A DNA stretch of 32,467 nucleotides from a virus. The stretch is taken from IMG/VR virus record IMGVR_UViG_3300045988_047216, positions 1-32,467 of that record; one strand, written 5' to 3'. The first letter of the stretch is position 1; every line of letters begins with the position of its first letter. The notes beneath the pieces were generated by a model. It saw nothing but the letters and a program-made list of their open reading frames with translations. It was not told the origin of the DNA and made no database searches. Made by a program: the position numbers and the translations under genes. This document shows, one piece after another, positions 1 to 32,467 of this stretch.

Positions 1-284
1 GAAAACCTAAAGTAGCACAGGAGCAGCCTGTCGAGCAGCCTGTCGAGCAGCCTGTCGAGCAGCCTGTCGAGCAGCCTGTAGACGACCTGCCGTTCTCCGA
101 AGAGACAGAAGAGCCGACCGCAAAGGAAATGCAAGATTTGGTTATCGGACTTATCAAAGCTGGCACTCTCACTCGTGAAGACGTGCAAAACATCTTTCAA
201 GAATTTGGCGGTACATCTTTATCAAAAATACCGTCCGCGAAGTTCGTTCTACTGAAACAACGTTTAACTACCTACAATGGATAA
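1..284 (+). CDS. hypothetical protein, 3' part of an ORF that wraps the contig junction (5' part at 32229-32467)
   Basis: The frame with codons at 3, 6, 9... is open from the window start to TAA 282-284. It continues the ORF starting at ATG 32229 in frame once the 55-nt overlap is merged (239 + 229 nt = 156 codons). The product is acidic and has an EQPV repeat linker. No domain recognised. Confidence 0.6.
   Translation, partial: KPKVAQEQPVEQPVEQPVEQPVEQPVDDLPFSEETEEPTAKEMQDLVIGLIKAGTLTREDVQNIFQEFGGTSLSKIPSAKFVLLKQRLTTYNG
21..80 (+). repeat. 12-bp in-frame tandem repeat GAGCAGCCTGTC x5 (last copy ends GTA), encoding (EQPV)4-EQPV
   Basis: Read directly. Copies lie at 21-32, 33-44, 45-56, 57-68 and 69-80. 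The unit length is a multiple of 3 and the array sits inside the wrap-around ORF. Confidence 0.95.
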
Positions 285-1455
285 AGAAACGACTATTAAC
301 CACGGAGATAGACAGCATGCTTTGCTATCTCCGTCCGCATCTCACAGATGGATGGTTTGTACGCCGTCCGCCCGTTTGGAAGACCCGATAGAGAATACCA
401 GTAGTTCAGCGGCAGACGAGGGTACATTGGCACACGAGCTTGCTGATTGTGCATTAACGGAGTATCTTAACGGAAATTACGTTCCTCTTTTAGATGAACT
501 TCCCGTTCCTTTGGATATCAAGGAAAACCCGTATTACAGCCCGGAAATGGACAGGTACGTTACTGACTACGTTTGCTACGTAGTTGACTTGTACGAAGTG
601 AAAGAAAATGCCAATATGGGTATCGAACAGACGTTCGACCTAACGTCCTATGTGCCCGGTTGTTTCGGAAGTTGCGATTGCAATATAGAGTCTGGAAAAA
701 TACTTGACATAATAGACCTTAAGTACGGAAAAGGCGTTAAAGTAGAGGCCAAAGATAATTCGCAACTGATGATGTATGCGCTCGGTGTCCTCAGGGCACT
801 GTCCCCAAAAAGACAGGCCGAGATTGAAACTGTTCGGATGCACATTGCACAGGTTAGGTTAGGGCACTTCCCTGTATTCGAGATGTCCGCCCGTGATTTA
901 ACGCATTGGGGTATTCACGTTTTACGCCCAACGGCGGAAAAAGCATTTGCTGGACAAGGTGATTGCGTTGTTGGGTCGCACTGCAAGTTTTGTAGGTTTA
1001 AACCGCAATGCCGGGCGCAGAAAGATGCTTTAGTGGACGAGTTCGAGGAGCATGGCTCTACAAAAGCCTTGACATTGGACGAGATAGGCGACTTACTTAA
1101 AAAAGCAGACATGTTTACCGACTGGTTATCATCTGTCAAACAGTACGCCATGCAAGCCGCATTGGAGGGGAAGACCGTAAAAGGGTGGAAACTCGTAGAG
1201 GGGAAGAGTAATCGTACCATAACCGATGAGGCCGAAGCTGTTAAACGTCTTTCAGAGCTTGGTTTTTCCGAGGACAGCCTTAAAAACCATAAGTTAAAAG
1301 GTATCGGAGACTTGGAAAAGATGGTAGGAAAGCGGCCGTTAGCGGTAACATTGGACGGCATACTAATTAAGCCATCCGGTGCGCCTACATTAGCGGTAGA
1401 AGAAGACCCGCGCGAAGCTATAACGCCAACTATCGACTTGTTCGATAAAGTATAA
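277..1455 (+). CDS. PD-(D/E)XK exonuclease, Cas4-like / DUF2800 family
   Basis: N-terminal LSPSASHRWMVCTPS is a DUF2800-type signature. IDLKYGKG...QLMMYALG gives the D..(D/E)xK..QxxxY nuclease core. One N-terminal Cys plus C-terminal CKFCRFKPQC gives the 1+3 Cys pattern of Cas4/AddB Fe-S nucleases. The gene heads a DUF2815/PolA module. Confidence 0.85.
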   Translation: MDKETTINHGDRQHALLSPSASHRWMVCTPSARLEDPIENTSSSAADEGTLAHELADCALTEYLNGNYVPLLDELPVPLDIKENPYYSPEMDRYVTDYVCYVVDLYEVKENANMGIEQTFDLTSYVPGCFGSCDCNIESGKILDIIDLKYGKGVKVEAKDNSQLMMYALGVLRALSPKRQAEIETVRMHIAQVRLGHFPVFEMSARDLTHWGIHVLRPTAEKAFAGQGDCVVGSHCKFCRFKPQCRAQKDALVDEFEEHGSTKALTLDEIGDLLKKADMFTDWLSSVKQYAMQAALEGKTVKGWKLVEGKSNRTITDEAEAVKRLSELGFSEDSLKNHKLKGIGDLEKMVGKRPLAVTLDGILIKPSGAPTLAVEEDPREAITPTIDLFDKV

Positions 1456-1492
1456 ACTATGTTAAACAGTAGGAGTATATAATTTTAATCAC

Positions 1493-1500
1493 TATATTTG
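1493..1500 (+). promoter_or_regulatory. Bacteroidota-type -7 box TATATTTG
   Basis: Exact TAnnTTTG match in an intergenic gap, 53 nt upstream of ATG 1553. Confidence 0.5.
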
Positions 1501-1552
1501 CAAAACGGAACGTCCGAACCGTTAAGAGGACAGCAAAAACGTATAAAAAGTT

Positions 1553-2092
1553 ATGAAAGCAATGTTGAAAAACGTAAGATTGAGTTATGTAAGAGTATTT
1601 GAAGCAGAACAGGTAAACGGACAGGGCGACCCTATTTATAGTCTGTGTGTTCTCATACCAAAAGACAGTCCGGAAGTGCCCGCCATCAAAGCCGCAATTG
1701 AGACGGAGTATAACAATCTGAAAGTGAGATACCCGAAACTTGCGGGTAAAAACCCAAAGACGTGGAACAACCCTTTACGAGATGGTGACGAGGAGAAAGA
1801 CGGCGAAGAATATAAAGGTCATTACTTCCTCAATGCCAAACGTAAAGAGAAGCAAGGCGCACCTATCGTTATTGACGGCCGAAAGCAGTATATCACTGAA
1901 AAGAACGAGATGTATAGCGGTTGTTACGGCAATGTGGCAGTTTCATTCTACCCGTATGAATTTACAGGAAAGTATGGTGTTGGTGTAGGTCTGAACGGCG
2001 TGCAAAAAGTACGAGACGGTGAACGGCTGGATGGAGGTACAAGCGTTGACGATTTTGAGACAATAGACGAGAACGACAGCCTTTTTGATTAA
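1553..2092 (+). CDS. DUF2815 family phage ssDNA-binding-like protein
   Basis: The N-terminus LKNVRLSYVRVFEAE and the acidic C-terminal tail (DDFETIDENDSLFD) are typical of DUF2815/SSB-like proteins. It sits between the DUF2800 nuclease and PolA and has its own promoter and terminator. Confidence 0.75.
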   Translation: MKAMLKNVRLSYVRVFEAEQVNGQGDPIYSLCVLIPKDSPEVPAIKAAIETEYNNLKVRYPKLAGKNPKTWNNPLRDGDEEKDGEEYKGHYFLNAKRKEKQGAPIVIDGRKQYITEKNEMYSGCYGNVAVSFYPYEFTGKYGVGVGLNGVQKVRDGERLDGGTSVDDFETIDENDSLFD

Positions 2093-2103
2093 TCACTTAT
2101 TTG

Positions 2104-2136
2104 CGGACGGGTTTTTATAATGCCCGTCCGTTTTTG
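2104..2136 (+). terminator. rho-independent terminator
   Basis: Stem CGGACGGG (2104-2111) pairs with CCCGTCCG (2123-2130), followed by TTTTT. Confidence 0.7.
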
Positions 2137-2144
2137 TTAAAAGT

Positions 2145-3236
2145 ATGGGAAAATATGACAGCTATCTGAACGCCAAGGGCGTAAGGATTTCAAAAATGAC
2201 TGGTAAGCCTGTAAAAGCATATACCAAGAGAAATAAGGAGTATTGGTCTGCACGCGAGGGAGAAATGCCCGACCGAATAGCATCACGGGAAATTAACCCT
2301 GTGATAGAGGAACTGCAAAGACTATACACCGATGAAGAGATAAAAGGTATAATCAGCCTTAAAAAAGATGCCTCGCCGATCGAGCTCGTAGAGATAACTC
2401 CGAAAAGCCATTCCGATAGAGAGGGCAGCACGGGTTTTCTTATCGCTTCCGACTGGCACGCCGACGAAGTGGTTAAGGCATCTACCGTTTTAGGTAAAAA
2501 CGAGTATAACAAGGACATAGCCGAGGCACGGGTAAAAACGTTCTTCGCTAATGCTGTCTACATGATACGGAAGAAACCCGTAGACAATCTGGTAGTAGCT
2601 TTTATCGGCGACCTTATCGGCGGATTCATTCACCCGGAACTGGAACAGACGAACAGTATGTCGCCGATGGCGGGCATATCGTTCGTTAAGAGCTTGATTA
2701 TATCTGGCCTTAAGTACTTGAATGACAGTTTGCCGGAACTCGATAAGATAACCGTTATTGGCATATGCGGGAACCATTCGAGAACAACCAAGAAAATGCA
2801 GTTTAGCAACGGGTTCGAGATGAACCACGAGTACTTTATGTACAAAGACATTGAACATACTATCACGCTAATGGGACTTACAAAGTTTCAGTTCGTTGTG
2901 CCCGAAAGTGAGTTTGCTTATATTGACATATACGGTAAAAAGATTTTGTTTGCACACGGCCACCAGTTTAGAACGGCGGGCGGTATTGGAGGGATTTACC
3001 CGTCAATGTTACGATGGTACTCGAAGATGAACCAGACCCTTAAGATAGACAAGGCTTTTATAGGCCATTACCATACATCAATATACACTAAAGAAGTATG
3101 TGTAAATGGTTCTCTGAAAGGTTTCGACGCGTTCGCAATGGGTCACGGTTTAGCATTTGAGGAACCGCAACAAACCTACGTCATACTTAATGAGAAACGT
3201 GGTTTCATATTTTACACTCCGATATTTGCGGACTAA
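2145..3236 (+). CDS. calcineurin-like metallophosphoesterase (Mre11/SbcD-like fold)
   Basis: Ordered motifs are present: SDWHAD (DxH), GDLIGG (GD), GNHSR (GNH), AHGH and GHYH (GHxH). Confidence 0.8.
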   Translation: MGKYDSYLNAKGVRISKMTGKPVKAYTKRNKEYWSAREGEMPDRIASREINPVIEELQRLYTDEEIKGIISLKKDASPIELVEITPKSHSDREGSTGFLIASDWHADEVVKASTVLGKNEYNKDIAEARVKTFFANAVYMIRKKPVDNLVVAFIGDLIGGFIHPELEQTNSMSPMAGISFVKSLIISGLKYLNDSLPELDKITVIGICGNHSRTTKKMQFSNGFEMNHEYFMYKDIEHTITLMGLTKFQFVVPESEFAYIDIYGKKILFAHGHQFRTAGGIGGIYPSMLRWYSKMNQTLKIDKAFIGHYHTSIYTKEVCVNGSLKGFDAFAMGHGLAFEEPQQTYVILNEKRGFIFYTPIFAD

Positions 3237-3243
3237 ACTTATT

Positions 3244-3285
3244 GGCTATTATTTGTTAAATTACTGCAAATAATAGCCCTTTTTA
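3244..3285 (+). terminator. rho-independent terminator
   Basis: A 12-bp perfect stem, GGCTATTATTTG (3244-3255) with CAAATAATAGCC (3267-3278), is followed by CTTTTTAT. Confidence 0.7.
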
Positions 3286-3307
3286 TGCCTTATCTAAAAA
3301 CTTATAT

Positions 3308-3315
3308 TAACTTTG
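3308..3315 (+). promoter_or_regulatory. Bacteroidota-type -7 box TAACTTTG
   Basis: Exact TAnnTTTG match 29 nt upstream of ATG 3344. Confidence 0.5.
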
Positions 3316-3343
3316 CGAACGTAATTTAAAAATATTGACGCTT

Positions 3344-5359
3344 ATGAGACATCTTTTCATTGACTTTGAGACATATTCGGCAACGGATATAAAAACAGCA
3401 GGTAATTATAAATATTGCGAAGACCCGGAATTCGAGATACTTCTTTGCGGGTATGCTTTTGACGATGGGGACGTGCGTATTATCGACTTATTAGACGATG
3501 ACGGACGGGGACGATTTCATAAGATATTCTCTTATGTGGAAGAAAACACCGATATTGTGTTGGTGGCTCACAATGCCAACTTTGAACGTGTCTGTCTGAA
3601 AGAATACGGTTTCGACATACCTGCCGAACGGTTTTTCTGCACAGCCAACATGTCACTGTATTGCGGGCTTCCGGCCTCATTGGGACAGGTGTCTGAGATA
3701 CTGGATTTGAAAGACAAAAAATTAGGTACGGGGAAAGACTGGATACGGTATTTTTCCATACCTTGCAAGCCTACGGCAACTAACGGACGCCGAGGGCGAA
3801 ACTTCCCTTATCACAACCCGGAAGGTTGGGAGGAGTTTAAGGAATATCTTAAGTATGACGTATTATCGGAAAGGGAAATCTTTAATAAGCTATCGGTATT
3901 CAAGTTTCCAGCGTCAGAACAGAGGATATACGCGGCAGACCAACGTATAAATGACTACGGGATTAAGGCCGATTTACAACTTGCTAAAAACGCTGAGGAT
4001 ATATCGAATACTGAAAAAGCCCTATTGGAAGACCGAGCACTCAACAGATACAATATTAACTCAATGAAATCACATCCTCAGATAAAAGAGTTCATACGAG
4101 TGCGCACAGGTCTTATTGTAGATCCTTTGAACAAGACTGCAATTACCGATGTGGTTACCTCGATAAAAGACGCGGACAGAATATCCGAAGAAAACAAACG
4201 CGACGTTCTGGAAGTGTTGGAAATGCGTAACGAGATAAACAAGACCTCTAATGCGAAGTACACGGCTATTCTTGCAAGCGCGGGACGTGGTGACCGGATA
4301 AGAGGTCTGTTCAGATACTATGGAGCTAACCGAACGGGACGATGGGCGGGACGCCTCGTCCAATTGCAGAACCTGCCTCAGAACCACATAGACGATTTGG
4401 ATACAGCAAGGCAGCTTGTAAAAGACAAGGATTTGCCCACGATGAAGTTGCTGTACGATAAGCCTACGCACATCCTGTCTCAGCTTATACGTACCGCGTT
4501 CATTGCGCCCGATGGATATACGCTATGTGTTGCTGACTTTTCGGCTATTGAGGCACGTGTTATCGCATGGGCAGCGCAGGAGCAATGGAGACTCGACTTG
4601 TTTAAAGACCCGAAATCGGATATATATTGTGCGTCGGCCTCGAAGATGTTCGGCGTTCCTGTGCATAAAGGTGATGAGTTAAGGCAGCGAGGTAAAGTTG
4701 CCGAGCTTGCATTAGGGTATGGCGGTGGTGTCAATGCACTAACCACGATGGATACGAAAAAAGCCCTTACAGAAGAGGAAAAGCCCGAAATCCTATACAA
4801 GTGGAGGGAGGCTAACCCGAATATCGTATCTTTGTGGAAACGCCTCGAAAGATGCGCTAAAACGTGCATAAGCACACGACAGGAACAAACGTTTGAGATA
4901 GACAAAAACGCCCGGCTCATATTCAGATACGAGCACGGCGCGATGACTATCGAATTGCCGTCCGGCCGGAAGTTGTTCTATCCGTCCGCGAGACTCGGAA
5001 GTAGGACAATAAAAGGAGCTAACGGCGATTTCGATGTGCAGGACATATCATACATGGGACAAGACCAGACGACGGGTAAATGGGTCAAGTTGCATACCTA
5101 TGGAGGAAAGCTAACGGAGAACATTATCCAAGCTATTTCGCGCGATTTACTTGCTAATGCCATATTCAGAGTATTCTATCTCGGTTATAACATTGTATTG
5201 CATGTACACGATGAAATCGCCGCTGAGATACCAAAGGACGGATGCGAAGAGCAGACCTTACAGAGAATGATTGACGCGATGTGTACCGCGCCTCAGTGGG
5301 CAGCTAACATCCCGTTGCGCGCCGCGGGATACATAACGGACTATTACAAAAAAGATTGA
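3344..5359 (+). CDS. family A DNA polymerase with 3'-5' exonuclease domain and no 5' nuclease domain
   Basis: FIDFETYS gives ExoI (DxE) and HNANFE gives ExoII. ADFSAIEARV is motif A, RQRGKVAELALGYGGG is motif B and VLHVHDEI is motif C. The ORF track starts at TTG 3335. I prefer the first ATG at 3344 (MRHLFIDFET). Confidence 0.9.
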   Translation: MRHLFIDFETYSATDIKTAGNYKYCEDPEFEILLCGYAFDDGDVRIIDLLDDDGRGRFHKIFSYVEENTDIVLVAHNANFERVCLKEYGFDIPAERFFCTANMSLYCGLPASLGQVSEILDLKDKKLGTGKDWIRYFSIPCKPTATNGRRGRNFPYHNPEGWEEFKEYLKYDVLSEREIFNKLSVFKFPASEQRIYAADQRINDYGIKADLQLAKNAEDISNTEKALLEDRALNRYNINSMKSHPQIKEFIRVRTGLIVDPLNKTAITDVVTSIKDADRISEENKRDVLEVLEMRNEINKTSNAKYTAILASAGRGDRIRGLFRYYGANRTGRWAGRLVQLQNLPQNHIDDLDTARQLVKDKDLPTMKLLYDKPTHILSQLIRTAFIAPDGYTLCVADFSAIEARVIAWAAQEQWRLDLFKDPKSDIYCASASKMFGVPVHKGDELRQRGKVAELALGYGGGVNALTTMDTKKALTEEEKPEILYKWREANPNIVSLWKRLERCAKTCISTRQEQTFEIDKNARLIFRYEHGAMTIELPSGRKLFYPSARLGSRTIKGANGDFDVQDISYMGQDQTTGKWVKLHTYGGKLTENIIQAISRDLLANAIFRVFYLGYNIVLHVHDEIAAEIPKDGCEEQTLQRMIDAMCTAPQWAANIPLRAAGYITDYYKKD

Positions 5360-5360
5360 T

Positions 5361-7793
5361 ATGGATTTAAAGAAAATGATTTTTAAAATAGCTACGGCCA
5401 CGAGCGCAAAGTCGGTAACATGGAAGAACCGTAACTTTACGTGGGATGAGCTTGTACAGAGGTTCACCAGTGCTAAAGTGACCGAAGAAACATACAAGGA
5501 GTTCATAAGTGCAAGCAAAGCCGAGCAAGGAAATATAAAGGACGTCGGCGCGTTCATTGGAGGCGAACTGTTCGGCAGTCGCCGCAATAAGAATAATGTC
5601 GGTGAGCGTACATTGATGGCACTGGATATTGATTTCGGAGAGGTTGATTTTCCGGACAGATTTTTTGCAACGATGGGATGCGCCTGTATAATCCACGGTA
5701 CACACAAGCATAACCCTAAAGCAGGAGTTTTGCGTTACCGGGTTATTATACCGTTATCCGAACCGGTAGACAGTGAACAATACGAGGCGTTATCCCGTAA
5801 AGTGGCTGAGCTTACAGGCATAGACTTGTACGACCGTACCACGTTCCAACCCGAACGGTGTATGTTTTGGCCGTCCGTGTCCAAAGACGTTGATTTCGAT
5901 TTCACTGATTATTCACAGGTATGTGACGAACCGTTGGACGTCCAAAAGTATCTCGGCTATTACGACAATTGGCGCGATACGACCGAATGGGCATATCATA
6001 GAGACGAGAAAGGCGAAGTAAGGTCACTTGCAAAGCAGCAGCAAGACCCTACGTTGAAAGACGGCGTAGTTGGCGATTTCTGCCGCGCATACAGCATTTC
6101 GGAAGCTATATCCATGTATTTGTCGGACGTGTACGAACCGACCGAGAAACCCGACCGTTGGACGTTTACAGGAGGTACTACTTCCGGTGGTATGCTGACG
6201 TTTGACGATATGTTCGCCTATTCTTTCCACAACAACGACCCTATACAAGGAAACCATGTGTTCAACGCGTTCGACCTTGTGAGGGTTCACCTATATGGCA
6301 AGATGGAGAAAAAAGCGAGCATGGAAGCTATGTCTGAACTGGTGAACAAGGATGTGAAAGTAGCGGCCGGACGTGCGCAACGTTTGGCAGTCAAGGCGAT
6401 GGATACGGTCAACGATTTTGAGGACATAATCGAGGCCGAGGTAGTAGAGCAGAATTTGCCGGATACCTCATATGAAAATGCGATGTCCGAGTTAGAGACC
6501 GACAAACGCGGGAATTATTTGCCGAGCGCAAAGAACCTCAGCTTAATCATGCGGTACGACCCGAAATTGCAAGGGCTTATAGCACGAGACCTGTTCAAAG
6601 AACGCCGCGTAGTTACTCGTGTTCCTGCATGGCGTCCGAAAGATAGCACGTCCGATTTTCAAGATGTAGACTTTGCAGGTGTGCGGAAACACATAGAAGA
6701 CGTGTACGGCATAACAGGCAGCGCAAAGATTGATGATGCCATTGCATTGGCGGCTGAAAACAACTCGTTCCATCCCGTGCAGGACTATCTTACAGGGCTG
6801 ACATGGGACGGCGTTAAACGGGTGGACACAGCCCTTATTGATATAATGGGCGCGGAAGACACAATATATACCCGTGAAGCATTTAGAATAATGCTTATCG
6901 GCGCGGTTAAACGTATATTCCAAAAGGGATGTAAGTTCGACAGCATGCTCGTTCTGCAATCAGACCAAGGAGCAGGAAAGAGTACCTTTCTAAAGAAGTT
7001 AGGTCGCGGTTGGTTTTCTGACAGCCTGTCTAATATGGATGGCAAAGGAGCGTTTGAACAGTTACAGGGACATTGGATAATCGAAGTTGCCGAACTGTCT
7101 GCCATGCGAAAATCAGAGGTAGAAATGGTCAAGAACTTTATAACGAAGACAGAGGATAGTTTCAGACCTGCATACGGTCGAGTTACGAAGAACTTTCCGC
7201 GCCAATGTGTATTCTTCGGTACGACCAACAAAGACGAGTTTCTAAAAGACTCTACCGGTGGCAGGCGTTTTCTCCCTGTGCGATGCAAGGTTAACGAAAA
7301 CACTCCGAAGATATTCGCAAAGGATTTCGAGGAATATGTAGACCAACTTTGGGCTGAGGCAGTCCAGATGTACTACAGCAAAACCAGCACGTTGTTATCA
7401 CCCGAAGCAGAAGCGTTGGCAGAGCAGTACCGTGAGGAGCACTACGAAAGCGACCCACGCTCATGTGCAGTTCAGAAGTACGCCGAGATGTATGTACCAT
7501 TTGATTGGGAGAAACTTAACTCATTGGAACGAAAGATGTATTTTGCCAATTATGATGAGTCTGAGGTTGACAAGTCGAAGTGCATGCTTATAGACTTTCT
7601 GAGCGTGCCTGCAGTTCTTATTGAAGCACTCGACATAGAGGTAGGGAAGATAAAGCGGACGGATGCCGCAGACGCGGCCGCAATCCTCAGTAAATTAAGC
7701 GGTTGGGAACGCTCTGTAAGACGTAACAAGGCCTACGGTCAGCAACGCGGGTACGCTCGAATAGTTAACGAACCTTTGGAAAATAACGATTAA
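5361..7793 (+). CDS. bifunctional primase-polymerase (AEP-like N-terminus) / VirE-D5-type SF3 helicase
   Basis: The N-terminal half has LMALDIDF (DxD) and IIHGTHKH. The C-terminal half has Walker A DQGAGKST, Walker B WIIEVAEL and motif C FFGTTN, as in VirE (PF05272)-type phage primase/helicases. Confidence 0.85.
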   Translation: MDLKKMIFKIATATSAKSVTWKNRNFTWDELVQRFTSAKVTEETYKEFISASKAEQGNIKDVGAFIGGELFGSRRNKNNVGERTLMALDIDFGEVDFPDRFFATMGCACIIHGTHKHNPKAGVLRYRVIIPLSEPVDSEQYEALSRKVAELTGIDLYDRTTFQPERCMFWPSVSKDVDFDFTDYSQVCDEPLDVQKYLGYYDNWRDTTEWAYHRDEKGEVRSLAKQQQDPTLKDGVVGDFCRAYSISEAISMYLSDVYEPTEKPDRWTFTGGTTSGGMLTFDDMFAYSFHNNDPIQGNHVFNAFDLVRVHLYGKMEKKASMEAMSELVNKDVKVAAGRAQRLAVKAMDTVNDFEDIIEAEVVEQNLPDTSYENAMSELETDKRGNYLPSAKNLSLIMRYDPKLQGLIARDLFKERRVVTRVPAWRPKDSTSDFQDVDFAGVRKHIEDVYGITGSAKIDDAIALAAENNSFHPVQDYLTGLTWDGVKRVDTALIDIMGAEDTIYTREAFRIMLIGAVKRIFQKGCKFDSMLVLQSDQGAGKSTFLKKLGRGWFSDSLSNMDGKGAFEQLQGHWIIEVAELSAMRKSEVEMVKNFITKTEDSFRPAYGRVTKNFPRQCVFFGTTNKDEFLKDSTGGRRFLPVRCKVNENTPKIFAKDFEEYVDQLWAEAVQMYYSKTSTLLSPEAEALAEQYREEHYESDPRSCAVQKYAEMYVPFDWEKLNSLERKMYFANYDESEVDKSKCMLIDFLSVPAVLIEALDIEVGKIKRTDAADAAAILSKLSGWERSVRRNKAYGQQRGYARIVNEPLENND

Positions 7794-7848
7794 AGTTAAT
7801 AAACTGTTAAATATAGGCGAAGAAGATACAACGTATTGTGTAAACGCC

Positions 7849-7856
7849 TATATTTG
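7849..7856 (+). promoter_or_regulatory. Bacteroidota-type -7 box TATATTTG
   Basis: Exact TAnnTTTG match 35 nt upstream of ATG 7891. It overlaps the 3' arm of an inverted repeat, ATATAGGCG (7811-7819) with CGCCTATAT (7845-7853). Confidence 0.55.
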
Positions 7857-7890
7857 CAGTATAATATTAATCTAAAAAACAATAACTATT

Positions 7891-8298
7891 ATGAAAAAGT
7901 TATTTATCATTTTAGCGGTAGCCTTATTCGGGCTTTCCGCTTGTTCCAAAGACGAAGTATTCGAGGATACATTGGAGGTTACTTTCCTATTCGATAAGAC
8001 ACCTAACGGTGGTTCAGCGTTGGACGGTTCGTTCGGTGTGATATACAAGAAGTTGGGCGGTAAAGAGTATTACGCTATAATGGAAGCCTCGGGGGAAAAA
8101 CAGTTCTGCCCGGTAAGGTATAAAGCCTTTCCAGAAACAGACGTTTTCCGGTTCAATAGCCGCATCCTTGTGGCAGTTGACGGAAAGAGAATTATTCGGT
8201 TATACTTGACTAATAATGATGACCTTAACCCGGATAGACTTATATTTGAAACTAAATTAGGCTACACTAATGACAGTGTAGGAAAGATAGAATTATGA
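7891..8298 (+). CDS. lipoprotein, possibly surface-exposed
   Basis: The signal peptide MKKLFIILAVALFGLSA|C has a lipobox L-S-A-C. The Cys is followed by SKDE. Confidence 0.7.
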   Translation: MKKLFIILAVALFGLSACSKDEVFEDTLEVTFLFDKTPNGGSALDGSFGVIYKKLGGKEYYAIMEASGEKQFCPVRYKAFPETDVFRFNSRILVAVDGKRIIRLYLTNNDDLNPDRLIFETKLGYTNDSVGKIEL

Positions 8299-8320
8299 AC
8301 AATTTAACATTTTAAAAATT

Positions 8321-8518
8321 ATGAGATCAGGAAATTTTGTAGATTTAGAGTTCGTAGTAAAGGGATTTATCCAAGTCGAACAGATAAACGCAGACCATAT
8401 CAGCCGATTGTTGGTTATGGACGATAAACCTTATATAGGGATGCTCGGACAGGCTTACACCCGTCAGTTGACAATGGATAGTTTTACAAAACTGTGTGAT
8501 AAACTTAATTTAGAATAA
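8321..8518 (+). CDS. hypothetical protein
   Basis: ORF on the gene-dense + strand, tightly packed with its neighbours. No motif recognised. Confidence 0.5.
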   Translation: MRSGNFVDLEFVVKGFIQVEQINADHISRLLVMDDKPYIGMLGQAYTRQLTMDSFTKLCDKLNLE

Positions 8519-8519
8519 C

Positions 8520-8690
8520 ATGATACGAGTATTGAGAGTTAGACGGAAAATAGACGGTTTAGGCCGTAATGTTTACTCGGCGTGTCCTGTGTATAAAGAA
8601 GAGTTCAAGACGCCGGAAGAAGCAAGAGATTATTATGAGAATTTGTATTACAATAGTAAAATATTATTAGATTATGAAACAGTCGAATAG
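8520..8690 (+). CDS. hypothetical small protein (56 aa)
   Basis: ATG at 8520 lies 2 nt after the previous stop. I read MIRVLRVRRKIDGLGRNVYSACPVYKEEFKTPEEARDYYENLYYNSKILLDYETVE by hand. It fills an otherwise non-coding gap. It is below the 60-aa track cutoff. Confidence 0.35.
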   Translation: MIRVLRVRRKIDGLGRNVYSACPVYKEEFKTPEEARDYYENLYYNSKILLDYETVE

Positions 8691-9417
8691 TGAAGACGTG
8701 AGAACCTATAATGTAGGAAACTCAGACTATGCAAAGTATAAAATTCAGCCGTGGGATATCTGGAAAGAATACCAGCTTAACCCATGGGACGCGGATATAG
8801 TGAAACGCGTGTTACGTAACAAATCAGGTGAGTCACGAAAGATGGATTATGAGAAAATTATCCATGTGTGTAAAGAACGGATACGTCAGTTAGATGAAAC
8901 CGCCGCAGATGGTGCAGAAGAAATATCGAACGCTGAGGATGTAGACGGTACAACGGTTATATGTCCGTGCGAGATTGACAAGCCGGCGATGTCTCAAAGT
9001 TCTACCACCAGACCCGGGGGTTTGTGTTATGCTGTGTACTCAGTGTTTAAAAGCGATTCTAAATGGTACGCGTACCTCGGATATGGTATAAAAAATAAGG
9101 CACATGTATATCTGCAAATTACCGGGAGTCCGTTATGGACTTATACAAAATTTAACGGGTATCCAGATTTAACGTTTATGAAGTCCAACGCTATTAACAA
9201 CGAAAATCATATTTACTCAGTGAAAATTGGTTCTACAGGTACTGACTATGTATTATACGACTATCTAATACATGAGGGCGTTATGTATAGGTATTTCGGA
9301 TTTGACTCGAAAAGAGGGTACTATTATAAAAGATTCGATAAAAACGGGTCTATAAATACTGTCTATGCGATAAGTAAGATAACAAACGAAGCCGAACAGG
9401 TAACATGCAAGAAATAG
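8674..9417 (+). CDS. DUF3310-like N-terminal domain protein with Tyr-rich C-terminal extension
   Basis: The N-terminus SDYAKYKIQPWDIWKEY...WDADIVKRVLRNK resembles the DUF3310 signature (Y..IQP.D....gNiiKY..R). The C-terminal ~150 aa are Tyr/Gly rich with no recognised domain. Confidence 0.6.
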   Translation: MKQSNSEDVRTYNVGNSDYAKYKIQPWDIWKEYQLNPWDADIVKRVLRNKSGESRKMDYEKIIHVCKERIRQLDETAADGAEEISNAEDVDGTTVICPCEIDKPAMSQSSTTRPGGLCYAVYSVFKSDSKWYAYLGYGIKNKAHVYLQITGSPLWTYTKFNGYPDLTFMKSNAINNENHIYSVKIGSTGTDYVLYDYLIHEGVMYRYFGFDSKRGYYYKRFDKNGSINTVYAISKITNEAEQVTCKK

Positions 9418-9743
9418 TAAGCGAGAAAGCACTGGAAAAAACATTCAGTGCTTATCTTAACCAGACAAAAAGGGTGTGGGTAATAAAACTATTATCCACC
9501 TTTGTTAAAGGTCTACCAGACCGTTTAATTCTGTGCCGTGGTGGTTTTGTAGGATTTGCCGAGATAAAGACTACAGGTAAAAAACCTACAAAGATACAGA
9601 CCTACATTCATGGCAAATTGCGCGCTTTGGGATTTCCCGTGTTCGTGATAGACGATATAGAGAGTAGGGATGCTGCAATAAGATATTTCTTAAACAACGT
9701 TAAGGAAATAACCAACGTATCCGGCAAACCATTATCTTTGTAA
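9405..9743 (+). CDS. VRR-NUC domain nuclease
   Basis: GLPDRLILCRGGFVGFAEIKTTGKKPTKIQ gives a PD..(E)xK core followed by a conserved Q, then LRALGFPVFVI. The size (~110 aa) and the pairing with an SNF2 helicase are typical. Confidence 0.7.
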   Translation: MQEIVSEKALEKTFSAYLNQTKRVWVIKLLSTFVKGLPDRLILCRGGFVGFAEIKTTGKKPTKIQTYIHGKLRALGFPVFVIDDIESRDAAIRYFLNNVKEITNVSGKPLSL

Positions 9744-9767
9744 TATAACATTAAAACCAATAAATAT

Positions 9768-10064
9768 ATGGAAACAATTAAAGATTTACAAGACAAGCTG
9801 AGTTTAGTTCTTTGGGTTAACCGTAATCTCGGTAAACTTTGCGAATTTACTGGGCTTAACTCCGAAGAAGAGGAAGTACTACAAATGGGTCGGATAATTG
9901 GATATAACGTTGAAACCAGCGATTGCGCCGTTGTTATTATTGAGAGGTTCAAAAACAAAGACGGATGGACTCACATAAGTGCAGGTGATATGATTATGTT
10001 TTCACCATTTGAAAGCTCTTCCTTTGCCTACAAATTGTTAAACGAAATAAATATAATAGTATGA
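9768..10064 (+). CDS. hypothetical protein (member a of the RxVGY..GW paralog family)
   Basis: ORF on the coding strand. It shares GRIIGYN...VVIIE...DGWT...DMIMF...FAYKLLNEI with 10061-10465 and 12828-13091. Confidence 0.55.
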   Translation: METIKDLQDKLSLVLWVNRNLGKLCEFTGLNSEEEEVLQMGRIIGYNVETSDCAVVIIERFKNKDGWTHISAGDMIMFSPFESSSFAYKLLNEINIIV

Positions 10065-10465
10065 TAGATGTAGAAAAATGGGTTAAAAAGCATTTAGGCA
10101 GAACAGTTCTGTTTAAACGGGGTCTTATGGACACAGTTTGTCGCGTAGTAGGATATAATATGTTAGACGACAATGTTATTGTAGAAATTATAGGTAGTGC
10201 GCTTAAATATTCTGGGTGGACATTTACAGAACCCGACGACATTATAATGCTCGATTGTGATGAGAGAGCTACTTTTTGGTACGCCAAAATAGACAAGCTT
10301 TATATGCAGCCGAAAGCTTTTGAACTTCCCGCAAAGGAAATGTTGGATGCTTTGGACACTCTTTCTCGGAACTTTTCGCTGTGTACTAAGGCAACCGAGT
10401 ATGATAGAAAACTAATTGGAGAATGTATTTCAAACTTAAAAGTAAAAATTTATGAGTTCAAATAA
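10061..10465 (+). CDS. hypothetical protein (member b of the RxVGY..GW paralog family)
   Basis: ATGA start/stop overlap with the upstream ORF. Contains CRVVGYN...IVEIIG...SGWT...DIIML...FWYAKIDKL. Confidence 0.6.
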   Translation: MIDVEKWVKKHLGRTVLFKRGLMDTVCRVVGYNMLDDNVIVEIIGSALKYSGWTFTEPDDIIMLDCDERATFWYAKIDKLYMQPKAFELPAKEMLDALDTLSRNFSLCTKATEYDRKLIGECISNLKVKIYEFK

Positions 10466-10712
10466 GAAGCGCACAACGCGCGAAGAAATCGAGTACCGTC
10501 TCGGTTTGTATTTCAGTATTAAGTCCGGCGTAATGTACGTCCGTGATGAAAAGTACGGGACACAAGAAGAGGTTCTACAGCAGTTGGAAAACGAGGTTAT
10601 TGCGGATGTAAAGTACCTGCTCAAAAAAGAATTGGGGCTGTTTCTCGACCCGGAATTGTCTTTCAAAGATGTAGCCCTGCTATATCGCGATAAACTGATG
10701 GTTAGGCCATGA
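10452..10712 (+). CDS. hypothetical protein
   Basis: ORF that overlaps both neighbours in an operon-style arrangement. No motif recognised. Confidence 0.5.
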   Translation: MSSNKKRTTREEIEYRLGLYFSIKSGVMYVRDEKYGTQEEVLQQLENEVIADVKYLLKKELGLFLDPELSFKDVALLYRDKLMVRP

Positions 10713-10909
10713 CGGACTATCTTAATGTCGAGGTGTCCTCTCAGAAAGGGAATTCACAAGTAAAAGCCAATGGCGCGACCGGGTATAAGAATATAATCCA
10801 TGTGATGAGAACCGTACCTATAAGAGAGGTATTACATGTTAGGCTAGAAATGTTAAAGCTGCTACGTATGATAGATGACGCTCTAACAGACGATTATAAA
10901 AGTGATTAA
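10709..10909 (+). CDS. hypothetical protein
   Basis: ATGA overlap with the upstream ORF. No motif recognised. Confidence 0.45.
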   Translation: MTDYLNVEVSSQKGNSQVKANGATGYKNIIHVMRTVPIREVLHVRLEMLKLLRMIDDALTDDYKSD

Positions 10910-10926
10910 TGTAAAACTAATTAGAT

Positions 10927-11100
10927 ATGAAGAAGATAAAGAAAGTAACCCGGAGAGCTTTTACCGAAAAGCAACTTGATATGTTAGAACAGTATCATTA
11001 CCTATACAAGAAGCTATGGCGTATTGGTCTATCAGATGATGAATCAGAATATTATGATTCACTTGCAGAGAAGATAAGAAAGCTTATTGTAATTTATTAA
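10927..11100 (+). CDS. hypothetical small protein (57 aa)
   Basis: Hand-read ORF MKKIKKVTRRAFTEKQLDMLEQYHYLYKKLWRIGLSDDESEYYDSLAEKIRKLIVIY that fills the gap before the SNF2 gene. It is below the track cutoff. Confidence 0.4.
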   Translation: MKKIKKVTRRAFTEKQLDMLEQYHYLYKKLWRIGLSDDESEYYDSLAEKIRKLIVIY

Positions 11101-11187
11101 TAACAAATAAAATATGAAGCATTATCACGAAGAAGAAATACCTATTGAGGAAGACTTTAACCCGTGGGACGATAAAGAAAGAGCATT

Positions 11188-12591
11188 ATGATGCAAAGAA
11201 ACCAACTGCATAGTTATCAGGAACGAGGCGTCAGTCATATACTGGATAACCCGTATTGCGCCTTGTTCCTTGATATGGGTCTCGGAAAGACCGTAACCAC
11301 GCTGACTGCCATAAAGGAGTTGCTTGATAACTGTATCATAGGTAACGCACTTGTGATAGCACCTAAAAAGGTTACACAGGTAACGTGGTCTGATGAAATC
11401 AAGAACTGGGCACATCTGCAAGGTGTAACCATATCTGTGATTGACGGCAACGTGAAACAGAGACGGGATGCCATGAGACGCAAGGCCGACATATACGCGG
11501 TCAGCCGGGATAATATCGTTTGGTTGGTTACCGAGATGGGCGGTGTAAAACTGCCCTACGATATGGTAGTGATTGACGAGTTATCCAGTTTCAAGAACCA
11601 CCAGTCGAAACGTTTCCGGGCCCTACGCAAAGTGAGGAAGTTCATCCCGCGCGTTGTGGGTCTCACCGGTACGCCATCACCTAACGGTCTTATAGACTTG
11701 TACGCCCAGATGTATCTGATTGACGAGGGCGAGCGTCTCGGAAAGACCATAACAGGATACAGGGATAGGTTTTTTAGGCCAGATAAACGTAACGGCGATA
11801 TAGTTTATACCTACGCACTTAAAAAGCCCGCAGACGAGACGGAAAAGGCCATCAGTGACCTTATCAGTGATATAACCATATCCATGACTGCTGAGGATTA
11901 TCTAAAGATGCCGGATAAAATCATGTTATACGATTATGTCGATATGTCAGACCGGTGTTTGAAAGACTACGAGAACTTCGTCATGGAACAGGTGTTGGAA
12001 CTCATCAACTCGGACGAACCGATTACAGCCGCCTCGGCGGCAGCACTGAGTAACAAGTTACAGCAGTATGCGAATGGGGCGATTTACGATGCCGACCGTA
12101 ACGTTAGGGAAATCCATGAGGAGAAGTTGGAAAAGCTAAAAGAACTCGTGGAGGCCGCAAACGGTTCGCCTGTCCTCGTGGCCTACCAATATCAGCACGA
12201 CTTGCACAGGATTATGAAAGCCCTTAAGGAGTATAACCCTGTGAAACTCGAAAAGCCGGAACAGATTGCTGATTGGAACGCCGGAAAGATAGAAGTACTG
12301 GTTACTCATCCGGCCTCGGCGGGACACGGACTCAACTCGCAAAAAGGCGGTAACATACTGGTCTGGTTCGGCAACACGTGGAGTCTGGAACTTTACATGC
12401 AGTTCAATGCAAGACTGTACAGGCAGGGACAATCGAAGCCTGTGTATATCCACCACATTGTAACGCGTGGGACAATAGATGAGAAAATTATAAAAGCATT
12501 ATCCGACAAAAAGGAAACACAGGACGGGTTGATGCAAAGTATTAAAGAATTAATGGAGGATTATAAAAATGAAAAATTACAAAAAAGATGA
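11188..12591 (+). CDS. SNF2/RAD54-family helicase (SF2 ATPase)
   Basis: Motif I is LDMGLGKT, motif II is VIDELSSF and motif III is LTGTPSPNGLIDLY. The C-terminal helicase lobe has GLNSQ and QFNARLYRQGQ (motif VI). Confidence 0.9.
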   Translation: MMQRNQLHSYQERGVSHILDNPYCALFLDMGLGKTVTTLTAIKELLDNCIIGNALVIAPKKVTQVTWSDEIKNWAHLQGVTISVIDGNVKQRRDAMRRKADIYAVSRDNIVWLVTEMGGVKLPYDMVVIDELSSFKNHQSKRFRALRKVRKFIPRVVGLTGTPSPNGLIDLYAQMYLIDEGERLGKTITGYRDRFFRPDKRNGDIVYTYALKKPADETEKAISDLISDITISMTAEDYLKMPDKIMLYDYVDMSDRCLKDYENFVMEQVLELINSDEPITAASAAALSNKLQQYANGAIYDADRNVREIHEEKLEKLKELVEAANGSPVLVAYQYQHDLHRIMKALKEYNPVKLEKPEQIADWNAGKIEVLVTHPASAGHGLNSQKGGNILVWFGNTWSLELYMQFNARLYRQGQSKPVYIHHIVTRGTIDEKIIKALSDKKETQDGLMQSIKELMEDYKNEKLQKR

Positions 12592-12847
12592 TGTAGTGTA
12601 TCTGAATTATGATATTAAACGAGAGTTCGGAATAAATAAAATGCACTACACGTGCCCGGCGAAATACCTCGGCAGGTTTAAAGACAAGTTCGGTCTTACT
12701 GGTACTGTGTATTGTTTTAAACCCATAGGAAGTGCAGAACCTTATGAAGCTGTACAATTCAAGTCCGAAGAAGTGAACGGAGAAATACTATCAAGTGTTG
12801 TACCATTTAGTGAAAAACCCGTCTGCTATGGGAAAGTTAAGTGCTAA
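12569..12847 (+). CDS. hypothetical protein
   Basis: The ORF overlaps the SNF2 3' end and is preceded by GGAGGA. No motif recognised. Confidence 0.5.
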   Translation: MKNYKKDDVVYLNYDIKREFGINKMHYTCPAKYLGRFKDKFGLTGTVYCFKPIGSAEPYEAVQFKSEEVNGEILSSVVPFSEKPVCYGKVKC

Positions 12848-13091
12848 AGACTTCGCAAAGAAGTTTGCCGGGGAATACTATATGTTCCGAGGCAAAAGAG
12901 TGAGAATAGTAGGCTACTACAGACGCGGAAGTGGAAGAAAGCCCATCAGGCTTATAGTAACAGGGTTGCGCAGCGGATGGAAATATGAGTACTTGAAAGA
13001 CAGCCCGGAACATGTGTTTACCGCACGTGTGCAGGCCGCAACGGTATGGTATGCAGATATTAACGAATTAAGCGGATACTATCCATTATGA
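12828..13091 (+). CDS. hypothetical protein (member c of the RxVGY..GW paralog family)
   Basis: The track ORF 12795-13091 has no ATG at its start. The first in-frame ATG is 12828 (MGKLSAKDF). Contains VRIVGYY...IRLIVTG...SGWKY...VWYADINEL. Confidence 0.5.
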   Translation: MGKLSAKDFAKKFAGEYYMFRGKRVRIVGYYRRGSGRKPIRLIVTGLRSGWKYEYLKDSPEHVFTARVQAATVWYADINELSGYYPL

Positions 13092-13303
13092 AAAAGAAAA
13101 TTTTGATTGTAGGAAAACAGGGAGTAGGCAAAACACAGTTGGCCGACATCCTTTCATTAGCATATGGTCTTCCTGTAACGAAGGGAATACAGAACATGTC
13201 ATCACTGCCGGACGAAGACGGGATATATACAACCGACTCGACAGGGTTCAAGTCAGTAAGAGTCGCAAATTTGTATGGTTTCACTTTAATATACATAGAG
13301 TAA
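13088..13303 (+). CDS. 71-aa ORF with an N-terminal Walker A (P-loop) motif
   Basis: MKKKILIVGKQGVGKTQLADIL matches GxxxxGK[ST] after a beta-strand-like leader. At 71 aa it is too short for a complete NTPase fold. Confidence 0.45.
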   Translation: MKKKILIVGKQGVGKTQLADILSLAYGLPVTKGIQNMSSLPDEDGIYTTDSTGFKSVRVANLYGFTLIYIE

Positions 13304-13452
13304 TGGCAGCAATAATGTTTAGTATAGCCGTTATAGTAGCGATAGTATGCGGCGCAGGTTTTATAGGCGGGATTATCCTTGTTCTTCGCGAGATAGCTAA
13401 ATTCTGGTATGAATTAACAGATAACGACGATGATAAGTCCTATAAGGGTTAA
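13303..13452 (+). CDS. hypothetical small membrane protein (49 aa)
   Basis: Hand-read ORF with a TAATG overlap to the upstream stop. MAAIMFSIAVIVAIVCGAGFIGGIILVL forms one hydrophobic helix, followed by an acidic tail. Confidence 0.35.
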   Translation: MAAIMFSIAVIVAIVCGAGFIGGIILVLREIAKFWYELTDNDDDKSYKG

Positions 13453-13867
13453 ATTCATAGACATAGCGTATTCGATGAATGTGCATGTCTTTATAATATG
13501 GGAGTTCATAAGGCGATATGGCTATGAACGAGGCGTGAGAAAGGATAAGTACGGCCGTGGCGATGTGAGTGCTGTAGCGTGCCGCAAATGGATACACAAG
13601 CTATACGAGTATATACAGGAACAGGATTTCTCGTATAAGCAGGATGTAAACAAGCGGCAATATATTTTCCGAGACGAGAAGCGTTTGGCCGAAGAGAAAC
13701 GTAACGAACAGGACGTGAAACGCGTGTACTCAGTTGATAAGGATGGTAATATCATCCGCACGACACTGTTAGGACAGGACGGTGATACAGGCCAAGTACA
13801 CAGGTGGGATGTGTACATCCAAGGATGGAAATATGTGAAAACGATATTATTCATTAATAAAAAGTAG
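13430..13867 (+). CDS. hypothetical protein (last gene of the early/replication arm)
   Basis: Long + strand ORF followed by a strong terminator. The start is ambiguous (ATG 13430 or in-frame ATG 13475). No motif recognised. Confidence 0.5.
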   Translation: MISPIRVKFIDIAYSMNVHVFIIWEFIRRYGYERGVRKDKYGRGDVSAVACRKWIHKLYEYIQEQDFSYKQDVNKRQYIFRDEKRLAEEKRNEQDVKRVYSVDKDGNIIRTTLLGQDGDTGQVHRWDVYIQGWKYVKTILFINKK

Positions 13868-13910
13868 CAATTTGTAAGGACAATATAGCTTTACACATTG
13901 ATAGGTAATC

Positions 13911-13952
13911 GGGCTTATTTGATAATAAAATGTCAAATAAGCCCGTTTGTTT
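13911..13952 (+). terminator. rho-independent terminator
   Basis: A 12-bp perfect stem, GGGCTTATTTGA (13911-13922) with TCAAATAAGCCC (13933-13944), is followed by GTTTGTTT. Confidence 0.7.
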
Positions 13953-14058
13953 ATGGTTTTCTCAGCAAATCGCAGCCAAAATGCGAATGTAAATCTGTGT
14001 ATTCAAGTGTATTATTTTGTTAATCAAAAATTATTTACGGATTTTACAAGATTTTGCA

Positions 14059-14535
14059 AAATGTTTACGTTATTTTATTTACATCCCTAAAATCTGTCAC
14101 GGATAACTGATTGAGATACAGCAAGTTAAAAAAGTACGAAAATGGCTTTGTCACGGATAACTAATTGAGATACAGTGTTTTAGCTAAAATAGAAAAATGT
14201 TGATGTCACAGGTTTGTCACAACTTTAGTCACAGCTAACTTATTGATACATACCTATTTATATCTACTGTGACAACAAAGTATATATTTTATATAAAAGA
14301 GTATATTGGAAAACATCATAGAATTGCAATGTAGAGATAGCAATTATTGCTAAATTCACCCTACAGAAGTGTTTAGGGCGTTTTCTGTGTCACATACTGG
14401 GTTTTTTCTTGTAAGTGATTGATAGGCATGTAGTTATCCGTGACAAATGTTGTTACAAATGTTGTTACAAGCTTTTGTTAGTTTGTCACACTTGAGATAA
14501 GTTGCTGATTGATAGGTTGTTATCCGTGACAAACG
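14059..14535 (+). repeat. non-coding module copy A: TGTCAC/GTGACA site array with nested inverted 13-mers, a diverged direct repeat of 30932-31405
   Basis: TGTCAC lies at 14095, 14149, 14204, 14215, 14388 and 14484, and GTCAC at 14228. GTGACA lies at 14269, 14440 and 14526. TGTCACGGATAAC lies at 14095-14107 and 14149-14161, with its exact reverse complement at 14433-14445 and 14519-14531. No credible ORF. Confidence 0.85.
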
Positions 14536-14689
14536 TTGTTTGTAAAGAAAAGCTGCAAGAGATGCAGGTTTGAAAACGGATTCTGGGTATATTGTAGGCC
14601 ACAAACATACTACAAAGATGTGTATAAACAAACTGGTAGGCGGTCGGATTGAGAACTGGGCACTAATTGCTTTTGTGTTATAGGTGATG

Positions 14690-14697
14690 TACTTTTG
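14690..14697 (+). promoter_or_regulatory. Bacteroidota-type -7 box TACTTTTG
   Basis: Exact TAnnTTTG match 68 nt upstream of ATG 14765. A TTTG lies at 14672-14675. Confidence 0.45.
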
Positions 14698-14764
14698 TGT
14701 CGTTCGCGTATACTTTATTAATGTCGCGCGCGCATTATTTAGAACGATTATAAATAAGAAAGAT

Positions 14765-15388
14765 ATGGCTGGAAAGCGAGAAAAGGGTGATAAGGGTCTA
14801 ACTAAAGACGCTCCGAAGAATAAAGCTACGGGCGTTGCACCCATCCCCAAAAGTGAGATAACCCAATGCACACAACTATACGAGGTTGTACAAACACGAG
14901 GCCTGAAAGGGGTCACACTAAGCAGCATGGAGGAATGTATTAATTATGTGGCTGAGTACATGCAGTTCTGTAGGGATAACCCGTACTTCACGCAAGAAGT
15001 GATAAAGGGCGGCGCTTTGGCCGGTACTACTGTCCCTATAGAGAAGAAACGCGCGGCGACGCCTCAAGGCTTTTGTCTGTTTATCGGATGGAGCATAAGA
15101 ACCTTTAATAAGAATATGGAAAGACTTGAAAAGCTCACGAACGATGGAGACACCGAGGCGGAAATATTGCTGCTCGGTTACGCCCTTATAAAAGAGATAC
15201 TAACCAACGATATGGACGAAGCAGCGTTGGCCGGTCTGGTAGACGCTTCGTATATGGCTCGATTGCGCGGTTTGCGTGACCTTAAGGATGTAACCAGCAA
15301 TGGTAAAGAAGCAGGCACGAAAGCCATGCAGATTAATGTGCTGTCTACCGAGGCGGTCGAGAACCTTAAGAAGTTAGGAGGTATCTGA
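14765..15388 (+). CDS. terminase small subunit (gp3-packaging-like)
   Basis: Its stop overlaps the TerL start (TGATG). It has a basic N-terminus. EECINYVAEYMQFC...TPQGFCLFIGWSIRTFNKN resembles the helix-turn-helix core of DNA-packaging gp3/TerS families. I chose ATG 14765 rather than the track's upstream non-ATG start at 14684. Confidence 0.65.
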   Translation: MAGKREKGDKGLTKDAPKNKATGVAPIPKSEITQCTQLYEVVQTRGLKGVTLSSMEECINYVAEYMQFCRDNPYFTQEVIKGGALAGTTVPIEKKRAATPQGFCLFIGWSIRTFNKNMERLEKLTNDGDTEAEILLLGYALIKEILTNDMDEAALAGLVDASYMARLRGLRDLKDVTSNGKEAGTKAMQINVLSTEAVENLKKLGGI

Positions 15389-16533
15389 TGAACGTTACGT
15401 TCACATTTGAAAAGCTGTTGGCCGCGTTCGTCAATCCGCGTATCCGCGGTGTGGCGAGCAAGGGCGGTACTCGTTCGGGCAAAACGTGGGCTGTGATGCA
15501 ACTTCTTCACCTGCTTTGCAAACAGACCGATAAGCCGCTTATCGTATCGTGCGTGGCCGCAACGCTGCCGATGGTTAAGCGAGGCATGCAGCGCGACTTT
15601 AAAACGATGCTGCTTGCTGAAAACGATTGGGAAGAGGAACGGTTTAATAAATCCGAGGGAACTTATACCTATCCTAATGGAAGCATGATAGAATTTTTCG
15701 GTGTCGACAATGCAAGCAAGGTTCACGGGTCTGCCCGCGATGTGCTGTTCGTCAATGAGGCTCAGAGCGTACCACGCGAGATATTCCGGCAGCTTGACAT
15801 CCGTACCCGTAAGAAAGTTATCATTGACTTTAACCCGGTTCGCAAATTTTGGGGCGAAACGGAGTTCGTAGGCGACCGATACGTCACTATCCGTTCGACT
15901 TATAAGGATAATCCCTATCTGAGCAAGGAACAGGTTAGCGCGATAGAGAAGAACCGTAACGATGCTAACTGGTGGCGCGTATATGGCGAGGGCGAGACAG
16001 GCGGTGTAGAGGGCAACGTCTACCCGGAATATGATGTTATCGAGGACATGCCGGAAACGTTCACAGGCCGATGCCTCGGGCTCGACTTTGGGTTTGTCAA
16101 TGACCCGACCGCGATAGTTGATATTCGATTTCAAGGATGGGATTTATATGTTGACTTGCTTTGCTACGAAACTGGACTGCTCAATTCGCATATCGCCGAG
16201 TACTTGACCGCCAATTCAATCAACCGCGTAGTGACGGTGTGCGATAATGCCGAGCAAAAGTCTATTGCCGAACTACAGGCAAAGCGTGTAAAAGCAATGC
16301 CATGTATCAAAGGACGCGGTTCGGTCGCTGGCGGTATCGCGCAGGTCAAACAGTTTAGATTGCACGTCACCAAGCGATCGGTCAAGCTATTGGACGAGCT
16401 TGATAACTATAAGTGGATAAAAGACGAGGCAACCGATACATACACCAACGAGCCGATAGACGCGTGGAACCATGCGTTGGACGCATTGCGATACGGAGTT
16501 GATTATTTAATTAGAAAATACCGACCGAAATGA
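15388..16533 (+). CDS. terminase large subunit (compact, PBSX-like)
   Basis: Walker A is GGTRSGKT and Walker B with the catalytic Glu is VLFVNEAQ. The RNaseH-like nuclease acidic motifs are GLDFGF, VCDNAE and HALDALRY. Confidence 0.9.
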   Translation: MNVTFTFEKLLAAFVNPRIRGVASKGGTRSGKTWAVMQLLHLLCKQTDKPLIVSCVAATLPMVKRGMQRDFKTMLLAENDWEEERFNKSEGTYTYPNGSMIEFFGVDNASKVHGSARDVLFVNEAQSVPREIFRQLDIRTRKKVIIDFNPVRKFWGETEFVGDRYVTIRSTYKDNPYLSKEQVSAIEKNRNDANWWRVYGEGETGGVEGNVYPEYDVIEDMPETFTGRCLGLDFGFVNDPTAIVDIRFQGWDLYVDLLCYETGLLNSHIAEYLTANSINRVVTVCDNAEQKSIAELQAKRVKAMPCIKGRGSVAGGIAQVKQFRLHVTKRSVKLLDELDNYKWIKDEATDTYTNEPIDAWNHALDALRYGVDYLIRKYRPK

Positions 16534-17141
16534 TAAAATTTATTAAAAACATGGGATTTAAGTTCAGTATGCTGTACAACCGCAAACTGTTACTGAGAAT
16601 AGCCAACATGCCTGCTGACGGCACAGTAGCTCTCACCAAGGACGAAGAGAAGTTGCTAACCAAAATGGTTAAGTACATCCAACCGTCACAAGTAGTAACC
16701 CGAAATGGCAAAGCTGTGTTCCGCTTTAAGAGCATTGAGGAAATAGGCCTGTGGGACATTTTAGAGACGCGCAGGGCTGAAACGCCTATCGGACGCATAG
16801 AAGCATGGACGAACTTCAATTATTCGCCCACAACGATTGCTGACGCTGCAAAAGCGGACAAGTATATTGTGCAGCAGTTAGAGATCGCGGACGGTCTAGA
16901 GCAGGTGATATTCCAGAACATGCGTAACACAGGCGAAAGCGCATTGACAGGCACGGAAGAGATCAAGCAGGCAAAGAACTTGCTCGGTCTCGTACAGGTC
17001 ACTGCAGAACTGTTTCATTGCTCGTTTGAGGACGCAAAAAAGATGAACTACTCCGATGCCATGTTGGCTATTGCCAAACGCAATGACGAAATCGAAAAGG
17101 AGAAAAAAGAACTTAAGAAACAACAATCTAAATACAAGTGA
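16530..17141 (+). CDS. hypothetical virion-module protein
   Basis: ATGA overlap with the TerL stop. No motif recognised. Confidence 0.6.
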   Translation: MIKFIKNMGFKFSMLYNRKLLLRIANMPADGTVALTKDEEKLLTKMVKYIQPSQVVTRNGKAVFRFKSIEEIGLWDILETRRAETPIGRIEAWTNFNYSPTTIADAAKADKYIVQQLEIADGLEQVIFQNMRNTGESALTGTEEIKQAKNLLGLVQVTAELFHCSFEDAKKMNYSDAMLAIAKRNDEIEKEKKELKKQQSKYK

Positions 17142-17142
17142 T

Positions 17143-17541
17143 ATGAGTTTTGGAGACATACTTAACAGAGCAAGCACGCGGGCGTCCCAATTGGGAAAGG
17201 CCCTTGTGTTCGGGCCTACGGAGGTTCAGAACGTAGCCGCCAACGATATCAGCGATGATTTTTTCACGTTAGACGTGTCCGGTGGTTCGTACATGGATAC
17301 CAATGTACCTAATACCGTGGCATACACGATAGTTATTCGCTGCATGGGTATATCCGCTTATATGCGCGATGACGCTGTAGAGATAGACACGCTGGTTCGC
17401 ACCGACCTGCTATTGCAGGATTTCTTGAAAACGTTCATCTGTACATCCGAGGTGAGCAACATTCGCATCAGCAAGGTTCAAAACCAATACGATAGCATAA
17501 AATCAGGATGGGAAGCAGTGTTGGATGTGTACCAGACTTAA
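17143..17541 (+). CDS. hypothetical virion-module protein
   Basis: In-frame ATG 17143 lies 2 nt after the upstream stop (MSFGDILNRAST). The longer track ORF (17056) would overlap its neighbour by 86 nt. Confidence 0.55.
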   Translation: MSFGDILNRASTRASQLGKALVFGPTEVQNVAANDISDDFFTLDVSGGSYMDTNVPNTVAYTIVIRCMGISAYMRDDAVEIDTLVRTDLLLQDFLKTFICTSEVSNIRISKVQNQYDSIKSGWEAVLDVYQT

Positions 17542-17570
17542 TAAGGTTTGCTTTGCCGGTAGTAGCTTCG

Positions 17571-17578
17571 TACTTTTG
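17571..17578 (+). promoter_or_regulatory. Bacteroidota-type -7 box TACTTTTG
   Basis: Exact TAnnTTTG match 24 nt upstream of ATG 17602, in a 60-nt gap inside the otherwise tightly packed structural operon. Confidence 0.45.
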
Positions 17579-17601
17579 TCGGAAACTTAATCGTCGACTA
17601 T

Positions 17602-17949
17602 ATGAAAATCATAAGAAACAACTTCATCCCTTTTCCGGGTTTTAAGGCTATCAACTTGTTTGGTATCCTGTTTGTGCGTGGCAACGCTACAATCAGTCAA
17701 GAAGTGATTAACCATGAGAGTATACACACAGCTCAAATGAAGGAGATGCTTTACATACCGTTCTATCTGTGGTACTGCATTGAATACGTTTATCGTATGT
17801 TCTGGTATGCGAAAAAATCGAATAAGCCCAAAGCCAAAGACCCGTACCATGCACTGAGCTTTGAACGCGAAGCGTATCAAAACGAGAACACGCCCGACTA
17901 TCTCGAACATAGGTCTTTCTGGGCATGGACAAAATACTTTAAGTACTAA
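17602..17949 (+). CDS. small HExxH protein, DUF4157-like putative zinc metallopeptidase domain
   Basis: AINLFGILFVRGNA...VINHESIHTAQM has HExxHxxQ preceded by a G..I.F..G segment, then FEREAY downstream. This pattern matches my recollection of DUF4157. The protein is only 115 aa. Confidence 0.55.
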   Translation: MKIIRNNFIPFPGFKAINLFGILFVRGNATISQEVINHESIHTAQMKEMLYIPFYLWYCIEYVYRMFWYAKKSNKPKAKDPYHALSFEREAYQNENTPDYLEHRSFWAWTKYFKY

Positions 17950-18383
17950 TGGACAGCGAAGTAGTTAAAATAGTGCGAGGCGTTCGCGATGAAATCGTAG
18001 CTAACTACTACCGCATGAAGTTGAACGCGTCCGGCGAGTTTGCCGAAAAGACACAGGTAATTGAAGACGGTGGAAGCATTAAGATAGTCGCGCCTGCCTA
18101 CATTTACCAGATGGAAGACGGTCGCCCGGCTGGCACTATGCCGCCCGTGTCCGTTATCAAGAAATGGATACGGGACAAGAACGCCAACGCTGGGACCGAT
18201 ATACCTGAAAGCGCGGCATGGGCTATCGCGTACCACATCAAAAAGGACGGTATAAAAGTTCCTAACGATTATAACGCAGGTGGCGTAGCGAGCAGTATCC
18301 TTAACCCGGAACTGATAAAGCGGATTACCGTAGAAATCAACCGCATAGCCGCGGCGAGAATATTAACGATTTTAACTAAATAA
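17949..18383 (+). CDS. hypothetical virion-module protein
   Basis: TAATG overlap with the upstream ORF. No motif recognised. Confidence 0.55.
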   Translation: MDSEVVKIVRGVRDEIVANYYRMKLNASGEFAEKTQVIEDGGSIKIVAPAYIYQMEDGRPAGTMPPVSVIKKWIRDKNANAGTDIPESAAWAIAYHIKKDGIKVPNDYNAGGVASSILNPELIKRITVEINRIAAARILTILTK

Positions 18384-18385
18384 TT

Positions 18386-19372
18386 ATGATAGTCAGAAAC
18401 TTACTAAACAACGCTGCTGCATCTGGAAATGGTACACTCACTTTGCAAGGCATAGGCGCGGGCATATACAGCCCTGTCCGTTTTGAGAGCGTTGGCAGCG
18501 TTACTTCTATCCGACTCATATACTATCGGGGTGGTTCGTCCTCGGGCGTGTATGCAACTGTCATACCATACGAGAATACCGTAGTCGATGTATCGTCTAT
18601 GGCTTCGGCCGTGCCATCTATAATGGAAGTGACTAAAACGTCCGCAGGCAGTGTATGGGATTATATACTGGTTAACTACGTGGAAAACGGAACGACCTAT
18701 AATCTCACTTTGCAGATAGTTAACTGTTCTTCTGCCTATGCAAGATACGCTACAAGTTCCGGGTCTAACGATCTGAGTGACTACGGAAACGGAAAGTTCA
18801 ACCGTTTGGATAGTGTAATAAGTTTCGTATCGCCTCTTACAGGGCAACCTTTCAACAATAAAGTGATGTTCGGTCAGACAGCGAATTCACAATCTTTGCA
18901 GGCCGGTGGTTCTAACCTGTCAAACGGGTATATGTGGAATGTCGGCAACCCTACCGGGATAACTCTTTTGAATAATGGCGGCAACATTTGGGGTTACATA
19001 TCCTACGAACGCAAACAACCGTATTGCGCCGATGCCAATAAACGTGTTACGCTTAAATGGCTTAACTCTTATGGCCTGTACGATAGCATGTACTTCTTGC
19101 AATACCGTATCCAGCCTACCTATCAGACCAACTATTCGGGTGGCAACCGCGTAGCGTCTTATAACGTAACGGTTAGCGTAGTGGTTACGGGCGATAATGA
19201 GAAAGCATTATACTGGTTATCACGGTCGGCCGATGTGCAAGGCGTGTTCCCAATAGCGACTAACCAATGGGCTAAAGTAACCATAACCAACCCGACCGCG
19301 TTCAACTCACAAGGTGGCGCATTGGGACGTACCGTTAGTTACACATGTAAGTTTGAAATCGTAGAACCTTAA
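18386..19372 (+). CDS. hypothetical structural protein (tail/adsorption candidate)
   Basis: The composition is rich in Ser/Thr/Gly/Asn and looks beta-rich. Its position upstream of the tape-measure-like gene supports a structural role. No motif recognised. Confidence 0.55.
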   Translation: MIVRNLLNNAAASGNGTLTLQGIGAGIYSPVRFESVGSVTSIRLIYYRGGSSSGVYATVIPYENTVVDVSSMASAVPSIMEVTKTSAGSVWDYILVNYVENGTTYNLTLQIVNCSSAYARYATSSGSNDLSDYGNGKFNRLDSVISFVSPLTGQPFNNKVMFGQTANSQSLQAGGSNLSNGYMWNVGNPTGITLLNNGGNIWGYISYERKQPYCADANKRVTLKWLNSYGLYDSMYFLQYRIQPTYQTNYSGGNRVASYNVTVSVVVTGDNEKALYWLSRSADVQGVFPIATNQWAKVTITNPTAFNSQGGALGRTVSYTCKFEIVEP

Positions 19373-19377
19373 AGATT

Positions 19378-20985
19378 ATGGAAGTTAATATTAGAATAAA
19401 CGGAGTCAAGTTAGACGGCGTATCGGCAGGGGCGGTTAAATTGAATATCAACAACCCAGACCCGTTCTCGTTTTCTGACCCTACCGTCAGTTATACAGGC
19501 AGTATCGAAGTACCACGGTCACAAGTCAACGACCGTGTGTTCCGTGCTGACCGGTGGCCGTGGATGTTCACGCGTACCGCACCTTACACGGCAGAACTGG
19601 ACTTTGGAGGACTTTCGGCTCCACGAGGCAGTAATGCCTACCGTGCACAGGTGACAGTTAACCCGGACAGCTATTCAATTACTTTGGTTGAAAGCGTTAC
19701 AAAGCTGTCAAGCATACAAGGAGGCGTAATCGCCAAACCTTATGACGAGACACAGTTTGGGTTGTGGTGGGCGAATAGCTACGACTCGGCACTTGCATAC
19801 GCTTATAACAGTCAGTTGACACGTCCGTCTCTGTTTAACTTCGGTAGCGTGTTCGTTTATCCGGGTTATACGGCTGAGAAAAAAGAAACAACGGCAGGTA
19901 GCCTTGTAGGTTCCGAGAGCCAGTTAGCCTATCGTATTGGGCACGATTACTTGCTCGGTGCTCGCTATCCGACTACAGATATGATTGCGCTGGATAACAA
20001 CGTTGCTTGTGCTTTGGAGCGCATGACAGGTTCGACATTCACGCTGACATTCACACAGGACTGCTTCGTGTGGCTACCTGCTTCGACTGGTAAGACCGTT
20101 TATCTCGGTAGTAATCGCTCAACTGGTAGTATCGCAATGACACGTGACACTTCGGTAATCATTAATGCCAATTACAAGCATAAGATTGCTGCCGGGTCAA
20201 GCCTCGTAGTACAACCTGTTGCCGGAAATAGCACCCTGTTCCATATACGAACAACTACGGCCACTACGTCAACCAAGATAACACCTGCTACTAACGTACC
20301 GACAGGTGAGGGTTACTATTTCAGTTTCGAGATAACCGCAGTAGGTGCTGAGGCTTATAGTAAGATGTTAGCACCCGACACAGGGTTTACCAGCGCATAC
20401 GACCTTGTACAAGCATATTGTAAGGCATTTTTCTGGACTTATGATTTCCGGCCGTTTCCGTTCGCTATTGAACTTAAGCCCTACATAAATACCTCAGCGA
20501 TAAACATATACCGTCAGATATGGACTGGTAAAATAGACATGGACTCAGTGAAGATAGGCGAACCGTCTGGCATTGCAAGGACGTACAAGAGTACCGCAGG
20601 TGAGGCCGTATGTATAGTCGATGGCTCTGTGAGAGCGATGGCCTCACAGGGTCAAGGTGCTGAGAGTTCAATGCCCGTCTCGTTCGGAGAACCGCCATTC
20701 GCCACGATGTACCATCTGACTGGGGGCTTGCCTTACAAGAATTCGTTCTACATAAGCGCATCCGGCTACCGTGCAAGGGCTGAGGCTCATTACAAGTGGT
20801 TCACACCCGGATGGCAGGTGAGCGCAAAAATGAGGTTGTCTTATTTCGACATTCTGAATATGACGTCTGACGGCCTGTATTTCGTAGGTGAATTAAACAG
20901 TTGGTTCTATCTCCGTGCAATCCAGAACTGGAATGCGGCCGATTCAACCGCAACATGTACATTAATCGCAGTTAACAATTCATAA
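19378..20985 (+). CDS. hypothetical structural protein (tail/baseplate or receptor-binding candidate)
   Basis: 535 aa with a beta-rich composition, ending 2 nt before the tape-measure-like gene. The function is inferred from context only. Confidence 0.55.
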   Translation: MEVNIRINGVKLDGVSAGAVKLNINNPDPFSFSDPTVSYTGSIEVPRSQVNDRVFRADRWPWMFTRTAPYTAELDFGGLSAPRGSNAYRAQVTVNPDSYSITLVESVTKLSSIQGGVIAKPYDETQFGLWWANSYDSALAYAYNSQLTRPSLFNFGSVFVYPGYTAEKKETTAGSLVGSESQLAYRIGHDYLLGARYPTTDMIALDNNVACALERMTGSTFTLTFTQDCFVWLPASTGKTVYLGSNRSTGSIAMTRDTSVIINANYKHKIAAGSSLVVQPVAGNSTLFHIRTTTATTSTKITPATNVPTGEGYYFSFEITAVGAEAYSKMLAPDTGFTSAYDLVQAYCKAFFWTYDFRPFPFAIELKPYINTSAINIYRQIWTGKIDMDSVKIGEPSGIARTYKSTAGEAVCIVDGSVRAMASQGQGAESSMPVSFGEPPFATMYHLTGGLPYKNSFYISASGYRARAEAHYKWFTPGWQVSAKMRLSYFDILNMTSDGLYFVGELNSWFYLRAIQNWNAADSTATCTLIAVNNS

Positions 20986-20986
20986 T

Positions 20987-23491
20987 ATGGCAGACCAAGT
21001 AACATTATTAGACCTTTCGTTCGACACGTCGGGCGCATTAGACGGGCTGGACGCGCTTATCGCGAAATCGTTAGAACTGGCCGAGCAAAAGAAGCAGTTG
21101 AGTGCCGCGTTGAAAGACGAACAGGCACAGGTAAATGCCGCAGCAAAAGCATACAAGGCGGGTTCTATATCGCAGGAAGAATATCGAAAGATAGTTTCCA
21201 ACTCGACTAAAGCCCAGACCGACCTAACCAAGCAGATGATAGAGACTAACAAGTCTATATCGGATAACAACTCTGAAATCAAGGTCAACACTACTTTACT
21301 GACAAGTCAAGAAACGAGTGTTAACGCACTCCGTGCCCAACTTGCAAAGAATACTAAGGAGTTGAACGCCATGAGCGCGGCAACGCGTAACAATACGGCT
21401 GAGGGTCAGAAACTTGTAACCGAGACAAAGGAAATCTCCGACAAATTAAAGGAGATGGAGAAAGCCGCAGGCGACACGAGACGAAACGTAGGTAACTACG
21501 CGGAAAGCGTGCAGGAAGCTTTATCCAGCACCAAAGGTCTGTCGGGTGCAACGGGTACGCTGGCCTCGAGCATGTCGGGCGCGGTAGGCTCAGTCAAGGC
21601 ATTTACTTCGGCTTTGCTTGCTAACCCTATCGTTGCTATCGTCGGCCTCGTGTTAACGCTCATATCGACTATCGAGAAGCTGATGAAGCGCAACACGGAG
21701 ATGGCTACTAACCTGAAAGCCGCGTTCGCGCCGTTCGAGGTCATATTTTCCCGTATTCTGGATGGCATCACGGAACTTTTGAATGGTGTCGCAAAGGCGA
21801 TTGACTGGGTATCAACTAAAGTAGTGTCCCTGTTATCATCCATCGGGCTTATATCGGAAGAGACAGCAAAGGCCGCTAACGCGGCAAAAGAGTTGACGAA
21901 GCAAGAGCAGGCCATCTATGAGGCGCAAACCGATTCGATAGTCACTTTGTCCGAGATGTCTCGCGAGTTGGCAAACCAAAAGACCATTATCGCAGACCAA
22001 ACCAAGTCAGTTAAGGAAAGAAACGCCGCTGCTAACCAAGGATTGTCAGTATTGAAGCAGATGCAGAACATAGAGGTTGGCATCCTGCAGCAGCAGTATG
22101 AACAGATAAAAGCTCAGAACGAGTTAAGCTATACGAGTGCCGAGGACAGGCGTAAAGAGATGGAAGCTCTTGCAGCATTAAATGCTAAAAAGGCCGAGTA
22201 TGCAGATAAAGAGAGGGAGCTTATCTCTCAGAGAAGTTCATTCGAGGCTCAGGAAACCGCTAAAAACTCAGCAGCGGCACAAGCTGCAGAACTTGCAAAG
22301 GCTAATGCAGCCGTTAAAGCATCTCAGGAAGCTGAGAAAGCCAAACGAGAGATGCAGGCTGAGACTATCAAGCAGATGGAAGTGGCGTTAACCACGCTCG
22401 ACCTGTCAATCAAGGAACGCGAGTTGAACAGCAACACCACGGCAGATAAGCTTAAGAACCAAGAAGAATATAACGCTGAAAGTCTTAAGTTGGAAAAATA
22501 CCGCTTGGAACAGGGTTTGATAACCCAACAGGAATACGATAACAAAGCAACCCAACTGAGACTGCAAGAGTTACAAACTCGGCAGCAATTAGAGGCTGAG
22601 CAGGAGAAGCTAAATCAAGAACGCAAAGCAATGGACGAGGCCAACCGTAAAGAGTTGGAAATGTCTAACGTAGCTAACGAGTATGAGATGCGGCAGGCAC
22701 AGTTGGACGCCCAGTATCAGCAAGAGTTGGCAGCAGCCGAGAGGATAGGCGCGGATACTACATTGGTTCAGCAGAAGTATGAGAAAGCCAAAGAAGACCT
22801 AACCAAAGCGCGTGTTAACGCTGAGTTGACAATGACAGCCGGGTTGGCAGGTCAGATGTCCGACCTGCTCGGTGAAGAGAGCGCAGCAGGTAAAGCGTTT
22901 GGCGTTGTGCAGGCCACAATCAACACGTACCTCGGTGCGACCAAAGCACTGGCGCAGGGCGGTATACTCGGTATCGCACAGGCGGCTATCGTTATCGCGT
23001 TCGGTATGAAGCAGGTTCTTTCCATTGCCAAACAGAAAGACCCTGATACGAAAATTAACACAAGTGTTAAAAAGTATGCAAAAGGCGGACAGATTTACGG
23101 CAAATCCCATGCGCAGGGCGGTGTAACATTTAGAGGTGATAACGGTCAGGTATTCGAGGCCGAGGGCGGTGAAAACATTTACATTATGAAGAAGACCGCG
23201 AGCGCCGAGATTAATGCTCTGTCGGCTCTGAACGAGGCGCACGGTGGCAATTCCTTTGCAACGTCTGGCTTATACAAGTTTGCCGATGGCGGTATGGTAG
23301 CGAGCATCTCGGAAGCGAACCGCGCCGTTAGACAGATGGATAACGTTAAGCTATCCAATGAAACCATCAATCAATTGGCAGGTGTCGTTATCGGAGCAGT
23401 CGCGAGCATGCCTAACCCGGTAGTAGCTGTGCAGGATATAAACACAGGTCAACGCGATGTAGCTGTCGTGCAGGATTTATCGAGATATTGA
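20987..23491 (+). CDS. tape-measure-like / internal virion protein (long coiled coil with hydrophobic segments)
   Basis: 834 aa dominated by Ala/Gln/Glu/Lys heptad-like sequence. There are two hydrophobic stretches (ANPIVAIVGLVLTLISTI and GILGIAQAAIVIAFGM). The Gly-rich C-terminal region has recurring xGGx (AKGGQI, AQGGVT, AEGGEN, AHGGNS, ADGGMV). Confidence 0.55.
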   Translation: MADQVTLLDLSFDTSGALDGLDALIAKSLELAEQKKQLSAALKDEQAQVNAAAKAYKAGSISQEEYRKIVSNSTKAQTDLTKQMIETNKSISDNNSEIKVNTTLLTSQETSVNALRAQLAKNTKELNAMSAATRNNTAEGQKLVTETKEISDKLKEMEKAAGDTRRNVGNYAESVQEALSSTKGLSGATGTLASSMSGAVGSVKAFTSALLANPIVAIVGLVLTLISTIEKLMKRNTEMATNLKAAFAPFEVIFSRILDGITELLNGVAKAIDWVSTKVVSLLSSIGLISEETAKAANAAKELTKQEQAIYEAQTDSIVTLSEMSRELANQKTIIADQTKSVKERNAAANQGLSVLKQMQNIEVGILQQQYEQIKAQNELSYTSAEDRRKEMEALAALNAKKAEYADKERELISQRSSFEAQETAKNSAAAQAAELAKANAAVKASQEAEKAKREMQAETIKQMEVALTTLDLSIKERELNSNTTADKLKNQEEYNAESLKLEKYRLEQGLITQQEYDNKATQLRLQELQTRQQLEAEQEKLNQERKAMDEANRKELEMSNVANEYEMRQAQLDAQYQQELAAAERIGADTTLVQQKYEKAKEDLTKARVNAELTMTAGLAGQMSDLLGEESAAGKAFGVVQATINTYLGATKALAQGGILGIAQAAIVIAFGMKQVLSIAKQKDPDTKINTSVKKYAKGGQIYGKSHAQGGVTFRGDNGQVFEAEGGENIYIMKKTASAEINALSALNEAHGGNSFATSGLYKFADGGMVASISEANRAVRQMDNVKLSNETINQLAGVVIGAVASMPNPVVAVQDINTGQRDVAVVQDLSRY

Positions 23492-23534
23492 TTTAATAAA
23501 CTCATGTAGAGATGGTAGTTAAAAACCAACTATC

Positions 23535-23542
23535 TATCTTTG
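23535..23542 (+). promoter_or_regulatory. Bacteroidota-type -7 box TATCTTTG
   Basis: Exact TAnnTTTG match 70 nt upstream of ATG 23612. It lies inside the inverted repeat AACTCATG (23499-23506) with CATGAGTT (23543-23550). Confidence 0.45.
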
Positions 23543-23611
23543 CATGAGTTACAACTACAAGTGCACTTGCTAACTATATGTTATCATACTGCACTATAAA
23601 AAATAGTAAGA

Positions 23612-24598
23612 ATGATTTTTGAAAAACTGAGAATTATAGAGGCCGGACAGACCGCTAACTTTGGCGAGTGGGACGGACAGATGTACCCGTTGGTTATGAC
23701 TGACGAGGCCGTTCGCAGCGTTGTAACTTTGGGAAATGCCAAACCAGTACATTGCAGACGTACCCACAATGGAACTGACATGTTGGACGGATATCTCGGA
23801 AAGTTCGTTAACTTCGTTTATGAGGATGGCGTAGCCTATGCAGATTTCGAGATGTCTGAGGCACTTGAAACCGCCTATCCACAAGAGGCAAAGTTTATCG
23901 AAACCATGATATTGAAAGAACCAGATATGCTCGGTGTTTCGGTCATGGGTCTGGATAATAGAGAATTAAACGGTGAAAGCATAGACGTTACCAACTTCGC
24001 AGAATTGTACTCATGCGATATTGTAGGTCTTCCTGCCGCTACTACAAGTCTATATAGTAATAATCAAAAAGAAAAAACAATGAACAAATTTTTCAGTGCT
24101 TTTGCATCTATGCTAAAGAAGAGCAGCTACGCCACTGAGACGGTAGAAACCGTATCCGGCGACAAAATCACGATCGAGGCCGAGGGTGAAGTTATGGCAA
24201 TCGGTGACAAAGTATTTGACGATGCAGGAAATCCGCATCCTGATGGCGAGGTTCGTATCAAGGTCGGCGAGTCAATTCTTGTATTACGTATCGAAGACGG
24301 ACGTATTGCCGAGGTAAAACCATCCGAAGACCCTCGCGGTGAGCAGGAGGACGAAATCAGAGACGAACGCGAAATTGGTCGCGAGACATCTCGTGTACCC
24401 GATGAATTTGCAGCCCGTTTTGAGAAAATGGAACGCAGCCTGTTCGTAATGGGAAAGACTTTGGAAAGTATCAATGCCCAGTTCGGCAAGGTTACTCCAA
24501 AACCTAATACGCCTACCGGTGGTATGCCTACAAGCGGCAAAACGAAGCTCAGTAAAGAGGCCGTAGCCGAGGCTGCAAAGAAGTTCTACAATCGCTAA
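23612..24598 (+). CDS. capsid scaffolding protein, possibly GPO-like protease-scaffold fusion
   Basis: It lies immediately upstream of the capsid gene. The N-terminal half loosely parallels P2 gpO as I recall it (RIIEAG..DG, a His in RRTHNG, GVSVMG, IVGLPAATTS). The C-terminal half is charged and helical (EQEDEIRDEREIGRE). Confidence 0.5.
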   Translation: MIFEKLRIIEAGQTANFGEWDGQMYPLVMTDEAVRSVVTLGNAKPVHCRRTHNGTDMLDGYLGKFVNFVYEDGVAYADFEMSEALETAYPQEAKFIETMILKEPDMLGVSVMGLDNRELNGESIDVTNFAELYSCDIVGLPAATTSLYSNNQKEKTMNKFFSAFASMLKKSSYATETVETVSGDKITIEAEGEVMAIGDKVFDDAGNPHPDGEVRIKVGESILVLRIEDGRIAEVKPSEDPRGEQEDEIRDEREIGRETSRVPDEFAARFEKMERSLFVMGKTLESINAQFGKVTPKPNTPTGGMPTSGKTKLSKEAVAEAAKKFYNR

Positions 24599-24620
24599 CC
24601 TTTAAAAAGAAAAAGAAATT

Positions 24621-25565
24621 ATGGCTTTTACATTCACAGACTTAAACAAACTTAACCTTAACTCACTGAGTGAGGTTATATCACTTACTGTAGGACTGGC
24701 AGGGGAACTTGCAAACGGCTTGACTGTCCTTAACGGTATCGCTAACAACACACCTGTTGTTTCTCTTACTGCTGCTGACAAGGCATTGCGCAAATCCGCA
24801 GGTTGTAACGGTACTTACTTCTACGACGCTATCAGCGACAAAACGAAGTATTACACACATGCGCCTATCGAACTGCCTATCGAAATCTGTTTGCAGTCAT
24901 TGTGGGGAAAGATGGTAGCCAAAGGCATCAACTTGGACGACAATTTCTCTGAAACAGAGTTGGCAGGCTTCATTCAAGCAGAAGTATTGAAAGTATTGGA
25001 AGCTGACTTGCTTCGTCTGTCTTGGTTGGACGGTGACGTTACCGAAAAAGCTACTGGTTACGGCATCTTTACTTTGGGTGGTTTTATCAAACAGTTCGAA
25101 GATTCAACAATGACCGCAGGTGCCTTGACTCTTACCACTGAGGGAGTTCTTGCAGCTTTGCGCGCTTGTGTTGACGGACAAAGACCAGACGAGTTAGATA
25201 ACTCCGAGTTCTTCGTTTCATCTAACGTTATGCGTCTTTACAAGAACCTGTTGGAAGATAAGGGCAACAGTGTTGCACAGAGCTTCTTGGTTGATGGCCG
25301 CCCCGTGTACTATTTCGAGGGATACAAGGTTACTGAACTTCGTCACGTGTCTAACGCAGCGTTGACCGATGGTAACAACACAGCGTTCATTGCGTTTACT
25401 CCGAAAACCAACCTGCATCTGGCAATGGAAAGTTCAGCAGTTTCAATCGCTCCGTTCGTGCAAGACGCGAAGAGCAGAAACTACTACTCACAGACTTTGT
25501 TTGCAGCAAGTGCCATGTTGGTAGCACCGGAAAAGATGCAATTGTATCTTACGGCTCGCGCATAA
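24621..25565 (+). CDS. major capsid protein (candidate)
   Basis: 314 aa, directly after the scaffold gene and followed by the strongest terminator in the genome. The assignment rests on position and size, not on a recognised motif. Confidence 0.6.
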   Translation: MAFTFTDLNKLNLNSLSEVISLTVGLAGELANGLTVLNGIANNTPVVSLTAADKALRKSAGCNGTYFYDAISDKTKYYTHAPIELPIEICLQSLWGKMVAKGINLDDNFSETELAGFIQAEVLKVLEADLLRLSWLDGDVTEKATGYGIFTLGGFIKQFEDSTMTAGALTLTTEGVLAALRACVDGQRPDELDNSEFFVSSNVMRLYKNLLEDKGNSVAQSFLVDGRPVYYFEGYKVTELRHVSNAALTDGNNTAFIAFTPKTNLHLAMESSAVSIAPFVQDAKSRNYYSQTLFAASAMLVAPEKMQLYLTARA

Positions 25566-25586
25566 GCGAAACTAATATTCACTAAC

Positions 25587-25622
25587 AAAAGGGTTTGGGA
25601 CTTAAAACCCAAACCCTTTTTA
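25587..25622 (+). terminator. rho-independent terminator
   Basis: A 13-bp stem, AAAAGGGTTTGGG (25587-25599) with CCCAAACCCTTTT (25608-25620), has a T-run included. Confidence 0.8.
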
Positions 25623-25634
25623 ATTAATAATATT

Positions 25635-26162
25635 ATGGCAAGAAATTGTTTAAATAAAATATCCGCAGGCTTTCCTACTACATGCGCACTGCCTGTACAC
25701 GGTATTAAAGAGTTATACCTTATATACCCAGAGGATGTTACGATAGCAAGGGCCTCGGATAACTCTTGGCGGAAGGTCACATTTACGACCTCAGGAAAGA
25801 GCTATAAAATAGAGGGGTATAAACAGAATATACAGATAACATCGTCTTTGAGAAGTTTAGACGCTTCTAATAAATTTGATGTGTCTGTTATGTTCAAAGT
25901 TCCATATACAAGACACGCGGATTTGGCATCTATGCTTATGAATAGGTTTTATGTTGTTGCCGTTCCGAATGACCTTAACGCGCATCCGGCTGTGTGTTTA
26001 GGTGATACCAGCCCGTTAGAAATGACCGCCGCCGATTGGGACAGCAATGCGAATGGAACATTACTAACTGTAACGTTATCCGCGCCTGACGGTTCGGCAG
26101 GAAATTACTTACTGCCTGTAGAATCCACAGCCTTAACAGCAATAATCTCAAAAGCATCTTAA
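25635..26162 (+). CDS. structural-module paralog 1 of 3
   Basis: The N-terminus MARNCLNKISAGFPTTC aligns with paralog 2 (MACISKLSAGFAYDC). It shares GI(K/E), I..ED(V/I) and K(S/A)YKI(E/D). Confidence 0.6.
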   Translation: MARNCLNKISAGFPTTCALPVHGIKELYLIYPEDVTIARASDNSWRKVTFTTSGKSYKIEGYKQNIQITSSLRSLDASNKFDVSVMFKVPYTRHADLASMLMNRFYVVAVPNDLNAHPAVCLGDTSPLEMTAADWDSNANGTLLTVTLSAPDGSAGNYLLPVESTALTAIISKAS

Positions 26163-26164
26163 TT

Positions 26165-26707
26165 ATGGCATGTATATCAAAATTATCAGCCGGGTTCGCC
26201 TATGATTGCGACACTGGTGCAACTGGGATAGAAAACGCATTTATCATCAACAAAGAAGATATTGCATCATTTACGGTTGACCCTACAGCCCCTGTTATTG
26301 TCAACGCGGTTACATTAGTATCTGGGGCAAAAGCCTATAAGATAGATACCCCAAAAAGAACGCTTGTAGTTACGGAAAGTCTAAAAACAAATGAGGGAGC
26401 GCCTAATGCTTTAAGTTTTTCAGCAACTATTACAATTACAGCGTTAAATAGTTATGATTTTCGTATGGCTGTTTTACGGTCATTACCTAATGGGTCTTAT
26501 GTATTATTTACAAAAGAACCCGGTAACACGTACCGCGTTTATGGCCTATATTATGGATTGTCATCTACTTCCTATGACCGTAATACACATGATAACGGAA
26601 ATTGGGTTACCGTAGCATTGGCTACACCAGAACAGGTTATCGGTGAAGACGGTTTGCAGGTACAACAAAACACTTATAACGCTCTTTATGAGGCAGCAGT
26701 TTACTAA
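26165..26707 (+). CDS. structural-module paralog 2 of 3
   Basis: Similar size (180 aa), the same N-terminal C-x10-12-C pattern, and YRVYGL shared with paralog 3. Confidence 0.6.
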   Translation: MACISKLSAGFAYDCDTGATGIENAFIINKEDIASFTVDPTAPVIVNAVTLVSGAKAYKIDTPKRTLVVTESLKTNEGAPNALSFSATITITALNSYDFRMAVLRSLPNGSYVLFTKEPGNTYRVYGLYYGLSSTSYDRNTHDNGNWVTVALATPEQVIGEDGLQVQQNTYNALYEAAVY

Positions 26708-26729
26708 TTAAAGAAAGGAGAACAATACT

Positions 26730-27281
26730 ATGACATGTATTAAAAATTTAAACGGAAACAGAACTATGCCTTGTGGAGCATCAACGGTAAATTTTTTAAA
26801 TTCTCCAAAAGGTGCTAAAGTGATTAATGCTCAACATATATCGAGTTATACAACTTCATCTAACTACGCTACTATTACAAGAACAGCGGGCGCACCCGCA
26901 GCAGCTATTCTTGAAACTGCTAATAATTCATTAATCGTTAATGTAGCTCTGAAAGGCGGAGAAATGTATCAGCAGCTTTGGGATGTATCAATAGAGTTTT
27001 CACTTTTCCAAGGAACTATATTATCTGACCCTTTAGGCGCGGCAGATGGCTCAGGAGCTAACGCACAATGCGTATTTGCAGTAGATCACGGAAACGGCCT
27101 GTACCGCGTGTATGGACTTGGTGCGCCTTTAGACTGTTTATCAATCGAGGGTGCGAGCAACGGCAATGGGTATTTACGAACAACGTTTGGCGTTGAGGAC
27201 TGGCAAACGGGTACTACTATCTATACGCTTGATAAAGCTTCTTATGATGCTCTATCAAACCCTGTACCTGGGGGGGGGTGA
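26730..27281 (+). CDS. structural-module paralog 3 of 3, ending in a G9 tract
   Basis: Contains MTCIKNLNGNRTMPC and LYRVYGLGAPL. It is preceded by AAAGGAG 10 nt upstream of the ATG. It ends ...PVPGGG-TGA, with the stop directly after the G run. Confidence 0.6.
   Translation: MTCIKNLNGNRTMPCGASTVNFLNSPKGAKVINAQHISSYTTSSNYATITRTAGAPAAAILETANNSLIVNVALKGGEMYQQLWDVSIEFSLFQGTILSDPLGAADGSGANAQCVFAVDHGNGLYRVYGLGAPLDCLSIEGASNGNGYLRTTFGVEDWQTGTTIYTLDKASYDALSNPVPGGG
27270..27278 (+). other. G9 homopolymer tract (candidate slippage or phase-variation site, or a homopolymer length error)
   Basis: Nine consecutive G read directly. The frame-0 stop TGA is at 27279-27281. Confidence 0.9.
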
Positions 27282-27412
27282 CACCGAGTCCTGACCCTAC
27301 ACCCGATACGCCATCTGGCGGTGGGTCTACCCAAAAAGAATGCGATGGGTCTGGCATCTTATCAGATGGGACGAAGTGTCCCGGCTGCATAATGTGCGAC
27401 CCATTAGGTTAA
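27278..27412 (+). CDS. -1 frame continuation of 26730-27281 (or an independent GTG-started 44-aa ORF)
   Basis: The hand-read -1 frame is VTPSPDPTPDTPSGGGSTQKECDGSGILSDGTKCPGCIMCDPLG-stop. This frame is open from 27248. It has no in-frame ATG before 27392. One extra G in the tract would fuse it to the upstream ORF. Confidence 0.3.
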   Translation: MTPSPDPTPDTPSGGGSTQKECDGSGILSDGTKCPGCIMCDPLG

Positions 27413-27434
27413 TAATCTTATAAACAACTTTATA

Positions 27435-27806
27435 ATGGCAACAAAGAAAACAACGGCAGTAGCCGATACCGAGAACGAAGTAACAACGGCAGTAGTGGAA
27501 GAACCCACTACACCCGTAGAACTTAATACACAGGAGGAAAAGATAGAGGCGTATTTCAAATATACGGGTCTAAAACTCGATACCAATTGCCACATGGATA
27601 TGGAGTATCTACATTTGTGGTATGTAGAAAAGTATCTGACAGGCAAAGTGTATAAGTGGGCAATGAGACCCGGTGCGCGTATCGTTCACTACGTGGACGG
27701 AGTGATTTACAAGTCGGCCAACATGACGGACGAAATTGCTGAACGACTGATGAAAGAAAATCCTGCCTATGCAGAACAGTTTGTTAACATTTTAGAAAAG
27801 AAATAA
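27435..27806 (+). CDS. hypothetical protein
   Basis: ORF on the coding strand ending 2 nt before the portal-like gene. No motif recognised. Confidence 0.55.
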   Translation: MATKKTTAVADTENEVTTAVVEEPTTPVELNTQEEKIEAYFKYTGLKLDTNCHMDMEYLHLWYVEKYLTGKVYKWAMRPGARIVHYVDGVIYKSANMTDEIAERLMKENPAYAEQFVNILEKK

Positions 27807-27808
27807 TT

Positions 27809-28966
27809 ATGATAGGATTCAACCGCTGCAAGCTCATTGTTGAACGAGCGCTGAAAATAACCGCTAATACTGGCGAGAAAACCGTAACATACGGTGAAAA
27901 CAACCTATACCCGCAGGAAATCGCGGAACTTATATATGCGTCCAAAACAGCGAGCGCGGCGGTTGAAAAAATGACCGAGAACATTATATGCGAGGGATTT
28001 AAGAACAAAGACTTTGCAGAGAAAACGAACGGTAACGGATACAATATGAATGACGTATTGGAGGCTACCGCAAACGATGTGTCACGTTTCAAAGGCTGGG
28101 CATGGATAGTCCAGTACGGCATTGTGCCGGGCGGATATAAACCCGTAAGCATTTACAACGTTCCGTTCGAGTATGTTCGCGCAGTTCTCCATCCTAACTA
28201 TGCTAAAGACCCGACCGTTAAGGAATGGAGGGTCTTTAACAACTGGACAAGGGATAATGTCAAGGCAACTAATGTGTTTGAGAACTCGACCGTTTACCCG
28301 ACTTATGACCCGGATAATTTCGCGGCAGAAGTAGAGGACGTAGGCGGAATAGAAAACCACAAAGGACAGCTTTTATATATCAACCTCGGTACTACTCGGC
28401 CATACCCATTAAGCCCGTTCCATGCTGTCCGTAACGAGATGGGCGCGGAAGACAAAAACGGAAGATACGTTAACAGAACGTTAGGCCGTGGTTTTCACAT
28501 GTGCTCAATCGTATCGCACGGAGACTTTGAAAACGAACAGGCGCAGGAAGATTTCCGCAATACACTGTCTGATATGATGGGTAGCGAAAATGCAGGCTCT
28601 GTTTTGGCTGTAAGAGATGAAAACGTAGGCACGGATAAACCGTTTATCAAAGTAGATCAGTTAGGTTCTCCGATTGACAGGGAATTATACAAGGCTTATG
28701 TAGAGCCTTTGCGCAAAGACATTGCCATAGCTGCCTACAATATACCTCTACCGCTTATTGACAGTTCACTGTTGACGTTTTCGAACGCCTCAGGTGAAGT
28801 TATTAAGGAGCTACAGAAAGTCTATCGTAACAGCCTTGCAAAGGTGCGTTATCGCATATCAAGAGAGTTGTTCCAAATATTCGATTTAGACCCTACTATC
28901 ACAGAAATTAAAAATAAATTTGATGAATATGTCGTACCCAATAGCACTATTCCGGCAGTTATTTGA
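27809..28966 (+). CDS. portal protein candidate (small, PBSX/P2 gpQ-like size class)
   Basis: It is the only remaining virion ORF of suitable size (385 aa). The N-terminal YGENNLYPQEIAELIYASKTASAAVEKMTENIICEGF resembles the conserved N-terminal segment of PBSX-family portals as I recall it. Not verified. Confidence 0.5.
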   Translation: MIGFNRCKLIVERALKITANTGEKTVTYGENNLYPQEIAELIYASKTASAAVEKMTENIICEGFKNKDFAEKTNGNGYNMNDVLEATANDVSRFKGWAWIVQYGIVPGGYKPVSIYNVPFEYVRAVLHPNYAKDPTVKEWRVFNNWTRDNVKATNVFENSTVYPTYDPDNFAAEVEDVGGIENHKGQLLYINLGTTRPYPLSPFHAVRNEMGAEDKNGRYVNRTLGRGFHMCSIVSHGDFENEQAQEDFRNTLSDMMGSENAGSVLAVRDENVGTDKPFIKVDQLGSPIDRELYKAYVEPLRKDIAIAAYNIPLPLIDSSLLTFSNASGEVIKELQKVYRNSLAKVRYRISRELFQIFDLDPTITEIKNKFDEYVVPNSTIPAVI

Positions 28967-29360
28967 AATCGCTGCTGATGTTAAGGATAATAAGATAGAG
29001 AAAGCCTTTTTCGAGGCTGATCTACTCGATATCCTGCCCCAAACGGATTTAATGTACAATGCTATACCAGCATTGTACAAACCTGATGGCGATGATTATG
29101 CAGGTGCGGAAAAAGTTATCTGCTACTATGCGTTCGCTCGTTATCTGCAAATCGCAGACCAGAACAGTACTACTACAGGCATTAAGATTCAAACTTATGG
29201 CGGTTCTATGGTAGTACCAGACACGAGTAAGAACAAAAGGTTTGAGGCAGAACGGCAGAAAGCAAACCTTTTTATTGAACCGTTAATCTGTAAGATGAAG
29301 AAAGACGGCATTATCAAGTCATGTACGGTATTGAATACCCGCATAGGGTTAATCAAGTAA
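28923..29360 (+). CDS. hypothetical protein (head-completion/adaptor candidate by position)
   Basis: The ORF overlaps the portal 3' end. The first ATG is at 28923 (the track begins at TTG 28920). Confidence 0.5.
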   Translation: MNMSYPIALFRQLFEIAADVKDNKIEKAFFEADLLDILPQTDLMYNAIPALYKPDGDDYAGAEKVICYYAFARYLQIADQNSTTTGIKIQTYGGSMVVPDTSKNKRFEAERQKANLFIEPLICKMKKDGIIKSCTVLNTRIGLIK

Positions 29361-29833
29361 TGGAGTATATCGAAACTTATTTCCGAACGTTTTTCGCCGT
29401 TACCGTTCTGACGGTTGTTTCGGATGTTAAGGACTTTATATTCTTGGTTGTTCTGGTTACGATTCTTAATTGGTTGGCCGGGTATATGGCCGACCGTAAA
29501 AAGGGAGAGAAGTACCAACATAAAAAGACTATGCAGGCGGTTAAGGAATTATGCCTTACTAACGCAGTGTTGTTCTTTGTGGCTCTAACGTGTTCAATGT
29601 TAGAACCTACGATTGATTACAAGCTGATTATAAAAGCCCTAACGGGCATTTTCCTAATAATCTATGCCCGTAACATTACAAAGAACCTACGTATTATACA
29701 ACCGTCCAATGAGTTCATACGAGTACTTAACGCGATAGCGAATAGCAAGTATTTCCAGATGAAAAAGAAGATAAAGGACGGCGAGTTTGAATTACCTAAT
29801 AAAAAGAAAGAAGAAGATGGCACAGGCGAGTAA
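29360..29833 (+). CDS. holin candidate
   Basis: TAATG overlap start (MEYIETYF). There are three or four hydrophobic helices (FFAVTVLTVV, FIFLVVLVTILNWLAGY, AVLFFVALTCSML, LTGIFLIIYA) and a charged C-terminal tail. It lies immediately upstream of the endolysin and overlaps it. Confidence 0.55.
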   Translation: MEYIETYFRTFFAVTVLTVVSDVKDFIFLVVLVTILNWLAGYMADRKKGEKYQHKKTMQAVKELCLTNAVLFFVALTCSMLEPTIDYKLIIKALTGIFLIIYARNITKNLRIIQPSNEFIRVLNAIANSKYFQMKKKIKDGEFELPNKKKEEDGTGE

Positions 29834-30332
29834 ATTGGTTCCGTTCATTCTGAGATGGGAGGGCGGTTTTGTAAATGACTCGGACGATTTAGGCGGGGCG
29901 ACGAACAAAGGTATAACGATGGGTACATTCGAGGCTTATTGCCGGAAGAAAGGATACCCGAAACCGACTGTTGAAAGGCTTAAAAACATCACCGATGCCG
30001 ACTGGTACGAGATATTCAAGACTTTATATTGGGACAGGTGGAAAGCCGATGAGATAAAAAGTCAGGCAGTTGCAAACATCCTCGTAGACTGGGTTTGGGC
30101 GTCTGGTGTACATGGCATCAAAAGACCTCAAAGGATACTCGGTGTAGCCGTTGACGGTCTCGTAGGTAAAGTTACAATGTCGTATCTGAACATTGCCGAC
30201 CCTAAACGCCTGTTTGAGGCTATTAAGGCAGACCGTATTAAGTTCATAGACGAGATTTGCAAGGCACGCCCGAAAAACGAGAAGTACCGCAAAGGATGGC
30301 TTAACCGAATTAACGCGATTACTTATGAATAA
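29817..30332 (+). CDS. endolysin, glycoside hydrolase family 108 with C-terminal PG_binding_3-like domain
   Basis: FILRWEGGFVNDSDDLGGATNKGIT is the GH108 signature, including the catalytic EGG. The C-terminal VDGLVGKVTMSYLN matches the peptidoglycan-binding motif. I chose in-frame ATG 29817 (MAQASK) rather than the track start at 29787. Confidence 0.85.
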   Translation: MAQASKLVPFILRWEGGFVNDSDDLGGATNKGITMGTFEAYCRKKGYPKPTVERLKNITDADWYEIFKTLYWDRWKADEIKSQAVANILVDWVWASGVHGIKRPQRILGVAVDGLVGKVTMSYLNIADPKRLFEAIKADRIKFIDEICKARPKNEKYRKGWLNRINAITYE

Positions 30333-30903
30333 ATGGCAGAAAGCATTTCTATTCGCTACCATATTGGTTATTGTGCTCGGCGTGATAGGCAAGTTAGTGG
30401 ATAAGATAAGAGAACAGGCGGTTGAACTGGAACTCAGGGAGCGAACAGTTACCGCCTTACAAGCCGCCGAGAAAACGTACCTTACTAAACTCGGTGATGC
30501 CGCCGTAAAACGACAGGTATTGGAGCTTTCAGAGAAAGAATTGCGCAAAAGTAATGCTGACCTGCATAAAGAGATAAAAGCTTTGAATATACGAGTAAAA
30601 GATGCACTGTCAGCGACTAAAACAATCACCAAAACAATAGTAGACGAGCGTGTCCGTGTAGACACGGTAAATAATGTCATACTGGCCGAGCATAAGGATG
30701 CGTGGAATATCATCCGTTCCGAACAGGTCGGGGATTCAGCCCGGCTTTATTACGAGGGAAGAGATTCGATAGTAGGGGTTATATCCGTCCGAAAGAAACG
30801 TTTCCTGTTTTTCCGATGGGGAGTTAAGGCCGTGGAGTATGACCTATCAAACAAGAACCCGAAAACCCGCATTAATATAGATATAGCCGTCAAATTCAAG
30901 TGA
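30325..30903 (+). CDS. spanin-like / lysis accessory protein (N-terminal TM anchor plus coiled coil)
   Basis: It overlaps the endolysin stop. AFLFATILVIVLGVIGKLV is a single N-terminal TM helix, followed by a charged helical region. The function is inferred from position and architecture. Confidence 0.4.
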   Translation: MNKWQKAFLFATILVIVLGVIGKLVDKIREQAVELELRERTVTALQAAEKTYLTKLGDAAVKRQVLELSEKELRKSNADLHKEIKALNIRVKDALSATKTITKTIVDERVRVDTVNNVILAEHKDAWNIIRSEQVGDSARLYYEGRDSIVGVISVRKKRFLFFRWGVKAVEYDLSNKNPKTRINIDIAVKFK

Positions 30904-30931
30904 TTTTGGCGGCTATATGCCGTTATATAAT

Positions 30932-31405
30932 AAATGTTTACGTTATTTTATTTACAACCCGAAAATCTGTCACACGTAACTCTTTTATATATAAGATGTT
31001 AGATTTATGTGAAATTAGCTTTGTCACGGATAACTAACTGTCCTACAGTGTTTTAGCCAAAATAGAAAAATGTTGATGTCACAAGCTTGTCACACCATTT
31101 GTAACGTATAACTCATTGATACATACCTATTTATATCTATTGTGACAGTTTTATATATAAATAGTAAAGACTTACAAAGAAATATCATATAACAATTAGT
31201 TATAGCATTATAACCAAAAGTTATTGCAAAAACAGTGTTTTTCCAAAATAAGTATAAGGGGATTTTAGACCGATTTTTGTCACACTCGATTCAAGTGTTT
31301 GATTCACAGTCAGTTATGTGACTAATTTTATGTTACATTAACAATTTAGTTTGTCACACTAAAAATCTTTTCCCTTGACTTATAGGTAGTTAGGTGTGAC
31401 AAACG
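30932..31405 (+). repeat. non-coding module copy B: diverged direct repeat of 14059-14535
   Basis: TGTCAC lies at 30968, 31022, 31077, 31088, 31278 and 31352. GTGACA lies at 31142, 31396 and 31408. Blocks are identical or nearly identical to copy A (25/25, 19/19, 39/40, 25/25). No credible ORF. Confidence 0.85.
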
Positions 31406-31459
31406 GTGTGACACTGTTAAACCTTGTTAATGAAATGTACAACCTATCGTTTTAATCCC

Positions 31460-31467
31460 TATATTTG
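31460..31467 (+). promoter_or_regulatory. Bacteroidota-type -7 box TATATTTG
   Basis: Exact TAnnTTTG match 28 nt upstream of ATG 31495, the first gene after the long non-coding gap. Confidence 0.55.
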
Positions 31468-31494
31468 CACCATAACAATTAAATAATAAAATGT

Positions 31495-31725
31495 ATGAGA
31501 GCAAAAATCAGTATTTACGACTTCTCTTTTACACTTGTGGGATACGGACGATATGCCGTAGAGTACACAAGCCCGGTAACAGGCAGGAAATGGAGTAACC
31601 ATGTAACAAACATGGAACTCATAGATGCAACCAAGAATTCGGATTCTCCGAAAATAAAAGACTTAAACGCGCTAAAGTTCGTATGCAAGCAAGGATATTA
31701 TGGTATTAACTATATAAACGGATAG
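31495..31725 (+). CDS. hypothetical early protein
   Basis: It is the first ORF downstream of the promoter-like box. No motif recognised. Confidence 0.55.
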   Translation: MRAKISIYDFSFTLVGYGRYAVEYTSPVTGRKWSNHVTNMELIDATKNSDSPKIKDLNALKFVCKQGYYGINYING

Positions 31726-31727
31726 AT

Positions 31728-32006
31728 ATGAAAAAGCTGAAAAACGAAATGGCCGCTATAATTGAGCGTGATAGCTTAATGTACGCAACGCCCAATGGCA
31801 ATATGGTTATTTGCGAGACTATCAACGGTAAGTATGAATTTCCGGCCAATATGACAGAAGAGATTCTGAGACGAGCCGAGGACATGAGAGCCACGCCCAA
31901 AATCAATCTTATGGATACGTCTAACAGAACACAAGCGTGTTTGCTATATATGAGGGATAATCCGCGCTTTTTTGGGTATCTTATTACTTATCGAAAAATC
32001 AATTGA
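31728..32006 (+). CDS. hypothetical early protein
   Basis: It starts 2 nt after the upstream stop. No motif recognised. Confidence 0.55.
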   Translation: MKKLKNEMAAIIERDSLMYATPNGNMVICETINGKYEFPANMTEEILRRAEDMRATPKINLMDTSNRTQACLLYMRDNPRFFGYLITYRKIN

Positions 32007-32217
32007 ACTAACACAGTCCCGGTATGTTGGAAAAGTGAATATAAACGATATAGTCAGCAAGCTTGTTAAGCTAAACAAAGATTATAAGCCTCATTTTAGA
32101 TATACGAATATGGGTTGGATGGCATACGATTCTAACAATAGGTTTGTGCCTATTAAAACATATCTCGACTTACTTCCTATCGTGCCTAAAGCGTGGATTA
32201 AAGATATCAAACTCTAA
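31972..32217 (+). CDS. hypothetical early protein (start uncertain)
   Basis: The open frame has only a TTG at 31972 and a GTG near 32037 as plausible starts. There is no in-frame ATG near the 5' end. Confidence 0.4.
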   Translation: MGILLLIEKSIELTQSRYVGKVNINDIVSKLVKLNKDYKPHFRYTNMGWMAYDSNNRFVPIKTYLDLLPIVPKAWIKDIKL

Positions 32218-32228
32218 ATAGTTAAATT

Positions 32229-32467
32229 ATGAAATTCAAAGTATTCGCATTAGATTTCGACTCAAGCAACGCAGATGATGTTGCTTTCGTAAACAAAACC
32301 ATCAAAGACTTGTTTTCGTCTTCCGAGACGGACGATTGTACAGTAACCGAGGTAACTGCATCCGCGACAGTAGAAAAGCCCGCGGACGCGCCTAAAACGA
32401 CTCGTGCACCGCGAAAACCTAAAGTAGCACAGGAGCAGCCTGTCGAGCAGCCTGTCGAGCAGCCTGT
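32229..32467 (+). CDS. hypothetical protein, 5' part of the ORF that wraps the junction (continues at 56-284 after overlap removal)
   Basis: The ORF from ATG 32229 is open to the window end. It begins MKFKVFALDFDSSNADDVAFVNK... and runs in frame into the EQPV repeat. Confidence 0.6.
   Translation, partial: MKFKVFALDFDSSNADDVAFVNKTIKDLFSSSETDDCTVTEVTASATVEKPADAPKTTRAPRKPKVAQEQPVEQPVEQP
32413..32467 (+). repeat. 55-nt terminal overlap identical to 1-55 (circular contig closure)
   Basis: Direct comparison shows all 55 nt are identical. The overlap consists of 20 nt of unique sequence followed by 35 nt of the 12-bp tandem array. Confidence 0.95.

Follow-up and report, generated by a model that had tools for sequence, protein, structure and literature searches.

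The window, by which we mean the whole stretch of 32,467 nucleotides that was analysed, is the complete circular genome of a 32.4-kb lytic Bacteroides siphophage. Two arrays of short repeats, termed array A and array B here, are each placed between two operons. The gap around array A lacks a credible open reading frame, as the initial annotation of this DNA had stated, and its G+C content is 33% compared with 44% genome-wide. In GenBank, the entry for the cultured relative EMB2 shows only empty gaps at both array positions. The features relevant to the two gaps are as follows.

5361-7793, plus strand: primase-helicase-initiator gene (810 aa), assigned by its domains and SaPI1 Rep homology
7431-7790, plus strand: coding region of the C-terminal domain (aa 691-810), which co-varies with iteron type
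7701-7766, plus strand: beta-hairpin wing (aa 781-802) in the predicted structure
13910-13945, plus strand: intrinsic terminator hairpin just upstream of array A, ending the early/replication operon
14095-14274, no strand assigned: array A left arm, six iterons, at which homologous sites switch hexamer in relatives
14095, 14149, 14204 and 14215 (TGTCAC) and 14227 (AGTCAC), plus strand; 14269, minus strand: array A left-arm iterons
14275-14387, no strand assigned: array A AT-rich centre (113 bp), bordered by iterons of opposite orientation
14323-14342, plus strand: 20-mer ATTGCAATGTAGAGATAGCA in the array A centre, invariant in 11 phages of three iteron types
14388-14531, no strand assigned: array A right arm, six iterons, from site mapping
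14388 and 14484, plus strand; 14440, 14452, 14464 and 14526, minus strand: array A right-arm iterons
14690-14697, plus strand: Bacteroidetes-type -7 box TACTTTTG downstream of array A, conserved across iteron groups
14765-15388, plus strand: terS, small terminase subunit, a neighbour of array A that is not implicated in it
30968-31147, no strand assigned: array B left arm, six iterons, 82% identical to the array A left arm
30968, 31022, 31077, 31088 and 31100, plus strand; 31142, minus strand: array B left-arm iterons
31148-31277, no strand assigned: array B AT-rich centre with its own conserved core
31241-31259: conserved core TTCCAAAATAAGTATAAGG within the array B AT-rich centre
31278-31413, no strand assigned: array B right arm, six iterons, from site mapping
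31278 and 31352, plus strand; 31318 (AGTCAC), 31332, 31396 and 31408, minus strand: array B right-arm iterons
31460-31467, plus strand: Bacteroidetes-type -7 box TATATTTG downstream of array B

All repeat elements that the initial annotation had listed for array A are present at the positions it gave. These include TGTCAC at 14095, 14149, 14204, 14215, 14388 and 14484, its complement GTGACA at 14269, 14440 and 14526, and a GTCAC at 14228 that forms part of the variant AGTCAC at 14227. The 13-mer TGTCACGGATAAC starts at 14095 and 14149, and its exact reverse complement at 14433 and 14519. Likewise confirmed are a 27-nt direct repeat (14095-14121 and 14149-14175, 96% identity), TGATTGATAGG at 14416 and 14506, and the duplication of AATGTTGTTACA at 14446 and 14458. 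The inner inverted pair extends to a perfect 17-mer (14147-14163 and 14431-14447, 267 nt apart). The left arm carries the long form TGTCAC-N3-TAAC at three iterons, the minus-strand sites 14440, 14452 and 14464 of the right arm are spaced by 12 bp, and in the proposed unwinding region, the AT-rich centre, 60-nt windows fall to 22% G+C. Read from left to right, the orientation of the twelve sites is +++++- before and +---+- after the centre.

A genome-wide count, which had been suggested as a check, yields 24 matches to TGTCAC or its complement in the window, nine of them in the gap of array A, nine in the second gap and six in the remaining ~31 kb. The degenerate form TGTMAC is found 48 times in the window, as opposed to 33.9 ± 5.3 times in shuffled sequence, and 11 of these matches fall within 438 bp, compared with a background of 0.80 per kb (Poisson P = 1.7e-13). 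An even frequency across the genome would have spoken against a functional array; the hexamer is not evenly distributed, and its enrichment is far above chance.

The array first noticed is real, yet it is not a single copy, since a second array lies half a genome away. The whole ~450-nt architecture of array A is repeated at 30968-31413, and positions 14059-14274 and 30932-31147 are 82% identical. The 12 sites of array B match those of array A, with almost no difference in order or orientation (+++++- and +--+--). Both arrays are built from six TT-TGT(C/A)AC-A sites on each side of an AT-rich centre of ~115-130 bp with 22-32% G+C, where the core-proximal sites on the two sides face in opposite directions, several neighbours are spaced by one helical turn (11-12 bp), and some sites are lengthened to TGTCAC-N3-TAAC. 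On the circle the arrays are 16.9 and 15.5 kb apart; array A starts ~6.3 kb downstream of the end of the primase-helicase gene (7793), and array B ends 6.36 kb upstream of its start.

The paired arrangement is a family trait. In a survey of 60 related IMG/VR loci, every locus that covers both positions contains two clusters, one about 7 kb upstream of the primase-helicase and the other 6-9 kb downstream of it, and the array on the terS side is present wherever the locus anchored on the primase-helicase extends that far. The relatives have 4-12 sites per array; in the groups with a 7-mer, each cluster has 4-6 copies of the motif, compared with about 0 in the remaining ~20 kb. The cultured Bacteroides phage EMB2, of the TGCACAG type, has 5 + 5 sites in the two clusters and one elsewhere, and the Phocaeicola phage BV57P2 has 12 + 9 sites of a GGAACA motif. 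In addition to the latter, the lineage-specific types are TGTCAC, TGGCAC, TGGAAC, TGCACAG, TACACAG, GACACAG and TGACCAG. Other routes to relatives were less productive: a 17-mer scan of IMG/VR retrieved one relative only, a scan with the promoter 14-mer AATGTACAACCTAT was too unspecific and gave no relatives among the matches listed, alignment of the last late gene as a search anchor gained no further loci, and a distant-mode DNA search of the array A gap against 50,697 GenBank phages returned no match. De novo calling of the top hexamer in each genome was noisy due to unrelated tandem repeats in some loci.

When the array A sites of 11 phages are aligned one by one, all homologous sites turn out to have switched hexamer (TGTCAC, TGGAAC or TGGCAC), while TAAC and the central 20-mer ATTGCAATGTAGAGATAGCA stay constant, the latter being identical and unchanged in orientation across all three iteron types. 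The same alignment bears on the long-range RNA helices that the initial annotation had raised as an option, a reading under which the nested inverted repeats would pair within a structured non-coding RNA of ~450 nt. RNAalifold predicts 70 pairs for the 11 homologous arrays, 30 of them with pair-keeping changes on both sides; however, the covariation term contributes only -1.95 of -45.4 kcal/mol, and direct copies, which are unable to pair together, switch identically. The apparent compensation arises because one repeated word switches in concert, in direct copies as well. The motif moreover tracks a protein domain (see below), the arrays follow a terminator and precede the next promoter, and a search of the whole window with Rfam 15 at gathering thresholds gave 0 matches. 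The concerted switching of all copies and the lack of an Rfam match do not bear out RNA helices, a reading that we regard as scarcely credible.

The orientation of the centre is also informative with regard to an invertible promoter of the Bacteroides type (inverton), which a site-specific recombinase would flip between the inverted 13-17-mers. Perfect 17-bp inverted repeats 267 bp apart in a Bacteroides phage call such elements to mind, and the N3 spacers of the outer 13-mers change together across copies and relatives (GGA/GGA, AGA/AGA, ACG/ACC). Yet the segment between the repeats has one orientation in 11 of 11 aligned genomes, no recombinase was detected with PHROGs (40 ORFs) or Pfam (10 ORFs), and the word also forms direct repeats and is present 12 times per array, unlike the inverted repeats of invertons. 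An inverton is not borne out and has next to no likelihood.

The candidate binding protein is encoded between the two arrays. The 810-aa product consists of an N-terminal primase, a VapE-like SF3 helicase and a predicted C-terminal winged helix. Its helicase part matches the Pfam VapE-like domain (aa 477-695, E = 3e-81) and, in a phmmer comparison, SaPI1 Rep (PDB 7PDS, chain 7pds_A; aa 390-729, E = 4.5e-75). An AlphaFold (AF2) model of the protein has a pLDDT of 85.7, and Foldseek aligns it with whole 7pds chains at a target-normalised TM of 0.84-0.87 (31% identity, 444-457 aligned columns), in a superposition that takes in the whole Rep1 chain including its C-terminal domain. Judged by sequence and by this model, the primase-helicase is a homologue of the self-loading helicase SaPI1 Rep. 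The model also comprises a helix-helix-beta-hairpin at aa 749-800 (pLDDT 83-90). Modelled alone, the C-terminal domain reaches a pLDDT of 67, and the best match in a fold search with it is not significant (E 0.058), though the top matches are all winged-helix DNA-binding domains, including the C-terminal domain of 7pds.

Which protein co-varies with the motif was assessed for 37 protein families encoded within 10 kb of the primase-helicase in the relatives, by scoring how often the nearest neighbour of a protein has the same motif. Whole-protein identity within versus between motif groups had failed to single out any protein; nearest-neighbour and per-segment tests were needed. Only the primase-helicase tracks the motif type (score 0.81), while all other proteins score 0.43 or less, among them the DNA polymerase (0.14), TerS (0.12) and an SF2 helicase (0.05). 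Within the primase-helicase the signal resides in aa 691-810 (0.88; permutation mean 0.11, maximum 0.46), compared with 0.21 for aa 1-690, and the motif-specific residues are located in the predicted beta-hairpin wing. Since three members of the TGCACAG group (L158, L163 and L178) have divergent wings, the map from wing to hexamer is not one-to-one at the resolution used. Winged-helix co-variation and SaPI Rep homology together support the earlier proposal that the repeats are iterons for a DNA-binding protein; the protein itself, left unnamed at that stage, now has a candidate in the C-terminal domain of the primase-helicase.

The co-variation test also speaks to the suggestion that array A, which lies immediately upstream of terS, is a pac site that TerS would recognise in headful packaging. 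Repeated boxes are typical of TerS recognition sites, for instance in SPP1 pac or lambda cosB. The relative EMB2 was moreover reported to be a headful (pac) packager (PMC9584325). TerS, however, does not co-vary with the motif: its identity amounts to 96% whether the phages compared belong to one motif group or to different ones. What all sites do switch in step with is the C-terminal domain of the helicase. The equivalent array B is 16.9 kb away from terS, and the duplication is conserved family-wide. TerS recognition of the array is accordingly not borne out and very improbable, and a pac site might possibly be found elsewhere in the gap (14540-14764) or inside terS. As the second array had not been seen, the initial annotation gave too much weight to the adjacency of terS. 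The field next to terS is one of two near-twin arrays of candidate primase-helicase sites, which makes a replication origin its most likely identity.

We consider it quite probable that A and B are iteron arrays, probably bound by the C-terminal winged helix of the primase-helicase, and probably function as replication origins. The replication origin was among the options raised initially, and it is favoured by the anatomy of the repeats and the homology of the initiator. SaPI Reps are self-loading initiators, the C-terminal winged helix of which recognises 6-12 penta- or hexanucleotide iterons; these flank an AT-rich centre and point in opposite directions on its two sides, and the origins are located immediately downstream of rep (PMC9371898). 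The phage system shares with these SaPI/PICI elements (SaPI1 Rep1, SaPI5 PriRep5; PDB 7PDS, 7OLA; PMC9371898) an initiator homologous to SaPI Rep with an SF3 (VapE/D5-like) helicase of the self-loading type, which is fused to a primase as in SaPI5, and a C-terminal winged helix (predicted in the phage) as specificity module. It further shares hexanucleotide iterons, 12 per array, arranged around an AT-rich centre with at least two opposed iterons on each side, as well as a specificity that differs among related elements, the cognate pairing of C-terminal domain and iteron being seen here as co-variation only.

The differences concern host, layout and size. SaPI/PICI elements are satellite islands of Gram-positive cocci, as opposed to a 32-kb lytic Bacteroides siphophage, and they have a single origin abutting rep, whereas the phage has two distant arrays at operon boundaries, each ~6.3 kb away from the initiator gene. 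For the origin of a PriRep-type initiator, this duplicated and gene-distal layout is unusual. The phage arrays are also longer (~440 bp, 12 sites), contain several composite sites TGTCAC-N3-TAAC, and have their own invariant central element each. By analogy with SaPI Rep, hexamers of the primase-helicase would dock on the iterons via their winged helices and melt the AT-rich centre without a separate loader, whereupon the primase domain would prime synthesis for the phage DNA polymerase. Either both arrays would fire, or one would serve as a cis enhancer only, like P4 crr.

The position of the arrays at operon boundaries raises the question of transcriptional control. Upstream of array A lies the terminator hairpin, which shows a compensatory change in the closest relative; a terminator scan of the gap of array B found none. 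The -7 box at 14690-14697 is probably the late (terminase operon) promoter and the box at 31460-31467, a member of a 53-nt promoter family, probably the early promoter; the consensus of a sigma-70 promoter scan does not apply to Bacteroidetes. The arrays could accordingly be operator fields that control the early and late operons, bound by a phage protein that loops between them to turn early genes off or late genes on, with either the initiator as autoregulator or a separate factor as the binder. Plasmid Rep proteins are known to act as autoregulators. Each array indeed has the end of an operon on one side and the Bacteroidetes-type promoter for the following operon on the other, the landmarks being the terminator at 13910-13945 and the boxes at 14690 and 31460; the invariant cores of A and B differ and might be operon-specific, and one iteron of array B overlaps a TAnnTTTG match at 31016. 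On the other hand, the 37 families tested include no separate DNA-binding protein that co-varies with the motif, no transcription factor was recognisable by PHROGs or Pfam among the ORFs scanned, the co-varying protein is homologous to a replication initiator-helicase, and iterons flanking an AT-rich centre are the layout of an origin. As the sole explanation operators are improbable, but such a role is compatible with an origin as a second function, and the two are not strictly exclusive.

Separated cis regions served by one initiator are known from other phages. In P4, an iteron TGTTCACC is present in direct and inverted copies within two separated cis regions. These regions, ori and crr, are reportedly both bound by the alpha protein, according to work attributed to Flensburg and Calendar (1987) and Ziegelin et al. 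(1993, 1995). Arrays A and B likewise are two separated regions with the same short iteron. P4 crr, however, consists of two direct 120-bp repeats ~4.5 kb from ori and is not a mirror-image copy of the origin, whereas array B is not a crr-type region devoid of an unwinding centre, but repeats the full layout of arm, centre and arm. The alpha protein differs in that its primase is of the DnaG type. Judged by domain order, alpha resembles the phage protein in combining primase, SF3 helicase and a C-terminal winged-helix origin binder in one polypeptide (PMC2777425).

Another lytic siphophage, the Bacillus phage SPP1, has paralogous origin regions at two distant sites, in each of which repeated initiator boxes lie beside an AT-rich stretch. 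Its oriL and oriR are said to be bound by G38P (a finding credited to Missich et al., 1997). G38P differs from the primase-helicase as a replisome organiser that needs a loader and a helicase (G39P, G40P) rather than a self-loading SF3 helicase, and one SPP1 origin lies inside the initiator gene. The lambdoid O/ori iterons and the iteron plasmids (reviewed in PMC4980987) are similar in that initiator specificity and iteron sequence co-evolve and the iterons lie beside an AT-rich unwinding element; they are different in that the initiators are not helicases, and the iterons, direct repeats of 17-22 bp, are usually placed within the initiator gene or next to it.

A bolder and rather unlikely version of the origin reading holds that the two arrays are non-redundant parts of a two-origin system, in which one initiator handcuffs the arrays or fires them sequentially, B early and A late. 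If so, TTCCAAAATAAGTATAAGG would be the core of the early origin and ATTGCAATGTAGAGATAGCA the invariant core of the late origin, and initiation would be coupled to the early-to-late transcription switch at both operon boundaries. The approximately eight pairings of iteron and wing would then constitute a readable winged-helix recognition code, which would set replication compatibility among co-infecting gut phages.

Replication origins are essentially unannotated in gut Bacteroidales phages, and a literature search for Bacteroides phage iterons with a primase-helicase found no paper. The assignment to a PriRep-type initiator would account for both large non-coding regions of a widespread family of 32-37-kb siphophages and yields a concrete model of replication that can be put to the test in phages of Bacteroides uniformis, B. 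xylanisolvens and Phocaeicola vulgatus. With it, the self-loading helicase mechanism of SaPI/PICI would reach beyond Gram-positive satellites and include lytic phages that replicate autonomously in another phylum. With their naturally matched variants of initiator wing and iteron, the relatives also lend themselves to studies of winged-helix specificity, of replication incompatibility and of recombination among phages that co-infect a host. In phage engineering, the arrays would be cis elements to keep, and might be used for phage-dependent plasmids.

Some further observations concern the two gaps and the genome at large. The cumulative GC skew mainly reflects transcription strand bias and marks no origin, and ARAGORN found no RNA gene. 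A cos site or terminal repeat was rejected since the relatives are circularly permuted, and a centromere or partition site since no ParB-like protein was found. Finally, the palindrome ATTTTGCAAAAT reported at 14051 is present, but it is conserved neither in the closest relative nor in the second copy, and the 12-bp element is probably incidental.

The non-coding gap ahead of the terminase operon contains a field of short repeated words, or iterons (array A, 14095-14531), whose clustering is not due to chance. Reading of 13700-14900 and exact-word searches recovered every TGTCAC-type site listed in the initial annotation, as well as the 13-mer, the 27-nt direct repeat, the tandem duplicate and the palindrome that it had described:

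14095, 14149, 14204, 14215, 14388 and 14484: TGTCAC
14269, 14440 and 14526: GTGACA
14227: variant AGTCAC
14095 and 14149: 13-mer TGTCACGGATAAC, forward; exact reverse complement at 14433 and 14519
14446 and 14458: AATGTTGTTACA, tandem duplicate
Array A region: TGATTGATAGG, two copies
14051: palindrome ATTTTGCAAAAT

The copies of the 27-nt repeat differ by one mismatch, and a repeat finder returned the inner inverted pair as a perfect 17-mer (14147-14163/14431-14447). The gap (13868-14764) has no credible ORF, as had been noted, and a G+C content of 33% versus 44% window-wide. TGTMAC occurs 48 times in the window, compared with 33.9 ± 5.3 in shuffles; 11 of the matches fall inside 438 bp, whereas the background density is 0.80 per kb (Poisson P = 1.7e-13).

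The genome-wide count of TGTCAC/GTGACA (24 copies) revealed nine in the array A gap, only six outside clusters, and nine at 30968-31413, a second cluster (array B) that the initial annotation had missed and that occupies the other gap between gene modules. The stretches 14059-14274 and 30932-31147 are 82% identical, and the alignment of the two gaps reaches approximately 490 nt. Each array comprises 12 sites of nearly the same order and polarity (all sites listed in one orientation):

Array A: +++++- left arm, +---+- right arm
Array B: +++++- left arm, +--+-- right arm

The site consensus is TT-TGT(C/A)AC-A, about half of the sites extend to TGTCAC-N3-TAAC, and several neighbours are spaced by 11-12 bp. 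The arms flank a centre of 113 bp in array A, where G+C falls to 22%, and of 130 bp in array B. Within the array A centre a 20-mer, ATTGCAATGTAGAGATAGCA (14323-14342), is fixed in the same orientation in 11 phages with three iteron types, while its AT-rich surroundings vary; it can form a small hairpin (ATTGC...GCAAT) and could serve in priming, in the binding of a host factor or as part of a promoter. The central element of array B, TTCCAAAATAAGTATAAGG (31241-31259), is different; the two closest relatives (L014 and L015/L138) have it in their B-type gaps, and phages with TGGCAC iterons only weakly. The arrays are therefore not simple duplicates. The 3-nt spacers of the outermost left and right 13-mers (14095-14107/14519-14531 and 30968-30980/31390-31402) change together: array A has GGA/GGA, array B has ACG/ACC, and the closest relative (L002, a locus on the contig of L137) has AGA/AGA. 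This suggests either concerted evolution of the outer inverted pair by gene conversion, or a spacer that the protein also reads.

Bases 1-55 are identical to 32413-32467, so that the window represents a complete circular assembly. Every gene lies on the plus strand, and PHROGs and Pfam assignments divide the genome into two modules:

31495 round to 13867 (+): early/replication module, with two exonucleases, a gp2.5-like SSB, a family-A DNA polymerase, an 810-aa primase-helicase (5361-7793), an HNH nuclease and an SF2 helicase
14765 to 30903 (+): late module, with terS, terL, protease, tape-measure protein, portal, holin and endolysin
13910-13945: intrinsic terminator preceding array A, with a compensatory change in the closest relative
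7827-7879, 9711-9763 and 31438-31490 (+): 53-nt promoter-like repeat family ahead of operons
1493, 3308, 7849, 9733, 14690, 23535 and 31460 (+): Bacteroidetes-type TAnnTTTG -7 boxes ahead of operons, including TACTTTTG downstream of array A (14690) and TATATTTG downstream of array B (31460)

The 53-nt family and the TAnnTTTG boxes indicate that the host belongs to the Bacteroidota and that its polymerase transcribes the phage genes. The 55-nt end overlap sits within a 12-nt tandem repeat encoding (EQPV)n, so that the copy number of this repeat may be an assembly artefact. The ORF concerned (32229 to 284) encodes a 155-aa acidic early protein, which is the most divergent between clades (53% identity between groups of relatives sorted by iteron word).

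Related loci were drawn from IMG/VR (12 with a terS anchor, 60 with a primase-helicase anchor and 10-kb flanks). Among cultured relatives, the primase-helicase is 72% identical in siphophages of Bacteroides uniformis and B. xylanisolvens (EMB1, EMB2 and BU241P1, for example) and 58% identical in phages of Phocaeicola vulgatus. Both EMB phages are lytic with circularly permuted genomes, and EMB2 has been termed a headful packager (PMC9584325). In every locus covering both positions, two non-coding gaps lie approximately 7 kb upstream and 6-9 kb downstream of the primase-helicase gene, and each contains a cluster of one short word, which is lineage-specific:

TGT(C/A)AC: window and three closest relatives
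TGGAAC: one phage
TGGCAC: ten phages
TGCACAG, TACACAG, GACACAG or TGACCAG: the 72% clade

The 7-mer groups have 4-6 copies per cluster and essentially none in the other ~20 kb. EMB2 harbours five TGCACAG at 5426-5625, five at 22945-23133 and one elsewhere, and in BV57P2, a Phocaeicola phage, the corresponding two gaps hold arrays with 12 and 9 copies of GGAACA; GenBank annotates nothing in either gap of the cultured relatives. When array A of 11 phages was aligned site by site, the layout was kept and the hexamer was replaced at all homologous sites together, while the half-site TAAC remained constant. No orientation polymorphism was present in these 11 genomes, and no recombinase was found among 40 ORFs scanned with PHROGs and 10 with Pfam; an inverton is thus not supported.

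That ~20 sites per genome are replaced in concert suggests that a DNA-binding protein co-evolves with them. ORFs called in 61 genomes or loci were clustered by BLASTP; we then took members of the minority motif groups in the 72% clade, which recombines, and asked whether the most similar homologue shares the DNA motif. The primase-helicase scored 0.81 and the next best real protein family 0.43, while the DNA polymerase (0.14), TerS (0.12), the SF2 helicase (0.05) and the gap-flanking proteins (≤0.10) ranked lower; the other high score (0.75, four members) came from a spurious ORF within the array itself. The signal resides in the C-terminal domain: residues 691-810 score 0.88 (300 label permutations: mean 0.11, maximum 0.46), residues 1-690 score 0.21, and residues 760-810 have the highest mutual information with motif type. 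The discriminating segments are:

TGTCAC (window): GWERSVRRNKAYGQQRGY
TGGCAC: GWERSRQRVKSYGQQRGF
TGCACAG: GWQRAANGKTVAGIGR
TACACAG: GWKRSADAKSVMGIGR
TGACCAG: GWQRAAGRRAVMGIGR

The genes that separate this domain from each array show no such tracking of the motif, and the association is therefore not due to physical linkage. Three loci of the TGCACAG group (L158, L163 and L178) carry segments unlike those of the main group; the bases flanking their iterons may be different (e.g., TGCACAGAT), in which case the recognition unit would be longer than the 7-mer used for grouping.

The N-terminal part of the primase-helicase matches primase families (PHROGs), residues 477-695 form a VapE-like domain (Pfam), and the sole match among PDB sequences is 7pds_A (E = 4.5e-75, residues 390-729), from the SaPI1 Rep1-DNA complex (PMC9371898). 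In an AlphaFold2 model built with 52 homologues (mean pLDDT 85.7), the C-terminal end comprises helices 749-756 and 766-777 and a beta-hairpin (782-789/793-800), a predicted winged helix in which the motif-specific segment is the modelled wing. Foldseek placed six 7pds chains on top (target-normalised TM 0.84-0.87; 31% identity over 444-457 columns of 448-457-residue chains), and thus the whole of Rep1 superposes, including its C-terminal domain. Modelled alone, the C-terminal domain was poor (pLDDT 67) and gave no significant fold match; its top non-significant matches are winged-helix DNA binders, the 7pds C-terminal domain among them.

SaPI Reps are SF3 self-loading helicases that double as replication initiators, and SaPI5 fuses a primase to Rep; their C-terminal winged helix reads 6-12 penta- or hexanucleotide iterons per origin, arranged around a central AT-rich region with at least two iterons on each side in opposite directions, and neither binding nor melting requires ATP (PMC9371898). 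Arrays A and B show each of these anatomical features. Since, in addition, the co-varying protein is homologous to SaPI Rep, the best-supported explanation is that the two arrays (14095-14531 and 30968-31413) serve a PriRep-type initiator as origins, or as one origin and its cis partner, which favours the replication origin among the roles initially offered. By homology, the winged helices of the primase-helicase would dock onto the iterons, the AT-rich centre would then melt, the helicase would load itself and the fused primase would begin synthesis. The protein may also have a transcriptional role at the two operon boundaries. Recognition as pac by TerS, another initial proposal, was rejected, as TerS does not co-vary with the motif and array B is far from terS. 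Long-range helices of a structured RNA are likewise not supported: in RNAalifold the inverted iterons do pair, and of the 70 predicted pairs 30 count as "compensated", but the covariation term is small, direct copies switch too, Rfam gives no match and the arrays sit between terminator and promoter.

Origins whose iterons are recognised by the winged helix of an SF3 initiator-helicase are already known from SaPI/PICI, and P4 alpha, with ori and crr, offers another case; the domain order of alpha was confirmed (PMC2777425). In contrast to SaPI, the replicon is an autonomous lytic Bacteroidales siphophage whose two complete, mirror-like arrays are separated by half the genome (16.9 and 15.5 kb), composite 13-mers occur among the sites, and each array has its own invariant core. 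Moreover, each array lies ~6.3 kb from the initiator gene, and hence not immediately downstream of rep. A literature search for Bacteroides phage iterons and primase-helicase found no paper. While the principle is ordinary, the value lies in giving an annotation to a feature that had none in a common family of gut phages, and in a natural specificity series, directly testable in cultured EMB1 and EMB2.

Smaller elements lie between array A and terS. Some relatives of the 72% clade carry extra tandem repeats there (L164:19700-19830, L191 gap A, L185), e.g., a ~36-nt unit with three copies of TAGTCCGA, or 17 ATCCCG in L185; the window has none of these. On the minus strand, a TAnnTTTG box (14602-14609, TATGTTTG, which reads TATCTTTG in the closest relative) precedes a hairpin of terminator type with a T-run (14553-14567, also minus strand); together they could specify a short antisense RNA in the interval that separates array A from the late promoter. 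Finally, GC-rich CGCGCGCGC (14725-14735; GACCGCGCGCAC in TGGCAC-group phages), between the probable late promoter and terS, might be a leader element of the late operon or part of pac.

What the first reader, a model, noticed from the sequence alone, without database searches (positions are those of the whole stretch)
27261..27412. A G9 tract terminates the third structural paralog, and the -1 frame continues into a Pro/Thr linker plus a four-Cys module
The ORF 26730-27281 ends CCT GGG GGG GGG TGA, and the nine G run from 27270 to 27278. Reading from 27278 in the -1 frame gives 44 further codons with no stop: VTPSPDPTPDTPSGGGSTQKECDGSGILSDGTKCPGCIMCDPLG. That is a Pro/Thr-rich linker followed by C-x11-C-x2-C-x2-C, which resembles a small metal-binding knuckle. 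This frame is open from 27248 and has no in-frame ATG until near its end.

Four explanations fit:
- Programmed -1 ribosomal or transcriptional slippage that makes a minor C-terminally extended form. Extended capsid or tail-tube variants of this kind are known (T7 gp10A/10B, SPP1 gp17.1/17.1*, Listeria phages A118 and PSA).
- Slipped-strand phase variation of the extension within the phage population.
- A homopolymer length error in the assembly. G10 would give one fused 227-aa ORF.
- An independent GTG-started micro-ORF that uses the G run as a Shine-Dalgarno-like element.
Basis: partly seen in the sequence, partly recalled or inferred. Interest (0 to 1): 0.65.

Follow-up and report, generated by a model that had tools for sequence, protein, structure and literature searches.

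The report
Poly-G switch on phage tail protein
A run of nine G's at the end of a tail-tube-like gene of a human-gut Bacteroides phage works as a length-variable switch: it decides whether a conserved 44-residue, four-cysteine tail piece is attached, and this genome is in the 'off' setting.

Summary
G9 (27270-27278) ends ORF 26730-27281, and the -1 frame runs 44 codons to TAA at 27410-27412. It is the only G or C run of 6 or more in 32.5 kb.

The extension is real coding sequence. It is fused in frame to the body in at least 8 related genomes. In 12 codons free of search bias, 13 of 13 substitutions are synonymous in that frame (P~2e-9).

The tract is hypermutable. Contigs from at least 10 samples are 100% identical over 560 nt on each side of the tract, yet carry G11, G12, G13 (fused) or G14. 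A G10 fused form has an identical protein body.

The window's G9 is not a one-off assembly error. A 100%-identical independent assembly and a strain at 96% nt identity also have G9.

All three frame relations occur among relatives, and no RNA structure follows the tract. This is therefore not a classical fixed frameshift site. It is best read as a phase-variable contingency tract, with RNA-level or ribosomal slippage as a possible second route.

The host protein is the third of three tail-tube-like paralogs of 'Bacteroiduroviridae' siphophages. The function of the extension is unknown.

Verdict: a new variant of known kinds (Campylobacter-phage polyG tracts; SPP1 gp17.1*).

The parts
26730..27281 (+). 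Gene for the third tail-tube-like paralog (183 aa in this genome, the OFF form). It stops at TGA 27279-27281, immediately after the G tract.
   Evidence: ORF. The AF2 body has pLDDT above 90 and a beta fold. The best PDB matches, all weak, are siphophage tail tube, terminator and baseplate-tube proteins. BFVD matches include major tail proteins. PMC12694917 describes three tail-tube-like genes in cultured relatives.
27270..27278 (+). G9 homopolymer: the hypermutable switch. In-frame lengths for this flank would be G7, G10 or G13.
   Evidence: unique run. Relatives carry G7, 8, 9, 11, 13 and 14. The same strain carries G11 to G14 at the DNA level with 100%-identical flanks, and G10 as inferred from a protein with an identical body. 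GGG is the rarest Gly codon.
27278..27337 (+). Pro/Thr/Gly-rich linker of the extension (VTPSPDPTPDTPSGGGSTQK), read in the -1 frame. It includes the A5 run 27333-27337.
   Evidence: The linker varies in sequence and length among relatives. In all but L043/L044 (A6 instead of A5) and L046 (duplicated linker) it stays in frame with the Cys module.
27338..27412 (+). Four-Cys module plus terminal DPLG (ECDGSGILSDGTKCPGCIMCDPLG) and the TAA stop. This is the conserved payload of the switch.
   Evidence: The peptide is identical in 13 of 14 distinct genomes; one has M to V. In the 12 codons not constrained by my search pattern, 13 changes are synonymous and 0 non-synonymous (P=1.8e-9). The terminal [DN]PLG is shared with Cys-free tails of more distant homologs.
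25635..26707 (+). Paralogs 1 (25635-26162) and 2 (26165-26707) of the tail-tube-like triplet. They are context and have no G tract.
27217..27390 (-). 57-aa antisense ORF across the extension. It is probably a non-coding shadow of the extension frame, not part of the system.
   Evidence: It is called as a gene in L058. Its third codon positions coincide with those of the extension frame. It scores 10 synonymous and 3 non-synonymous changes, against 13 and 0 for the plus-strand frame.

Best explanation
The G run is a hypermutable homopolymer, a contingency or phase-variation tract. It sits at the junction between the body of a tail-tube-like virion protein and a conserved C-terminal extension of 40-45 residues: a Pro/Thr linker, a four-Cys module and a terminal DPLG.

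Slipped-strand mispairing during phage DNA replication adds or removes G's. Lineages therefore switch between an ON state, where body and extension form one ORF of about 227 aa, and two OFF states. In one OFF state a stop follows the run directly; in the other a short DTE(S/T) tail follows.

This window is OFF: G9 with TGA directly after the run. One more G, or two fewer, would fuse the frames.

Shown: the tract length varies in otherwise identical genomes; the extension is coding and under purifying selection; the body has a tail-tube-like fold.

Inferred: the variation arises by replication slippage within phage populations; it changes virion tail composition; the extension is displayed on, or docks along, the outside of the tail tube, like the C-terminal add-ons of other siphophage tail-tube proteins.
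For: 1. The same strain carries different tract lengths. L003 has G14; L059-L061 have G13 (fused, 3 samples); L062-L066 have G12 (5 samples); L067 and L068 have G11. All are 100% identical over 560 nt upstream and, where the contig extends that far, 560 nt downstream.
2. Proteins with zero body mismatches have tails implying G10, G11, G12, G13 and G14.
3. Other lineages: the STVA flank occurs with G7 (fused: L040, L041) and G8 (OFF: L002, L045). Cluster 7 holds the fused P0161 alongside P0162 ending in GGG*. The window's lineage has G9 (window, L058, L033, P0143) and G8 (P0137).
4. The extension is coding. At least 8 fused ORFs exist (L001, P0002-P0005, P0128, P0134, P0161). The synonymous to non-synonymous count is 13 to 0 in the extension frame, against 1:12 and 0:13 in the other two plus-strand frames and 10:3 in the best antisense frame. 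Changes private to OFF genomes such as L002 are also synonymous.
5. The tract is not an effect of codon bias: GGG makes up 11% of Gly codons, and this is the only G or C run of 6 or more.
6. All three frame relations occur, and no RNA structure follows the tract. That fits a DNA-length switch better than a fixed recoding site.
7. The phage encodes its own family-A DNA polymerase.
8. [quoted passage not shown]
Against: - No reads were available, so heterogeneity within a single phage population is not shown.
- Illumina length calls for G runs of 11 or more are noisy. Part of the G11-G14 spread could be technical. The G7, G8 and G9 differences are less exposed to this, but they come from diverged strains.
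- In-frame genomes are a minority: about 4 of 19 contigs of the identical strain, and none in the window's lineage.
- Some lineages look locked OFF or decayed. L043/L044 carry an extra A. L046 has a duplicated linker that stops at a G3. Several cluster-2 members have interrupted tracts (AGKG*, AGEGDTET). The clade at about 55% identity keeps a polymorphic G tract with only trivial tails. The tract can therefore persist as a tolerated hotspot without any payload.
- No cultured isolate has the tract or the extension, so there is no experimental handle.
- G9 is shared by the window and a strain at 96% identity, which shows that switching does not scramble the length between all samples.
Confidence: 0.6

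Rival explanations
1. Slippage at expression level. RNA polymerase stuttering on the G run, or ribosomal -1 slippage of tRNA-Gly on GGG_GGG_GGG with UGA in the A site (a slippery run plus a 'shifty stop'), makes a minor long form from OFF genomes. Each virion would then carry a mixture of short and long subunits, as with SPP1 gp17.1 and gp17.1*. This could act together with DNA-level switching.
For: - The extension is under strict purifying selection although most genomes are OFF.
- In the window, and in the commonest state of the best-sampled strain (G12, carried on 11 contigs), the run is followed directly by TGA and the extension lies at -1. That gives perfect GGG-to-GGG re-pairing.
- Low-level frameshifting on a G run rescues herpesvirus thymidine kinase indel mutants. 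Listeria phage tail-shaft genes shift at CCC_UGA to extend the major tail protein (PMC5009743).
- SPP1 makes a 3:1 mixture of tail-tube forms by frameshifting (PMC8718954).
Against: - The frame relation is not conserved. The other OFF class (GGT GAC ...) needs a +1 shift and has no adjacent stop.
- Tract lengths of 7 to 14 would give very different ratios of the two forms.
- No downstream stimulatory structure was found (z=+1.15).
- From my own knowledge, bacterial transcriptional slippage is documented mainly for A or T runs, not G runs.
- No proteomic data are available.
Confidence: 0.22
2. A decaying remnant. The extension is a dispensable, formerly fused tail that is being lost. The G run is only a mutational hotspot, and OFF genomes such as this window are loss-of-function variants with no switching role.
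For: - The related clade (L004, L005 and many of P0014-P0120) keeps a polymorphic G tract with only trivial tails (GG*, GGVTP*, GGGDPVTP*) and an unreachable NPLG* remnant.
- L043/L044 (A6), L046 and the interrupted tracts in cluster 2 look like decay.
- Cultured relatives lack both the tract and the extension and are still viable siphophages.
Against: - The extension ORF is intact in nearly all OFF genomes, and 13 of 13 substitutions are synonymous, including changes private to OFF genomes.
- Linker indels keep the reading frame.
- ON and OFF states alternate within one otherwise identical strain. That is reversible switching, not one-way loss.
Confidence: 0.1
3. Sequencing or assembly artefact. 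The true tract is in frame (for example G10), and the split ORF is a homopolymer miscall.
For: - Homopolymers are error-prone.
- Several contigs break right after the tract (L033, L065, L066, L068).
- The G11-G14 calls for one strain could partly be noise.
Against: - G9 is reproduced in an independent, 100%-identical ENA MEGAHIT contig (L058). Four ENA contigs carry the same protein. A distinct strain at 96% identity (L033) also has G9.
- OFF calls outnumber ON calls in every lineage. That would not be expected if ON were the truth and OFF the error.
Confidence: 0.05
4. An independent micro-ORF (44 aa) that starts at GTG 27278 and uses the G run as a Shine-Dalgarno-like element.
For: - A GTG lies at the junction in most relatives.
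- One GenBank MAG annotates the extension as a separate 40-aa protein, DAG54054.1.
Against: - The module is fused to the body in at least 8 genomes.
- L038 has no ATG, GTG or TTG in the extension frame.
- The neighbouring gene 27435 has no Shine-Dalgarno-like sequence upstream. From my own knowledge, Bacteroidota initiation is generally not SD-driven.
- The exact 44-aa peptide is not in the protein collection.
Confidence: 0.03

Closest known systems
Hypermutable polyG tracts in Campylobacter (Fletchervirus) phages (Sorensen et al. 2021, Cell Rep 35:109214; cited)
   Same: A G homopolymer inside a phage virion-protein gene whose length differs between otherwise identical genomes, which gives ON and OFF protein variants.
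   Different: - The host phylum differs (gut Bacteroidota siphophage).
- There is a single tract per genome.
- The tract sits at the extreme 3' end of the gene, so OFF still yields a complete tail-tube-like body, and only a small C-terminal module is toggled.
- No phenotype has been demonstrated here.
- I could not read the Cell Reports paper itself, so details of that system come from memory and citing papers.
SPP1 gp17.1 / gp17.1* and the Listeria phage PSA, A118 and A500 tail-shaft proteins (PMC8718954 and PMC5009743)
   Same: A major-tail-protein-type gene yields a short form and a C-terminally extended form by a change of reading frame at the very end of the gene. In Listeria phages the shift site abuts a UGA (CCC_UGA), which compares with GGG_UGA here. 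The SPP1 extension is dispensable.
   Different: - Those are fixed ribosomal +1 frameshift sites with a set ratio (3:1 in SPP1), and they add an Ig-like or FN3 domain.
- Here the junction is a length-variable homopolymer with all three frame relations.
- The payload is a 24-residue Cys-rich module, not an Ig fold.
Bacterial contingency loci (homopolymer or SSR phase variation, e.g. Campylobacter, Neisseria, Haemophilus; PMC11868660 in the listing, PMC10877375)
   Same: A coding homopolymer of 7 or more G's whose length changes by slipped-strand mispairing switch translation of the downstream sequence on and off.
   Different: - It lies in a virus genome replicated by the phage's own PolA.
- It controls a C-terminal appendage, not the whole protein.
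Herpes simplex thymidine kinase G-run indels with compensatory frameshifting (PMC5009743)
   Same: An indel in a run of G's puts the downstream sequence out of frame, and low-level frameshifting on the run still yields some full-length product.
   Different: That is a eukaryotic virus under drug selection. There is no evidence here that OFF genomes make the long form.
C-terminal add-ons of siphophage tail-tube proteins: lambda gpV and T5 pb6 Ig-like domains, and the 80alpha gp53 'C-arm' (PMC8718954)
   Same: A flexible C-terminal piece attached to the tube-forming body. It either projects outward or packs on a neighbouring subunit.
   Different: - Those are constitutively fused.
- The present module has no detectable similarity to them.
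- Its location on the virion is not known.

Membership tests
Homopolymer (SSR) phase-variation / contingency locus | A homopolymeric tract within or at the edge of a coding sequence, long enough to slip (about 7 or more G/C) | tested here: met
   G9 at 27270-27278 inside ORF 26730-27281. It is unique in the window.
Homopolymer (SSR) phase-variation / contingency locus | Tract length differs among otherwise (near-)identical genomes | tested here: met
   G11, G12, G13 and G14 with 100%-identical 560-nt flanks across at least 10 samples. G10 is inferred from a protein with an identical body. Caveat: length calls for G runs of 11 or more may be partly technical.
Homopolymer (SSR) phase-variation / contingency locus | Length changes switch a functional product on and off (the downstream frame is functional) | tested here: met
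   Fused and split forms both exist. The extension frame shows 13 synonymous and 0 non-synonymous changes.
Homopolymer (SSR) phase-variation / contingency locus | High-frequency, reversible switching within a clonal population, with a phenotypic consequence | not testable with these tools
   This needs reads from single lysates, passage experiments and phenotyping. No cultured isolate carries the tract.
Programmed ribosomal frameshift site (SPP1 / Listeria-phage tail protein type) | A conserved shift site with a fixed frame relation between the two ORFs across relatives | tested here: not met
   The extension lies at 0, +1 or -1 relative to the body in different relatives, and tract length ranges from 7 to 14.
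Programmed ribosomal frameshift site (SPP1 / Listeria-phage tail protein type) | A stimulatory element: a downstream RNA structure, or an adjacent stop or rare codon | tested here: inconclusive
   No stable downstream structure was found (z=+1.15). In the window's frame class, a UGA does directly follow the slippery run.
Programmed ribosomal frameshift site (SPP1 / Listeria-phage tail protein type) | Both protein forms made from one genotype | not testable with these tools
   This needs proteomics or a reporter assay.
Siphophage tail-tube (major tail protein) fold family | A tail-tube-type beta-sandwich fold | tested here: inconclusive
   - The AF2 body is confident (pLDDT above 90).
- The best PDB matches are tail-tube, terminator or baseplate-tube proteins, but they are weak (E 0.06-0.17, probability 0.66-0.84, TM 0.4 or less).
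- BFVD gives strong matches only to uncharacterized phage proteins and weak ones to TP901-1-type and Propionibacterium B3 major tail proteins.
- There is no Pfam or PHROG hit for paralog 3.
- PMC12694917 independently predicts that the triplet is tail-tube-like.
Siphophage tail-tube (major tail protein) fold family | The phage has a long non-contractile tail, and the gene lies in the virion module | tested here: met
   EM of cultured relatives shows non-contractile tails of about 120 nm (PMC12694917). The gene lies between the capsid-like gene and the portal gene, and relatives annotate a tape-measure gene upstream.
Zinc knuckle / small metal-binding Cys4 module | A recognised Cys/His spacing or fold matching a known zinc-binding family | tested here: not met
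   There is no Pfam hit even at E up to 10. AF2 confidence for the extension is 47-65 with no defined fold. The spacing C-x11-C-x2-C-x2-C was not matched to any family. Metal binding itself cannot be tested here.

The most novel reading that the evidence does not exclude
Gut Bacteroides siphophages of this clade use a single polyG contingency tract as a bet-hedging device. It decorates the tail tube, in some progeny only, with a small cysteine-rich, DPLG-terminated module. That module changes how the tail interacts with its surroundings, for example by metal- or disulfide-mediated cross-linking with the conserved N-terminal cysteines of the three tube paralogs, or by adhesion to capsule, mucus or glycans. 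The most common OFF state (run followed by UGA) would additionally leak a low level of the long form by -1 slippage. That would make it a two-level switch, DNA plus decoding, on a virion structural protein.
Probability: 0.25. Interest if true: 0.75.

Novelty: new variant of a known kind. Interest (0 to 1): 0.6.

Why it matters
Phase variation is well known as a bacterial defence against phages, including capsule switching in Bacteroides. The reverse case, phages carrying their own contingency tracts, has so far been documented essentially only for Campylobacter phages.

A polyG-gated tail appendage in an abundant family of human-gut Bacteroides siphophages would have three consequences:
- Such switches would be seen to occur in gut viromes.
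- It would bear on the recently noted, unexplained triplet of tail-tube-like genes: it shows that at least the third paralog carries an optional appendage.
- Annotators would be warned that split ORFs at this locus are biology, not errors. Current records call the extension as a separate 40-aa ORF, or call an antisense ORF across it.

It also offers a simple experimental system, a single tract with a small payload, for measuring homopolymer slippage by a phage-encoded PolA.

Tried and rejected
- PHROGs and Pfam on paralog 3, the fused form and the extension gave no family.
- A tblastn search of 50,697 phage records found the body only in Bacteroides and Phocaeicola phages, and the extension in none.
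- Sibling isolates (BD26P1-5, BU183P1/2, BU241P1/2, BU2-1) were fetched to compare tract lengths. They have no G tract (they end ...STPAxAPGA*), so they were uninformative.
- A degenerate DNA pattern for KCPGCI[MV]CDPLG gave 3 hits in viral contigs, 2 in metagenome contigs and 0 in genome contigs. The module is therefore rare, confined to this phage clade and absent from the bacterial genomes scanned.
- The search for homologous proteins with the 44-mer returned nothing because of its word-index limits. This says nothing about absence.
- RNA folding downstream of the tract found no structure.
- The antisense 57-aa ORF was considered as an alternative coding explanation, because its wobble positions coincide with those of the extension frame. 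It was rejected: 3 non-synonymous changes against 0, a non-conserved distal part, and fused plus-strand ORFs in relatives.
- My first selection count (18 synonymous, 1 non-synonymous) was biased, because 12 of the codons were constrained by my own search pattern. I re-did the count on the 12 unconstrained codons.
- L039 has unrelated sequence upstream of the module at a contig end. I treated it as a probable assembly end effect and did not use it.
Full report
OBSERVATION

The sequence is as described. Positions 27267-27281 read CCT GGG GGG GGG TGA, and the nine G's are 27270-27278. ORF 26730-27281 encodes 183 aa. The -1 frame from GTG 27278 encodes VTPSPDPTPDTPSGGGSTQKECDGSGILSDGTKCPGCIMCDPLG, followed by two TAA codons.

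The run stands out clearly. It is the only G or C run of 6 or more in 32,467 nt; the next longest G run is 5, and the iid expectation is 0.07. GGG is the rarest glycine codon in the window's genes (11%). The other Gly-Gly-Gly tripeptides use mixed codons, including the one in the extension's own linker.

CONTEXT

The window is most of a phage genome of about 33 kb. It encodes:
- a family-A DNA polymerase, a VapE-type primase-helicase, an SNF2 helicase and a large terminase;
- a capsid-like protein, a portal, a holin-like protein and a lysin.

Its nearest cultured relatives (about 70-74% nt identity over parts of the region) are Bacteroides, Phocaeicola and Parabacteroides phages of 33-38 kb. 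Electron microscopy of those relatives (BU1-1, BU2-1 and others) shows siphoviruses with tails of about 120 nm. They have been proposed as a family, 'Bacteroiduroviridae'. [quoted passage not shown] Those three genes correspond to 25635-26162, 26165-26707 and 26730-27281 here.

My own model of the third paralog has a confident beta-rich body (pLDDT above 90). Its best matches among solved structures are siphophage tail-tube, terminator and baseplate-tube proteins, but they are weak (E 0.06-0.17). The extension is modelled at low confidence.

Paralogs 2 and 3 are detectably similar by sequence (27% identity, E=3e-6). Paralogs 1 and 3 are only marginally similar.

THE EXTENSION IS A REAL CODING SEGMENT

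In at least eight related genomes the body and the extension form one ORF of 214-227 aa: L001, P0002-P0005, P0128, P0134 and P0161.

Across 14 distinct genomes the 24-residue module ECDGSGILSDGTKCPGCIMCDPLG is identical, apart from one M to V change, although the bodies are only 62-76% identical.

My DNA search pattern constrained the last 12 codons, so I counted substitutions only in the first 12. There are 13 changes at 12 sites. All are synonymous in the extension frame (binomial P=1.8e-9 against the 21% expected). The other two plus-strand frames score 1:12 and 0:13.

A minus-strand ORF of 57 aa (27390..27217) has been called as a gene in one public contig, and it shares wobble positions with the extension frame. 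It scores 10:3, and its distal part is not conserved. It is best explained as a shadow of the extension frame.

Linker sequences differ and vary in length, but they keep the module in frame with the tract. The exceptions are L043/L044 (A6 instead of A5 at the position of 27333-27337) and L046 (duplicated linker).

More distant homologs have cysteine-free tails that also end in [DN]PLG. The terminal motif is therefore older than the cysteine module.

THE TRACT IS HYPERVARIABLE

Among genomes carrying the extension, the run is G7, G8, G9, G11, G13 or G14, and all three frame relations occur.

The strongest evidence comes from one strain sampled many times. Its contigs are 100% identical over 560 nt upstream of the tract and, where the contig extends that far, 560 nt downstream.

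| Tract | Loci | State |
|---|---|---|
| G14 | L003 | OFF |
| G13 | L059-L061 (three samples) | ON, fused 227-aa ORF |
| G12 | L062-L066 (five samples) | OFF |
| G11 | L067, L068 | OFF |

The protein encoded by the G12 form is carried on 11 contigs. Proteins with zero mismatches in the body have tails implying G10 to G14.

Other lineages show the same pattern:
- The STVA flank occurs with G7 (fused) and with G8 (OFF).
- P0161 (fused) sits in the same cluster as P0162, which ends in GGG*.
- In the window's own lineage, G9 is found in the window, in L058, in L033 and in P0143. G8 is found in P0137, whose tail ...GGGDTES* is exactly the window's +1 frame.

IS THE WINDOW'S G9 AN ERROR?

That is unlikely. 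L058, an independent ENA assembly, is identical to the window over 1,916 nt and has G9. Four ENA contigs carry the same protein. L033, a distinct strain at 96% nt identity, also has G9.

In every lineage the OFF states outnumber the ON states. That is the reverse of what would be expected if ON were the truth and OFF the noise.

I cannot exclude that part of the G11-G14 spread reflects the difficulty of calling long G runs from short reads. Several contigs break right at the tract.

MECHANISM

A classical programmed frameshift site would keep one frame relation and usually a stimulatory element. Here the relation varies, tract length varies two-fold, and the RNA downstream is no more structured than shuffled controls (z=+1.15).

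The independent micro-ORF idea fails for three reasons. The module is fused in many genomes. L038 has no possible start codon in that frame. The exact 44-mer is not in the protein collection.

The data fit a homopolymer contingency tract. Replication slippage, by the phage's own PolA, changes the number of G's and toggles the appendage. Purifying selection on the appendage persists because lineages pass through the ON state.

This is the behaviour described for hypermutable polyG tracts in Campylobacter phages (Sorensen et al. 2021, cited).

What is shown: the length polymorphism in identical backgrounds, the coding status of the extension and the selection acting on it.

What is inferred: that switching happens within populations at high rate, and that it changes the virion.

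A second route is not excluded: slippage during transcription or translation. In the window, and in the commonest state of the best-sampled strain, the run is followed directly by UGA and the extension lies at -1. tRNA-Gly could therefore re-pair perfectly while the A site holds a stop. Frameshifting on a G run and 'shifty stop' sites such as CCC_UGA in Listeria-phage tail genes are documented (PMC5009743). I put this at about 0.2 as the main route. It may also coexist with the DNA switch.

A pure-decay reading has some support. The extension is clearly dispensable in some lineages:
- Cultured relatives lack it.
- A sister clade keeps the polymorphic tract with only trivial tails and an unreachable NPLG* remnant.
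- Several genomes carry second lesions or interrupted tracts.

The synonymous-only divergence, and the ON/OFF alternation within one strain, argue against decay as the general explanation.

FUNCTION OF THE APPENDAGE

This is unknown. By analogy with other siphophage tail-tube proteins, the C-terminus is where external add-ons sit (PMC8718954):
- Ig-like domains in lambda gpV and T5 pb6;
- the FN3 domain of SPP1 gp17.1*, which is made by a frameshift and is dispensable;
- the 80alpha 'C-arm', which packs on the neighbouring ring.

A flexible Pro/Thr linker carrying a 24-residue Cys-rich knob with an invariant terminal DPLG fits either an outward-facing adhesin-like decoration or a docking arm. 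The zinc-knuckle idea has no support beyond the cysteine count: there is no Pfam match, and the model confidence is low.

All three paralogs have two conserved N-terminal cysteines. That invites a cross-linking hypothesis, which I could not test.

COMPARISON AND NOVELTY

It works like a bacterial or Campylobacter-phage contingency locus. Its outcome resembles the SPP1 and Listeria-phage long and short tail proteins. It is not a member of the programmed-frameshift class, because the defining fixed frame relation was tested and not met.

I found no mention of a frameshift, a homopolymer or phase variation in the paper describing this phage family. A literature search for such a feature in Bacteroides phages found nothing relevant.

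I rate it a new variant of a known kind, with interest 0.6. The comparative evidence is unusually clean, and the host family is abundant in the human gut. However, population-level switching, expression of the long form and any phenotype all remain to be shown.

Noticed in passing
window 25635-25690, 26165-26215, 26730-26780 (N-termini of the three paralogs): All three tail-tube-like paralogs begin M-x-(x-x-)C-[IL] and have a second Cys about 12 residues later (MARNCLNKISAGFPTTC, MACISKLSAGFAYDC, MTCIKNLNGNRTMPC). C3 and C15 are invariant in the 42-sequence alignment of paralog 3. A recent paper reports inter-ring disulfides in a siphovirus tail tube (PMC13576161; I saw only its abstract). A possible link to the four-Cys extension was not tested.
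   Followed up: partly
P0040, P0045, P0060, P0063, P0089, P0098, P0115; L004 and L005 around 3546-3600: Homologs at about 54% identity carry cysteine-free C-terminal tails that all end in [DN]PLG (e.g. ...GPILDEDPLG). L004 and L005 keep an NPLG* remnant in the frame that is blocked by the TGA after their G8 tract. The terminal PLG motif therefore predates the Cys module. Its role is unknown.
   Followed up: partly
window 27217-27390, minus strand: A 57-aa antisense ORF overlaps the extension and is called as a gene in the identical ENA contig (L058). It looks like a wobble-coincident shadow of the extension frame (10 synonymous and 3 non-synonymous changes, against 13 and 0).
   Followed up: yes
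P0125 (= GenBank DAG54054.1), next to P0123 (= DAG54055.1): A public MAG annotation calls the extension as a separate 40-aa GTG-started protein beside the truncated tail-tube-like gene. Existing records therefore split this gene.
   Followed up: partly
L043 and L044 (G8 plus A6) versus L045 (G8 plus A5); corresponds to window 27333-27337: Two independent assemblies carry an extra A in the A5 run just before the Cys module. This puts the module out of frame with its own linker. A third contig encoding the same body protein has A5. This is either a second slippery site, real decay or an error.
   Followed up: partly
L046, around 1364-1400: The linker is tandemly duplicated (GGGVTPKPDPDTPSGGGG | VTPKPDPEPDKPSGGGG). 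The first junction is in frame. The second stops at GGT GGA GGT GGG TGA, where no long homopolymer is available for switching.
   Followed up: no
L064 (ENA ERZ27289107 k119_46546, 269,922 nt), phage segment at about 4.9-7.3 kb: The tail module of the L003-type phage lies near the end of a 270-kb contig, and two contigs in the 0.2-1 Mb size class carry this protein. This could be integration into a host genome or an assembly chimera. I did not examine it.
   Followed up: no
L063, about 1470-1820: The sequence diverges shortly after the extension's stop, and the next gene is 103 aa instead of 123 and starts about 215 nt later. This is an insertion or rearrangement in an otherwise identical strain.
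   Followed up: no
L016, just after the stop of paralog 3: There is an A run of about 29 in the short spacer before the next gene in one relative. This is another long homopolymer at the same junction in a lineage that lacks the G tract.
   Followed up: no
window 3335-5359: In the phage's DNA polymerase, Pfam matches only PF00476 (the polymerase domain). No 3'-5' exonuclease domain was detected at E up to 0.01. If proofreading really is absent, that would favour homopolymer slippage.
   Followed up: no
window 20987-28966: The order of the virion-module genes is unusual for a siphophage: tape-measure-like 834-aa gene, 328-aa gene, capsid-like gene, three tail-tube-like paralogs, 123-aa gene, portal. 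The terminase lies about 4 kb further upstream.
   Followed up: no
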